Shown: in pieces, positions 1-52,953 of the stretch
Position numbering within the stretch: position 1 is the first letter of the stretch
How the letters are laid out: every line of letters begins with the position of its first letter
Source: a virus
Virus record (IMG/VR): IMGVR_UViG_3300022919_000001
Location: 1 to 52,953 of that record
Length of the DNA stretch: 52,953 nucleotides
Direction: 5' to 3' (one strand)
The notes under the pieces: model-generated
Databases searched by the model: none
Seen by the model: the letters and a program-made list of their open reading frames with translations, nothing else
Told to the model about the DNA's origin: nothing
Translations under genes and position numbers: made by a program

Positions 1-127
1 TATAAGCAAGGAGTACGGGCGTTGGTATACTGGATCAGATGGTACTTATTATAGAACACCTAACCACATATCACCTGTTAAACGTGAATTAGCATTGCAG
101 GCTGGTTTCCCTGAAATACCGTTTGGG
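1..127. repeat. Terminal direct repeat identical to 52827..52953 (contig self-overlap; circular or circularly permuted genome)
   Basis: Base-by-base comparison shows the first 127 nt equal the last 127 nt. An ORF reads through the junction in frame. Confidence 0.95.
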
Positions 128-229
128 GAAGATGCTGAATACTCACGCAGGTTATTGCCATTGTTAAAAACGGAAACTAAAGTTGAAGGAAACATCTATC
201 ATTATGATTACTGGAACACTAAAAAATAG
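2..229 (+). CDS. C-terminal part of the GT2-like glycosyltransferase that starts at 52489 (wraps the junction)
   Basis: The frame continues from 52489..52953. Positions 2..127 duplicate 52828..52953, then ..EDAEYSRRLLPLLKTE.. follows to TAG at 227-229. Confidence 0.8.
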   Translation: MSKEYGRWYTGSDGTYYRTPNHISPVKRELALQAGFPEIPFGEDAEYSRRLLPLLKTETKVEGNIYHYDYWNTKK

Positions 230-488
230 AAAAGGCAAAATTACAATTTGCAAATTTAGCATGACTTCAATGGGAGAACAGTCTATGAAGCTATTGTTTT
301 CTAACTTTTACCCTATCCATATAGAAAGGGGCGCATTTGACGATTCATTTATTTATTCGGGATATTCTGAACATTTTAAAGAAATTAAAGAGGGTAATCC
401 AATACCTAAATATGAAGCCGTTTTGCATTATGAAAGAGATAGCGATTATGAGATATTTTCGAGAGTTGAGTTTAAACTAATTGGTTAG
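204..488 (+). CDS. Hypothetical protein inside the glycosyltransferase island
   Basis: ORF track 183..488 starts at TTG; the first ATG is at 204. Same strand as the island. The start is uncertain. Confidence 0.4.
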   Translation: MITGTLKNRKGKITICKFSMTSMGEQSMKLLFSNFYPIHIERGAFDDSFIYSGYSEHFKEIKEGNPIPKYEAVLHYERDSDYEIFSRVEFKLIG

Positions 489-489
489 T

Positions 490-1722
490 ATGATTATGAA
501 AAATAATATCCAACTATCCATCCTAATCCCCTCAATCCCTACACGATTTGACAAGGCAACTTCGTTGTATAATAACTTGCTTAACATGGTTGGCGATAAG
601 CAAATCGAGATACTCATGCTCACAGATAACAAAGTAATTACCATAGGCGAAAAACAAAACCGCTTAATGCAAATGGCTAACGGTAAATATTTCTGCTTCA
701 TCCATGACGATGATTCGCTTACATCACTCGATGAGATTTACGAATCTACATTTCAGGATGTAGATATTATTTGTTTTAAAGCACGATGCCTTAATTCGGA
801 TGGATCTGAATATATTGTTACGCAAAAGTTAGGCAATGAAGTTGAGCATAACACAGCAGACGGTAAATATTTAGACTGCAATCGGCCGCCGTTCCCTAAT
901 TGCGTTTGGCATAACAGGTTTAAAAAGTTTAAGTTTCCTAACATATCCTACTCCGAGGACTGGCAATGGGTGCAAAAGTGTTTAAAGGTTGCCAACACAC
1001 AATTGTTCATTGATAAGGTGTTATTTCACTACAATTTCAACATCGAAGCTACCGAGGCTTCAACGGAAACCAATAAACATTGGGTAAATCCTAATCCTGA
1101 TAAAGTTTACAAGCGGTGTGTGGTTAACTTGTCCACTGAAAAGTATTGGGCAGGGCAAGAGCGATTGGCAAAGAGCATAACTGCCTATCCCGTTCTGATG
1201 TACAGAAGCGAAGCTGAAGTTGGCGCACCACCACATAAAGAAAACAACTATGCCTTTAAGCCGTATAGCTTCATTAAGGCGTACGAAGCAGGTTTTAGGC
1301 AGATACTTTGGCTCGATGCTTCTATCAGAGCCATTAAGGACATTAAACCGATATTTGATATAATAGACAAGGACGGTTATTTCTTTCAAGATAGCGGATG
1401 GCCTAATTCAAGATGGACAAACGATCGTGCATTAAAATACTTTGGCACAAATGAGGGTGAAATGTTGAGTAGTGGTGTATTGGGACTTGACCTTGATAAT
1501 CCATTAGCCTACCAATTCTTTGACCAATGGACGCAGGCAATGCGAGATGGCATATTTAATGGTGATTGGGAAAACCACCGACACGACCAATGTGCGGCTT
1601 CGCTAATCGCTCACAAATTAGGAATGAAACTACAGGATGGTAATACGTTCTTTGTGTACGGCAAAGAAGATGAGCCCACTATAAGTGATAAAACGGTTTT
1701 ATTAGCTGATGGGATTTGTTAA
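490..1722 (+). CDS. Two-domain glycosyltransferase (N-terminal GT2-like domain plus C-terminal nucleotide-sugar transferase-like domain)
   Basis: LSILIPSIPTR.. and FCFIHDDDSL (DxD) are paralogous to the 52489 ORF. The C-terminal half carries LWLDAS and HRHDQ motifs. ATG 490 lies 2 nt after the previous stop. Confidence 0.75.
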   Translation: MIMKNNIQLSILIPSIPTRFDKATSLYNNLLNMVGDKQIEILMLTDNKVITIGEKQNRLMQMANGKYFCFIHDDDSLTSLDEIYESTFQDVDIICFKARCLNSDGSEYIVTQKLGNEVEHNTADGKYLDCNRPPFPNCVWHNRFKKFKFPNISYSEDWQWVQKCLKVANTQLFIDKVLFHYNFNIEATEASTETNKHWVNPNPDKVYKRCVVNLSTEKYWAGQERLAKSITAYPVLMYRSEAEVGAPPHKENNYAFKPYSFIKAYEAGFRQILWLDASIRAIKDIKPIFDIIDKDGYFFQDSGWPNSRWTNDRALKYFGTNEGEMLSSGVLGLDLDNPLAYQFFDQWTQAMRDGIFNGDWENHRHDQCAASLIAHKLGMKLQDGNTFFVYGKEDEPTISDKTVLLADGIC

Positions 1723-1949
1723 ATAAATTTATTATGATAATACAATTAAACGAAACCGATTTAGTAAATACAGATAATATATTTACTGCTAAAAGATTAA
1801 CAAAAATACCTATTGGGAATGGCGATGGTTCTACTAAAGATAGTTTTAGAATTTGGATAAGTTCTATACATGGGAGTTCAGACACATTCTATTTTGACAA
1901 TGAAGTGGATTTAAATAAAGCATGGATAAAATTAAGAGGCAACATATGA
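1716..1949 (+). CDS. Hypothetical protein
   Basis: ORF track; alternative ATG at 1734. Its stop overlaps ATG 1946 of the next gene (ATGA). Confidence 0.4.
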   Translation: MLNKFIMIIQLNETDLVNTDNIFTAKRLTKIPIGNGDGSTKDSFRIWISSIHGSSDTFYFDNEVDLNKAWIKLRGNI

Positions 1950-2563
1950 AATACTACGCACAAAATTTAGAGGATCAATTCGTTCACCAATACTTCGGCG
2001 ATTATAAAGGAACGCTATTAGAAATAGGTGCAAATTCAGGGGAGTATTTAAGCAACTCATTAGCCCTTATACAAGCAGGGTGGAATGCACATCTAATCGA
2101 ACCCGGGCGCACTTTCTCCGACCTTGTTAAGCTCCATTATACTAATCCTAAAGTACATTTATACAATTATGCTATTGGCGAAACAGAAAGCGTAACTACG
2201 TTTTACGAATCAGGGGCGCACGTTATGGGCGGTAACGATAGTGGTTTAGTAAGCAGCTTAGACTTTGATGAAACCCTACGTTGGCGCAATGCAGGTGTTT
2301 CCTTTACAGAAGCTACGGTACAGGTTAAACCGTTTGCTGATTTTTATAAAGAAGCGGGTGAGCCTGTATTGGATTTTATTAGCATTGATGCAGAGGGGCA
2401 CGATTGGGATATTTTACAGCAGATAGATTTGGGCAAGGTGGGGTGTAAGTGTTTATGTATTGAGTGGAATGGGGATACCAGCCTATACAATAAGTTTCGT
2501 GATTACTGCAAAGGGTATAAATTAGCGCATGTTAACAGGGAGAACCTAATTTTTACGATATGA
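1922..2563 (+). CDS. FkbM-family methyltransferase
   Basis: LLEIGANSGEYLSNS matches the SAM-binding motif typical of the FkbM family. The alternative coupled start is ATG 1946. Confidence 0.75.
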   Translation: MDKIKRQHMKYYAQNLEDQFVHQYFGDYKGTLLEIGANSGEYLSNSLALIQAGWNAHLIEPGRTFSDLVKLHYTNPKVHLYNYAIGETESVTTFYESGAHVMGGNDSGLVSSLDFDETLRWRNAGVSFTEATVQVKPFADFYKEAGEPVLDFISIDAEGHDWDILQQIDLGKVGCKCLCIEWNGDTSLYNKFRDYCKGYKLAHVNRENLIFTI

Positions 2564-2709
2564 AGTTGTGGCAATACTTATTCAACCATAAAAAAAGTGT
2601 TGAACAAATGCAACGTGAGCAAAATAGGCTAAACGCTGAAATAAGGGCTATGTCATTTCAATCTGTTAAATTTAAAAAGTGTTGTGAATTTAAAATAGGA
2701 GCCAATTGA
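2560..2709 (+). CDS. Small hypothetical protein (49 aa)
   Basis: Hand-called. ATGA overlap with the upstream stop and TTGA overlap with the downstream start. Contains two copies of the AAAAAGTGTTG motif. Confidence 0.3.
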   Translation: MKLWQYLFNHKKSVEQMQREQNRLNAEIRAMSFQSVKFKKCCEFKIGAN

Positions 2710-3254
2710 TACATTACATATCCCCCTACTCCACCTCAAAGAACATCGGCAAAGCCATTAACGATAATATTCGCCAACTTAACCCAAATGATGAAGATTG
2801 GCTAGTTTTAATCGACCATGACGTTCTATTTTTGCTCCCCGACACAAAAGCACGCCTCGAACGCATCCTATCAACAACAAATTACGACATTTTAGGCTGC
2901 GTAACAAACCGCTTAGCCATGCCGTACCAATGCGTACAGGGAATGTTCGACGAAACTGATATTCGCAAACACATTGAAGTAGCCCAAATCCTAGAATCAG
3001 ACGAAGTACAACCCTACATGCACATTTTAGCAGCATTTTGCCTATGCTTTCAGGTCAAAACGTGGAGAAAATTAGGTGGATTTGCCGAAAATAGCATACA
3101 ATTTGATACTACTTTCTCGCTAATGGCTGAAAAGAGTGGGTTAAAGAAGGGATTAATGACGGGAGTTTACCTATTTCACGCATACAGGATGTGGTCTGAC
3201 AACCCTAAACAGGACGTGGCGCATTTGCTTCCTGATATACCGCAGCAAGAGTAG
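2706..3254 (+). CDS. GT-A fold glycosyltransferase-like protein
   Basis: WLVLIDHDVLFL (DxD-like) and the overall GT2-like layout. The TTG start is coupled to the upstream ORF. Confidence 0.6.
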   Translation: MIHYISPYSTSKNIGKAINDNIRQLNPNDEDWLVLIDHDVLFLLPDTKARLERILSTTNYDILGCVTNRLAMPYQCVQGMFDETDIRKHIEVAQILESDEVQPYMHILAAFCLCFQVKTWRKLGGFAENSIQFDTTFSLMAEKSGLKKGLMTGVYLFHAYRMWSDNPKQDVAHLLPDIPQQE

Positions 3255-4569
3255 TTTTACCAGTTTGCACGTAATGCTCATTCATATACTGCTCTTTTTT
3301 CTCACCGTATTTAAGCACAGCCCTCATTTCATTTGGTGTTAAAACTCCTTCAGGTATAGATTTAAGGTAATCTGCAACATCTTTCATGTTTACCGCCATT
3401 TCAGGTAGCTGCGTATAGTCCCACTCTAAAGCATCTACGCCGTAACCCTCTGCCAACATGATTGTAAACGCCTCGCCTATCGCATCGCATATAGGTGCAA
3501 TAGCATCATAAACTAATTTAAGGGTTTCAGTGCCAACATTGTTATCTGTGCTTGCCTTTTGGTTGTGATAGCTTAGTGGCACATGGTATGCACGGTAAAC
3601 ATCTTCTTCACTTACGCCGATAACCTCTAATAATTTCAAATCACCAATTGGCAATCCTATTTGCTGCCATGCTAAAGATATTGAAGAGGGAAAAACACGG
3701 CTTAACTCGTCGTTTGACTTGCGAGCTTCAACCATTTTATCCTTTAGCTGCGTCTTTTGTTCAGGCGTTAACTGATCCTCTTTATCCCTCGGAGATAGCA
3801 CACCAAATACACCACCATTCTTAGCTTGCTTGGTAGTTTGCGTCTTACCCTCTTTAATTGCCCGTAAACTTTCAGCATAAGCCCTTAATGGCGCAACACC
3901 GTACAGATATTGCATTGTCCTGTCAACTGGGGCAAAGTTTCCTGTCTTAATATGCTGTATTTCTTCTTTCTCAAACCTTTTCAGGTCATAGCTTTGCAGA
4001 ATGTAGCCACGTATTGGGTTTAAAAAATCCTCCACATCAGCAGCAATCTCCATATTAGGAAAGCAGAACAACTCTTTTACTTTCCCTTTGCCAACTCTAA
4101 TCGGGTGAACGTAGGTATTACCCTGGTATAAGTAGCTTAGTATTGTAGTCCACATTAATTGCGTACCTGTTTGGTATGGATTAGCTTTGCCGTTAGTAAG
4201 CAATGCTTTCAAATCTGAAATATCCACCTCCTCAATAGCCAGCATTTTCATTACGTATGCTTGAACTGGATCTGTTTTTGCCAATTCTTTAGCCTTTTGC
4301 AGTTTAGCTTTATCTTTTATCTTATATCCAACAATGGGGCAGTTAAGTACTTTTTTGGTTAACAAGTCGGTTACTTCGTACGTTGCGCCAATTGTTCTGA
4401 ACGTATTGTAATAGTCTATTGCATCGGGGTTAATAGTAGGTAAGGCGTTATTCAGCCCTATATTAATCATTTGCAAAGCATTGGCATAGCTAACTGCTGC
4501 CTTGCTTGCTATTGCCTCATTAACTTTTTTGTTAATCTGTGAGCCAAATATTAAATCTACTATTCCCAT
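3205..4569 (-). CDS. Portal protein (HK97-family-like)
   Basis: 454 aa, downstream of the terminase genes on the same strand. The C-terminal ..LTPNEMRAVL.. is typical of portals. Confidence 0.8.
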   Translation of the reverse strand: MGIVDLIFGSQINKKVNEAIASKAAVSYANALQMINIGLNNALPTINPDAIDYYNTFRTIGATYEVTDLLTKKVLNCPIVGYKIKDKAKLQKAKELAKTDPVQAYVMKMLAIEEVDISDLKALLTNGKANPYQTGTQLMWTTILSYLYQGNTYVHPIRVGKGKVKELFCFPNMEIAADVEDFLNPIRGYILQSYDLKRFEKEEIQHIKTGNFAPVDRTMQYLYGVAPLRAYAESLRAIKEGKTQTTKQAKNGGVFGVLSPRDKEDQLTPEQKTQLKDKMVEARKSNDELSRVFPSSISLAWQQIGLPIGDLKLLEVIGVSEEDVYRAYHVPLSYHNQKASTDNNVGTETLKLVYDAIAPICDAIGEAFTIMLAEGYGVDALEWDYTQLPEMAVNMKDVADYLKSIPEGVLTPNEMRAVLKYGEKKEQYMNEHYVQTGKTTLAAVYQEANAPRPV

Positions 4570-4595
4570 GACGGTAAAAATAGGTAAATAGTATT

Positions 4596-4630
4596 ATAAA
4601 ACAAAAAACCCAACTTTTTAGGGTTGGGTT
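4596..4630 (-). terminator. Rho-independent terminator downstream of the tRNA-like genes
   Basis: Stem AACCCAAC/GTTGGGTT (4607-4614 with 4623-4630), followed on the minus strand by a T-rich run. Confidence 0.55.
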
Positions 4631-4675
4631 ACAAAAGTAGCAGGATAATGTTTCTAAATCGCTCTTTCACAAAAT

Positions 4676-4779
4676 CCTATAATGGTGGACTCGAACCACC
4701 AAACCAAAGATCATATTTAACGACGACTTTATGGCGCTTCCGTCAATCTACTGCTGGTTACCTGTTTCGCCAATTATAT
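4676..4779 (-). tRNA. tRNA-like gene B (non-canonical, about 103 nt)
   Basis: T arm GGTGG-TTCGAGT-CCACC. All-AT acceptor ATATAAT/ATTATAG with a 1:72 mismatch. TGGCGA follows the acceptor. No 5-7-5 anticodon arm was found by eye. Confidence 0.35.
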
Positions 4780-4794
4780 TTTATACTACTTTAG

Positions 4795-4892
4795 TGCAAC
4801 GGGTAGGATTCGAACCTACAACACGGAGATACCTCGAAATATCTTTATCCGCACCAGCTACCTGTTACGTCTACCAATTGCGCCACCGTTGC
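4795..4892 (-). tRNA. tRNA-like gene A (Leu-type D arm, 97 nt, no canonical anticodon arm)
   Basis: Acceptor GCAACGG/CCGTTGC, D arm TGGCGCAATTGGTAGACGT, T arm GTAGG-TTCGAAT-CCTAC. The 47-nt central part lacks a 5-7-5 arm. Confidence 0.5.
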
Positions 4893-4966
4893 TTTTTAAA
4901 AAAGGATAAATCAGCCTTGCGCTTCATTATCCCCATACCTAAACGTTAAATGAAGATTTTGTTAGT

Positions 4967-5263
4967 TTAGTCGTCAAAAGTTTGTCTATTGCTATCATAG
5001 TGAGGAATTAATTCAATAGCCTTTAACACATCGGTTATATTATAGGCCATTAAACTACCATCAAAGAAGTCAACTATCAACCCATCGGGTTTAGTTATAT
5101 CTTCCCAACTTGGAAAACAATGGTCGTTATCATCAATAAATACAGAAACATCCCATCCGCCTTCTCTACCTGTAGAATAATAACTTATCGGTTCAAACTC
5201 AATAAATGTAGGCTTATAGCCTTTAGCGATTAACGCTTTCTCTATCTTTTGTTTATTTTTCAT
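4967..5263 (-). CDS. Hypothetical protein
   Basis: ORF track; last gene of a coupled chain of small minus-strand genes. Confidence 0.55.
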   Translation of the reverse strand: MKNKQKIEKALIAKGYKPTFIEFEPISYYSTGREGGWDVSVFIDDNDHCFPSWEDITKPDGLIVDFFDGSLMAYNITDVLKAIELIPHYDSNRQTFDD

Positions 5264-5441
5264 CTTTAAAAATTATTAATAAACTATCATAAATACTTCT
5301 ACATGTTTCAGTACTTGGGTAGCACAATGTTAGATTATATCCGTCTTTTTTTGTATAAATTTTAATATGCTTTCCTTTGCCAAAGGCGTCACTATCTATA
5401 TCAGCGAATAAATTATCTCCTAATTCTATTTCTCTAATCAC
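5253..5441 (-). CDS. Hypothetical protein
   Basis: ORF track; GTG start overlaps the upstream stop (GTGA). Confidence 0.5.
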   Translation of the reverse strand: MIREIELGDNLFADIDSDAFGKGKHIKIYTKKDGYNLTLCYPSTETCRSIYDSLLIIFKDEK

Positions 5442-5593
5442 CTTACACTTTTTAAAATCACACTATTACCATATTTATGCCTTAAAAGAGCGATACTATT
5501 ATTCTCGTCTATTACTTTGCCGTTTAGGGTTGCCTGCCAGTATTTTATAGGGCGGCGTTCGGTATTTGGTTGGGGGAGTTGGTAAAGCTTCAT
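5438..5593 (-). CDS. Small hypothetical protein (51 aa)
   Basis: Hand-called: MKLYQLPQPNTERRP... ATGA overlap with the upstream gene and GTGA overlap with the downstream gene. Confidence 0.4.
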   Translation of the reverse strand: MKLYQLPQPNTERRPIKYWQATLNGKVIDENNSIALLRHKYGNSVILKSVR

Positions 5594-5832
5594 ACCCTGC
5601 CAAACTTATCATATACATGCCGTGTTATTTTATAATAATCTTCAGGTATATATGTTCTATAATTAATAATTAATTCAAGTTTACCTAACTGTAAAGTAAA
5701 TTCAGTATACCATCTATGAGGTATAAAATCCATAAAGCCATTATCGTTAGGAACTTCATGTTTTTCAAGAACTCCGTGGTTAAAGTCACTAACGCATTCG
5801 GATTGTTTAATGAGTGCTAATATTTCTTCCAT
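5590..5832 (-). CDS. Hypothetical protein
   Basis: ORF track; operon context. Confidence 0.55.
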   Translation of the reverse strand: MEEILALIKQSECVSDFNHGVLEKHEVPNDNGFMDFIPHRWYTEFTLQLGKLELIINYRTYIPEDYYKITRHVYDKFGRV

Positions 5833-5836
5833 CTCC

Positions 5837-6127
5837 TTAAAATATTAAATTCTGAACTAAACAACCTCTCCACGCAGCGGCCTCAATATCCCAATAGCTA
5901 AACATGCCTTTATTACTCGGCTTATCGGTTTTACGCTCATACTTAACATCTAACGTTCCAACAGCCTTACGTATGCTGCCATCTACTTTTTTGTAGCTGA
6001 AGGTTACGCTGCCGATTAATAGTTGTATCTGCAACTTGATTACTGACCATGCATAGCTAAGAGCCTCTGCGAATGAATTAAATTTGTCGGCTACTTGCCA
6101 TGCTGTAAGAAATACTCTGCGTTTCAT
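5837..6127 (-). CDS. Small beta-barrel protein (DUF2693-like, tentative)
   Basis: The motif YKKVDGSIRKAVGTL resembles the family as I recall it. Not searched. Confidence 0.5.
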   Translation of the reverse strand: MKRRVFLTAWQVADKFNSFAEALSYAWSVIKLQIQLLIGSVTFSYKKVDGSIRKAVGTLDVKYERKTDKPSNKGMFSYWDIEAAAWRGCLVQNLIF

Positions 6128-6149
6128 ATCTTTATCGTTTGGTATAGAA

Positions 6150-6179
6150 CAAAGATACTGTTTAATTGAGCATTGTCAA
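6150..6179 (-). promoter_or_regulatory. Bacteroidota-type promoter (-7 TATCTTTG, TTG 19 nt upstream)
   Basis: Minus-strand TATCTTTG at 6150-6157 and TTG at 6177-6179, 23 nt upstream of ATG 6127. Confidence 0.5.
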
Positions 6180-6190
6180 TAGACAAATGA

Positions 6191-6373
6191 TTATTTATTT
6201 GTCATATTTTCGTTACATTCTACAAATATCTGTTTACCTATTGGCAGGTACTCGCCATTGTAAAGCGCAAAGGTCTGGCAATTAACCTTGCTGTATTTCT
6301 TAGATTGCCTTACGTTTTGGTGGCTTGTGTTGTTTTCGTTAGCTGTTTGCTGTATCGTCTTGAGTGTTGTCAT
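6191..6373 (-). CDS. Hypothetical protein
   Basis: ORF track. TATCTTTG box at 6378-6385, only 5 nt from the ATG, suggests a near-leaderless transcript. Confidence 0.5.
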   Translation of the reverse strand: MTTLKTIQQTANENNTSHQNVRQSKKYSKVNCQTFALYNGEYLPIGKQIFVECNENMTNK

Positions 6374-6401
6374 ATAGCAAAGATACGTATTTTAGTATTA
6401 A

Positions 6402-7562
6402 TCACCAGCCGAAATCAACTTCTTTAGGCACATTAATATTCAACTTATTCAAAGCAACGTAACGCAGCGGATCAATTAAGTGATTAAACTTATCAATAGG
6501 CACATTCATTGCCCTGCCTGTCACCCTATCAACTTTCCATTTGTATTTACCCAACTCCGAACGTAGGTTAACTGAATTTCGGGTTACATTAATTTTGTAC
6601 CGCCTCAATATATCAATGCCGTTCTTAATACTATCCGGCCCTTTATTGGCACCGTAAACATTCAAACCCAATTGCTTTAGTTCCTCAATACTTTTCGGCT
6701 CTGCACTATCGGCAATTATCTCATCGTTACCAACAATACCCTTTAGTTCCCTATGTATATCAGGATTAGTAAGCCCTGTTTGATATATCAATTCATTAAC
6801 CCATAATTCACCATTTTGCAAGTAAACAGCTAATGCGCCCGTCTCATCATTCGTAAATCCAAAATCAAGTCCATAAGCCACTAATTTCGCATCTTGTGGT
6901 ATTGCTTCACAAACAAACCAATTAGATATTACCAAACCTTCGATTTTACCCGTCAATCCTCTTGCGTAAACCCTCCAAAGTTCTTGGTCGACATCTTTTA
7001 ACGCTTCGATTTTATCTCTCGTTATATCGCTTAAAAATGGGTTGTGGCGGTGGTCGCTAATTATGAGCTGCGTTGCTGGCTTTCCGAGTAGGTTATCATG
7101 CACCCAAAAAGTGTTGTTTGGGTTATAGTCAATATATATCCGTCGGGAGGTTCTTAATGATAATTCGGTATAAAATTCAAATGGTATACCGTTAGCTTCG
7201 TTAATGAATAGGTAGTCACGTTTGCCGGATTTAGCGTCCTGTGCATTATCATAAGAATTGAACTCAATCTTACTGCCGTTCTTCATGTAGAATATTCGGT
7301 CTGCCTTGTTGTAAGACTTAACCAAATACTTTAATTCCTCGCTACCATCATAGATATTAAGCGCATCCCTTAAAGCACCAACTTTTAAGTTTGGTATATC
7401 CTGACCTACTACCGTAACCACCCGCTTAGGTTCAGCACACGCCAAAACAAAAAGCACCTGCATTATGGCATAAGTCTTGCCGCTGCTGGTGCCTCCCTGA
7501 TTAACTACTACATGTCCTGTAGCATTATAGTTCGCTAAATATAAATCAGTCGCTTGAAACAT
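6402..7562 (-). CDS. terL: Terminase large subunit
   Basis: Walker A GGTSSGKTYA near the N-terminus, 386 aa, overlaps the small subunit gene, upstream of portal. Confidence 0.85.
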   Translation of the reverse strand: MFQATDLYLANYNATGHVVVNQGGTSSGKTYAIMQVLFVLACAEPKRVVTVVGQDIPNLKVGALRDALNIYDGSEELKYLVKSYNKADRIFYMKNGSKIEFNSYDNAQDAKSGKRDYLFINEANGIPFEFYTELSLRTSRRIYIDYNPNNTFWVHDNLLGKPATQLIISDHRHNPFLSDITRDKIEALKDVDQELWRVYARGLTGKIEGLVISNWFVCEAIPQDAKLVAYGLDFGFTNDETGALAVYLQNGELWVNELIYQTGLTNPDIHRELKGIVGNDEIIADSAEPKSIEELKQLGLNVYGANKGPDSIKNGIDILRRYKINVTRNSVNLRSELGKYKWKVDRVTGRAMNVPIDKFNHLIDPLRYVALNKLNINVPKEVDFGW

Positions 7563-8037
7563 CTTTTTCGCTTCCTGCTAATGGTACGCCCGATGTTGTT
7601 ATGATAGGTTGGAAATTAAGGTTGGTTATTGGTTTGGATTGTTCGTTGTCTTGAGCAAACACGCCAATTATTTTTCCGATCATTTCAGTAGCTTTATTAG
7701 CACCTGAGCTATCAAATTCATAAACAGGATTCCCATATTCATCTTCAACTGGAATAAACTCTTTTAATCCTGCATCCCATTGAACTACTGGCTTTGCCTT
7801 TACACAAGCATCCGAAATATGTTCAAAACGCTTCATTACCCACTCTTTTGTTAGTCCCGATTTTTCAGAATATTCAGCCCTTAATGATTGTAAATATTCC
7901 TGTATATCCTCTCGCTGTAACAATTGCCATGCTTGTTGCTTTGCTGTATCAGTACTAAAACCTGCATAAATAGCTGATTGAGTGCCATTTAAAGTCTCAA
8001 AGTACCTATCTGCAAAACGTTTATGTTGATCTAGCAT
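7546..8037 (-). CDS. terS: Terminase small subunit
   Basis: MLDQHKRFADRYF..NGTQSAIYAGFS..TAKQQAWQLL is typical of small terminases. Start taken at the internal ATG 8037, not 8076. Confidence 0.75.
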   Translation of the reverse strand: MLDQHKRFADRYFETLNGTQSAIYAGFSTDTAKQQAWQLLQREDIQEYLQSLRAEYSEKSGLTKEWVMKRFEHISDACVKAKPVVQWDAGLKEFIPVEDEYGNPVYEFDSSGANKATEMIGKIIGVFAQDNEQSKPITNLNFQPIITTSGVPLAGSEKDVSSD

Positions 8038-8080
8038 AGTAAAGAAAAGTAAAGTTTTTACCCCAAACTTACACAAAATT

Positions 8081-8296
8081 TTATAAAGTCAAGGGGGATT
8101 TAAGGAATTCTTTTAATAAAGGCCGTATAAAGTCCTTAGCAGCCTCGCTACAATCTTTTGGCACACGGAAGTTAATAGTTACCGTTTCAATCTTTTTAGT
8201 AGCGTATGGGGCACGTTTGGTGCCTGAGCGAACGCCACGGGGTTTACCGTGTATGTCTTGCGCTATTTCAATAAGTTTTCTATCTACTTTATCCAT
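8081..8296 (-). CDS. Hypothetical protein
   Basis: ORF track; operon context. Confidence 0.5.
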   Translation of the reverse strand: MDKVDRKLIEIAQDIHGKPRGVRSGTKRAPYATKKIETVTINFRVPKDCSEAAKDFIRPLLKEFLKSPLTL

Positions 8297-8330
8297 TTTT
8301 AGGTTTTAATATCGGTAAATTTAAAGTCGC

Positions 8331-8549
8331 TTAGATTATCTCTAAGCGGCCTGCGTTAATGCTTTCTAAAAGGTCAGATATTTTTTGTGTCATTTTAGTC
8401 ATGACGTTTTTGTTAGCCTTGTAAGTAAACTTATCGCTGTTGATAGCTACTGAAATATTTTTGTCTGTTATACGGGTAATTGTTAAAATACTACCAGTAG
8501 TGTTGTTTTTTAATTGAGTTCCGTTTTCTAAGTCTTTTAAAGTTTTCAT
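8331..8549 (-). CDS. Hypothetical protein
   Basis: ORF track; a promoter-like box lies just upstream. Confidence 0.5.
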   Translation of the reverse strand: MKTLKDLENGTQLKNNTTGSILTITRITDKNISVAINSDKFTYKANKNVMTKMTQKISDLLESINAGRLEII

Positions 8550-8570
8550 ATCTTTTTCTTTTTGTTACAC

Positions 8571-8601
8571 CAAAGATAAAACATATATTTTAATTCTGCA
8601 A
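8571..8601 (-). promoter_or_regulatory. Bacteroidota-type promoter (-7 TATCTTTG)
   Basis: Minus-strand TATCTTTG at 8571-8578 and TTG about 20 nt upstream. Confidence 0.45.
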
Positions 8602-8630
8602 ATCTTTTTTAAACTATTTTCATTCTTTCC

Positions 8631-8828
8631 TCATATTATCTCAAAAAGATTAAATATATAATTTATTGCTTCTGGATTATCTGTATAGTCATCTTTATAA
8701 ACAACTACGCCAATGTTAGTATGGTTATCAACCTCTAATGTAGCTTTTATTTCACAGAACATAGGGTCTGCAATAGATAACTCACGGTTATATCCTATCG
8801 AATTAATGTATACTGATTTTATTTTCAT
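8631..8828 (-). CDS. Hypothetical protein
   Basis: ORF track; overlaps the stop of the VRR-NUC gene. Confidence 0.5.
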   Translation of the reverse strand: MKIKSVYINSIGYNRELSIADPMFCEIKATLEVDNHTNIGVVVYKDDYTDNPEAINYIFNLFEII

Positions 8829-9292
8829 CTTATATTAAAAAGTTGTTGGGGGTTGAAAAAATCAGCAAGGTCTTTAATGGCCTGCTCTAATGTATTTACC
8901 TCAATAAACTTACCACCTTGTAATTCATTTGCCTTTATGAATCGCAGTTGTGCCTCACTCAATGTATCGCCGGGTAATTTTATATCTAACATCAATAAGC
9001 ATCCACGCCAATACCCTGTTATGTCTGTCACGCCTGCTAATACGCCGATACTTTTTCGCTTTGATAATGAAGATACAAAATTTTTTTTATGTAATTCAAA
9101 AATCTGAACCAAGAAGTTAGGTATCTTATCGCCGCAAACTCGCTTTACTTGTTGTTGTATAAAAGTATCAGGTATAAACTCATTTGGTGTGTGCCAAAAA
9201 TTACCCCTTGTTTCAGGATAGGTATTGTAGATATGTTGGAATACCTCTTGTTGGAGGCGGTCATGGGTGTATTTAATATTATTTTGTTTCAT
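8825..9292 (-). CDS. VRR-NUC domain nuclease
   Basis: GVLAGVTDITGYWRGCLLMLDIKLPGDTLSEAQLRFI matches the VRR-NUC core. Start set at ATG 9292 (MKQNN); the longer ORF only translates the iterons. Confidence 0.7.
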   Translation of the reverse strand: MKQNNIKYTHDRLQQEVFQHIYNTYPETRGNFWHTPNEFIPDTFIQQQVKRVCGDKIPNFLVQIFELHKKNFVSSLSKRKSIGVLAGVTDITGYWRGCLLMLDIKLPGDTLSEAQLRFIKANELQGGKFIEVNTLEQAIKDLADFFNPQQLFNIR

Positions 9293-9293
9293 T

Positions 9294-9432
9294 TGGTATA
9301 AGCATTTAGTATGGGTACATCTATTCGGTATGGTATGCCCCCTTATATATAGGGGGCTGCATATACCATACCATATATATGGTATTTGGTATGGCCTTTT
9401 GGTATGCCCATACCATATATAAACCATACCAT
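9294..9432. repeat. Iteron field: about 10 copies of GGTAT(G)/(C)ATACC in both orientations plus a GCCCCC..GGGGGC inverted repeat; candidate origin or operator
   Basis: GGTAT at 9295, 9327, 9332, 9381, 9388, 9401; ATACC at 9364, 9369, 9410, 9426. Palindrome TACCATATATATGGTA; GGTATGCCCATACC at 9401-9414. Confidence 0.7.
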
Positions 9433-9433
9433 A

Positions 9434-10522
9434 TTAAAATGGCGGTTCTTCATTATTAACTTCTGGTGCATCATTAATATTTTTTGGTGTAAATCTATTA
9501 TCCTTTTCCTTAAATTCATTGCGTGGGGTTAATGAATAAAAGGTTTTAACGCCTCTTTTTTCTGCTTTATAAATATATCCCTGTTGTATGTAAAAACCTA
9601 TGAATTTTTTTGTTTTCTCAACACCCATTGCCATGCCATACATTTCAAATGACGCAGATACTAATACGCAAAGTTCGCCATATGGTATTTGTGTTTCTAT
9701 ACCGAATGCCTGCTCCAAACAATCATAATGTGTATTTTTAGCGATGTCTATAGGCAAAGTCTTTTTAGAATTGCTTTCGCCGCTTGTTATTTTAGGTTGA
9801 TAATTTACAATAAATGGCCTACCATGTTCGTCACGATCAAATGCAAATATTGTAAAAGGCTCTCCACGTGTAAATTCAGGCTCGCAGATAGTTAGTTTTT
9901 TATCGTCTTGGCTAACTTTAATAACAGTTTCAGACTTGTTTATCATTTCAGTACCCAAATGCCCACGTGCATGTTCATTGCCTTTATTTTGGTGTATTAT
10001 AGACAATATGTGGCAATCAAAACTATCTGCCCACCTCATAAGGTTGCCAGTAATAATAGTTGCCTCATCTGGGTTATTTATATCAAATACAAGGTCGCGT
10101 ATACCGTCAATGATAACCATGTCAGGCTTAATGGTAGTTATAAGAAATTCAACAATTTCAATTCTTATAGATGGGTTGTGAATTTTAAGGTCGTAATATT
10201 TTAAATGTTCTGATGCGTGTATTTCGGCAATATGCAATACCCAACTTTGTGTACGGCTACCATAATATGCGCCTTGCTCTGTATCAATCCAAAGAATATC
10301 CATTTCTTGTAAAATAGCTTGCGCCACTACCCATGCGCTGCAAGTTGTTTTACCGCTTTTTGCTTTACCTATAAGAGTAGAAATAGATTTTTTTGTAAAA
10401 ACAGGTATGCCATCCATGCCAAAAACTACCTCTGGTTTAGGTATTTCAATCCCTTGCGGTATTAAAGCCTGCTCTGATAATTCCTGAATATTAATTTGTT
10501 CCTTTGGCTTTACTTCTTGCAT
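9434..10522 (-). CDS. RecA-like/AAA ATPase (RepA/DnaB-C-like replication protein)
   Basis: Walker A GKAKSGKTT and Walker B MVIIDGIRD; sits beside the helicase and primase genes. Confidence 0.65.
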   Translation of the reverse strand: MQEVKPKEQINIQELSEQALIPQGIEIPKPEVVFGMDGIPVFTKKSISTLIGKAKSGKTTCSAWVVAQAILQEMDILWIDTEQGAYYGSRTQSWVLHIAEIHASEHLKYYDLKIHNPSIRIEIVEFLITTIKPDMVIIDGIRDLVFDINNPDEATIITGNLMRWADSFDCHILSIIHQNKGNEHARGHLGTEMINKSETVIKVSQDDKKLTICEPEFTRGEPFTIFAFDRDEHGRPFIVNYQPKITSGESNSKKTLPIDIAKNTHYDCLEQAFGIETQIPYGELCVLVSASFEMYGMAMGVEKTKKFIGFYIQQGYIYKAEKRGVKTFYSLTPRNEFKEKDNRFTPKNINDAPEVNNEEPPF

Positions 10523-10561
10523 TTTAGTTAAAAGTTTTAAACTTGTATATAGCCAAAAAAA

Positions 10562-10717
10562 TTAGTTAAGGTCAATTAAGATATAGCTACCCATCTTTTT
10601 GTGCTTTATCTTTCCGCTTTTAACTTTTTTATAAACCGCCTGTACCGTAATACTATGCTCTATAGCGTAATCCTTTACGGTTTTGAATTTTTTAATGTCC
10701 GTTGGTTCTGATTCCAT
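10562..10717 (-). CDS. Small HTH DNA-binding protein (excisionase/MerR-like HTH, 51 aa)
   Basis: Hand-called: MESEPTDIKKFKTVKDYAIEHSITVQAVYKKVKSGKIKHKKMGSYILIDLN. Confidence 0.5.
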   Translation of the reverse strand: MESEPTDIKKFKTVKDYAIEHSITVQAVYKKVKSGKIKHKKMGSYILIDLN

Positions 10718-10753
10718 TTTGTAAATATAATAAATTGGTTTAAAGTTTACAAC

Positions 10754-12301
10754 CTATTTTAAAGTTATATCAGTATAATAAATTTTACCTTTTTCTTTTT
10801 TCAACATAGCAGATTGTACGTTATACCATTTGTCAGAATAGCCCATGCAGGTGCCGAAATCACGTAAAAAATTATCCTTTGTGTGATGGTCTTTCTCTAA
10901 TTCCAATTTCCTATTTGATTTAGCCACCCTGATAGCAAATTGTAACTTTTGTTTTATTTTGGCGTATACAGACAATTCAGCAGGTGACAAAGTAGATAAT
11001 CTCCTGCCAACAAGTTCATCATACTTTTTGGTAATATCAATTAATACCCCTTGCTTTAACTCCGCTTCGTCTAAAGGCTGTTCATGTTGGCAGTATTCGC
11101 AAACCCTCGCCATTAATGATATAATGCTGCCGCAATTAAAACACTCCTTAATAGTATACGTGCCGAGCGCATCGGATTCTTTTTTCTTATCATCTTGCGC
11201 TTTCCACAACTCGCTCCAATTCCTGTCAAAGTAGTACAAGCCATGCCTGCGCCAGTTGTCGCCGTAATCATAACTTTTAAATTTCATAGGCATAGGATGC
11301 GGCTTTTTTCGGTTTGCCCTGAACATGCTTTGCATATAAAGTATGAAGCTACCAAACGCCCTGTACAACATTAATAAATCTACTTCTGGAAAGTCAAAGC
11401 CAGTAGTATATGAAGATACGGAAACAAGTATATCACATCCACTTTTTAAATCCTTGAATTTATAAACTTCTTGCTGTTCAGTTGTGCCTATTTCTTTTAA
11501 TAATTCCGTTTTGCTATGCCCTATAGCGCAATTAAAACCAGCTTGCATCAACTTATTATAGGTATCATGCGCATTCTTTATAGATGCACAAAAAACCATA
11601 CACTTAGTAAATTTACCCTGCTCATTGCGCAAATCTTCAATAAGACCATCATATAAACCAGACTGCGAAAACCATTCATTTTGTGAAGTTTCGGTATACT
11701 CACCACTTGCATTTTTAGTAAGGTGGTTTTCCATTTCCTTTTTACCACGTGCGATATGTTGATTAGTACAAATCCAATCGTTTTGAATAAACCAATCTAT
11801 TTGCTCACTCGGTATGCAGTCCTTATAATAAACAGGTAGATGTTTTGCGTATTTATAATGCGGTGTTGCTGTGAAGCCTGCCGTTAAGCGGTTATGTAAA
11901 TAGTCTAGTATTTTATTAAATATACCGCTGTGGCATTCATCAACCAACGTAATAACTTTTTTGGGTAGGTTATTAAATTGATCTAATAAATATATTCTGC
12001 TAATAAGCGTTTGCGCCATTGCAACATAAACCTTGCCGCATTCAACTTGAAGGTTATCAGGGGTATTTGGGTTAATTCCGATTGCTTTAGCCTCCTTTAT
12101 ATTTTGCACGTAAATATTTATGCGGTCTGTTAAAATTAAAACAGGGCTACCCTTTGCGGCGGCATTCCACGCAATAGTAACAAACTGTTTGGTCTTACCA
12201 GTCCCGCCCGGTGCCTGTACTATTATATGCTCTTTATCACGCATAGCAATAGCGGCTAATTTATTGTGGTTTATTTGATAGTCACGTAATTGAAAACTCA
12301 T
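10754..12301 (-). CDS. DEAD/DEAH-box (SF2) helicase with C-terminal zinc ribbon
   Basis: Motif I QAPGGTGKT, motif II DECH, and CFNCG..CEYC near the C-terminus. Confidence 0.8.
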   Translation of the reverse strand: MSFQLRDYQINHNKLAAIAMRDKEHIIVQAPGGTGKTKQFVTIAWNAAAKGSPVLILTDRINIYVQNIKEAKAIGINPNTPDNLQVECGKVYVAMAQTLISRIYLLDQFNNLPKKVITLVDECHSGIFNKILDYLHNRLTAGFTATPHYKYAKHLPVYYKDCIPSEQIDWFIQNDWICTNQHIARGKKEMENHLTKNASGEYTETSQNEWFSQSGLYDGLIEDLRNEQGKFTKCMVFCASIKNAHDTYNKLMQAGFNCAIGHSKTELLKEIGTTEQQEVYKFKDLKSGCDILVSVSSYTTGFDFPEVDLLMLYRAFGSFILYMQSMFRANRKKPHPMPMKFKSYDYGDNWRRHGLYYFDRNWSELWKAQDDKKKESDALGTYTIKECFNCGSIISLMARVCEYCQHEQPLDEAELKQGVLIDITKKYDELVGRRLSTLSPAELSVYAKIKQKLQFAIRVAKSNRKLELEKDHHTKDNFLRDFGTCMGYSDKWYNVQSAMLKKEKGKIYYTDITLK

Positions 12302-13263
12302 ATCAAATTATCTAAAATGTAATCACATAAATCATAGCCTTTCGGATTATTGCCCGGTATACAATCAACCATCCAGTCGGCAGTAATTAATTGCCGTAAT
12401 TGTGTGCATTTATCTAACCATTGCTGTTCAGCACCGCAATCAGGAATAAGCGAGATGGTGCGCCCTTTCAATACGTGGCATCGTTGCGCTGAAAGGTTCG
12501 TTAATGATCCGCTTGCAAGCCAAATAAAATCAGGGTAAATGACAGATGCAACAATTGCCGTCTTTTCAGATTCTACTATTTTAATTGCAGCATCGGGACG
12601 TTTCGTAAGCAGATGTTCACCAAACAAACATTGCGATAAAACATAGTCTTTCATTCGTGCGGCTTGGTGTACCCATGTTATTAAAGGTTTTGGCTCCTTA
12701 ATTCGCTTGCCAGTTTCTGGGTTGTAAACCATTATTTTACCGCCCCTGATTCTACCGTCAATATCGAATTGCCAAAATATATTTGCTCCATGCCAGTGTT
12801 TAGACGTACCTAATCGGTAATTTTGAATTAAGCCCAAAGCAATTCCAACGTCAAATATTTTACGCAGCCATGTAAAAAAGTGGTTAGGCTGTCCCGTATT
12901 AAATGTGCGGTCAAATAATGCGTAGTCGATGTATGAGGTTGGCAAATCAATCGCAGCTACAAACTTCCAGTTATTATCTTCGGGTGGCATGTTGCAGAAG
13001 TTAACAAGCCATAGTAAGGCTTCTGTATAACCAAATCCCTGCACCGCCATAACGAAATCAATAACATCTCCGCTTTTGCCAGATGAGAAGCATTTGAATA
13101 TGTTTTTTGTGGGGTGTACAGTAAACGATGGTGTACGCTCGTTGCTAAATGGTGATGCTCCCTTATATCCACTACCGTCACGCTTTAGTTGTACAAAGTG
13201 GCCTATAACCTCGACGATGTTGGCTTTTTCTTTTACGTACTTTATTTGTTCTAACTTGGTCAT
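12298..13263 (-). CDS. Primase-like protein (degenerate CHC2 zinc-finger region plus Toprim-like domain)
   Basis: ASPFSNERTPSFTV..FKCFSSGKSGD aligns to CPFHxEKTPSF..CFGCGxxGD with 3 of 4 zinc ligands lost. ESEKTA and LIPDCGA are Toprim-like. Confidence 0.65.
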   Translation of the reverse strand: MTKLEQIKYVKEKANIVEVIGHFVQLKRDGSGYKGASPFSNERTPSFTVHPTKNIFKCFSSGKSGDVIDFVMAVQGFGYTEALLWLVNFCNMPPEDNNWKFVAAIDLPTSYIDYALFDRTFNTGQPNHFFTWLRKIFDVGIALGLIQNYRLGTSKHWHGANIFWQFDIDGRIRGGKIMVYNPETGKRIKEPKPLITWVHQAARMKDYVLSQCLFGEHLLTKRPDAAIKIVESEKTAIVASVIYPDFIWLASGSLTNLSAQRCHVLKGRTISLIPDCGAEQQWLDKCTQLRQLITADWMVDCIPGNNPKGYDLCDYILDNLI

Positions 13264-13270
13264 GTATCAT

Positions 13271-13311
13271 AAAAAAAGCCGGGTTACGTCTGGTGAAGGA
13301 AACGCCCCGGC
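13271..13311 (-). terminator. Hairpin plus T7 tract ending the IbrAB-like operon
   Basis: GCCGGG (13278-83) pairs with CCCGGC (13306-11). A7 on the plus strand gives T7 on the minus strand. Confidence 0.45.
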
Positions 13312-13391
13312 CTATGATTAATAAACCCAATTATTACGCAAATATAAGCCTTCACCCTTAATTTGCCTAAATTTTAATACCCTGCAATATA

Positions 13392-13745
13392 CTAATTTTC
13401 TTTCAAAATTACCACTCCATGCCCTTTTCTTTTTAACCCATTATCGTATAATACAGCTAATTTATGATGTATTGCTTGTTCCGATTTGCCTATCTTTTTA
13501 CCAACTTCCCTATAAGACATGCGCATGTAATTTCTCCGCAAATATCTAACTTCTGCTTGCGTCCAGTAAACATTTTTACCGTAAATAAATGACTTGGCAG
13601 CCTCGCATTCTATATCATTGGCTAATTTTTCAGCACCGCCATAGTTATTTATTAGGCTATTAAAGATAGCAAGCAACTCCCTGCCGCTTTCGCTCCATTC
13701 GTGTTGGTTCATTAGAAAAGGTTGGTTAAAGTGTTTCGGGTTCAT
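13392..13745 (-). CDS. Myb/SANT-like HTH protein
   Basis: WTQAEVRYLRRNYMRMSYREVGKKIGKSEQAIHHKL. The start is uncertain: ATG 13745 or 13712. Confidence 0.55.
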   Translation of the reverse strand: MNPKHFNQPFLMNQHEWSESGRELLAIFNSLINNYGGAEKLANDIECEAAKSFIYGKNVYWTQAEVRYLRRNYMRMSYREVGKKIGKSEQAIHHKLAVLYDNGLKRKGHGVVILKEN

Positions 13746-14397
13746 CTTCCAATATTTCAGGCTCCCAAGCCATACTAAATTCAGCATCTTTAAAAGCCTC
13801 TGCCAAACCTGTTATTTGGGTTAGTCTCAAAACTTCGTCGGCATCCATACCTAAATGTTTAGATATTTTAGCGTCCGACCAATTGCGGCGTTTGAGATCA
13901 ATAACAATATCACTCATTCCATCTATTGAGTGCTTGCCTCTTGCTCTATTGTGCTGAACTGTAGCAGCCATACGGTCTGAAATATCTTCCTGATCTGAAC
14001 GGATTGTAACTACAGGTAAATAACCTTGTATACGCTGCTTAATATCTTCATCATTTTTGCCGCACAAATGACGGTGAAACCCATCAATAACTTCACGCCC
14101 GTTATCAGCTTTCATTGTAACGATTGGCTGAGTGTAACCGCTTGATTGAATTGATAATTTAAGCAACTCCATTTCTGGTTTTGCCACACTATTTGGGTTG
14201 TAGCTATTAGCATATACATTTTCATTTTCAACCCATAGCACACAGTCTACAGGCTCATTTTTAAAAGGCGAAACATCGTGCAATAACAACCTGCAAGCGT
14301 TTAGCAAAGCAACCTTTTCGCCCAATTCACAATTATTAATCTTTTCGGATATTTCACCCATTATTTTTAGCAGGTGTTCGGTTTCGTGACTATTCAT
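13726..14397 (-). CDS. ParB/Srx-like nuclease-domain protein (IbrB-like)
   Basis: The IDGFHRH motif of the ParB N-terminal domain. 8-nt overlap with the upstream PP-loop gene. Confidence 0.7.
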   Translation of the reverse strand: MNSHETEHLLKIMGEISEKINNCELGEKVALLNACRLLLHDVSPFKNEPVDCVLWVENENVYANSYNPNSVAKPEMELLKLSIQSSGYTQPIVTMKADNGREVIDGFHRHLCGKNDEDIKQRIQGYLPVVTIRSDQEDISDRMAATVQHNRARGKHSIDGMSDIVIDLKRRNWSDAKISKHLGMDADEVLRLTQITGLAEAFKDAEFSMAWEPEILEDEPETL

Positions 14398-15601
14398 ATT
14401 GATATTCTTTAAGTTTTTTACGTTTTTCCATTAATTTTAAATACTTCGCATATGCCTCTGTTTTGTGCTGCGTAAATCCCAATCCCTTGCACCAATAATC
14501 ATTCCTTAGAAGGGATTTACATACACGTCGCCAAGAAGGCGCCAGCCTTTCAGCTTCCATTTTATAATCAGCTTCATCTGGTATACCATCAGGATAGCCG
14601 CGCTCGCACCACCATTTATAAAACACACTGATTTTGTTTTGAAATTGAGTTTTAGTTTTATCTGGCATAGATGCCAATAGTAACTGTGCATATGACTTCC
14701 AAGTATGATGAGCGGGTTTGGTTATTTTATTATATCCGTTAATACTGCCCGTTTCCTGAATATACAACGCCCCTGAATTAGCACCGTTTACCCTTGCTAC
14801 AACTTTAGCCCATGTTTCTGGTTCAATCAAATGGAATAGCCATAATCCCCTGCGCTGATCGTCACCGTACGGTTGGCAAATACGCATTTGAGATAATGTT
14901 AAACCAGCTTTGTGCATATAGTCATAAAGTCGGTTATGTGGCATATCAGGGCGTGTTGAGTGCCAATGCCAAATGTCTTGAACCTTCCAATCGTAAATAG
15001 GGTAAATATTGTACAAATCCGGCAAAACCTGCGTAGTCCAAATTTGGTCATTATAACGAACTTTTGTTTTGCTGGCAATAGTACGCCATCTGTTTAAACT
15101 TTCGTCGGTACGGATACCGACGAAACAAGCGCAGGGCTTGCCTTGTGCGTACCACCTGCCAAATTCAGGTACAAATTCCTCGAACTCCATATCCTGAATG
15201 TAAAATGGGAATTCTGTTTTACATACATTTTTTGGCTTCTCTCTAATCCAGTCTTTTTTACGGGATTCTTCCCAACATACCCAATGAGGCTCATAAACAG
15301 ATACCGCGTTACGTAAGTGTAACGGTACACAAATCCAATACGGTTCAATGTGATCTTTGTATAATTCAAAGCATTTTTGCATATGGTCAATGGTTAGTTT
15401 ATATTGCCCCTCCAAATCAACCAGCATAACCGCAACTTTACGACCGCGTTTAATAGCTTCATCCATTACAAGGTGAAGCATAATTGTACTATCCTTACCG
15501 CCACTAAATGAAATATAAATTTTCTCAAAGTTGTCAAACGTATATGAGATACGTTGCTTTGCGCCCTCAAGTACGTTATAAGGTAAAATCTTCTTTGACA
15601 T
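14390..15601 (-). CDS. PAPS-reductase-family PP-loop ATP pyrophosphatase with long C-terminal extension (IbrA-like)
   Basis: ISFSGGKDSTIMLHLV PP-loop motif. 403 aa, i.e. about 200 aa beyond the catalytic domain. Adjacent to the ParB-like gene. Confidence 0.75.
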   Translation of the reverse strand: MSKKILPYNVLEGAKQRISYTFDNFEKIYISFSGGKDSTIMLHLVMDEAIKRGRKVAVMLVDLEGQYKLTIDHMQKCFELYKDHIEPYWICVPLHLRNAVSVYEPHWVCWEESRKKDWIREKPKNVCKTEFPFYIQDMEFEEFVPEFGRWYAQGKPCACFVGIRTDESLNRWRTIASKTKVRYNDQIWTTQVLPDLYNIYPIYDWKVQDIWHWHSTRPDMPHNRLYDYMHKAGLTLSQMRICQPYGDDQRRGLWLFHLIEPETWAKVVARVNGANSGALYIQETGSINGYNKITKPAHHTWKSYAQLLLASMPDKTKTQFQNKISVFYKWWCERGYPDGIPDEADYKMEAERLAPSWRRVCKSLLRNDYWCKGLGFTQHKTEAYAKYLKLMEKRKKLKEYQYE

Positions 15602-15956
15602 AAGTAAAATTATTTTCGGTTTCCCATTCTTTAATTACAATATCAGCGCATTTATTAGCGTAAAATTGCTGTTCTTTTGTTAGTTCTTTCCAAGCCATAC
15701 GGGTTTCAAATTCTGTACTGCCAACTTCTATACAGCAAGCCGCTTGCCCCACCCATGATTTACGATTACTGCCAGCATTTGATAAATTATGATTTGTTGA
15801 TACAGGCCACATGGATATTACCCGCCGCATTGCCTCTAAAGGTTCTTGTAAAAGTTGTTTAGATTTTTCAATCTGTTCAATTTTTACTTCTTTACCCCAC
15901 ATTCCATTTTGGTAATCCTCCCAAGTTCTGTAGTCCGCGTAAAATCTTTTAGCCAT
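15576..15956 (-). CDS. Hypothetical protein, first gene of the IbrAB-like operon
   Basis: ORF track. Overlaps the PP-loop gene start by 26 nt. A promoter-like TATATTTG box lies at 16058-16065. Confidence 0.55.
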   Translation of the reverse strand: MAKRFYADYRTWEDYQNGMWGKEVKIEQIEKSKQLLQEPLEAMRRVISMWPVSTNHNLSNAGSNRKSWVGQAACCIEVGSTEFETRMAWKELTKEQQFYANKCADIVIKEWETENNFTYVKEDFTL

Positions 15957-16080
15957 AAAATAAAAAAGCCTTCGGGTTCAAAATGGTTGCCGCCAAATAT
16001 CCCCCAAAGGCTAATTAAAAAGTCTTTGATACGCCCGGCAAAGCGTTTATGTAAAATCAAATATAAGAAATAAATTACAT

Positions 16081-16515
16081 TTATTGATAGTATTTTTCAC
16101 CCTTGCGCAATATCATTACTTCACGGGTTTTAGTTAGTAAATCTGCAATAAAGGCTTTATGTTCATCGGTAATAACATCGTTTAGTATTGCCCATCTGCC
16201 GGCTATCTTAATCTGCTTTTGGCATTTAAAGTCGTTCCTGATAGCCGCGATAATTGTTTTACTTAGCCCGTTTGTTTTGATATTTTCGATAGCTAACTCA
16301 ACAGGGTGTTTATTATCGAACCGTTCGTCATGGCTGCGTTTTCTCGCATAAGACGAGCCTTTAATAATTGTATCGAGATCGGCTTGCAAAGTGCGGGTTT
16401 TTACTACACCTACCTTAGGGCTATACTGTTCGGTAGGAAAAGGATAATTTATATTTTCGCCAATAATCAATTTTAGCTTACTGGCATTAACTTTAATATC
16501 TGATAGCTTTTTCAT
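16081..16515 (-). CDS. Hypothetical protein
   Basis: ORF track; coupled to the upstream ORF (4-nt overlap). Confidence 0.55.
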   Translation of the reverse strand: MKKLSDIKVNASKLKLIIGENINYPFPTEQYSPKVGVVKTRTLQADLDTIIKGSSYARKRSHDERFDNKHPVELAIENIKTNGLSKTIIAAIRNDFKCQKQIKIAGRWAILNDVITDEHKAFIADLLTKTREVMILRKGEKYYQ

Positions 16516-16784
16516 TTAATTGAATTTAAATATTCTAACTGTAGTTTTTCAGCCTGCGTTAACGGTTTGTTTGATTTGCGCTCTTTAGGTTCTGCTATTT
16601 TGATAGGCGCAAAATCGGGTTTGGTATCACTCAACAAATCACTATTAACAGGAAACCTCACACCGCCAAACTCACAGATTAACACCCCGATATGATCTGA
16701 AATAATCTGCACTTCGCTACCTTGCGCAGCATAAAGTATTTTACCAGTTCCGTGTGATCGTATATCTGTGAGTAGGTAGGGCAT
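16512..16784 (-). CDS. Hypothetical protein
   Basis: ORF track. Confidence 0.5.
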   Translation of the reverse strand: MPYLLTDIRSHGTGKILYAAQGSEVQIISDHIGVLICEFGGVRFPVNSDLLSDTKPDFAPIKIAEPKERKSNKPLTQAEKLQLEYLNSIK

Positions 16785-16836
16785 AATCTCTCTTTTATCT
16801 TATTTGTTGGTAGGGGGTTAATACATATAGGCAGGT

Positions 16837-17358
16837 TTAATATATCTTAAATCCTAAATTTATTATGTATTCAATATGCTTTTCTTTGGTATCTAATAAA
16901 ATATTATTCAACCCTCTATACATAAAAAACTCTTGGTCATAAATTAAAAATGTGTGTAGTTTTTTATGGTCAAAGTCACTCATTTCAATAACATCTTTTA
17001 GGTGCTGTTTGTGGTAACTCCAATGGTGTAATTCATTATTTTGGTTGAGTGTTTTAATATGTTGGGTAGCCCTACATGCGTTTGCTTTTTCAGGATAATT
17101 TTGTTTCCATGTTTTACCTGTAAAATTAAAAGGCTTATAAGGCTTAGCCGATGTTCGATAAAGTCTTACATTTTTTTCGCGTCCCCTCGCTCTTTCTTTC
17201 TCAACCCAATCAATATTGTTTCTTAAAAAGGATAACCTTTCTTTTACTCCATTTTTTTTACACTCAATACATTGGTGTAAATATCCATCAGCACAATTTT
17301 TGTGTTTATAAAAATCAGACAATGGTTTTTCTATATTACATATTTTACACTTTTTCAT
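16837..17358 (-). CDS. HNH endonuclease (free-standing)
   Basis: N-terminal CxxC..CxxC and NELHHWSYH..HKKLH HNH-type motifs. Confidence 0.7.
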   Translation of the reverse strand: MKKCKICNIEKPLSDFYKHKNCADGYLHQCIECKKNGVKERLSFLRNNIDWVEKERARGREKNVRLYRTSAKPYKPFNFTGKTWKQNYPEKANACRATQHIKTLNQNNELHHWSYHKQHLKDVIEMSDFDHKKLHTFLIYDQEFFMYRGLNNILLDTKEKHIEYIINLGFKIY

Positions 17359-17373
17359 TATGTAAATATATGT

Positions 17374-17399
17374 AAAAAGGCAATAAAAAACAAATTGCC
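17374..17399 (-). terminator. Terminator after the exonuclease gene
   Basis: GGCAAT/ATTGCC stem (17379-84 with 17394-99), then T5 on the minus strand. Confidence 0.5.
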
Positions 17400-17402
17400 A
17401 TT

Positions 17403-18260
17403 CTAATACATGTATGCAGGTTTATCGCACACATATATACCATCATACGATTCTGCCCAAAAATCGTATGACTGATTAAAGTTTTCCTTTAAAAGACATT
17501 CATTGAACTTATCAACTATATCTGAATAGTCTTGCAGTCCCTGTTGTATTAAAGATTTATCGAGTTTATGAACGGAAACCCCCCCCTTTGCGTCACAACA
17601 TATTATGTAGAACGGAAGCATAGTTTTTTCTGCGGTTAAATACATTGCAGCCTGCCCATGATACCACATACTAATAATAGTGCGCTGTGCGGCACGTGGC
17701 GAAGCGTCAGGCACCTTTTTTATATCAACACGTATCTTTGCACCGCCAGCGTCATAATAACCTGTAAAACCAAAGTTTTTAAACTTCCATTCTAATCGCA
17801 CCTCACGGTTTGGGCAAAGGTTAAGTATCTTTTTAGCCGCTCTGTTATGGGTGATGTTAGCCGCAATTATTGTAGCCTGTTGGAATTGGTTAAGCGGTAT
17901 AACTTCGCCTGTGCATGTTGATAAAAATTCCGCCTTCCATTCTTTGTAAACTTTCGTTGCACGTGGATTGCCGCCGCCAATTTCGGCTATCTTATCAGCG
18001 TCATCTAATACGGTAAACCGATCCTCAAACCTTTCAGGCTCTAAAACTAAGCAATGTATAAGCGTACCTAATAACATTGCATCGGTCTGTTTTTTCTCCC
18101 TGAAAACATAATCTATAAAATCGTTTGGAGAATTTCTAAAAGCCTTTAGCGAACTGAACGATAGCGTTTTGCTACCGTCCATTAAATCGCTTATAAGTTG
18201 ATCTATTTTTGATTGCCTATCTTCTAAGATTAGGACTTCGTCTATTTGTTCGGTTTCCAT
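17403..18260 (-). CDS. PD-(D/E)XK exonuclease (RecE/exonuclease VIII-like)
   Basis: LGTLIHCLVLEP and RVDIKK motifs; lies just upstream of the recT-like gene. Confidence 0.65.
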   Translation of the reverse strand: METEQIDEVLILEDRQSKIDQLISDLMDGSKTLSFSSLKAFRNSPNDFIDYVFREKKQTDAMLLGTLIHCLVLEPERFEDRFTVLDDADKIAEIGGGNPRATKVYKEWKAEFLSTCTGEVIPLNQFQQATIIAANITHNRAAKKILNLCPNREVRLEWKFKNFGFTGYYDAGGAKIRVDIKKVPDASPRAAQRTIISMWYHGQAAMYLTAEKTMLPFYIICCDAKGGVSVHKLDKSLIQQGLQDYSDIVDKFNECLLKENFNQSYDFWAESYDGIYVCDKPAYMY

Positions 18261-18262
18261 GA

Positions 18263-18451
18263 TTAAAATTTTATGACGTTTACGTTTTTAAGGACTTTAG
18301 ATGTTCGTGTCATTTCATCGCAATACAATGAAAAACACAATGAAAGTAAGGCTTTATCAGGGCCAGCACGGTTGTAACTTTCCGCACTGGCTTTTATCTG
18401 ACACTTTAGCAATTCCCTTACTTCTTTTCGGGTAAAGGTTTCCTGCGGCAT
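18263..18451 (-). CDS. Hypothetical protein
   Basis: ORF track; lies between the annealase and exonuclease genes. Confidence 0.45.
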   Translation of the reverse strand: MPQETFTRKEVRELLKCQIKASAESYNRAGPDKALLSLCFSLYCDEMTRTSKVLKNVNVIKF

Positions 18452-19257
18452 TATGCTTTAGCAGCCTCCTTTTCAGCTTTCTTAATAGCCTGTTTACGTG
18501 CGCCAAGTGCCTTAATAAACACTTCCTGCCCGTGTAAAGCTGAATTATCGTTATATATAGCTGTTACCTCATCAAGAGTTTTTGCATCCTCTATAGCCGT
18601 TAAAATCGCTTCATCAACTACAATTTCAGCAGGTGTTTCAATTTCGGTATAGTCGGTTTCCTCTGTAGTTGGCGCAAATGTATTACGGTTAAAATCGTAG
18701 TCATGCTCACTATCAATACCGCTTAATGAGTAAGCCTGCTTTAATGCGTGTGCCTCGGCAACTTTTTTAATCATGCTGCCCGGATTTGTTTTCCAAGCAT
18801 TATAACCCTTGTTAAATTCTTTAAAGTCAGCCCATGCAATAAATGCATCCATACCCTCACGCTTAACGATAGCGTAAGCGCCTACAATGTTGCCCCTATT
18901 AGCCTGCGTAAATTCATGCTCAATGTGGCCGCTAACAATGTTCATTTTAAATTTATCCCCCTCGCATACATAAGCAGAGCGAATGCCTTTAAAGTCTTTT
19001 TTACGTTGGGCGTTGGCAAGGAAACCGTCACGGCCTGCAAATATTAACATATCGCTACCCGACTTATAGCACCATATTTCTTTTTGAAATGGGTTAAGTC
19101 CCGTACTTGCGGCAACCGCTAAGAAGTATTTTAACTCCGCATCGGTAGTACCTTTAGCTACTGAATTTTTAATAATGTCAATATCTGTACTAGAGAATTG
19201 ACTGATTGCTGATTGTTCATTTTGGCTGATTTGTAAGCCGTCTTTTTTTTGTGTCAT
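18451..19257 (-). CDS. recT: RecT/Bet-family single-strand annealing protein
   Basis: ..STGLNPFQKEIW..FAGRDGF..GAYAIVKR..WKTNPGSMIKKVAEAHALKQAY pattern typical of Bet/RecT. Confidence 0.75.
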   Translation of the reverse strand: MTQKKDGLQISQNEQSAISQFSSTDIDIIKNSVAKGTTDAELKYFLAVAASTGLNPFQKEIWCYKSGSDMLIFAGRDGFLANAQRKKDFKGIRSAYVCEGDKFKMNIVSGHIEHEFTQANRGNIVGAYAIVKREGMDAFIAWADFKEFNKGYNAWKTNPGSMIKKVAEAHALKQAYSLSGIDSEHDYDFNRNTFAPTTEETDYTEIETPAEIVVDEAILTAIEDAKTLDEVTAIYNDNSALHGQEVFIKALGARKQAIKKAEKEAAKA

Positions 19258-19372
19258 GTTGTTAAATATTAAGTTGTTAAGTATTTATGGAATTTCTGTT
19301 TTTCCATATTAATTTATTTAGTTGTTAGTTTAAAAAGTTCGCCTTAAATACTGTCTTTTGCTTACATTTTTC
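19258..19372 (-). ncRNA. Putative right-end / omega-RNA (reRNA) region of the TnpB element
   Basis: 115-nt gap 3' of tnpB. 7-bp hairpin TATGGAA..TTCCATA (19286-19308). GTTGTTA(A/G) occurs three times, at 19258, 19273 and 19321. Boundaries are not defined. Confidence 0.25.
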
Positions 19373-20485
19373 CTACTTCACAGCCCCGACCAATGTCGGC
19401 AACTCCATAGGCTCACTGGCTCGTAATAAGCCTGAATTTCTTATATTTATGGCTGCGTTAACGTCACGGTCAATAGTTAAGCCGCAATCGCAATTATACA
19501 CACGCTCAATTAATGGCATATCTTTTATGTTGCCGCATCCTGAACAAGTTTTAGATGTTGGCTCAAACCTGCCTACTGCAATTAACTTTCGTCCCTTCCA
19601 ATCAGCTTTATATTTCAACATGGTAGCAAACTTACTCCAAGATGCATCTGAAATTGATAAAGCTAATTTTCTATTTTTAACCATATTTTTAACAGCTAAA
19701 TCTTCTATACAAATAGTACCGTATTGATTGGTTATCTCATTTGATACGTTATGCAAAAAGTGGTTGCGCTGATTAGTTATGCGTTCATGTAGTATTGATA
19801 CTCTTAAATTTGCTTTTTTACGGTTGGCCGATCCTTTTTTCTTACGGCTTGCTCTGCGCTGTAATACCGCCAGCCTGTCTAATGATTTTCGTAATAGATT
19901 AGGCGATTCGTATTCTTTACCATCCGATAGCACCGCAAATGTTTTTATCCCTAAGTCTATCCCTACAGTACCGCTATTATGCGGAAATGGGATATTTTCT
20001 GTTTGTACTAAAATAGAAGCGTAATATTTATTAGTTGGCGTTTTTGATATAGTTGCAGATTTTACCACGCCATTAAAAGCCCGATGTTGAATTACTTTTA
20101 TGCCCTCTCTGAACTTGCCTATAAAAAGAAAACCATTTTTAATAATTATACTCTCCTTAACAAAAAATGAATTTTTGCCTGATTTTTTCTTAAGGGCTGG
20201 AAATCCTGAACCCTTAAAAAATTTACTATACGCAACGTCCATGTTAAGTATCGCCTTATCCATAGAATCCCTCGTAACTTCATTTAGCCAAGGCAAATCT
20301 TTCTTTAAGTCGGTAAGTTGCTTTTGCAAGTCGTATGCAGATAGACTATGCTTACTGCCTCTATACGCTGCTATTTTAGTTTCCAAAGCCAAATTATAAA
20401 CAAAGCGAACACACCCGAAATGCTTTTCGAGCAACACTTTTTGAGTGCCTGTAGGATATATTCGATATTTATAATATTTATACAT
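19373..20485 (-). mobile_element. tnpB: TnpB (IS200/IS605-family OrfB, RNA-guided endonuclease) without tnpA
   Basis: MYKYYKYRIYPTGTQKVLLEKHFGCVRFVYN. RuvC triad motifs GIDLG, CIEDL and DRDVNAAINI. Zinc ribbon CSGCG..CDCG. Confidence 0.85.
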
Positions 20486-20527
20486 ATTCGTCCCTTTTCA
20501 TATCGCTAAGTGTTGTAGTGGGGGTGG

Positions 20528-20755
20528 TTAAAGCCACTCGCCTGTTTTTTTGTAATGGTTAAATTGTAAATCAGAAAACTCGCTTTCGCAGATGAATTTC
20601 ATATCAGCAAGCGTTTCTTTATCAAAAAACGCCTCGTTAACAGGTGCGCCAACTTCATTTTTAATGCCTAATAATATGGCATGTATCCCATCAACATCGC
20701 CTTCAATTTCGTACTCAATAGTGTAGTTATCGTATTGCAGTGTGTAAGTTTTCAT
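20528..20755 (-). CDS. Hypothetical protein
   Basis: ORF track. Confidence 0.5.
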   Translation of the reverse strand: MKTYTLQYDNYTIEYEIEGDVDGIHAILLGIKNEVGAPVNEAFFDKETLADMKFICESEFSDLQFNHYKKTGEWL

Positions 20756-20789
20756 ATCTTCCTGTGTTTAATGTTTGGAAAGGGTGGGG

Positions 20790-20948
20790 TTAAAGGAAAT
20801 GTAAATTCAATATATACAGCGCCAATTCTTTAGCTTCGTCTTTTGTAAGAGATATAGCGGTATCAAGCCTACCATGCTGTTTTATTTTGAATTCAGAAGT
20901 TTCCGTATTAAAATATACTTCTATATTATCGTTTATAATTACCATCAT
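20790..20948 (-). CDS. Small hypothetical protein (52 aa)
   Basis: Hand-called; its start overlaps the stop of the upstream small ORF. Confidence 0.35.
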   Translation of the reverse strand: MMVIINDNIEVYFNTETSEFKIKQHGRLDTAISLTKDEAKELALYILNLHFL

Positions 20949-21124
20949 CTTAATTTGAAGCTACCCTTTGTTGTGTTGAAATTTAAAGACCTATCTTTTT
21001 CGTCAATAAAAATCTGATAGGCAACTGCACCGTTACCTACGTTTAAGTCAATTATTTTTTTAATGCTCCGCAAAACATATTCATCCATGCTTTCAGCGCC
21101 TAATATTGGTTCGTAAGTTTTCAT
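20945..21124 (-). CDS. Small hypothetical protein (59 aa), first gene of the leftward early operon
   Basis: Hand-called: MKTYEPILGAESMDEYV... A promoter box lies 27 nt upstream. Confidence 0.4.
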   Translation of the reverse strand: MKTYEPILGAESMDEYVLRSIKKIIDLNVGNGAVAYQIFIDEKDRSLNFNTTKGSFKLR

Positions 21125-21150
21125 TTTGCTCTTTTCCTTTTAGTTCGGTA

Positions 21151-21182
21151 CAAATATAGGGGGTGGTTTTGGTAATTGCAAA
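21151..21182 (-). promoter_or_regulatory. Leftward promoter (-7 TATATTTG, TTG 20 nt upstream)
   Basis: Minus-strand TATATTTG at 21151-21158 and TTG at 21179-21181. Confidence 0.5.
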
Positions 21183-21213
21183 TAAAAATAAAAAATAAAT
21201 TTTAAAATATTTT

Positions 21214-21243
21214 TTGCAAATGTAAATATTAGTTGTATGTTTG
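21214..21243 (+). promoter_or_regulatory. Rightward promoter (TTG, 19 nt, TATGTTTG)
   Basis: TTG at 21214-16, a 19-nt spacer, then TATGTTTG at 21236-43. Confidence 0.55.
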
Positions 21244-21283
21244 TATTGTAATAATTAAACAAATCATTTTAAAACTATCTCAC

Positions 21284-21496
21284 ATGACACACCAACAGCG
21301 TAAAGACAAAATTACTAAAGGCATAATAGATGCCTTTAAAAAACAGTTCCCACATTTAGAGCCTTGCACAGATGAGTTTGAAACTATTTGGCCTTTAAGT
21401 GTTTGGGATATGATACATACAGAAACCCGAAGTTTCGATGTTAAATTGAAGCTAACTACAGGTAAAGTTTTAGAAATAACTGAAAACCTCGGGTAA
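21284..21496 (+). CDS. Hypothetical protein
   Basis: ORF track 21233..21496. Start moved to ATG 21284 because the promoter box lies inside the longer ORF. Confidence 0.5.
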   Translation: MTHQQRKDKITKGIIDAFKKQFPHLEPCTDEFETIWPLSVWDMIHTETRSFDVKLKLTTGKVLEITENLG

Positions 21497-21497
21497 T

Positions 21498-21722
21498 ATG
21501 TCAACTATAACAATAGAACTTAGCAAGCTAATAAACTTACTAAATCAGCAGAAAGATTTAGTAGCCGAAAAACTACTTTCAGAAACTTACGTGTATAACA
21601 CTGAAAGCACTGATTCGCACACAAAGTCTATACAGAACATTGATAAGGAAAAGTTTAAACGCGTTGCTGTTTCTGCTAAATTACCGAGGGATATTGAAAC
21701 GCTAAAGGAATATATATTATGA
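21498..21722 (+). CDS. Hypothetical protein
   Basis: ORF track. Confidence 0.5.
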   Translation: MSTITIELSKLINLLNQQKDLVAEKLLSETYVYNTESTDSHTKSIQNIDKEKFKRVAVSAKLPRDIETLKEYIL

Positions 21723-21886
21723 AAATACTAAAATTCATAATCGCGCACTCTACATATAAACGTGTTTGGCGTGTGACCTATCAAGACGGCAGGAATACAT
21801 ACCCGCTATCTTATAATGAAGCAAAGCCTTTAAGTGAAATATTTAAAGGTAAATTATGGATTGATTATGATAATGGAATTTGGTAA
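21719..21886 (+). CDS. Small hypothetical protein (55 aa)
   Basis: Hand-called; ATGA overlap with the upstream stop. Confidence 0.4.
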   Translation: MKILKFIIAHSTYKRVWRVTYQDGRNTYPLSYNEAKPLSEIFKGKLWIDYDNGIW

Positions 21887-21976
21887 TTAAAATACCGTGT
21901 GCCGTGAGATAGTCACGGTCTGCTACCGCAACGCTCACAAGGCTTGCGGATTTGGCAGTAAAAAGACTTTTATATT

Positions 21977-22189
21977 ATGGCTAAAAGAGAAATACCAACA
22001 AAAAGAATTACACCCGCTGAAATAGCCGCAATGGCTATAGGTGAAACGCGCGAAGTACATGGAATGGTTTTAGGAACGTTTAAAACCTATGTAAGTAAGG
22101 CAAAGAAAATTGATCCTACCCTGCGCATTAAGTACTCCGATATGGTCGCTAATTTTGTAACCGCTAAACGTATATCAAATGACCACTAA
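21977..22189 (+). CDS. Hypothetical protein
   Basis: ORF track. Confidence 0.5.
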   Translation: MAKREIPTKRITPAEIAAMAIGETREVHGMVLGTFKTYVSKAKKIDPTLRIKYSDMVANFVTAKRISNDH

Positions 22190-22481
22190 CCAACTCAACC
22201 GCCTAACACCCGAATTGAAAGACCTTATAGGCCACAGTTTCCCCTACTTTGAGGAACAGCCACCACAAACACAGCGCAGGATAATAGAGGTAGCTAACAA
22301 CGCCTACACCCTCGGTAGTGAGGGGAAGTTATTCTCTGCCTTTATAAAGTCGCTGTTAGATAGTGGCGGGTATACAATCACAGAGTTAAGGGCAAAAGAC
22401 CCTGCATTATTGAAAGAGGTATTTGATTATTGGGTTAATGAATTGCCTGATTACGAATTACCTCAACCCCAATCTAAATAA
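22179..22481 (+). CDS. Hypothetical protein
   Basis: ORF track. Confidence 0.5.
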   Translation: MTTNQLNRLTPELKDLIGHSFPYFEEQPPQTQRRIIEVANNAYTLGSEGKLFSAFIKSLLDSGGYTITELRAKDPALLKEVFDYWVNELPDYELPQPQSK

Positions 22482-22534
22482 CATGGAAAAGCTCTTACCC
22501 CCGCCATATATAGGCGGTAAAAGAAAAAAGAATT

Positions 22535-22663
22535 ATGATTAAAGCAGAGGAACCAATTTACAAAGGCTATATGGATTTGGAATTAATGTACTGGAAAAAT
22601 CCAACACCTGACACGTCTAAATTTGCTGTTAGCTATTTATTTATAACATATTCACTTAATTGA
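22535..22663 (+). CDS. Small hypothetical protein (42 aa)
   Basis: Hand-called; ends 1 nt before the next ATG. Confidence 0.3.
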   Translation: MIKAEEPIYKGYMDLELMYWKNPTPDTSKFAVSYLFITYSLN

Positions 22664-22664
22664 T

Positions 22665-22850
22665 ATGAGCATTAACCCACATAAAAACCAAATCGAATTG
22701 GCTGATAATAAAGGCCACGTTTATTTATCATTTGATAATGACGATACAACCCATACGCTATTAAGCACACCGCAAGGAACATTAATTATCCCCGAATCGG
22801 AAGCTGTAAAAATGGCTAATGAGATTTTAAATAACTATTACAGCCTTTAA
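22665..22850 (+). CDS. Hypothetical protein
   Basis: ORF track. Confidence 0.5.
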   Translation: MSINPHKNQIELADNKGHVYLSFDNDDTTHTLLSTPQGTLIIPESEAVKMANEILNNYYSL

Positions 22851-22910
22851 CCCCCTCTCACCCTCTCTTTATGCGGGTGGGGGAAAGAAAAAACACTTAA
22901 AAATAATTAT

Positions 22911-23324
22911 ATGGAAACTAAAAAATTAGAACTTACAGAAGAAAATGAGGAAGATAAGCCTATAGGCTTTCTACCGAGATTGTTTTTGGGACTACTAATA
23001 AGTTTTGCCTTATTTGTATTTTGCTACGGCTTAGACTCAATGGCATTTCACAATAGATACTTTAATCAGTTATATGGAAAGCAAAATTCTTATAAAGTTC
23101 CGCCCAATTACCAAATAGTATCAAACGGGAAATACTACGCTATAAAAGTTATTAAAGGATATGATTCAGGGCAGTATCTTTATCACGGCAAGTATGGAAT
23201 TGAACCATATTATAAAGAGATAGCCTACGATTTGTTTTTAGATAGCGCAAATGCAAAAGCTGTTTTAAAAAGCTATATCGACGGTAAAAATGAAGACGCT
23301 CAAACATTAAACGACTTCAAATGA
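22911..23324 (+). CDS. Membrane-anchored protein (one N-proximal TM helix)
   Basis: Hydrophobic stretch LFLGLLISFALFVFCYGL after an acidic N-terminus. Confidence 0.55.
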   Translation: METKKLELTEENEEDKPIGFLPRLFLGLLISFALFVFCYGLDSMAFHNRYFNQLYGKQNSYKVPPNYQIVSNGKYYAIKVIKGYDSGQYLYHGKYGIEPYYKEIAYDLFLDSANAKAVLKSYIDGKNEDAQTLNDFK

Positions 23325-23485
23325 AAAACCCAATTTACCTAACCCTACTATGCCTTATGGTTGTGGGGTGTGAAGAATCCGAAAAGCCGTCAAGTTATAT
23401 ATCAAATATCGGTATTAGAGTAGTGCCTGACGGCGTAACAACATTAACAAACGTAACTTTTAACCCAATAAAATCATTAAAATAA
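23321..23485 (+). CDS. Small lipoprotein (54 aa)
   Basis: Hand-called: MKNPIYLTLLCLMVVGCEE has a lipobox-like VVGC. ATGA overlap with the upstream stop. Confidence 0.45.
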   Translation: MKNPIYLTLLCLMVVGCEESEKPSSYISNIGIRVVPDGVTTLTNVTFNPIKSLK

Positions 23486-23489
23486 AACC

Positions 23490-23828
23490 ATGAAAACAAC
23501 TCTAATTACACTAACAGCATTATTACTTGCGGCGGCAGGGTTTGGGCAGACGCTTGTATTGCAGACTCTTGAGGATAAAGACCCAGGATTTAAAATAAAC
23601 ACTTCAACAAGCCTATCGGGAAGCACGTTGTTTGTGGGCACGCAATTACCACCTGCAACCATTATGTTTTCGGGCAGATCGGGTAGCCTACTTAAAATCA
23701 ATATGATTAAAAACGGCAAGGTTACAGATATACATAGCCCAACTGGCTACGATAGCCTAATCCTATCATTCGATAAAAAGCGAATGGTTTGGAAAAACGA
23801 CAGTACATTAATTTTAATCAACAAATAA
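23490..23828 (+). CDS. Secreted protein (Sec signal peptide)
   Basis: MKTTLITLTALLLAAAGFGQ leader. Confidence 0.55.
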   Translation: MKTTLITLTALLLAAAGFGQTLVLQTLEDKDPGFKINTSTSLSGSTLFVGTQLPPATIMFSGRSGSLLKINMIKNGKVTDIHSPTGYDSLILSFDKKRMVWKNDSTLILINK

Positions 23829-23835
23829 CAACAAA

Positions 23836-24132
23836 ATGAAAAAAATCATCATCACATCCGCAATCTTATTATCAACCACTACTTCTTTCGCTCAATCAAA
23901 AACAGAGCCTAAAGCAGCCCCTACAAAGCCTCAATATCAAAAGGTAGTACAAATACCCGTCGAGGACTTTCAATTGCTCACACAGCAGTTAAACGAGCGC
24001 AAGAACACCGTTATCTATCAACCTAACATTAAGCCCGATGAAGCAGTGCAGATGCAGAAAGGCATTGACGCTTATTTGGTGGAATTGGGTAAAAGGGTGA
24101 AATTGGACAGCGTACTAATCCAACCAAAATGA
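23836..24132 (+). CDS. Secreted protein (Sec signal peptide)
   Basis: MKKIIITSAILLSTTTSFAQ leader. Confidence 0.55.
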   Translation: MKKIIITSAILLSTTTSFAQSKTEPKAAPTKPQYQKVVQIPVEDFQLLTQQLNERKNTVIYQPNIKPDEAVQMQKGIDAYLVELGKRVKLDSVLIQPK

Positions 24133-24296
24133 GAAACCCAAGAGTAAGCGGAAGCGGCCATTTGTTCGGCATACTGGCAACGACAGTATATTGCCTGCTA
24201 AACTTTTTCAAGTACGAAAGCCTTATGCACATAGCTGCTTTGGTAATACTACTTGCTATGTTTACTTTGTCAATTAAGAAGAGAGGCGAAAGGTGA
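24129..24296 (+). CDS. Small membrane protein (55 aa)
   Basis: Hand-called; ATGA overlap; two hydrophobic segments. Confidence 0.4.
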   Translation: MRNPRVSGSGHLFGILATTVYCLLNFFKYESLMHIAALVILLAMFTLSIKKRGER

Positions 24297-24433
24297 ACAA
24301 GGCGTTAATTTCACTATTAGTACCATTAATACTACTTTTATATGTCTTAATTAGTAAAAAACATGAGCAAGTTAGCAACCATAATAGCAATCATACTTTT
24401 ACCTGTAATGGTAGTGGTTGCGTTATTGAATGA
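24293..24433 (+). CDS. Small membrane protein (46 aa)
   Basis: Hand-called. GTGA overlap upstream and ATGA overlap downstream. Hydrophobic LISLLVPLILLLYVLI. Confidence 0.35.
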   Translation: MNKALISLLVPLILLLYVLISKKHEQVSNHNSNHTFTCNGSGCVIE

Positions 24434-24846
24434 ACATAAACAATTTAAAAACAAATAACATGAGCATTTTCAAAAAAATCGCTGACTGGATAACAGGCGC
24501 AGCAAAAAAAGTATCTCAAGCCCTTAAAATAGGCAAGGATGTAGGAAACATTATCAAACAGGTTGTAGATAGCCCGTTGTTAGATGTAGTAGTTAATCTA
24601 ACTAAAACGCCATTAGATAACGGCGCATTGGCTTATGTCCGGCCAAGAATAGGCGCATGGCTTGAAGAAATTGGATGGGCAGAAAAGAAACTGTCTGACT
24701 TTTCAGAAAAGACCTTTCCACACGTTATGAACTCAATAGCTGCCGAGGTAGCTGTATTAGAGGCGGAATATAAAGAAGTTGAATTAAGCAGACCACAGGC
24801 CATTGCAAGTATTCAGGTAGTTTATGATCCTAAAATTGTGGCGTAA
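24430..24846 (+). CDS. Hypothetical protein
   Basis: ORF track; alternative ATG at 24460. Confidence 0.5.
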   Translation: MNINNLKTNNMSIFKKIADWITGAAKKVSQALKIGKDVGNIIKQVVDSPLLDVVVNLTKTPLDNGALAYVRPRIGAWLEEIGWAEKKLSDFSEKTFPHVMNSIAAEVAVLEAEYKEVELSRPQAIASIQVVYDPKIVA

Positions 24847-24932
24847 TGAAAGCAGAATATATTGCAATATTTTTATCCGGTATGACAGCGGGGTATTTTC
24901 TATGTTTCATTATAGTAAAAGCATATAAATAA
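24846..24932 (+). CDS. Tiny membrane peptide (28 aa)
   Basis: Hand-called; TAATG overlap; a single hydrophobic helix. Confidence 0.25.
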   Translation: MKAEYIAIFLSGMTAGYFLCFIIVKAYK

Positions 24933-24950
24933 CCCTACACTACCTTCAAT

Positions 24951-24986
24951 CCCCGCAATCGTTCTGAAAGCGGGGATTTGTTTTTT
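24951..24986 (+). terminator. Terminator between convergent blocks
   Basis: CCCCGC (24951-56) pairs with GCGGGG (24970-75), followed by TTTGTTTTTT. Confidence 0.7.
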
Positions 24987-25308
24987 ACTTACTTATCTCA
25001 TCTGCCTTAGCCTCTTTAACAGCATCAACAGAACTTTTTGGTATTGCCCCGCCTTTTGCTTGCAGATCAGGATTGGTTGTTGCTGATTTAGCCACAACTG
25101 AAATAACAGTTCCAGCCGTAACCATGTAAGATGCAGCGGTATATATTATTTCAGGGATAGCTACGTTGCCCTCTTTTAATCCAAGTAAAGCAACCCCGGT
25201 CGTTAACAGCGTTGCGCCAAAGGCAAATATCTTTTTAAAGAAAGTCGGGGTTTCTCCTGATAGTCTCGCTAACAGTTGCCCGAAAAAAGTTGTAGGAATT
25301 TTGTTCAT
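24985..25308 (-). CDS. Membrane protein downstream of the lysozyme (holin/spanin candidate)
   Basis: Two hydrophobic helices; 1-nt gap from the lysozyme gene. Confidence 0.5.
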   Translation of the reverse strand: MNKIPTTFFGQLLARLSGETPTFFKKIFAFGATLLTTGVALLGLKEGNVAIPEIIYTAASYMVTAGTVISVVAKSATTNPDLQAKGGAIPKSSVDAVKEAKADEISK

Positions 25309-25309
25309 A

Positions 25310-25789
25310 TTAACAGGTTTTTATATAATTATTGTATTCTTTAATGCGTCTATCGGTTAATCCACCAACAACAATCTTTTTACCATCTACAGTAGCCTTG
25401 TTCCACATTTTAAAGGCATCTAACAAAGGCTTTCCACTCACATACTGATTAACCAATCTCTGAACAGTAGATCCGTTAAAGCCGCCCGTACCTATATTAT
25501 AGGTAAGCGCAACAAGCGAGTTAAATTCATTCTGTTTAAGGTCGTCTCTAGTGGTTGAGTACACGCCGAGGCAATAGTTCTTAGCCATTAATCTAAACTG
25601 CCTGTAAGCCTCTGAAACGCTTGCTAATGGTTTATCCTGCATCGTTACTTTCTTACCTGTTTCTGGATAGTAAGTCATGCCTATACCAATAGTTGGTATT
25701 CCTGCCTTATCCCTATATGGATGCAGGACGCAACCCTCAAAATCGGCTATCAGTTTTACACCTGCATCATCTAATGTTTTTATTTCCAT
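25310..25789 (-). CDS. Endolysin, GH24 (T4-type) lysozyme
   Basis: DFEGCVLHPYRDKAGIPTIGIG contains the catalytic E, D and T pattern. Confidence 0.85.
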   Translation of the reverse strand: MEIKTLDDAGVKLIADFEGCVLHPYRDKAGIPTIGIGMTYYPETGKKVTMQDKPLASVSEAYRQFRLMAKNYCLGVYSTTRDDLKQNEFNSLVALTYNIGTGGFNGSTVQRLVNQYVSGKPLLDAFKMWNKATVDGKKIVVGGLTDRRIKEYNNYIKTC

Positions 25790-25944
25790 AAATCAATAAT
25801 AATCTTAGTCACTACTATAGCCACACTACCAAAAAACCAATAGCCGTATGTTTTCATTTGCTAATCCTGAATGCGAACCATACAGCAAAAACTATAAAGT
25901 CAAACAATACAATTATCGCTGTTCCATCCATAACACAAATGTAA

Positions 25945-26211
25945 CTATTTATCCTTCATTCTAATAAAACCGTACAATTGTATCATAACGATAAACATCG
26001 GTGCATTAAGGATAACCCGTGTTACCCATTCATCTAAATTAATCGACCATGTATAAGCTATTGCAGCCCCGCCGTACACCCATATTTTACTAAGGAATAG
26101 TCTGATAATCAATATTCGCAGTCTACCGTCCTTTGATCGCCAAAACTCGTACGCTATAAAGGCTGATAATAGGGCTATAACAATAAGAAATAATAAGGCA
26201 ATATCTTTCAT
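25945..26211 (-). CDS. Membrane protein (holin candidate)
   Basis: ORF track; three hydrophobic segments. Confidence 0.5.
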   Translation of the reverse strand: MKDIALLFLIVIALLSAFIAYEFWRSKDGRLRILIIRLFLSKIWVYGGAAIAYTWSINLDEWVTRVILNAPMFIVMIQLYGFIRMKDK

Positions 26212-26414
26212 CGTCTATTTTCTAAAAGTGTTTTTAAACCTGCTAATACATTGGTGTTTTCATTAATTACCCGGCTACTATCCTCAAACTGCTTTTCAGT
26301 AGTTTTTTTCCATTCTCCTCTTTCATCGCTATGGCGTTTCTCTATTCTCAAAACATACCACGCAAGTCCTGCAATTACAATTCCCTGTAGTCCGTATTGT
26401 GCGAGATCGTTCAT
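26208..26414 (-). CDS. Small membrane protein
   Basis: ORF track; one TM segment (GLQGIVIAGLAWYVL); 4-nt overlaps with both neighbours. Confidence 0.5.
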   Translation of the reverse strand: MNDLAQYGLQGIVIAGLAWYVLRIEKRHSDERGEWKKTTEKQFEDSSRVINENTNVLAGLKTLLENRR

Positions 26415-26692
26415 AATCTATTTCTCAATTCAAAAACAGCGTTGCCAAGCGTTTCTATCTTATCGCTAAGATTATCCAGTTTAGGTGCCATGCTTCTGCC
26501 TATCTCGTCTTGAACTATTGAGCGTATTGCGTTATCCCGTCCGTCTTTAATCAACCTAAATCCTAGATCAAGCCCTTTCCATCCTAATATAAGGGAAGTC
26601 CACACAACGGCGTTATCCTTTATCCATAACAGAAGATCTATGTACCAGTGATTAGGTGGGCTTGTCATTATATTATTCGTTAAATGCTTCAT
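26411..26692 (-). CDS. Small membrane protein
   Basis: ORF track; one TM segment. Confidence 0.5.
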   Translation of the reverse strand: MKHLTNNIMTSPPNHWYIDLLLWIKDNAVVWTSLILGWKGLDLGFRLIKDGRDNAIRSIVQDEIGRSMAPKLDNLSDKIETLGNAVFELRNRL

Positions 26693-27032
26693 GCCTTTTT
26701 CCTGAAATTAAAATCATTAAAGAGGTTACAAAAACCAAACCACAAAAGCATTCAATTAATTTGTAAGTATTAGTAACAGCCCCTTGATAATTTAAAATCA
26801 TAACGATAAAAATAGACATAATCGAAAGTAAACATATTTTTTTAAATTGCTGTAAGTACGGCTCGCCATTGTCACCTATCAAAAGGTAAAACAAGATCAA
26901 CGATGCATTAGGGGCGTAGTACATCGTCTTGCTATCCGTCCAGTTTACCTTATCCGTTTGCTGTAATAACATTGAGAAACAAACCCAAAGGCAATAGTGC
27001 AAAAGATAAGATATTGTTAAAACTGTTCTCAT
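26673..27032 (-). CDS. Multi-pass membrane protein
   Basis: ORF track 26673..27089. Start set at ATG 27032, which overlaps the stop of the upstream 45-aa ORF (ATGA). Confidence 0.5.
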   Translation of the reverse strand: MRTVLTISYLLHYCLWVCFSMLLQQTDKVNWTDSKTMYYAPNASLILFYLLIGDNGEPYLQQFKKICLLSIMSIFIVMILNYQGAVTNTYKLIECFCGLVFVTSLMILISGKRHEAFNE

Positions 27033-27166
27033 CCCGGATCTGCTACACATTCTTTTTTTTCTGCGTCCCAGTGGTATCCTGGAGAACATGTAACAGGCTC
27101 GTTTCCGTTTGTGGTCACTACCTTTTCTTCCTTTTTAGGTTCCTCTTTTTCGTTTTCGTTTGGCAT
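27029..27166 (-). CDS. Small acidic/Cys-containing protein (45 aa)
   Basis: Hand-called: MPNENEKEEPKKEEKVVTTNGNEPVTCSPGYHWDAEKKECVADPG. Confidence 0.35.
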   Translation of the reverse strand: MPNENEKEEPKKEEKVVTTNGNEPVTCSPGYHWDAEKKECVADPG

Positions 27167-27186
27167 GATATGTTTGTTTTAAAGTG

Positions 27187-30012
27187 TTAGTGTGCAACCC
27201 ATGTTGTACCATTATAAAAGACAGGGGTTACAATTGAGCCTCCACCAACTATCGTTACAAGGTATGATGGCGCTAAAGCATCTGTTACGTAAGTCATTTG
27301 GCCTACTACCCCTGTCGGCAATGTAGCTACTGTATATCCCCCCGCTTTAACAGGGGCGTTAAATATTGCACTTCCGTCACCGTATATTAAAGCCGCACCA
27401 GCACCCGCTGCGCTTCTTATATCAATAACTGCGTGTGTTGCGTCCCCTCCGCCAAATGTAGCAGCCGAACCCGAAGCGTTTGAATTTATTGACCTAAACG
27501 GCGCGGTGCCTGTAGAGGATGAGCTTATTAAAAGAGGGGTTGCACCTGTTAGGGTATTAGAAACGTTTGTATAGACCCCATTTGTTACTGTAGCAGCATT
27601 ACCGCCTATATTCAGTGCTGATGCTGTTCCAGTTAACCCAGTACCCGCACCGCTAAATGAGGTTGCTGTTACTGAACCACCAAAAAACGAATTGCCTCCG
27701 TTAACATATAAAGAATATGGATTAGTTATAGTAACATTCGTACTTGCAACAGGTGCCCCCGCAACATATAAAGTTGAAGCATTCGTGTATGTACTAGCCG
27801 CCCCTGCTGCTAAAGTAGGTATGCCAATACTTGAAGTAACACTATGCGCTATAGTTCCAGCGTCAGCAGAACGGGTAATAGTACCCGCAGCAACATTAAA
27901 TATGCGTCCTATAGTACTACTTGTTGCAATTGTACTAACAGTACCTCCAACACCAATAACCCCGCTTGTAGCACCACTACCGAAAAAATTACTTACACCT
28001 GCGGTCGTAAGGTTGGCGTTGTTATCTATTGTAAGTTTATTTGTTCCACCTATAGCAATAGTGCGCGGAGTTCCGCTGCCCCCGGCTTCAGTAAGAATTG
28101 TATAAACATTACTATTCCAAAAAGTCCTTACTCTTTCAAAATTTGTGGTTTGGTCAACAGTAAGGTAATTAGCTATACCTGTCGATGTTGAGCCAAACGT
28201 TAACGTATGCGTTGGTGGAAGAGTACTTGATTGTCCGCCGATGCCGATAAGACCTGCTGATGTGATGAATAAAGCTGTTGTAGACGCTGCCGCAGTTGCG
28301 CCGTTAACATTTAATGAAAGCGTTTTAGCGCTTCCAGATGAAAAAATAGCATTATTGTTGCTGTCATAACCAACCCACGCTCTTCCCTGAAAACTAATAA
28401 GGGACCCTGTATTGGTATTATCCCCTATAAATAAAGCACCATTAGTTGTAATGTTATTTGTGTTAACATGGATATTTGCAAGTGGTGTTGTTGTGTTAAT
28501 ACCTAAAGGAACTGTACTAAATAAGAACGTAGGAGCAACTCTAAATTTTTCAGAGCCGCTATTACCTATCTGAAATTTGTCGCCGGCAAAGTCAAAGTAG
28601 GCAAAATTTGATGCGTTTGAATGACCTGTCGAATACTTATAGTTTCCTAAATTATCGTATCCTGTTATCGCTGAATATCCATTAGTAGAAAGATTTTGAA
28701 TAGAGATTACCCCTGCTACTGATGAAGTATTAGCTTCTGTAAACTTATAGGGATGGGGTATCACACCTGTAGAGCCGCTACCAAAAATACCTGTTCCCGA
28801 AATAGCTAAGTTACCTACGTTTGTAAGGTTTTGGGCGTTTAGGTTAACTGGTCCAGATGCTAATGAATATGGTACATAACTCCCCAATATAGTTGACATC
28901 GGCGCAATCCTTGCAAACTCCCCACTTGATTTTTTAACGACTCCGCTATCTGTTAATGCTCCTGTATTAGTATTTGTATTAAATATTGGTGCTTTAAACT
29001 TTGCGCTTCCTGTTAAATAGGAATATTCCAAAGCGGATGTATAATCACTGCTTAATCCCGAAGCACCATACCTCAATAGCCTTAAATCATACCCATTGCT
29101 CTGCGTTTCTCTTGACCATGCCCATCTTGGTTTAGACACACTGGCACTGTCAATATAGAATATTTGAGTTGACCTATCAGTAGTTGCGCTTGTTAGACCT
29201 ATGTCGTTAAAGGCACCGCTACCCGCCCCTGGATTAAGCGCATGCGTACCTACTTTAATTGTTGGCAGGTTGAGTTGCCCTGTCATGGTATCACCTGCTT
29301 TTAGTACAGCTGTGGTATGTAAACTATCTGCGTAGCGTTTTGTAATTAAAGACCTTGCTGTAAAGTTAGCCTCATAGTCACCTGAATTTATTAATCCCTT
29401 ACTAAAAAAACGGTCATTAACAAAGGGTGGACCGTAAGGACTAAAATTTATGCCTTGATTAGTCCCGTTAGCGTCATTTTCTATACCTATATATACTTGA
29501 TTGGGGTTTAATGTAAGTCTACCTGACACAGTCCCGTTAGATGCTCTTCCCACAACTGTTTGTGCAGGAGGTGCTATATCCAATATAGCACTATTGGATG
29601 AATGATCTCCCAAAAGGATAAAATTACTTGCCGTTTCAGCCGTAAAAGCCCCCCCAACATATCCGCTACCTGTTATATTAAAATCAGCTGTTTGGGGGGT
29701 AGTGGTATTCTTAATAAAATTACCGCTCCCTATATAAACCCAATTAGCATTTGCAATACCCCCAACTAAAGTAAAGGTTGAATCTTTATTGCTGCTATAC
29801 TGCACCATCATACCTATCTTACGCCTTGCGGGGGTTATGGCATTACGGGTGGTGTAGTTGTAGGTTGTTGTATATCCACCTGCCTGTAATGAATCTAAGG
29901 TAACAGGATATGTATCAGCCGGGCCAATAGTTGTTACGTAGCCAGCTAAGGGCACTTGCGCCAAAGCGGCTGTACTTATAAATAGTGAGAGTATGAATAG
30001 TAGCTTTTTCAT
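27187..30012 (-). CDS. Tail-fibre-like protein (941 aa) with N-terminal Sec-type signal peptide
   Basis: Leader MKKLLFILSLFISTAALAQ. GDTMTGQLNLP fibre motif. C-terminal ..TVATLPTGVVGQMTYVTDA..GGGSIVTPVFYNGTTWVAH fibre-tip motif. Rich in G, S, T and N. Confidence 0.7.
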   Translation of the reverse strand: MKKLLFILSLFISTAALAQVPLAGYVTTIGPADTYPVTLDSLQAGGYTTTYNYTTRNAITPARRKIGMMVQYSSNKDSTFTLVGGIANANWVYIGSGNFIKNTTTPQTADFNITGSGYVGGAFTAETASNFILLGDHSSNSAILDIAPPAQTVVGRASNGTVSGRLTLNPNQVYIGIENDANGTNQGINFSPYGPPFVNDRFFSKGLINSGDYEANFTARSLITKRYADSLHTTAVLKAGDTMTGQLNLPTIKVGTHALNPGAGSGAFNDIGLTSATTDRSTQIFYIDSASVSKPRWAWSRETQSNGYDLRLLRYGASGLSSDYTSALEYSYLTGSAKFKAPIFNTNTNTGALTDSGVVKKSSGEFARIAPMSTILGSYVPYSLASGPVNLNAQNLTNVGNLAISGTGIFGSGSTGVIPHPYKFTEANTSSVAGVISIQNLSTNGYSAITGYDNLGNYKYSTGHSNASNFAYFDFAGDKFQIGNSGSEKFRVAPTFLFSTVPLGINTTTPLANIHVNTNNITTNGALFIGDNTNTGSLISFQGRAWVGYDSNNNAIFSSGSAKTLSLNVNGATAAASTTALFITSAGLIGIGGQSSTLPPTHTLTFGSTSTGIANYLTVDQTTNFERVRTFWNSNVYTILTEAGGSGTPRTIAIGGTNKLTIDNNANLTTAGVSNFFGSGATSGVIGVGGTVSTIATSSTIGRIFNVAAGTITRSADAGTIAHSVTSSIGIPTLAAGAASTYTNASTLYVAGAPVASTNVTITNPYSLYVNGGNSFFGGSVTATSFSGAGTGLTGTASALNIGGNAATVTNGVYTNVSNTLTGATPLLISSSSTGTAPFRSINSNASGSAATFGGGDATHAVIDIRSAAGAGAALIYGDGSAIFNAPVKAGGYTVATLPTGVVGQMTYVTDALAPSYLVTIVGGGSIVTPVFYNGTTWVAH

Positions 30013-30968
30013 TAGTTCGTTATAATTGTTGGAGTGGTAGCAGAAAATGTACTGTTAGATGTATACACGTTATAGTTTTGGGTGTATCCGTTAACGTTAG
30101 TAACCGAAACGACCGTTTTTGTAAATGCACCTATGCTTTCAAAACCACCCACCAAAATGGATGTTAAGTCACCTAATGAGGCTGCATAAGCGTAATACAC
30201 ATAATTGCTGCCGCTCGATGTAATTGTAAAGCCCGTATTTGCTTTGGCTCCATTAAGTTGTTTTTCGCCCCCTGCAACAGCAAGAATTATCGTATTATCA
30301 GGTGTTGCACTTGCTGATCTACCCCAATATCTACCGGGCAACCAAGTATCGGTAGTTGTGGCTATAGCTGTTTTACCATCCGATGTGGTAACGGTAAGCG
30401 TATAAGTCCGATTAGTATTACTTGGCGTTGTTACCGATTGAGTGCCTGAAACGGTTCCAGGCTGTGCAGGTTGAGAGCCAAAAACACTTAACGATCCGGG
30501 ACTAATAACTGCCGTACTTATTGTGGCTGTAGCCGCTTGCCTGCCATAACTCCACGAAAGACTGTGTGTCGCATCAGATACGCCTAACTCATAAGTTGTA
30601 CCCCCGCTTAATGATGCTGTAGGTACTTGTGTTTGTTTATATAATTGATAAAATACCTCTTGCGGCGTACCTGTTGTTACAACCTGCCCAACTGTCGGAA
30701 CACTGCTTACTGTCCATCCATTTACGGTGCCGCCTGCTGTTATAGCCGCCTGTGTTGCGGTGCCAATATAGTCATTAAACTGCTTCCCGGTAACCAGTTG
30801 AAAGTATTTGCCCAACGTAGTATTATACATCTGCACCTGTGTGCTATCCTTATACCGCCAACCAGTTGGCGTAAAGGCTGTTGAGCCGCTAATTTGCGTG
30901 GTTGAGTTTGTCGGTGCTTGCCCCAATGAAGCAAGGGGTAATAGGAGTAAGATTAAGAGTTTACGCAT
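30012..30968 (-). CDS. Thr/Ser-rich protein (318 aa) with Sec-type signal peptide, fibre-associated
   Basis: Leader MRKLLILLLLPLASLGQ. Its stop overlaps the start of the 941-aa ORF by 1 nt. Confidence 0.55.
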   Translation of the reverse strand: MRKLLILLLLPLASLGQAPTNSTTQISGSTAFTPTGWRYKDSTQVQMYNTTLGKYFQLVTGKQFNDYIGTATQAAITAGGTVNGWTVSSVPTVGQVVTTGTPQEVFYQLYKQTQVPTASLSGGTTYELGVSDATHSLSWSYGRQAATATISTAVISPGSLSVFGSQPAQPGTVSGTQSVTTPSNTNRTYTLTVTTSDGKTAIATTTDTWLPGRYWGRSASATPDNTIILAVAGGEKQLNGAKANTGFTITSSGSNYVYYAYAASLGDLTSILVGGFESIGAFTKTVVSVTNVNGYTQNYNVYTSNSTFSATTPTIITN

Positions 30969-31082
30969 ACGATTATGAATGTGGTTATAGCATATAGGTT
31001 GATTAAACCTGTTAGGTAGCCGAATGATTTAATAGCGAATTGCATATAGTGTAAAAATACACACACACCTACAAAGTATAAA

Positions 31083-31118
31083 AAAAAGTGTTGTGCTATT
31101 AAAAAATCACTAACTTTG
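31083..31118 (+). promoter_or_regulatory. Promoter with AAAAAGTGTTG element and TAACTTTG -7 box
   Basis: 11-mer at 31083-31093 and TAACTTTG at 31111-31118, 5 nt before ATG 31123. Confidence 0.5.
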
Positions 31119-31122
31119 TATT

Positions 31123-31293
31123 ATGCGTAAAAACAAAATTGAGGGCAGAATAGCCAATTCGGGCCGTAAAAAAGAGTTACAAAACCCTATAGTTGTAACT
31201 TTTAAAGTAGAAAAGGAAAAATTAACTGATGTTAGAAAGCGGCATGGCATAGGTTTAAACAGGCTTTTGAGAGATTTTTTCAATAAATTATAA
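31123..31293 (+). CDS. Small ribbon-helix-helix-like protein (56 aa)
   Basis: Hand-called: ..NPIVVTFKVEKEKLTDVRKRHGIGLNRLLRDFFNKL shows a beta-strand plus two helices pattern. Confidence 0.45.
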   Translation: MRKNKIEGRIANSGRKKELQNPIVVTFKVEKEKLTDVRKRHGIGLNRLLRDFFNKL

Positions 31294-31303
31294 TTATTTT
31301 TAT

Positions 31304-31341
31304 AAAAAGTGTTGCATTATTAAAAAGTAGTTGTATCTTTA
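31304..31341 (+). promoter_or_regulatory. Promoter with AAAAAGTGTTG element and TATCTTTA -7-like box
   Basis: 11-mer at 31304-31314 (TTG at 31312-14), a 19-nt spacer, then TATCTTTA at 31334-41. Confidence 0.5.
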
Positions 31342-31365
31342 CATCATAATCAAACAACACAAATT

Positions 31366-31665
31366 ATGAAAACTGAAATTGAAATATTCGACGTAACAGA
31401 AACCCGCAACGGTGTAAAAGTTGACTACTCATTGCAAGACGATAACGGCACCGCAAATGTTAACATGGTTATCTCTTATGAAAGTATTGAAAACTATATT
31501 GTTGAAAACCAACTAAACTTAGAAACTTTCACTAATTGGAAATATGTTTCTTTGGAGTGTGACGGACTTGATGAACGGGTTATACCTGTAGATGAATATC
31601 TTACCGAAAACCTGCGTGACGTTGTTAAGGATTATCTTACCACTAACCTACAGGAGGCCGCATAA
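31366..31665 (+). CDS. Hypothetical protein
   Basis: ORF track. Confidence 0.55.
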   Translation: MKTEIEIFDVTETRNGVKVDYSLQDDNGTANVNMVISYESIENYIVENQLNLETFTNWKYVSLECDGLDERVIPVDEYLTENLRDVVKDYLTTNLQEAA

Positions 31666-31820
31666 TGAAAACAACCTACTCTTGCCTAATAGAAATGCGT
31701 CAAAGTGCATTATGGGCTGTTGAAATGTGGTCTGCTATGGGTATTCAATCCGAAGCTATCCGCTACTACAAAATACTTAACCGAATCGAAAACGCAATGT
31801 TTAATTATAAAGGGGTATGA
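31665..31820 (+). CDS. Small hypothetical protein (51 aa)
   Basis: Hand-called; TAATG overlap upstream and ATGA overlap downstream. Confidence 0.4.
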   Translation: MKTTYSCLIEMRQSALWAVEMWSAMGIQSEAIRYYKILNRIENAMFNYKGV

Positions 31821-32071
31821 AAACAGTAACAGTAAGGGACTTTGACCCGAAAAAAGATTTGAAGCCTGAACAGATAAAGGCTTATGAATTAGGTGTAAAA
31901 GACACCATTAATAAATTCAATCAGAAAATAACATCAGATTGGTTTAATAATGAAATGATACAAAAAGAAGGTGAATCGCCTGAAAAATATCAGGCACGTT
32001 TAAGAGGTATGTGCGTTGAGTTGATGTGTTCCAATAGGGGTTACGCTTCTTGTTTTACCACTAACCTTTAA
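31817..32071 (+). CDS. Hypothetical protein
   Basis: ORF track. Confidence 0.55.
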   Translation: MKTVTVRDFDPKKDLKPEQIKAYELGVKDTINKFNQKITSDWFNNEMIQKEGESPEKYQARLRGMCVELMCSNRGYASCFTTNL

Positions 32072-32081
32072 CCCATAAGAT

Positions 32082-32399
32082 ATGAAAACGGAATTGAAAG
32101 TAGGCGACCAATTATTTGCAGATACGAGGTATCACGGTTTAGCCTTAGTAACTGTTGAAAGGTTAACAAAAACCACCGCTGTTTTAAGTGACGGCGAAAA
32201 GTTAGATAATCCAACATTTGACCATGTTAAGTCGAAAGGAAGCAGTGGCGGTTACATATCAACTTATTACAGGCTTATAACTGATAGCCTAAAAGAGCAA
32301 TACACCCGTCAAAATGCCCTTAGAAAAGTAAAGGCTATTAAATGGGATGATATTTCAACCGAACAACTATTAACTTTAATCACCACCCTTAACAAATAG
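32082..32399 (+). CDS. Hypothetical protein
   Basis: ORF track. Confidence 0.55.
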   Translation: MKTELKVGDQLFADTRYHGLALVTVERLTKTTAVLSDGEKLDNPTFDHVKSKGSSGGYISTYYRLITDSLKEQYTRQNALRKVKAIKWDDISTEQLLTLITTLNK

Positions 32400-32404
32400 T
32401 AAAT

Positions 32405-32605
32405 ATGGAAACGGAGTATAGTAATCAATTTTTACCACTTACAATAGTTGGTGACGATATAACCTTAATACGAGCAGCAGGTAACAGAAGCGGTACGATA
32501 GGGATAGAAGTTAAAATATCAATGGTAGACGGAGTTGATATAATGGTTCAATTATTAGAAAACTTTGGTGACGAATGGGTTCTTAGAATGGTTAAAGAAC
32601 TTTAA
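32405..32605 (+). CDS. Hypothetical protein
   Basis: ORF track. Confidence 0.5.
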   Translation: METEYSNQFLPLTIVGDDITLIRAAGNRSGTIGIEVKISMVDGVDIMVQLLENFGDEWVLRMVKEL

Positions 32606-32613
32606 TTAATTAT

Positions 32614-32781
32614 ATGAAAACAGAGATAACAACAAACAGTAAATATCCAGTTTTTATAGATTGGCAAGAGGATATGTTAGTTACTACTTCCGACAAAGGG
32701 CAAGAGGTAATATACGACAAATCCGAAGCCATCCAACTACGCAACTTTTTAAACCAACTTAATTTAGGAGAAGAAAAATAA
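32614..32781 (+). CDS. Small hypothetical protein (55 aa)
   Basis: Hand-called: MKTEITTNSKYPVFIDW... Confidence 0.4.
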   Translation: MKTEITTNSKYPVFIDWQEDMLVTTSDKGQEVIYDKSEAIQLRNFLNQLNLGEEK

Positions 32782-32783
32782 TT

Positions 32784-33215
32784 ATGTTAAAATCAGCAAT
32801 AATAAGAAAACAAGACAGAGACACCGCATTGATACTATCATTATTAGGACAGGGTGGCATACCAATAGAAGTTGAAACAGGTATTTATGAAAGCCCAAGT
32901 TTCAGCTTTGGTAACACTATTCAGAATGCCAAAGAAGATTATTTCGACTTTGAAGGTTTTGGCCCATATGGCGTATGTGACAATATAGACCAAGTTAAAG
33001 ATCGGTATTCAAAGTGGCTTAACAACCCCGAATTGGATTTCTGTATATCTTTTACTAAGGTATCAAAATCAGATCAGCCATCGGATGGCGGTTGGAGGTG
33101 GCATAAATGGGGTGAGTACATCGGAACTAAAGACCCTCAACATGAATACCTTTATGACGAAGGAAACCATATACAGGAAGTTTATGTTTATCATATTTAT
33201 CAGTTACTAACTTAA
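32784..33215 (+). CDS. Hypothetical protein
   Basis: ORF track. Confidence 0.55.
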   Translation: MLKSAIIRKQDRDTALILSLLGQGGIPIEVETGIYESPSFSFGNTIQNAKEDYFDFEGFGPYGVCDNIDQVKDRYSKWLNNPELDFCISFTKVSKSDQPSDGGWRWHKWGEYIGTKDPQHEYLYDEGNHIQEVYVYHIYQLLT

Positions 33216-33220
33216 ATCAT

Positions 33221-33343
33221 ATGGACTTACTATTCACCCTAACTGCCCTAATACTCGGCGTATTATTCAGAAAGCAAATCCGCTTTTACCTCGAAAAGAA
33301 CCCGAACGATGATAGCGATGTTAATTGGATGAAAGGGAAGTGA
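33221..33343 (+). CDS. Small membrane peptide (40 aa)
   Basis: Hand-called: MDLLFTLTALILGVLF... Confidence 0.3.
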   Translation: MDLLFTLTALILGVLFRKQIRFYLEKNPNDDSDVNWMKGK

Positions 33344-33348
33344 AATAA

Positions 33349-33466
33349 GCGGGGGTAGCTTAAGCCACAAGAGCATAAGGTAAGTGTACATTAGCCTTAC
33401 TATGGTAGTGGATGGCAGAGCAAGGCGGTTATGCCCAGTGTGAAAGTTCAAATCTTTCTCCCCGCT
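33349..33466 (+). tRNA. tRNA-like gene C (about 118 nt, non-canonical)
   Basis: Acceptor GCGGGGG/TCCCCGC, D arm GCTT-AAGCCACAA-GAGC, T arm GAAAG-TTCAAAT-CTTTC. The anticodon position holds a 10-bp hairpin with a GTAC tetraloop, followed by a 42-nt extra region. Confidence 0.45.
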
Positions 33467-33504
33467 CAAATTAAACAGGCACCCACCTGCTAAATGGGTA
33501 AAAT

Positions 33505-33646
33505 GGGGTAGTACATGGATGTTTTGGGCTGTAAGTAAGTGCGCAATGAACGCAGCCGAACGAAACGAAAAGCGGATTGATTACCTGCACGTAGTTTTGG
33601 AAACGTAGACACACAACGTTTTCGGGTTCGATCCCCGAGTACTCCA
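33505..33646 (+). tRNA. tRNA-like gene D (about 142 nt, non-canonical)
   Basis: T arm TCGGG-TTCGATC-CCCGA. 3' acceptor GTACTCC pairs with GGGGTAG at 33505 (one G:U pair, one mismatch). The interior is long and unassigned. Confidence 0.3.
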
Positions 33647-33688
33647 CACTATCGCCAAGGTAGTATAATTGTGTTTGGTTTAGGTTTA

Positions 33689-33725
33689 ACAGCGTGCCGA
33701 CTGCGAGAGGGAGCCGCTGTTTTTT
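33689..33725 (+). terminator. Terminator after the tRNA-like pair
   Basis: ACAGCG pairs with CGCTGT across a 20-nt loop, followed by T5. Confidence 0.45.
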
Positions 33726-33751
33726 AAAAGGAATTAATTAGAAATATAGAT

Positions 33752-34159
33752 ATGGAAAATCAAAGTTTAAATTCATTGTACAAAATACTGTTTACGCACC
33801 TATCGCAAAAAGATAGTAAAACAGGAATTGTTTGCTACTTATTTGCTTCATCAGATGAGGCGGTTTACGAATGGTTAAAATCAGAACCTACTATTGGTAA
33901 CGGTGATTACAATCCATGTATTTCGGGTAAACTATATTCAAGTTGGGCAGATGAGGAAACGGAAGAAGAAATTGAAGAAGGCGAGCCGTCATTTAAAGAA
34001 AGAGTAATTGAATGTAAGGGCAGAATGTTTGATGATTATTGGGAACCGTCTGATTTATATTACGGTGCAACAGAGTACGGATGGGAATGGGTTTCAGATG
34101 TTGACGACGACTTTAAACAACAGTTGATAGATTTAGATATGGCCTTTGTTGTGAAATGA
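33752..34159 (+). CDS. Acidic hypothetical protein
   Basis: ORF track. Acidic runs: ADEETEEEIEEGE and SDVDDDF. Confidence 0.55.
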   Translation: MENQSLNSLYKILFTHLSQKDSKTGIVCYLFASSDEAVYEWLKSEPTIGNGDYNPCISGKLYSSWADEETEEEIEEGEPSFKERVIECKGRMFDDYWEPSDLYYGATEYGWEWVSDVDDDFKQQLIDLDMAFVVK

Positions 34160-34317
34160 TCCTATTTATTTACGCAGCCGACCCCTACCCTATAAACAAA
34201 ATATACTACGTCCGAATGTATAACAACAGTTACTTCAGCGGACACCAAGAAATGTACAGATACACAGCCCACCGCAACGATATACCGCTTGGGTGGGGAT
34301 TTAAAAGGAAAGGATAA
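34156..34317 (+). CDS. Small hypothetical protein (53 aa)
   Basis: Hand-called; ATGA overlap. Confidence 0.4.
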   Translation: MILFIYAADPYPINKIYYVRMYNNSYFSGHQEMYRYTAHRNDIPLGWGFKRKG

Positions 34318-34323
34318 AAAGAT

Positions 34324-34617
34324 ATGAAACACGAAGTAGAATTAAAACCTAAAAACAGATTAACGGTAAGCGAGTTAACAGACTATGACAATATTGGTGT
34401 AATTGACGCTAATGGCGATAAAGGATTTACACATTTTTACTCTTTAAATGTTTACATCTTTGGTAAAGACGGTAGAACATCATGGGCGGGCGGCGGTAGA
34501 ACAATTCAAGATGCCTTTAATGTTGCTGCCGACAAATGTGCAGCAACATGTCAAATAGTAAAGATATTTAAGTTCGACACACGAAAGGAGTTATTTTTAT
34601 GGCTGGCAGAAGACTAA
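34324..34617 (+). CDS. Hypothetical protein
   Basis: ORF track. Confidence 0.55.
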   Translation: MKHEVELKPKNRLTVSELTDYDNIGVIDANGDKGFTHFYSLNVYIFGKDGRTSWAGGGRTIQDAFNVAADKCAATCQIVKIFKFDTRKELFLWLAED

Positions 34618-34742
34618 TCAACGCAACCCACGACATTACCGAAAAGGATTTGGTGATGTACAACTGGCACAGAATGAAGTGCGAGGCAGCACTAAACAAA
34701 AATAAACAACCTAAAAAGAAATGGTGGGAGATATGGAATTAA
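34599..34742 (+). CDS. Small hypothetical protein (47 aa)
   Basis: Hand-called: MAGRRLINATHDITEKD... Confidence 0.3.
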   Translation: MAGRRLINATHDITEKDLVMYNWHRMKCEAALNKNKQPKKKWWEIWN

Positions 34743-34879
34743 GAATTAAAGACAGAATCGCAGAGTTAAGAATTATGCAAATTCAAGCTGGTGATGACTA
34801 TGAATTTTGTGAACAAATGGAGTATGCCATTAAAGAGTTGAGCAAATTATTATTACCAATAAATGAAAATTTAATATGA
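34733..34879 (+). CDS. Small hypothetical protein (48 aa)
   Basis: Hand-called; ATGA overlap with the next ORF. Confidence 0.3.
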   Translation: MELRIKDRIAELRIMQIQAGDDYEFCEQMEYAIKELSKLLLPINENLI

Positions 34880-35052
34880 AAAGTAAAGATGAACTATTGG
34901 CAGAGGCTCACACTATTTTATCATTCTTGTATTTACGTGACGATTTAAATCTATCTATAGAGGCTAAATCTGATATATACGATTTGTGGTTTGAAGAAGG
35001 CAAGCAATTTGTAAAAGACTATAGGGATTCATGGTTAGAGGGAAACCTTTAA
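34876..35052 (+). CDS. Small hypothetical protein (58 aa)
   Basis: Hand-called: MKSKDELLAEAHTIL... Confidence 0.4.
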   Translation: MKSKDELLAEAHTILSFLYLRDDLNLSIEAKSDIYDLWFEEGKQFVKDYRDSWLEGNL

Positions 35053-35072
35053 CGCCATCAACAAAGCACTAA

Positions 35073-35255
35073 ATGGAAAGTAACCAAGAAAATGATTTGC
35101 CAATAGTAAGAACTTTTATATCCGAAAGATACAAAGATTATAATATCAGGCAAAAAGGAAATTACTATTTTATATTTAGAAATAACACAGTTATGGACGA
35201 CAATATATTTTCATCTGTTTTTAAAGCATCATTATATCTTATACGTAACTATTAA
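35073..35255 (+). CDS. Hypothetical protein
   Basis: ORF track. Confidence 0.5.
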   Translation: MESNQENDLPIVRTFISERYKDYNIRQKGNYYFIFRNNTVMDDNIFSSVFKASLYLIRNY

Positions 35256-35449
35256 TGGAAAGTAAGATGAGTAAAGAGGAAAAGATGTTAGCCGTGTGTA
35301 CTGCTATTGCCCACTATATTCATAGCAATGAACATAAAAAGGCTTTTTACTTGTTAGAAAAGTTTATTGAGCCAGCTACCGACCGCATCGCCCAACTCGA
35401 AAGCGAACTGCAAATGTTACAGGATTATTTGATAAAGGAGGGGAAATAA
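35255..35449 (+). CDS. Hypothetical protein
   Basis: ORF track. Confidence 0.5.
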   Translation: MESKMSKEEKMLAVCTAIAHYIHSNEHKKAFYLLEKFIEPATDRIAQLESELQMLQDYLIKEGK

Positions 35450-35734
35450 ATGAAAACAATTATACAACCAAACGAACTTAGAGTGGGAAATTATATTTAT
35501 GATGACTTTGATGAAGTCCATATAGTTGAGCGCGTAGAATCGCAACGGCACAATGATTGGAATGGTAGCGATCCATCATTAGTAGTATTTAGCAAACTGA
35601 ATGATAAATACGATAATATGTATACATGTGATATTGTTTCAGGTATACCATTAACCGAAGAATGGTTGGTTAATTTGGGCGCAAAAGAATATATGGGAGT
35701 ATGGCAGTATGCTATCCCTATAGGGGGCTATTAA
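35450..35734 (+). CDS. Hypothetical protein, probably the 5' part of a frameshifted gene
   Basis: ORF track. The stop comes just after a G5 run (35723-27), and the +1 frame stays open to 35891. Confidence 0.55.
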   Translation: MKTIIQPNELRVGNYIYDDFDEVHIVERVESQRHNDWNGSDPSLVVFSKLNDKYDNMYTCDIVSGIPLTEEWLVNLGAKEYMGVWQYAIPIGGY

Positions 35735-35891
35735 ATTATTCTTTAGGAAACAGTCAAATATATGGTATTCTGAACTTGGCGGCATTTACATGGGAGATAG
35801 ATTTAAATTTGTACATGAGGTACAGAACATTTACTATATCATGAAAGGGTCTGAAATTTTAAACCACCCTAAACCAGCTATCAAATTCTAA
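35724..35891 (+). pseudogene. +1-frame continuation of the 35450 ORF (frameshift, indel or assembly error at G5)
   Basis: The +1 frame reads ..KLFFRKQSNIWYSELGGIYMGDRFKFVHEVQNIYYIMKGSEI.. with no ATG near its beginning. That looks like the continuation of a protein. Confidence 0.4.
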
Positions 35892-36272
35892 AGACCCAGT
35901 ACCGTTGTCAAGTATAGTTATAGAGGCAAGGGTGTCTTTATCTTCGTCTGTAAAGTTATACCGTACTAATACAGGAGCATAGCCGGAATTGGTATCTACC
36001 GTATCGCTTTCTGCGACCGTCATGTTAACTATTGGGCGTAAGGCATTTGTTGCAAAATCAACACCGTTTACCATTGTAATTGGCAGTGCAGTGCCAGATT
36101 CATAAAAAACATTACTACCCGATATACCACCGCTAACAACCAACCCCTTAGTAATAAAGTCATTATCACCTAAATCGTCAATTGTATACGTCTCCTTATA
36201 TCCTGCCTTGTTATCAACACGCAGATAACCGCCTAAAGACTTTATTATATCTAAAAACTTTGCGTTTCTCAT
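35859..36272 (-). CDS. Tail/fibre-associated protein (last gene of the tail operon)
   Basis: ORF track; 4-nt overlap with the fibre gene. Confidence 0.5.
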   Translation of the reverse strand: MRNAKFLDIIKSLGGYLRVDNKAGYKETYTIDDLGDNDFITKGLVVSGGISGSNVFYESGTALPITMVNGVDFATNALRPIVNMTVAESDTVDTNSGYAPVLVRYNFTDEDKDTLASITILDNGTGSLEFDSWFRVV

Positions 36273-37258
36273 GTTGTTAATATGCCAGTAAAGTATAAAA
36301 CAATATTTGATTTAGGCGAAATATCTATCGCTGTTTGTCCTGCGAATGGATTTAACGAAGCATCCCTGATACTTGGTGACACGGTATTATTATTCGCCCC
36401 GTTGTATTGTATGCCGCCGCTACCAGCAACACCGCCAATATTAGATGGAATACTCACCTTTAATTCAGGCAAATTAGCAAAAGCGATTGTTTTTGAGTTA
36501 TCCCCGTAACTACCCCCAAGCGTATCGCCTGTCTTATACCCTCTCAAATAAGTATCACCCAAATCAGGCAGTCCATTTGTGCCCCATAGGACAGCGTTTT
36601 CATAAGGTGTGCCTACTTTACCAAAACCACTTATAAAGTCCCATGAAGCGGCTGTATGGCCTGAATACATAGGCTTAAAGGCATACACCGTACCCGCCAC
36701 CCATTGAGTTCCGACGCCCCCACTTCCACCGCTCGGTATAACAGGTTGCTCATCTAACTGATAGTATAAGATAAACATTGTGTAATCAACGCCAACTAAT
36801 CCCGTTAAATATAGAGTGGTTGCCTCGTCAAAATAAGCGTCAACATCTAAGCAAGATATATCATTAGGCAAAACAATGCTACCCACTTCAGTACCCCCAT
36901 CCGTACTACCTAAATTCAGAGTAACCTCTGCACCTGAATTATTAATGAAATAGATCTTAGCTAAAGTGGATTGATTGCGAAATATGCCTGCAATAGTTTT
37001 ATTGCCGCTTGTTTCAATATATGGTATAACCTTGCAATTGGTAACGTTATTGAAGTAGGCGATAAAATATGGTAGTTCTGAATATTTCTTTGTTCCGTCG
37101 CCAACTTTAAAGTTAACAGCCAATCCCTCGTCGTTATACACCAACGCCATTTCACCCGCAAGAATCGGCCCTAACTCATCTTCTACAGATAGCCAATAAT
37201 CATTGGTTGCGATTTTATTCTTAACCCTTGCGTTTAATATGGTAGTAGGTATTGCCAT
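36269..37258 (-). CDS. Tail fibre / receptor-binding protein with phage tail-collar-like C-terminal region
   Basis: N-terminal ..GEMALVYNDEGLAVNFKVGDGTKKYSELPYF fibre motif. C-terminal ..GLPDLGDTYLRGY..TIAFANLPE is collar-like. Confidence 0.65.
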   Translation of the reverse strand: MAIPTTILNARVKNKIATNDYWLSVEDELGPILAGEMALVYNDEGLAVNFKVGDGTKKYSELPYFIAYFNNVTNCKVIPYIETSGNKTIAGIFRNQSTLAKIYFINNSGAEVTLNLGSTDGGTEVGSIVLPNDISCLDVDAYFDEATTLYLTGLVGVDYTMFILYYQLDEQPVIPSGGSGGVGTQWVAGTVYAFKPMYSGHTAASWDFISGFGKVGTPYENAVLWGTNGLPDLGDTYLRGYKTGDTLGGSYGDNSKTIAFANLPELKVSIPSNIGGVAGSGGIQYNGANNNTVSPSIRDASLNPFAGQTAIDISPKSNIVLYFTGILTT

Positions 37259-39207
37259 TAGTTACTCAATTGCTTGTCGTTACTTGAATAATATTTCTCT
37301 GTTAATTCTATTTCATCGTTCCTGCACTCCATAGCTATTAGCGTAACCGTGCATAATTCAACATTGTATTTTGCATTTAAAGGTAAGTATTTTTCTGTGC
37401 CAAAACTATCTATCATGTAAATTTGGTCAAAACTCCAATTTCCGTTTCGTACTTTAATTGTTCCATTAAATATCTTACTAGCTTTATATAAAAACCTCAT
37501 CATTGAATTTGCTGTTAAGCCAGTTAATGTGCCGTCATAAAATAACCCGTCCCTGAAATAACATTGTGCATCTGATTCGCTCCAATTGGTCATAAAGTTA
37601 CTAATCATGTACCCGCCAAAAGAGCTACTTATTTTTAATGTACGCGGGTCAATTGTCGTGTTGCGACTTGGTATGTAGGTACTTTCGTAAACATCATTGG
37701 CGTTTTCAACCGATACGGATATATTATCCAGTCTATATTGCTGTCCCGGCTTTAATAAAAACTCTACCACAATATCGGATGTGTCCCCCGCTGCTGGTTG
37801 CACTAACGGCATCGGCATTATTATATTTCTAAATTTATCAAAGTCTACCTTTGCTACCTCATTATAAGCAAGCCCCGGTATTACTATAGGTATATCAGTT
37901 GGAGTTGTCTGCCAAAAACCAAACTGATTTAAATAGTAAACAATTATGCCTACATTAAATATTACACGTATTTTAAATGGTTCTGTATCCCAAACAATAA
38001 CATTATCAACAGAAGGGAAACCATTAACAGGGCTGAATAAGAAACTGAAATTAATCACCTTAACTAAGGTTTGTGTATCTATCGGTAATCCATCTTCATT
38101 AATTACACCACCGTCAGATTTTAGCGTATAGTAATCATTTGTAGGTGAAATACTAAGCAAAAATGCAGAGTGCCCGTTCCTTCCATCTAACGAATCGCCT
38201 ATTTGAACAGACCCTCCAGTTCCATAAAATCCCCAATATTTTAATCCGCTCCCTTCTTCTGTATCTTGAGAACCGTTAGGCAGTACATTTTCCCTCACAT
38301 TCGCTTCATATTCAACCTTAACAGTTTTTATACCCTGCTTAGTTGTGATTAAAGCATCCTGCCCCTGAAATTGATATCCACTTCTGCCTATTTGCTTTAA
38401 TACATTTTCATACCCACCAGACACAACTAACGGCCCAAAATTTGCAGCGACTTGTTTATAGTCAAAAGTTCCACTAACAATATCGTTAATCCTGCGAATC
38501 ACCCATTTACCATCACATTGAGATATACGACACTGCATAGAACGCAGCATTTCCTCCAGTATATCGCCACACTTTTTAATTTGACCAGTATCGCCGCCGC
38601 TTTGTGACGCTTGGTAGGAATAGAAGCCCTGATTGTCAACCGCCCACTCTACGCTACCTGAAAAAACATCCTCGCCTAAAAACGCACTACATTGCAATGT
38701 GTTTGTCCACCTTATAGGCAATGGTATCCCTAAATTAGACGGGCTGAATAATATTTGCCTAAAGTAGTTTATAGGGCATCTGCCGCCTAATAAATCAGCG
38801 TGGGTATAATCTATGTCAGCAAGCATAGAAAGCCCGTCTATAGCCTCTAAATTAACTGTTGTGGGGGCTGATAACAATTGCCGTTGTATGCCCTCTATTT
38901 TAAGGTAGCCAGTCCATTTTAGATTAGCCCCGTTGTACATAGAAACAGTAAAATCCCTATCCTGTGCGTTCTGTAATTCGTTTACATCAATGTTATCTTG
39001 ATTATATATAGATATTGATAGGGTGCTTGGGAATAGCACAGTATATGGGTCATCTGCATTGCCTTCTCCATCGTAAGAAATGATGCCAACGTTACCACGA
39101 ACGCCACGTAACGAAATAGGGGTGCTTGTCAAGGATGCATCGCTAATATCAATACGCCATGCCTGATTATCATCTGAGTTAAATGGTATGGTATATCTAA
39201 CGGCCAT
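37258..39207 (-). CDS. Distal tail / baseplate-hub-like protein
   Basis: 649 aa, immediately after the tape measure gene. Called from position only. Confidence 0.5.
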   Translation of the reverse strand: MAVRYTIPFNSDDNQAWRIDISDASLTSTPISLRGVRGNVGIISYDGEGNADDPYTVLFPSTLSISIYNQDNIDVNELQNAQDRDFTVSMYNGANLKWTGYLKIEGIQRQLLSAPTTVNLEAIDGLSMLADIDYTHADLLGGRCPINYFRQILFSPSNLGIPLPIRWTNTLQCSAFLGEDVFSGSVEWAVDNQGFYSYQASQSGGDTGQIKKCGDILEEMLRSMQCRISQCDGKWVIRRINDIVSGTFDYKQVAANFGPLVVSGGYENVLKQIGRSGYQFQGQDALITTKQGIKTVKVEYEANVRENVLPNGSQDTEEGSGLKYWGFYGTGGSVQIGDSLDGRNGHSAFLLSISPTNDYYTLKSDGGVINEDGLPIDTQTLVKVINFSFLFSPVNGFPSVDNVIVWDTEPFKIRVIFNVGIIVYYLNQFGFWQTTPTDIPIVIPGLAYNEVAKVDFDKFRNIIMPMPLVQPAAGDTSDIVVEFLLKPGQQYRLDNISVSVENANDVYESTYIPSRNTTIDPRTLKISSSFGGYMISNFMTNWSESDAQCYFRDGLFYDGTLTGLTANSMMRFLYKASKIFNGTIKVRNGNWSFDQIYMIDSFGTEKYLPLNAKYNVELCTVTLIAMECRNDEIELTEKYYSSNDKQLSN

Positions 39208-42200
39208 TTTTGTTACGATCTAAAACAAATTGTATATCCTTACCGCTTATGGTCGCTACTAACTGCCCTGTTGCACCTACCTGAACACCTGAAACAACAC
39301 CCTGTTGCGTAAATCTACCTATAATAGATGATGTGTAAGCTGCTTGCTGTTGGCGTAATAATTCGGTTTGCTTCTTAGCCTCATCTAATTGCTGTTTTTG
39401 TAGTTCTTCCTGCTTTTTACGTGCAGATGCAGAGCCAAATATGCCGCCAATTAAACCTACTACACCCCCTACAACAGCGCCTGCAACCGTACCAATAACA
39501 GGCACAACGCTACCGATAGCTGCCCCCGCTGCTGCGCCACTTAATGCCCCCCCTGCACCTTGTCCAATTGTAGAAGTTTTAGGCGTTGCAGCCGATATAA
39601 CGCCACCTAATATGCCTGCACCCGCTATACCTGCGCCTAATCCTGTTATTTTACCATCCTTAAATAAACCGCCTGTACCTGCTGAAATAGCTTTACTCAA
39701 CGCGCTTGCCAAACCGTTAAGCACAATATCATTGAATACCTTGTTTAATGATGAGGATAGCTTAGCCGTTAAATCAGCGAATATGCTTGCAAATGTTCCT
39801 TGTGTATAAGTCTCTGCGGTGGTTAATGTATCTATAAAGTCCTGCCCGAAGTTGCGGAGTGAGCGTGATATAGTATTAGCTAATTGGTTTTCTGCTTTAT
39901 CGGCATCTTTTTGTTGCTTTTTGTTAATCTTTGAAAAGAAATCTAAGAAATCTTGCGCTCCCCTGTCCGCGTATTTTTTATTAATAGCAGCCTCAGCAAT
40001 TGGCTTACCTGAATTTAGGCTTGCTATTATCTCCGCATTGCCCTTAGCAAGTGCTAATTCTCTATCATAAAAAGCCTTTAGCGAGGCAAGTTCTTTTTCT
40101 TTACTTTCAGCGGCTTTTATACCATACTGATCATTTATTCTTTGTATTTCATTTGATACTCGTAATGCTTCTTTTATTTGAGCATCGCCAATCTCTTTAT
40201 TAAATGGGTCAACAATAGAACCTTTAGCGCCTAAAGCCTGCTCGATTAAATTATTGCCATCTGCTTGGCTAATACCTTTTTTACCATTGGTTTTTTGAAA
40301 GGCATCTTGAAGCAACTTTACATTTTCAATAAAAGAATTAATCTCTTTATTTAAACCACCGTACTCATCAAGTATTTTCCTAAGATCCAACTGGTATCCG
40401 CTTAGACCTGATTGCCCAGATGATTTTTTTGCCTTTTCTAATATGGTAGTTAATTGGTCTTGTAGTGAAACTACTTTTTGAGTTTGCGCTAATTGCGCAT
40501 TTGTGTTTTTACCTAACAAAGCGTCTAATTCAGCTTGCTTTTGCTTAATAGCAAGAACGTTTGCTTCAAGGTCTGCTTTGGTTTTTATAAACGGCTGTTG
40601 GTCTTGTAGCAACCGAATTTCTTTCTCTAAATTTAATACAAGTCCACTATCAACCGGATTTGTTAATTTACTTTGAGCATCAATTGAAGCTTTGTTGAAT
40701 TTATCTATTTCCTGCCGTGCTTTGAATGCGTCTATACGGAATGTTGCAGCAGCATCTTTAGCTGCTAATAAAGCATTTTTAGCATTTGCAGCCGCCGATG
40801 AAGCATCGTTTAATTCACTTGTACCCGCACCGCCACCAGCCGCACCGCCACGATTAGGCGCAAACCTTAGTTTATTATACTCTTCAAGTTTTTTATTATA
40901 TTCTGATTGCGCATCAATAACAGCTTTATCTGCACCTGCCAAAGCAACAGTATTTTCAACAAGTTTTTTTGTAGCTTCAGCGGATAATGATTGAGCGGCA
41001 GCAGCTATACCAGTTTGTACAAGATTAAACCGAAGTTTACTATAAGCCGCAGATAATTGGTCTACAAAACCAACTCCTTTTTCTAAATTTCCAAATTCTT
41101 TAGGCCATGATTTTTGTAGTTCATCTAACGCTTTAACGTTGTTATAGCGAGCATCGGAGTTATTTTTAAGCGATTGAAATAAAATATCAAGTTTTGTTAC
41201 CTCTGTATCGTAACTTGCCGCAGCTTTTGCTGATACTTGAGAAACTTTATCTAACGTGCCTATATAATCCTGTAATGCTTTTTTCTGCTTCTCTAACTCA
41301 TTGGTATGTTCAGCCGCTTTCCTTGCGTTTGCTTGTTGTATTTGTTGATAAATTACAAATCCTGAAACAACGGCTGAAACCGCTAAAATAACCGCTCCAA
41401 ACCCGCTAAACAGTCCAGCTAAGGCCGCTTTAGCAACGTTAGCAGATGTAGCGACACCGCCATTTGCTACAATTGCAGCACTTGTAGAAGCTACATAGGC
41501 AGGTATAACCTCCACTAACCGAGTTACGTTATTGCCTATAGCGCCTAAGTTATTAGCTGCATAAGGAGCATCCTGTATGATACGACCTAATTCTATACCA
41601 ACACCGTTATAGCTACTGCCTGCCCTGCGTGTAGCATTTGCTAATACCGTTTGAGCATCAGCGGCACGTAAACCTGTATTTCGTAATGTATTTAGTTGTG
41701 TATTTGCCTCAACAAGACGTGTGTTATATAGTGCAATATCACGGGTATTTGTAGCTGACCTTAAAGCTTTTTCTAAATTCCTTACTTTATTTTCAGCATC
41801 AATAATTAATGATCCTGTGGTACGAAATTGAGCATAGGGGTCTGTTATACCTTTAGCAGCTTGCTTTTGCGCCTCAACGCTTTTAGTAAGGCTATCGATA
41901 GTATTTTTAAATGATTGAACCCTTGCATCCAAAGGATCAAAGCCGTTCTTTAATAACGAATCAATTGTAGATTGGTAAGCCCTTATTTGACCCTGTGAGT
42001 TTTGAATGCTTTGCCCGAATAGTTGCGCATTTCCATTTAAAACAGATAGCTTAACTGATAGTGCATCTATGGCCGCCTGCCCCTGTTGGTCTTTAAATGC
42101 CTGACTTCCTTGTATTGCGGCATTGGTATAGTCTTTAATCTTACCTGTAATGATAGTAAGCGCACCACCTATTGAGTTTAAATCTTTTTCGGTTGTAGCA

Positions 42201-42325
42201 CCTAAAAGATTTATTTTAAGGTTATTTGCAGTTTGCTGAAGGTTTTCTAAAATGCCCTTAGCTGCATTGGCTGCACTATTTAACCCTGTTACGGAACCTG
42301 TGATATCGTAGCGCAATTCTGCCAT
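39197..42325 (-). CDS. Tape measure protein
   Basis: 1042 aa, alpha-helical Q/A/K-rich, with a Gly/Ala-rich hydrophobic segment near the C-terminus. Follows the chaperone pair. Confidence 0.85.
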   Translation of the reverse strand: MAELRYDITGSVTGLNSAANAAKGILENLQQTANNLKINLLGATTEKDLNSIGGALTIITGKIKDYTNAAIQGSQAFKDQQGQAAIDALSVKLSVLNGNAQLFGQSIQNSQGQIRAYQSTIDSLLKNGFDPLDARVQSFKNTIDSLTKSVEAQKQAAKGITDPYAQFRTTGSLIIDAENKVRNLEKALRSATNTRDIALYNTRLVEANTQLNTLRNTGLRAADAQTVLANATRRAGSSYNGVGIELGRIIQDAPYAANNLGAIGNNVTRLVEVIPAYVASTSAAIVANGGVATSANVAKAALAGLFSGFGAVILAVSAVVSGFVIYQQIQQANARKAAEHTNELEKQKKALQDYIGTLDKVSQVSAKAAASYDTEVTKLDILFQSLKNNSDARYNNVKALDELQKSWPKEFGNLEKGVGFVDQLSAAYSKLRFNLVQTGIAAAAQSLSAEATKKLVENTVALAGADKAVIDAQSEYNKKLEEYNKLRFAPNRGGAAGGGAGTSELNDASSAAANAKNALLAAKDAAATFRIDAFKARQEIDKFNKASIDAQSKLTNPVDSGLVLNLEKEIRLLQDQQPFIKTKADLEANVLAIKQKQAELDALLGKNTNAQLAQTQKVVSLQDQLTTILEKAKKSSGQSGLSGYQLDLRKILDEYGGLNKEINSFIENVKLLQDAFQKTNGKKGISQADGNNLIEQALGAKGSIVDPFNKEIGDAQIKEALRVSNEIQRINDQYGIKAAESKEKELASLKAFYDRELALAKGNAEIIASLNSGKPIAEAAINKKYADRGAQDFLDFFSKINKKQQKDADKAENQLANTISRSLRNFGQDFIDTLTTAETYTQGTFASIFADLTAKLSSSLNKVFNDIVLNGLASALSKAISAGTGGLFKDGKITGLGAGIAGAGILGGVISAATPKTSTIGQGAGGALSGAAAGAAIGSVVPVIGTVAGAVVGGVVGLIGGIFGSASARKKQEELQKQQLDEAKKQTELLRQQQAAYTSSIIGRFTQQGVVSGVQVGATGQLVATISGKDIQFVLDRNKNGR

Positions 42326-42337
42326 ATTGCCCCTAAA

Positions 42338-42651
42338 TTACATAAATTCTTTAAATAAAGCCTTAGCCTGCGCCAAAGACGTAATAAATTGCTTTTTATT
42401 TTCGTCGTCTAAAGGTAAAGGCCATATAGATTGAGGGTTGGCGAACTTAGAAGCACCCATCCCACCGAAAGTTTGAATAAATGCCATTAGATGCCTTGTG
42501 CGGTTCCATTCCTTATCTTCACGGCGTTGGTAACCTGTGAACATCAACCAAAAATCCTTAAGCAATAGCGATTTTACTTCTTTAGGCTTTAAGCCCATTT
42601 CGTAACAGTAGACTAAGATTTGGCCGACGCTGAGGTCTTTGTTTTTTTTTT
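42338..42651 (-). CDS. C-terminal (-1 frame) part of the tail assembly chaperone frameshift product
   Basis: The -1 frame is open from the A10 run (42642-42651) through the 42338..42598 ORF: ..KKKNKDLSVGQILVYCYEMGLKPKE.. with no stop. Confidence 0.6.
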
Positions 42652-43002
42652 GGCGGGAGTGGCGGGAACTGTTCCAGTTAAATGCTCTAACATGGTTTTA
42701 CCAAAGAATTTACTATTCTCAAAGTCATTCAATATGCCTTGCAATTTCTCTTGCGGCATTTCGTCAATAGCAACCCTTAATTTAGGCAAAGAAACATCAA
42801 AAACCTCATCGTAAACATCGCAACCGTTTTTAACAGCCGATAAAATCAATACAGCGATAGCCCTTTGATTTTTAATAATGTCAGTCCTATCTGCAATCAT
42901 AGCAATACCATCAATATCACATTCCATCATATCGCAATAGTTTTCTATTGCCCCCATGCCCCATTGAAGTGGGTATTCTTTATTTAGAATTGTAATCTGC
43001 AT
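42613..43002 (-). CDS. Tail assembly chaperone (G-like, zero-frame product)
   Basis: 129 aa, directly upstream of the tape measure, with an A10 slippery run 9 codons before its stop. Confidence 0.7.
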   Translation of the reverse strand: MQITILNKEYPLQWGMGAIENYCDMMECDIDGIAMIADRTDIIKNQRAIAVLILSAVKNGCDVYDEVFDVSLPKLRVAIDEMPQEKLQGILNDFENSKFFGKTMLEHLTGTVPATPAKKKTKTSASAKS

Positions 43003-43156
43003 CTGCTAATTGCTTGGCTTTGTTTAAAGACGGTTTAGTTGTTTTGGAGTATGTAAGGTTGTGACGGGTTGTTTTACATCCGCAATCACACTCATGTGTA
43101 TATGAAATAAACCAAAGTCCATCACGAACTTTGGTTATATTTTGCACCTTAATCAT
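42980..43156 (-). CDS. Small Cys-containing protein (58 aa)
   Basis: Hand-called: MIKVQNITKVRDGLWFISYTHECDCGCKTTRHN... Confidence 0.35.
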   Translation of the reverse strand: MIKVQNITKVRDGLWFISYTHECDCGCKTTRHNLTYSKTTKPSLNKAKQLADADYNSK

Positions 43157-43157
43157 A

Positions 43158-43622
43158 TTAGGTGGTTTTTGGCGGGAATGTAGCGGTTAATGCACCTGTA
43201 CCCTGAAATGTAGCTGACGTAGTATTTGCGCCATCTGTAGGTGCTGTAATGCTAAAATTGGTAAGTATAGCCGCACCCTCGTAAATCATATCATTGTCGG
43301 CAAATTGCTGACCTACTTTTGTACGAAATAGCACACTTGGTATATTTACATCGCCGTCAACAAATAGTTTACCTAAGTTAACACCGTTGTTGCCAGTTGC
43401 AAAGCTATCTTTTAGCAATGACGGTGAAACATCTATGCTCCACTCTCTGCTATCAGCAGTGAAGTTTTTAAACGGAACATCATCCCCCTCTGATTCCAAC
43501 TCTTTACAAAGCGGATCCTCCGATGTGTTTACAACCATGTTTAAGGTGGCCTCGGCTTGGCATTGTAGCCATTGGTCGCCAATTTGAACGCCTATTATCT
43601 TACCGGGAATTTGATTTGCCAT
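43158..43622 (-). CDS. Major tail (tube) protein, paralogue A
   Basis: Position upstream of the chaperones. Shares GK(I/L)IGV..G, W(S/G)..V and ITAP(T/S)DG..(F/L)QG(T/S)G motifs with 43961..44437. Confidence 0.65.
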   Translation of the reverse strand: MANQIPGKIIGVQIGDQWLQCQAEATLNMVVNTSEDPLCKELESEGDDVPFKNFTADSREWSIDVSPSLLKDSFATGNNGVNLGKLFVDGDVNIPSVLFRTKVGQQFADNDMIYEGAAILTNFSITAPTDGANTTSATFQGTGALTATFPPKTT

Positions 43623-43628
43623 GACTTT

Positions 43629-43958
43629 TTACTTTTTAAATGTAATATTACTAAGAATTTCTTTAATTCTATTATTTTGAGAAAAAATATTTAATATGAT
43701 GTGAAATTCACCAATACTTCTAACCTCTGCCGACCATGCCGTTTTACCTAATTCATCGTTTAAAATAACAAATTCGCATTTATCGCCTAATTTAAGGGGC
43801 TGGTCAGCGTTGAATATTCCGTAAATAGTTAAGGTTTTTTCCTCTTTGATGTAGGCAACTTTGCCATCTTGTATTATGGGGGTGGAGTGCAGGTCTAATA
43901 CTACCTCGTTGGAGCAACTAAAGGTGCCGTTATGTGTTATGAATGCGGAGCCTGTCAT
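43629..43958 (-). CDS. Hypothetical tail-module protein
   Basis: ORF track; lies between the two tube-like genes. Confidence 0.5.
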   Translation of the reverse strand: MTGSAFITHNGTFSCSNEVVLDLHSTPIIQDGKVAYIKEEKTLTIYGIFNADQPLKLGDKCEFVILNDELGKTAWSAEVRSIGEFHIILNIFSQNNRIKEILSNITFKK

Positions 43959-43960
43959 AA

Positions 43961-44437
43961 TCAGAAACCCTCATCCACTAAAGTATCCCACGGTGTCTCT
44001 GGCGGCATCGCATCTATCAAAAGGCTGTAATCTTGAATAGTATGCTGTAACGGCCCTGAACCCTGCAATTGTATATTCCAACTTGCACCACCATCAGACG
44101 GGGCTGTAATATCCCCGCTTGTAAATAATGCTGTACCTGAAAATATTAACTCAATAGTTGAACTTGGACGGGTGGAGAAAAAAACGCTTAACGGTATCTC
44201 ATCAAAGTAATTACTCAACAACACGGTTTTAATATCCGCACCAACAGCCTCTAAAAGTAATCCGCCGTTAACAGACAGCCCCCAACTACGCAACCCATTT
44301 ATAAACTCTGCCCATCTGCCACTATCAACGGCGGCGGTCGGTAAATTCTCCTGACTAAAATTTATTGTAGATGATATTTCGCAGCTAATAAAAGCACCGC
44401 CTACCATAACCCCTATTAATCTACCTGCTACTGCCAT
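43961..44437 (-). CDS. Tail tube-like protein, paralogue B
   Basis: See 43158..43622 for the motifs shared along the length. Confidence 0.55.
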   Translation of the reverse strand: MAVAGRLIGVMVGGAFISCEISSTINFSQENLPTAAVDSGRWAEFINGLRSWGLSVNGGLLLEAVGADIKTVLLSNYFDEIPLSVFFSTRPSSTIELIFSGTALFTSGDITAPSDGGASWNIQLQGSGPLQHTIQDYSLLIDAMPPETPWDTLVDEGF

Positions 44438-44859
44438 TATGTTGTAGTTAATTGATTAAGCCAATGTTGATAGGTAACGACACGGCGATAAATTGAATTG
44501 GTTGGCGTGTCAACGTCGAGAGATACGGAATCAATAAAAAACGTGTCTTTAACGTCGAAACCTGCTACCTGTATCTCGCTTGCTACTACACTCAATAAGT
44601 TTTCCTCTAAATCATTTATAGCTACACTGCTGGCCATACCTTGTTGCTGAATGGAAACACACTCAATAGTTATTGAACACATCCATTCATAACCGCATTT
44701 GCGCCGTTCTGTTTCGTTTTTAGTTTGAGTGCTAATTAGGTAGTATAGCGGCGGTATAGATACATTGATAGGTACTTTCTTTTCCCAAACAGGCGCATAG
44801 GTAGCCAAAGCCGTTGCATAGGCTGCTCTTATGTATTTGTCGGGGTTGATTACTATCAT
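44437..44859 (-). CDS. Tail terminator / tail completion-like protein
   Basis: Position between the gp10-like and tube genes; 140 aa. Confidence 0.45.
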   Translation of the reverse strand: MIVINPDKYIRAAYATALATYAPVWEKKVPINVSIPPLYYLISTQTKNETERRKCGYEWMCSITIECVSIQQQGMASSVAINDLEENLLSVVASEIQVAGFDVKDTFFIDSVSLDVDTPTNSIYRRVVTYQHWLNQLTTT

Positions 44860-44940
44860 GTTGTAAATATAAGAAAAAAGCGCAAATCAAAACGACCTGC
44901 GCTAATTAACAAAACTGATATGAAAACCCTTACAAATATA

Positions 44941-45354
44941 CTATTTATTCAACTTATTAATCTCTTCTTCAACAAAAAGTAAAACTTTATCCCTATTCTT
45001 AAATATCGCTGGAAAGAAAAACGGGGCCGCAGGAATCCGACCGCTACCGTCAACATAAAACTTTATAGCCTCCTCTTTGACTTCGGGAGGCATAGACGCT
45101 AAGTAAGCCGCTGCAAAATCACCCGTACCAAATTCATTATAAGCAGATAGGTCGTCACCTCCAATAACAGTTGTGGTAGTTTCCGATTGTGTAACATATA
45201 TCTTTGAAGCTAAGTTACCCTTCGCTTTACTCTTAGCATCGGCAGCAATCATATCCGCAGCACGTTTCTCGCCTTTTTTCTTAGCCTTATTTACATCGGC
45301 TTGCAGTTTACGCAGCCTTGCCAATTCCCTATCAAGTCCCGAAATAGCGGTCAT
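44941..45354 (-). CDS. HK97 gp10-like head-tail protein
   Basis: Size, position, and the N-terminal ..LDRELARLRKLQADV..AADMIAADAKSKAKGNL pattern. Confidence 0.55.
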   Translation of the reverse strand: MTAISGLDRELARLRKLQADVNKAKKKGEKRAADMIAADAKSKAKGNLASKIYVTQSETTTTVIGGDDLSAYNEFGTGDFAAAYLASMPPEVKEEAIKFYVDGSGRIPAAPFFFPAIFKNRDKVLLFVEEEINKLNK

Positions 45355-45725
45355 GTTGTAATATCAATATCCTGTTTAACGCATAATAAACGAATGTAAC
45401 GCACTGGAACATCAACGGGAACAATGCCTTTAATAAAATACGTTGCACCATTACATAACACTACCATATCCTTTTGAGGCGTGAAATTGTCACGTTGCCT
45501 TATTATATACCAACAATCCTGATTAAGTACGCTTGCACCTGCCTCTACTGCTATTTGGCTACGATCTGAAATCTTTTCCTGAATAGCCATTGTGGTTAAG
45601 ATTTGTTGCAGACTTGCGGTAGTACCGCCAAATCCATCGGGTGCGCTTACCTGATTAAAGAACGTTACTTTAAATCGGAAGCGTCCGGGGTCGTATGAGT
45701 GCTTATTTTCGTAGGGGCGTTTCAT
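45351..45725 (-). CDS. Head-tail adaptor / head closure protein
   Basis: RFRFKVTFFNQVSAPDGFGGT.. is typical of the head-tail joining family. Confidence 0.55.
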   Translation of the reverse strand: MKRPYENKHSYDPGRFRFKVTFFNQVSAPDGFGGTTASLQQILTTMAIQEKISDRSQIAVEAGASVLNQDCWYIIRQRDNFTPQKDMVVLCNGATYFIKGIVPVDVPVRYIRLLCVKQDIDITT

Positions 45726-46096
45726 ACAAAATTAGCTACACTGTTAGTTATTATGTAATGAGACTTGCAATCAAATCCGTAATTACCAATGCTCGGCGAT
45801 AATGATACTTTCCCGTCGGAATGGTTCATTGAAAAACGCCACCCATTATCATTTAAAGGCGTTATGGTTTGATTGCCACAACCACATAAGCATAAATGAT
45901 TAGCTGTTTTATACGCAATGCTAACATATAATATACCTTGCTCCATATCTTTTGCTTCGGGTATGGTTACGCAATATTTAGCTTTTATTTCTACTTTTTT
46001 TAATGTTTTCATAACTGATCTAAATGGCCTTTCGCAATGTGGACACGTCATGCCTAAAAAATATCCTGATACATCTGTGCAATATAAACAATCCAT
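45722..46096 (-). CDS. Zinc-ribbon protein (DUF6527-like, tentative) inserted in the connector module
   Basis: CMDC..CPHC at the N-terminus and ..HLCLCGCGNQ..SLSPSIGN..CKSHYII core. Start set at ATG 46096, 4 nt after the connector stop. Confidence 0.5.
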   Translation of the reverse strand: MDCLYCTDVSGYFLGMTCPHCERPFRSVMKTLKKVEIKAKYCVTIPEAKDMEQGILYVSIAYKTANHLCLCGCGNQTITPLNDNGWRFSMNHSDGKVSLSPSIGNYGFDCKSHYIITNSVANFV

Positions 46097-46100
46097 GCAT

Positions 46101-46574
46101 TTAAATTGTGGGGCTACGTCTGTACTGATTAATAAGTATCTGCACATCAACAGGCAACTGAACGCTATACACATCCTTATTCTCAAACAAATAAGTAATC
46201 AACTTATAAGCCGCTTCGATTAGGGGTGCAGGTATCTCCCCAACATCGCTATACCCAACAGTTGCCGTAATTGTACTTTGTGATGGGCATATGATACGCA
46301 AGCCGAGTGGTAAGAATTTCTCCTTATAATTCGCATACGCTGAACCATCATGATCGACTCCATCAATAGTAATAGGGTAGTAAGGCAACACAGTTTCACA
46401 TCCATAAGCGATAAAGGTTTCAACACGCTCATATAATCGGTAGCAAGTATATTGCTCTACCCATCCAATAGCTGTTTGTATCAATCGGGTAATTTCAGCA
46501 TCTCTATCCGATATGCCTGTCATTACCAATTCGGCTTTGGCTTGTTCTAAAGTGATTACGTCGAGTGCTGTCAT
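46101..46574 (-). CDS. Head-tail connector (gp6-like)
   Basis: MTALDVITLEQAKAELVMTGISDRDAEITRLIQTAIGWVEQYT is typical of gp6-like connectors. Confidence 0.65.
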   Translation of the reverse strand: MTALDVITLEQAKAELVMTGISDRDAEITRLIQTAIGWVEQYTCYRLYERVETFIAYGCETVLPYYPITIDGVDHDGSAYANYKEKFLPLGLRIICPSQSTITATVGYSDVGEIPAPLIEAAYKLITYLFENKDVYSVQLPVDVQILINQYRRSPTI

Positions 46575-47050
46575 GCTGCTTTTCTTTGATTGTCAACAGC
46601 TTTTATAACCCATTCAGGCAAGCCGTAAAGTTCTTGTATATCATTAAAGTAAACAGGTTCTTTATTAACCCATTCTAGTATTTTAGTTTCTATTTCTCCG
46701 CCACCTAATTTACGCCAATAATCTTTTGATAGTTCAAATAAAAATAGCGTTCCATCATTAACACTTTCAGACCATTGTTTAATTTGAAAGTTTACAGCGG
46801 CTTTTGTAAGCAGTAATTGATTTAATAGTCCAGGCTCTTTACACGGTTTATTTTTACCCTCGCTTTCAATATAATAAAGGCATTCTTTAGCCGATAATTC
46901 ACCGCCTGAAATAGCGGTATGTTTTGGGTTTAATGTCCCGCAAAAGTTAAAGCTACCTATATTGGACAGATAAAAGTTATAATCTCGCTCAAAGCCTTTA
47001 GAGTACTTCATAAACCAAAAGTAATAAAAAAAGGCCATACATTTCTGCAT
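46571..47050 (-). CDS. Hypothetical protein (non-structural insert candidate)
   Basis: ORF track; alternative start at ATG 47011. Confidence 0.5.
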   Translation of the reverse strand: MQKCMAFFYYFWFMKYSKGFERDYNFYLSNIGSFNFCGTLNPKHTAISGGELSAKECLYYIESEGKNKPCKEPGLLNQLLLTKAAVNFQIKQWSESVNDGTLFLFELSKDYWRKLGGGEIETKILEWVNKEPVYFNDIQELYGLPEWVIKAVDNQRKAA

Positions 47051-47076
47051 AGCCTTTTCTGAAAAACAATTATCAC

Positions 47077-47760
47077 TTATTGCTCTAAGTATTTAAAAGT
47101 TGTATTGTTTCTAAAAGCACCATTTAGTTTTGGGATAAGTGTATCTTTCAATATACCATTAGATTCAGCTGCCTGCCTTGCTGTATCGTATATTATTCCA
47201 GTAGCCGTATCAATTACTTTTTTACCTATTTTTAAGCCCCTAATTCGGTGCATTTCAGACCAATTAGGGTTTGCCATTCTACTTTTTATATTATTTAAAG
47301 CATGCTCTTTAGTGAATTTTACGCCCTTTTTAGTAGCACTTACTTTTCTTCCTATTTCTGGGTTTCTTTTTTTACCTCTTAATGGTGCAATCCTCTTTTC
47401 TATTAATTCAGGTGAATGCTTTTTACCTAGATGCTTTTGCCTATTTAGTTCTTTAGACGCTTCGCTATGTTTACCAAAAGAACCACCGCTTCTGCAATTC
47501 ATGTGATTATCATCTAACCACGTATTGTAATAATCAATCCAATAACACTCCCTTGCATTCAAGTCGCAAATTTCACAATATTCGATTACCTCAAATATGT
47601 GCTTCTCTACTCCGTATTTTTTAAAACTTCTTTCCAAAATACGTTGCCCTTTTGCACCGCTGTTTCTGTATTGTCTAAACCTGCCTTCAATATTAATACT
47701 TTGCCCAATGTATAGATTGCCATTCGGATTTGTTATTTTGTATATACCAGATATGCTCAT
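47077..47760 (-). mobile_element. GIY-YIG homing endonuclease (free-standing)
   Basis: SGIYKITNPNGNLYIGQSINIEGRFRQYR GIY-YIG core. The basic repeat-rich C-terminal half looks like a DNA-binding region. Confidence 0.8.
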
Positions 47761-47789
47761 AATGTAAATCTACACAAAATTGAAGTGAA

Positions 47790-47823
47790 ACAAAAATAAA
47801 GGGAGCTTTTTATTTCTCCCTTT
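47790..47823 (-). terminator. Strong terminator after the major capsid gene
   Basis: AAAGGGAG (47798-805) pairs with CTCCCTTT (47816-23), followed by a T-rich tract on the minus strand. Confidence 0.7.
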
Positions 47824-47830
47824 ATGATTA

Positions 47831-49141
47831 TTAAGTTGTAATGGTAAGTAACAACTTTTTGAATGCCTCTGGGTAATTGATACTCAAAGCTATTCTGCCC
47901 TCAAGTCTTACCGTGATTACATTTTTCTCCACATTATCCTTGTTTTGCTCAAAGTAGCCCATTGTCATGGCTCTACGTTGCCAAATAGCGGCACCTCTCG
48001 CAAAGTCACCTACTAAGCCCTCAGCATCGCTAAATACATTTGACCAGTAGATTGCGATACCAGCGATACGCATAGTACCGTTAGCATCAAATACGATTGG
48101 ATAGGTATACTCATCGGTATTACCTTTGTTAATCCATATCTCTTGCCATGCAACAGCAGAAATAACAGCAGCGTTTGCTCTGCGTTTAAGTTTACGCACT
48201 TGGGTAACACCTGCAACCACTTTGTCAATTATGTTAGATGCTGCAGTTACGCTACCTTGTGGGAATGATTGATTACCTGCCTGATACCATAATCCTAACA
48301 GGTTAGTGCCTGTACCGTCCCCTTTGAAGATTTGGTAATCTTCTGCATCAAGATACGCTTGTGGTAATTCGTAAGCTAACCATGCGCGGAAACCAACAAC
48401 GTCATCTAACAACTCATCCTGTACGTCAAGTAAACCTGCAATTTTACGAACAGGAGCTTCGGCGGTGTCACCAGTGTAGCCTAAAGTTGGTTTTTGTGCG
48501 CCAGCCGCTACAGTGGCAAAGCCTGCGGTTTCACCTGTATAAGTAAACTGTACGTATTTAACCAAATCCGAAATGGTTGGGTAAACAGGTATGATGTTAC
48601 GAGCGTGAAAGTCATCGTGACCTGGACCAACAATCGGCGTAAATTGCGGTGCAACACCCCCAGATGGAACGCCCAACGCTTTAATTGTTGCGTTAAAGTC
48701 CTCATCTTTGTCATCACCAATAGTTACGTTAAACTTAGCACGTTGACCTGAAAAGAAGTCCTTAATCATTTGCTCACCATCAGGAGTAGAGAATTTCTCA
48801 ATGATGTGGTCGCTAAAGCCTTTCATACGGGTGTTAATTTCACCCATTTTAGAACGCTTCATTGCGGCTTCAAGTTCCTCCATTTTAGTGGCGTACTCTT
48901 TAGCCTGCTTTTCAGTAGCCTCCTTAATGGCTTCTTTTTGCTCGTCATTTAAGTTAGCAATTAAGTCTGCCTGCTCTTTTTTCAGGTCGGCTTTCATGCC
49001 TTCAATAGCTTTTTCGGCAGCATCTTTTGCCGCTTGTTTGTTCTGCTCAATTTCGTAAGCTGCTTTTTGATCCAAATACTTTTCCTTTTGGTAATCGGTC
49101 AATGCCTCAAACTCCGCAGGGGTTTTTAATTTAAAGTCCAT
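47831..49141 (-). CDS. Major capsid protein, HK97 fold, with N-terminal delta (scaffold-like) domain
   Basis: 436 aa. The first 110 aa or so are a K/E/A coiled coil. ..FKGDGTGTNLLGLW.. motif. Follows the protease-like gene. Confidence 0.85.
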   Translation of the reverse strand: MDFKLKTPAEFEALTDYQKEKYLDQKAAYEIEQNKQAAKDAAEKAIEGMKADLKKEQADLIANLNDEQKEAIKEATEKQAKEYATKMEELEAAMKRSKMGEINTRMKGFSDHIIEKFSTPDGEQMIKDFFSGQRAKFNVTIGDDKDEDFNATIKALGVPSGGVAPQFTPIVGPGHDDFHARNIIPVYPTISDLVKYVQFTYTGETAGFATVAAGAQKPTLGYTGDTAEAPVRKIAGLLDVQDELLDDVVGFRAWLAYELPQAYLDAEDYQIFKGDGTGTNLLGLWYQAGNQSFPQGSVTAASNIIDKVVAGVTQVRKLKRRANAAVISAVAWQEIWINKGNTDEYTYPIVFDANGTMRIAGIAIYWSNVFSDAEGLVGDFARGAAIWQRRAMTMGYFEQNKDNVEKNVITVRLEGRIALSINYPEAFKKLLLTITT

Positions 49142-49148
49142 GTTGTTT

Positions 49149-49988
49149 TTAATTTAAAAGTTGTGAAATACTTAATTTACTTACCGTACTGCGTTCCTGC
49201 GGGTTCGGCTTTTCTGTTTTATTTTCGGGAGTGTCTTTCGACGGCTCATTATCTTTAATATTGCCCGTAACGGGGTTGCTGCCAAATACTACAAGGCTAC
49301 TTTCTCTAACATTTTTAGCTTCCTGAATGATAAAGAAGTATGGTATATACTCAAACTCATCCTTATTAGCTATTTTACCTATGTAGTTATCGTAATTCTT
49401 TTTTAGTGTTACATCTTCGGGGTCGTTGCTATCCATTGCAAATAGGATTGTAACGTACTGCATCCTTACGCTGGCCTCAATTGCATCTCCACTTTCCAAC
49501 CATGCTTTTGCCTTTTCGTGTATCACCTTATCTTTAGCAACCTTATAAACCAATACCTGCGTATCGCCTGCGTATGGTTGCCCTAATAAAGCAAATGGCA
49601 TATCTACAATTAACATTTCTACATGCTCTTTACGAACGATTGTATTATCTATTGTCAATTGGTGGTCTGCTACTAAGTAGTTTTGACCTTGTTGCTCCTT
49701 AACTGATTTATTCCATATACCATCAACATGTAAATCCTCATGGCTGTCTAATATCCAAGTGGTGTTTACAGCGATGTAATAATATGCCGGATCAATGTTT
49801 AAGGCCTTAACATTATCACTCTCTTTAAGAACACGGCAAGTAACAGATGAACCCTTAAGATAAGACTTCTGTATATCGGCCTTTTTGAAAGCGATTAAAT
49901 CATTGTATGACTTGCGTAAATCAGCAAACAAATCCTCCTTAGTGGCGAATTGTTTATCTGCAAAATACCTTGATTTAATTACAGTCAT
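49149..49988 (-). CDS. Prohead protease-like protein (putative)
   Basis: Position immediately upstream of the capsid gene; 279 aa. No catalytic motif confidently recognised. Confidence 0.5.
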   Translation of the reverse strand: MTVIKSRYFADKQFATKEDLFADLRKSYNDLIAFKKADIQKSYLKGSSVTCRVLKESDNVKALNIDPAYYYIAVNTTWILDSHEDLHVDGIWNKSVKEQQGQNYLVADHQLTIDNTIVRKEHVEMLIVDMPFALLGQPYAGDTQVLVYKVAKDKVIHEKAKAWLESGDAIEASVRMQYVTILFAMDSNDPEDVTLKKNYDNYIGKIANKDEFEYIPYFFIIQEAKNVRESSLVVFGSNPVTGNIKDNEPSKDTPENKTEKPNPQERSTVSKLSISQLLN

Positions 49989-50113
49989 TTAGAGAATGGT
50001 TTTTTAACGCCTTTAATCTTGGCTTTAATGGCCTCTTTAGCTTTATCGGGCAGGTTTTTGTTAGCTAATTCTTTTAGCTGCTCCTCTTGCTTTTGTTGTG
50101 CTGTAGTGTCCAT
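49985..50113 (-). CDS. Small basic protein (42 aa), first gene of the head operon
   Basis: Hand-called; ATGA overlap with the protease-like gene. Confidence 0.35.
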   Translation of the reverse strand: MDTTAQQKQEEQLKELANKNLPDKAKEAIKAKIKGVKKPFSK

Positions 50114-50178
50114 TGGTGTAAAAATACATTTTGCATACTAAAACCTAATAAAAAATAAAATTGCTTATATAATATATA

Positions 50179-50394
50179 ATGCTTATAATTGCCTTTAATA
50201 TGACACTACAGGAAGTTATTATTGATTTACGTAGCCGTAAGAAGGTTTACTTAGATGCAGGCTTAAAACAGGCTTATTTTAGCCAAATGTTAACTAAGAT
50301 TGAAAACGGGGTATCAAAGCCTGATACTACCCGAAGATTTTTAGGTTTGTTTGGTTACGAAGTAGAAAGGGAGATGTTATGGCAGAAGAAATAA
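50179..50394 (+). CDS. Small HTH-like protein at the start of the plus-strand island
   Basis: ORF track; first ATG at 50200. ..LKQAYFSQMLTKIENGVSKPD.. looks like a Cro/CI-type HTH. Confidence 0.45.
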   Translation: MLIIAFNMTLQEVIIDLRSRKKVYLDAGLKQAYFSQMLTKIENGVSKPDTTRRFLGLFGYEVEREMLWQKK

Positions 50395-50930
50395 TATGGA
50401 AAGATATTAGGGGCTATAACGGTGTTTACTCAATATCAAATACTGGTATTGTTAGAAGAAACGCTGTCCCTGTTAATAGAGTTTCTAGGTATGGTAACAT
50501 ATATCAATCTACTTTTAAAGAGGTTCTTAATAAGTATACTCTAAATAGAGATGGCTATTATTATGTAGGTTTGTGTATTAATGGCAAACCAAAGCAGCAC
50601 AAGGTACATAGATTAGTTGCTGAACATTTTTGTGAAAAGCAAGAGGGGAAAAACCATGTTGATCATATAGACGGTAACAAACTAAATAATTATAGTTATA
50701 ACTTAAGATGGTGTACGCACGCCGAAAATATCTCTTTTGCATGGGATAATGGTATTTACAATAATGTCGGATCTAATCACGGCATGTCTAAATTAGATGA
50801 AATATCTGTTTGTGAAATAAAAAAACTGATACAAAGTGGCGAACGTAACTATATAATTGCTAAAAAATTCGGTGTAAGTCAACCGACTATTTGTGATATA
50901 AGAAAGGGTAGAGCATGGAACCACGTATAG
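50379..50930 (+). mobile_element. HNH homing endonuclease (NUMOD4-like N-terminus, HNH_3-like core, C-terminal HTH)
   Basis: WKDIRGYNGVYSISNTGIV, HRLVAEHF..VDHIDGNKLNNYSYNLRWCTHAEN, and IIAKKFGVSQPTICDI. Confidence 0.8.
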
Positions 50931-51544
50931 CCGTTTGCATAACAACCACCCCAAACCGTAAGCAATTATTTGAGCAATCATTTAAGCATCTAAGAGAAAA
51001 TACCCCGAATGACGTTTCTTATAAAATATACTTAGATGAAAAATATGAAGGTATAGCTAAGGCAAAAAACAAGTGCCTTGCTATGTGCGATGGTTTTGAT
51101 TTCGTGTTCCTTTTAGATGACGATATTTTTGCCCTTGATAAGTCATGGACTGACGAGTATATAAATTCAGGTCTTGAACACGCTATGTATATTTTTGACA
51201 GGAGATTGTTAATCAAGTCAGAGCAATACTTTAGTTATGATTTACCCCGAGGATGCATGCTTTTCTTAACCCGAAAAGCAATTGATACGGCGGGGGGCAT
51301 GGATGAAGATTTCAAAGTTTGGGGGTATGAGCATGCCGAATATTCTCGTCGGATTTTTAATATGGGCTTAACACCTGCGCCTTTTATTGATATACCAAAT
51401 GTTATAGATTTGTTTTACTCATACGATAAGTGGCAGGCTTGCAAGTCAAGTGTTAGCGATAGTCAGCGAATGCAATCAATTCCTGCCAATTACCACCTCT
51501 ATCAACAAAAATATTATAGTAAAGAATTTAAACCGTTTAGATGA
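50915..51544 (+). CDS. Glycosyltransferase family 2-like
   Basis: GIAKAKNKCLAMCDGFDFVFLLDDDIF (DxD) and GGMDEDFKVWGYEHAEYSRRIFNMG. Confidence 0.75.
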   Translation: MEPRIAVCITTTPNRKQLFEQSFKHLRENTPNDVSYKIYLDEKYEGIAKAKNKCLAMCDGFDFVFLLDDDIFALDKSWTDEYINSGLEHAMYIFDRRLLIKSEQYFSYDLPRGCMLFLTRKAIDTAGGMDEDFKVWGYEHAEYSRRIFNMGLTPAPFIDIPNVIDLFYSYDKWQACKSSVSDSQRMQSIPANYHLYQQKYYSKEFKPFR

Positions 51545-51699
51545 AAACAATATCAGTTACAAATAATATAGCCAACTACAGCACGGTTGGCGCTAAGATA
51601 GATGGCAAGATAGATGCAGTTCAACCTTTATTTCGGGATAAAAACTACACTAGATTCGTAAGATATATTATTATTCACTCTTTTATTTCAGCGAATTAA
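51541..51699 (+). CDS. Small hypothetical protein (52 aa)
   Basis: Hand-called; ATGA overlap upstream and TAATG overlap downstream. Confidence 0.35.
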   Translation: MKTISVTNNIANYSTVGAKIDGKIDAVQPLFRDKNYTRFVRYIIIHSFISAN

Positions 51700-52367
51700 T
51701 GAAAATCAGTATAATACATCCGAGCCGAGGCCGTGCAGAAATGGCTTATAAAACATTTTGTAACTGGCGCGAAAATGCATTTTTTCTTGGTCATGAATAC
51801 ATCCTTTCATTAGATACCGATGATAATGTTGATTCGTATTGGAAGTTATTTATAGATTATGATTTAGCTATAATGACAAACCATAATAAATCAGCTATTG
51901 AAGCCATTAATAAAGCAGTCCAAACAGCAAGCGGGGATTTAATAATAGTTATTTCAGACGATTTCGACTGTTTGCCATATTGGGACAGCCAGTTGTTAGA
52001 GGCATTAGCCGGCCGTGAAGATTTCTTAGTTAAAACCCAAGACGGTATACAAAAGACGCTTATAACATTGCCTATAATGGATAGGGTGTATTACGAGCGG
52101 TTTGGGTATGTGTACCACCCTGACTATTTACACATGCACTGCGATGAAGAAATGACTATTGTAGGACACATGTTGGGACGTGTAATTGATTTGCCTTTAG
52201 TATTCCCGCATAATCACTATACGGTTGGCGGCATGCAAATGGATGCTATTAACACTAAGAATAACGCAACGTGGGCGCATGGTGCAGCTACATTGGAACG
52301 AAGGGCTAAAGATAATTTCGGAATTGAAAATCCTTTGGTTAGGAGGGAGGATATTGTATGGCGGTAG
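51699..52367 (+). CDS. GT-A fold glycosyltransferase-like protein
   Basis: MKISIIHPSRGR.., LSLDTDDNV and IVISDDFDCLPYW (DxD-like). Confidence 0.55.
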   Translation: MKISIIHPSRGRAEMAYKTFCNWRENAFFLGHEYILSLDTDDNVDSYWKLFIDYDLAIMTNHNKSAIEAINKAVQTASGDLIIVISDDFDCLPYWDSQLLEALAGREDFLVKTQDGIQKTLITLPIMDRVYYERFGYVYHPDYLHMHCDEEMTIVGHMLGRVIDLPLVFPHNHYTVGGMQMDAINTKNNATWAHGAATLERRAKDNFGIENPLVRREDIVWR

Positions 52368-52492
52368 TTTTAATTGTATCACTTATATCAAATCTCATTC
52401 TTTGTGTTAAGTATTTTATTGTAAAAGAGCGAAACGATAACCAGCGTGTTATAATTTCAGACTTAACAAAACATATTAATAACAGCAAATGA
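52358..52492 (+). CDS. Small membrane peptide (44 aa)
   Basis: Hand-called: MAVVLIVSLISNLILCV... ATGA overlap with the next gene. Confidence 0.3.
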   Translation: MAVVLIVSLISNLILCVKYFIVKERNDNQRVIISDLTKHINNSK

Positions 52493-52953
52493 GCGATATA
52501 ACCCTTTCAATCCTTATAGCCAATATGCCGAGCCGATGGGTTAAGTTTGGGCACATGCAAGCCTTTATTTGCGAAAACGCAGAAGATGCTGGGTTATTAG
52601 ATTATATCGAAATTATCGGCGATGCTAGTATGGATTACAACATCGGCACCAAACGCAATAAACTACTCCAAAAAGCTAAAGGCGAATACATAGTATTCAT
52701 TGACGACGACGACCATATTTCACCAGATTATGTAAGTAAGATTTTTAAAGCCTGCCAAAGTGGCGCAGATTGCATCGGCATAAGCGGCATAATAACAACC
52801 AACGGCCATGATAAAAGGCAATGGCATATAAGCAAGGAGTACGGGCGTTGGTATACTGGATCAGATGGTACTTATTATAGAACACCTAACCACATATCAC
52901 CTGTTAAACGTGAATTAGCATTGCAGGCTGGTTTCCCTGAAATACCGTTTGGG
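52489..52953 (+). CDS. Glycosyltransferase family 2-like, N-terminal part (continues at 128..229 across the junction)
   Basis: LSILIANMPSR.., IGTKRNKLLQKAKGEYIVFIDDDDHIS (DxD). The frame is open at the window end and in frame with 2..229. Confidence 0.8.
   Translation, partial: MSDITLSILIANMPSRWVKFGHMQAFICENAEDAGLLDYIEIIGDASMDYNIGTKRNKLLQKAKGEYIVFIDDDDHISPDYVSKIFKACQSGADCIGISGIITTNGHDKRQWHISKEYGRWYTGSDGTYYRTPNHISPVKRELALQAGFPEIPFG
52827..52953. repeat. Terminal direct repeat identical to 1..127
   Basis: See the feature at 1..127. Confidence 0.95.

Follow-up and report, generated by a model that had tools for sequence, protein, structure and literature searches.

The window analysed here, i.e. 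the whole 52,953-nt stretch of the IMG/VR viral record IMGVR_UViG_3300022919_000001, begins and ends with the same 127 bp (Table 1), which indicates that the contig is circular with a true length of 52,826 bp. The phage is a Bacteroidota phage and comes from soil. Between its portal and capsid genes lies a plus-strand cassette of 5,902 bp (50179..52953, continuing at 128..3254), located where the first-pass annotation had placed it and encoded on the strand opposite to the late structural genes. It carries an HNH endonuclease, six GT-A glycosyltransferase (GT) domains and an FkbM methyltransferase. Of the two flanks named in that annotation, the portal was recovered by profile search, whereas the "protease" turned out to be a 279-aa protein in which no resemblance to a protease or a scaffold could be detected, so that this label is positional. 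The gene junctions, nearly all of which had been described as overlapping, include a gap of 121 nt (52367 to 52489), and the last gene, g12, and the portal gene overlap at their 3' ends by 50 bp. Scans for sigma-70 promoters, terminators and the Bacteroidota -7 motif (TAnnTTTG) gave matches at chance level and are uninformative on transcription.

Table 1. Cassette genes and structural features of the window, with cassette genes in reading order across the contig junction.
Feature	Position	Strand	Remarks
g1, 71-aa leader gene	50179..50394	+	No family match
g2, HNH/NUMOD4 homing endonuclease	50379..50930	+	HNH_3 and NUMOD4; phrog_59, E 1.5e-43
g3, 209-aa GT-A glycosyltransferase	50915..51544	+	Glyco_transf_7C; phrog_2456, E 8e-41
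g4, 52-aa ORF	51541..51699	+	Not conserved in relatives
g5, 222-aa GT2-family glycosyltransferase	51699..52367	+	Glycos_transf_2, 26.7 against a cut-off of 23.3
g6, 188-aa GT2 glycosyltransferase	52489..52953 (5' part) and 128..229 (3' part)	+	Glycos_transf_2, 37 bits
Assembly overlap	1..127		Identical to 52827..52953
g7, ~100-aa ORF	183..488	+	Conserved, 89% identity in relative L056
g8, 413-aa fusion of two GT domains	481..1722	+	N-terminal GT2-like; C-terminal GT8/GT6-like (model)
g9, 77-aa ORF	1716..1949	+	ORF call
g10, FkbM-family methyltransferase	1922..2563	+	Methyltransf_21 / PF05050
g11, 49-aa ORF	2560..2709	+	ORF call
g12, 182-aa compact GT-A glycosyltransferase	2706..3254	+	phrog_14179, E 1e-41; invariant D37-x-D39
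Portal protein, one slot boundary	3205..4569	-	Phage_portal, 123.8 bits
Major tail (tube) protein, end ...FPPKTT	43158..43622	-	Predicted second acceptor
Head closure protein, end ...DIDITT	45351..45725	-	Possible further acceptor, weak
HK97-type major capsid protein, end ...KKLLLTITT	47831..49141	-	Predicted glycan acceptor: C-terminal Thr
279-aa protein, other slot boundary, directly upstream of capsid gene	49149..49988	-	Protease/scaffold by position only

The first gene of the cassette, g1, had been called HTH-like, a description that no profile match upholds; it is a conserved leader gene, with homologues in first position of the cassette in relatives that carry GTs and in relatives that lack them (L016, L019, L021, L053 and L055), and it may encode a small regulator. 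The homing endonuclease g2 is a mobile passenger outside the pathway. The endonuclease, GT and methyltransferase assignments made at first sight were all borne out by Pfam and PHROG profiles and by fold models. The GT-A fold of g3 (25.4 bits to Glyco_transf_7C, cut-off 23), g5 and g6 follows from Pfam, and that of the C-terminal module of g8 and of g12 from fold matches. The family profile of g5 also matches the dolichol-phosphate mannose synthase 5mlz (E 5.6e-5), and g6 reads through the contig junction to position 229, reaching its 188 aa, once one copy of the 127-bp overlap is removed. The two halves of g8 are separate genes in one relative (L054); the N-terminal half matches phrog_8858 (E 1e-27), and the C-terminal module (about 1102..1719) has no Pfam match. 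The AlphaFold model of this module (pLDDT 93.4) matches GT8/GT6-type GT-A enzymes, including the A64R structure (2p72), and based on this model it is a GT8/GT6-like retaining GT-A fold belonging to a family for which there is no Pfam model. The model of g12 (pLDDT 92) matches solely GT-A transferases. Profile searches of the PDB with these two proteins gave no matches, so that both folds are inferred from the AlphaFold models, and hhalign comparisons of the g12 family with those of g5 and the g8 C-terminal module were not significant. A DxD motif, initially noted in each GT-like ORF, is found in five domains (g3, g5, g6, the N-terminal half of g8, and g12), the C-terminal module of g8 having an invariant LDxS in its place. 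The methyltransferase g10 scores 52.6 bits against PF05050 (cut-off 22.7) and covers positions 1-159 of the 173 in the profile; its homologues align from residue 9, and translation probably starts at position 1946 (ATG), so that g9 and g10 would overlap by ATGA.

The best homologues of these enzymes come from mycobacteriophages, in which virion O-glycosylation has been described for Che8 (gp108-110), Corndog (gp35-38) and Myrna (Freeman et al., 2023, Cell Host Microbe 31:1216). In Che8 and Corndog, capsid and tail tube proteins carry the glycans on their C-termini (Freeman 2023, as relayed in PMC12619734 and PMC12363180). The N-terminal GT domain of Che8 gp108 is 33% identical to g6 (E 9e-26) and 27% identical to the N-terminal half of g8 (E 6e-20), and g3 is 35% identical to the N-terminal domain of Ramsey gp106, a cluster F GT (E 4e-38). 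Mycobacterium phages make up 558 of the 595 phage records with a match to g3, and relatives of the window phage encode proteins homologous to Ramsey gp106 over its full length (E 1e-93 to 1e-99). Both systems consist of phage-encoded soluble GTs accompanied by a methyltransferase; the Corndog methyltransferase gp35 and GTs gp36-38 lie between the portal gp34 and the head protein gp41, i.e. in the same portal-to-capsid slot; and both capsid and tail tube end in a hydroxyl amino acid (..KTGS and ..SDGS in Che8, ..LVGS and ..KGDS in Corndog, ..TITT and ..PKTT in the window). Yet the window differs in its host, a Bacteroidota from soil instead of Actinobacteria, in its number of GT domains (six, not two to four), one of them from an unnamed family, and in its FkbM-type methyltransferase, the C-terminal domain of Che8 gp108 and Corndog gp35 being of the TylF/Methyltransf_24 type. 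Its cassette also runs against the structural genes and begins with a small conserved ORF, and its termini read -TT rather than -GS, with a glycan that is predicted from the genes. The GT25 enzyme of the mycobacteriophages (Che8 gp110, a Glyco_transf_25 protein, and Corndog gp38), called essential in PMC12363180, has no BLAST match in the island; aligning the gp110 family with those of g12 and g5 by hhalign gave non-significant E values (0.055 and 0.089), and we therefore claim no gp110 orthologue.

The closest cultured capsid (30% identity) is found in the Cellulophaga phages of the genus Helsingorvirus (phi17:1, phi12:1 and phi18:1) (Holmfeldt 2013; PMC11946311), which are Bacteroidota siphoviruses as well. 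A methyltransferase (gp41, Methyltransf_24) and a two-domain GT (gp42, with a C-terminal domain 35% identical to g12) lie in phi17:1 between the portal/minor capsid and protease/capsid genes, and its capsid and tail proteins end in -GT (..VSGT and ..TVGT). In these phages, however, a single two-domain GT is present, encoded in the same direction as the structural genes, and gp41 bears the annotation of a DNA methylase. The GT in the structural module of phi17:1 and phi18:1 was noted in PMC11946311, where modification of LPS or DNA, and not of the virion, was proposed. The first-pass statement that such an arrangement was undescribed for a Bacteroidota siphovirus is thus half correct.

The cassette had been regarded as a foreign island splitting the head module, and an empty portal-protease junction was looked for in relatives. 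Neither view was confirmed: the G+C content of the cassette equals that of the rest of the genome, and the slot is occupied by an opposite-strand cassette in all 20 relatives in which it is visible, with or without GTs, headed by a small gene that is g1-like in several of them. The search for relatives gave no matches when genome contigs were scanned with a profile of the capsid alignment, and a scan of metagenome contigs returned mostly contigs already found in IMG/VR.

What varies with the cassette is the last residue of two virion proteins. A C-terminal Ser or Thr is found in 114 of 120 capsid homologues (50-100% identity). In the comparison with some 20 relatives, the capsid ends in Ser/Thr wherever the slot carries GTs (17/17) and in Ala in the four GT-less genomes (4/4; Fisher p = 1.7e-4). 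The tail tube behaves alike, with Ser/Thr in 13 of 13 GT-bearing loci and Pro in the one GT-less locus that shows the tube. Nine other conserved head and tail proteins do not covary with the cassette, so that the association is specific to two of eleven. The residue also follows the type of cassette: Ser in all five cassettes with a Che8 gp108-like enzyme and Thr in 11 of 12 of other types (p = 0.001). Capsids ending in Ala occur in at least four places of a tree built without the tail, and the GT-less block is mosaic: two of its members (L015 and L021) have portals 96% identical and capsids only 55% identical, the capsid of L015 being 78% identical to that of the GT-bearing L054. The GT-less loci nevertheless have one portal-protease block in common, which implies few truly independent losses. 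In one further locus (L048), whose slot lies outside view, the capsid ends in Ala and a divergent tail tube in TT; a divergent tail protein ending in Pro (P0330) lies on a contig of just 1.7 kb and is uninformative. Three more window proteins end in -TT (head closure protein, tail terminator and a tail protein of 329 aa), which at first suggested a tag on five proteins, but relatives do not conserve it, and our claim is limited to capsid and tail tube. The head closure protein shows the terminal pattern in 8 of 13 GT-bearing loci versus one of four GT-less loci, and is a possible further acceptor.

We propose that the cassette probably O-glycosylates the virion, on the Thr/Ser that ends its capsid and major tail proteins. 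The soluble GT-A enzymes would act in the cytoplasm during infection, drawing on host nucleotide sugars and assembling, one step at a time, an O-linked oligosaccharide anchored to the hydroxyl group of the final Thr of capsid and tail tube, or of Ser in some relatives. The g3-type enzyme would probably add the first sugar to the protein: it is present in all 15 GT-bearing relatives with DNA read, which makes it the candidate initiating protein O-glycosyltransferase. The other five GT domains would extend the glycan, and g10, a putative sugar O-methyltransferase, would methylate one sugar, the end product being a glycan coat over head and tail. Multi-step glycan assembly, preferred over single-step DNA glucosylation in the first-pass annotation, is thereby supported, as is virion glycosylation, which it had listed as a candidate role. 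The proposal is based on the enzyme families and folds, the homology to Ramsey and to the validated Che8 system, the slot in common with Corndog and phi17:1, and the covariation with the two termini; from these we infer which residue is the acceptor, in which order the enzymes act, which sugars are used, what the methyltransferase modifies and what the phage gains. Counting against it are the missing GT25 orthologue, a cassette orientation opposite to the late genes, unlike that in Corndog and phi17:1, the few independent losses and the termini of L048.

The alternatives all look unlikely beside this one. The cassette could be a moron-like module with its own promoter, possibly expressed in lysogens, that remodels LPS, capsule or other host surface glycans to block superinfection or change receptor availability, surface remodelling for superinfection exclusion being the second candidate role of the first-pass annotation. 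Its opposite orientation to the late genes, own leader gene and variable cargo are moron-like, one relative resides in the chromosome of Mucilaginibacter xinganensis, such that the lineage may be temperate, and a role of this kind was suggested for the Cellulophaga GT (PMC11946311). We nonetheless judge it unlikely. Membrane segments are absent from all island proteins (maximal 19-residue hydropathy 1.25), a lack that fits direct transfer to protein in the cytoplasm, and no profile of a flippase, lipid-carrier enzyme, bactoprenol-linked GT, polytopic transferase, polymerase or acetyltransferase matches the island. The GtrABC seroconversion systems of P22 and SfV, which also use phage-encoded GTs, need membrane proteins, and by profile and hydropathy none of the island proteins corresponds to the GtrA, GtrB or serotype-specific transferase types. 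No integrase was found among the scanned window genes, the Che8 homologues are part of a system that glycosylates virions, and surface remodelling would leave unexplained why the cassette tracks the last residue of capsid and tube.

A glycan on hydroxymethylated bases, protecting the DNA against restriction in the manner of the T4 alpha/beta-GTs or the TET-associated GTs, is far less probable still. It is hinted at by a sub-threshold TAGT match of g3 (16.7 bits against a cut-off of 27.5, E 0.007), by a weak match of the same protein to the beta-glucosyl-HMC alpha-glucosyltransferase PHROG, by a relative that encodes both a weakly TAGT-marked GT and a C5 DNA methylase, and by the multi-GT DNA glycans described in a preprint (bioRxiv 10.1101/2023.12.21.572611). 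Such systems need a hydroxymethylated-base pathway, and the window encodes no dCMP/dUMP hydroxymethylase, TET/JBP dioxygenase, C5 cytosine methyltransferase or DNA polymerase; the best homologues of the GTs are virion-glycosylation enzymes, and covariation with capsid and tube termini is not predicted. The enzymes might instead act elsewhere, for instance on cytoplasmic proteins of the host, on small molecules or on minor virion proteins alone, with the Thr/Ser termini being structural and independent of the cassette. The acceptor is indeed a prediction from sequence, the association may partly reflect shared ancestry given the common block of the GT-less genomes, and in L048 the termini of capsid and tube may be uncoupled. 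This reading too seems improbable to us, as the association persists across a mosaic of capsid genes just 53-60% identical to each other, is confined to two proteins that are also the targets in mycobacteriophages, and extends to the residue matching the cassette type.

If virion glycosylation is indeed the role of the cassette, a trait hitherto demonstrated in mycobacteriophages alone, a sugar on the last residue of capsid and tail tube proteins, crosses phyla into phages of Gram-negative Bacteroidota from soil and sea. The mycobacteriophage study reportedly saw little evidence for virion glycosylation in the wider phage population, and a limited literature search found no report of it in Bacteroidota phages, which does not prove its absence. 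In eukaryotic giant viruses, the chlorovirus PBCV-1 decorates its major capsid protein by means of virus-encoded cytoplasmic GT-A enzymes (A064R and partners) and methyltransferase activity; its glycans are N-linked at internal sites, unlike those proposed here, and its likeness to the window is that of the A64R fold to the C-terminal module of g8. In environmental phages the coat would have to offer something other than protection against mammalian antibodies: it might stabilise the particle, keep it from adsorbing to decoys or help it escape recognition by hosts or predators; with antibody evasion excluded as the selective force in soil and sea, the question of its benefit would reopen.

More tentatively, and with clearly less confidence than in the role itself, we suggest that the C-terminal Thr/Ser could be a "glyco-tag" read by a universal g3-type enzyme, widespread in Bacteroidota siphoviruses of soil (Mucilaginibacter-type) and sea (Cellulophaga), and that the portal-capsid slot may swap at least three cassette types (A, B and C) by recombination. 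Interchangeable glycan "serotypes" would result, in a manner similar to bacterial O-antigen loci. The rule linking cassette and terminus could guide the search for such phages in metagenomes, the cultured Cellulophaga phages offer a ready test system, and a short C-terminal tag directing cytoplasmic glycosylation could serve the glyco-engineering of phages or proteins. The unnamed family of the g8 C-terminal module, with at least 333 proteins, gains a model-based assignment to the GT-A fold.

Bases 1..127 of the window are repeated exactly at its end, so the sequence represents a circularly closed contig and a genome of 52,826 bp. With one copy of the repeat removed, the plus-strand block that the first-pass annotation had placed between the portal and capsid genes is confirmed as a cassette of 5,902 bp and twelve ORFs (g1 to g12 in order), whose slot is bounded by the portal gene on one side and by a 279-aa gene, followed by the HK97-type capsid gene, on the other. 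The cassette has the G+C content of the rest of the genome (0.37-0.39). Near-universal overlap of its genes had been proposed: most junctions do overlap or abut, but a gap of 121 nt precedes the gene starting at 52489. Two labels of the same annotation were not borne out by searches, as neither the 71-aa first ORF ("HTH-like") nor the 279-aa gene ("protease") gave a match. The latter, kept in all relatives at the position of a prohead protease or scaffold, matched nothing in Pfam, PHROGs or the PDB and showed no similarity to the proteases of Cellulophaga phage phi17:1 or mycobacteriophage Che8, or to gp39 of mycobacteriophage Corndog.

Coordinates of the cassette and of other features of the genome
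Feature	Position	Strand	Basis or remark
Cassette	50179..52953 then 128..3254	+	twelve ORFs
g2, HNH/NUMOD4 endonuclease	50379..50930	+	Pfam/PHROGs
g3, Glyco_transf_7C-type glycosyltransferase	50915..51544	+	Pfam/PHROGs
g5, GT2 enzyme	51699..52367	+	Pfam/PHROGs
g6, GT2 enzyme	52489..229 (across the contig join)	+	Pfam/PHROGs
g8N, N-terminal half of 413-aa g8		+	PHROG "glycosyltransferase" match
g10, FkbM methyltransferase	1922..2563	+	52.6 bits
g12	2706..3254	+	PHROG "glycosyltransferase" match
Portal gene (slot boundary)	3205..4569	-	Phage_portal, 123.8 bits
279-aa gene (slot boundary)	49149..49988	-	
HK97-type capsid gene	47831..49141	-	Phage_capsid, 88.9 bits
GIY-YIG endonuclease	47077..47760	-	homing type
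"Major tail protein" paralogues	43158..43622 and 43961..44437	-	both phrog_1407
TnpB-type gene, complete	19373..20485	-	HTH_OrfB_IS605, OrfB_IS605, Cas12f1-like TNB domain
ParB-like and PAPS-reductase/DUF3440 genes	13726..15601	-	overlapping pair
tRNA, 98 nt	4795..4892	-	Rfam, 36 bits (gathering score 29 bits)
85 bases adjoining the tRNA	4688..4772		81% identical to crAss-like phage cr60_1

Enzyme families were assigned from Pfam and PHROGs profiles, and the folds of g12 and of the C-terminal half of g8 (g8C) from AlphaFold models. Together these give six glycosyltransferase (GT) domains and one methyltransferase, in keeping with the five or six GT domains and the methyltransferase read from the sequence at first pass. 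The g5 family profile matches the dolichol-phosphate mannose synthase 5mlz (E 5.6e-5). No Pfam match was obtained for g8C, whose family numbers at least 333 proteins, all unnamed, and which forms a stand-alone gene in two relatives (L005 and L054), so that g8 of the window is a fusion. For the g8C model (pLDDT 93.4), matches are to GT8/GT6-type retaining GT-A enzymes (XXYLT1, LARGE1, BoGT6a, glycogenin, LgtC) as well as to A64R, a capsid-glycosylating enzyme of PBCV-1. The structural matches of the g12 model (pLDDT 92) are exclusively GT-A transferases, and its D37-x-D39 motif is invariant. Homologues of g12 at 40-43% identity also occur in phi92/phAPEC8-like myoviruses of E. coli and Klebsiella (NC_023693, phi92 gene 166; NC_047994; others).

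The cassette enzymes can be linked to a validated system. Among 595 phage records matched by g3, 558 are Mycobacterium phages, mostly of cluster F, at about 34% identity across 95% of the g3 length. BLASTP against reference enzymes aligned g3 with the N-domain of Ramsey gp106 (35% identity, E 4e-38), g6 and g8N with the N-domain of Che8 gp108 (33%, E 9e-26, and 27%, E 6e-20, respectively), and g12 with the C-domain of phi17:1 gp42 (35%, E 5e-25). Gene order is similar as well: in Corndog, the interval from portal gp34 to head protein gp41 holds a methyltransferase (gp35) and GTs (gp36-38), and in phi17:1, the closest cultured capsid match to the window (30% identity), a methyltransferase (gp41) and a GT (gp42) are placed between portal/minor capsid and protease/capsid genes. 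A methyltransferase lies with the GTs in Che8, Corndog and phi17:1 and also in the window, where it is of a different family (FkbM). Che8 gp108 (2172..3347 of its locus, L003) is a fusion of GT2 and TylF/Methyltransf_24, and Corndog gp35 and phi17:1 gp41 fall in the same methyltransferase class as its C-terminal half; this half and gp35 also match TylF. Annotated as a "DNA methylase", phi17:1 gp41 (6252..6719 of L001) nevertheless matches Methyltransf_24, and its label is probably a misannotation. Papers citing Freeman 2023 describe the virions of Che8, Corndog and Myrna as bearing glycans on the C-termini of capsid and tail tube subunits (PMC12363180, PMC12619734), and Che8 gp110 and Corndog gp38 as essential (PMC12363180). 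The window differs from the mycobacteriophage system in bacterial phylum and in enzyme set: no homologue of the GT25-family enzyme of the Che8 gp110/Corndog gp38 type was found in the cassette by BLASTP or profile-profile comparison.

The C-termini of the putative acceptors were compared accordingly. The glycosylated proteins of Che8 end in ..KTGS (capsid) and ..SDGS (tail) and those of Corndog in ..LVGS and ..KGDS; the phi17:1 proteins end in ..VSGT and ..TVGT, and the window capsid and major tail protein in ..TITT and ..PKTT. Among 120 capsid homologues (50-100% identity), 114 terminate in Thr or Ser (TT 84, TS 14, GS 8, AS 3, AT 2, GT 2, IS 1) and the remaining six in Ala. We then considered every obtainable locus with a visible portal-capsid region. 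Each of the 17 genomes whose slot carries GTs has a capsid ending in Ser/Thr; these are the window, 15 loci represented by DNA, and P0100, a contig known from its gene table only. In the four genomes whose slot contains just small unknown ORFs (L011, L015, L021, L047), the capsid always ends in Ala. The association has Fisher p = 1.7e-4 and includes few independent GT losses. When the C-terminal tail was left out of the tree, Ala-ending capsids were scattered over at least four positions with Ser/Thr-ending neighbours. GT-less loci have a mosaic make-up: between L015 and L021, identity is 96% for the portals and 86% for upstream genes, but just 55% for the capsids, and the capsid of L015 shares 77-78% identity with its counterparts in GT-bearing L019 and L054. 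One GT-less block has thus been joined to three capsid lineages, each without the terminal hydroxyl.

The major tail protein follows the same pattern, with Ser/Thr in 13/13 GT-bearing loci and Pro in the sole GT-less locus showing it. The head closure protein displays a weak trend (8/13 versus 1/4), and the other eight conserved proteins have Ser/Thr termini at background level. In a broad search, the P-x-T-T ending recurred in the wider tail protein family down to about 30% identity, with Ser/Thr at the end of 28 of 51 representatives. The type of terminal residue also varies with that of the cassette: terminal Ser accompanies Che8 gp108-like cassettes in 5/5 cases, and Thr the other cassettes in 11/12 (p = 0.001). 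The window has two paralogous tail genes with a 109-aa ORF between them, and the conserved Thr/Ser terminus is confined to the chaperone-adjacent copy. L048, a contig that does not include the slot, possibly departs from this capsid-tube link, as its capsid (1525..2808) ends in ..PPTPTA and its divergent tail tube candidate (4817..5281) in ..GAQTT.

The most likely function of the cassette is virion O-glycosylation at the C-termini of capsid and tail tube, a reading that we consider fairly probable from these sequence comparisons. The mycobacteriophage system would then have a variant in another bacterial phylum. The sole published comment that we found on a Bacteroidota counterpart proposes LPS or DNA modification instead (PMC11946311). 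Remodelling of host surface glycans would agree with the first of these proposals, but none of the island proteins has a membrane-spanning segment, which speaks against a system of the Gtr kind that works on lipid-linked surface glycans. For DNA hypermodification a precursor pathway is lacking, since the genome, which encodes terminase, helicase, primase, exonuclease, RecT, endolysin and tail genes, yielded no hydroxymethylase, TET/JBP dioxygenase, C5 cytosine methyltransferase or DNA polymerase.

If the cassette glycosylates the virion, the g3-type enzyme would be the candidate for starting the process, because its domain is the sole component common to all 15 GT-bearing loci with DNA. Three types of cassette occupy the slot of relatives. 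Type A, that of the window, comprises g3, g5, g6, g8C and the FkbM methyltransferase, usually together with g12, while g8N and a class I methyltransferase may be present or absent. Type B combines a full-length two-domain GT like Ramsey gp106 with g12. In type C, a Methyltransf_24 enzyme accompanies a g3-like GT and a protein of about 437 aa that resembles Che8 gp108. Throughout this lineage the cassette and the head genes occupy opposite strands, and several relatives, GT-less L021 among them, have a g1-like leader gene at the start of the cassette. On these two grounds the slot is a conserved cargo site, and its origin by recent insertion was rejected. Promoter and terminator scans of the inverted cassette remained at chance level. 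One relative sits in the chromosome of Mucilaginibacter xinganensis (CP022743.1, around 2.69 Mb), placing the host lineage within Bacteroidota.

The portal gene and g12 are convergent, with a 50-bp overlap of their 3' ends (3205..3254) that leaves no space for a terminator; the same overlap is present in L007, L050 and L056. Two homing-type endonuclease genes, GIY-YIG and HNH/NUMOD4, flank the head genes, and relatives carry such genes at differing positions, which fits mosaic recombination among portal, capsid and cassette. In L052, a T4 Rnl1-like RNA ligase and a polynucleotide kinase/phosphatase-like gene (11313..13195, minus strand) adjoin the capsid gene and look like a tRNA-repair module. 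Elsewhere in the window, the TnpB-type gene sits within the replication/recombination module and could be either a passenger of the IS605 family or an RNA-guided nuclease, and the ParB-like and PAPS-reductase/DUF3440 proteins presumably form an IbrB/IbrA-like pairing. The tRNA was missed by ARAGORN; together with the adjoining bases it may represent an unusual or intron-bearing tRNA region.
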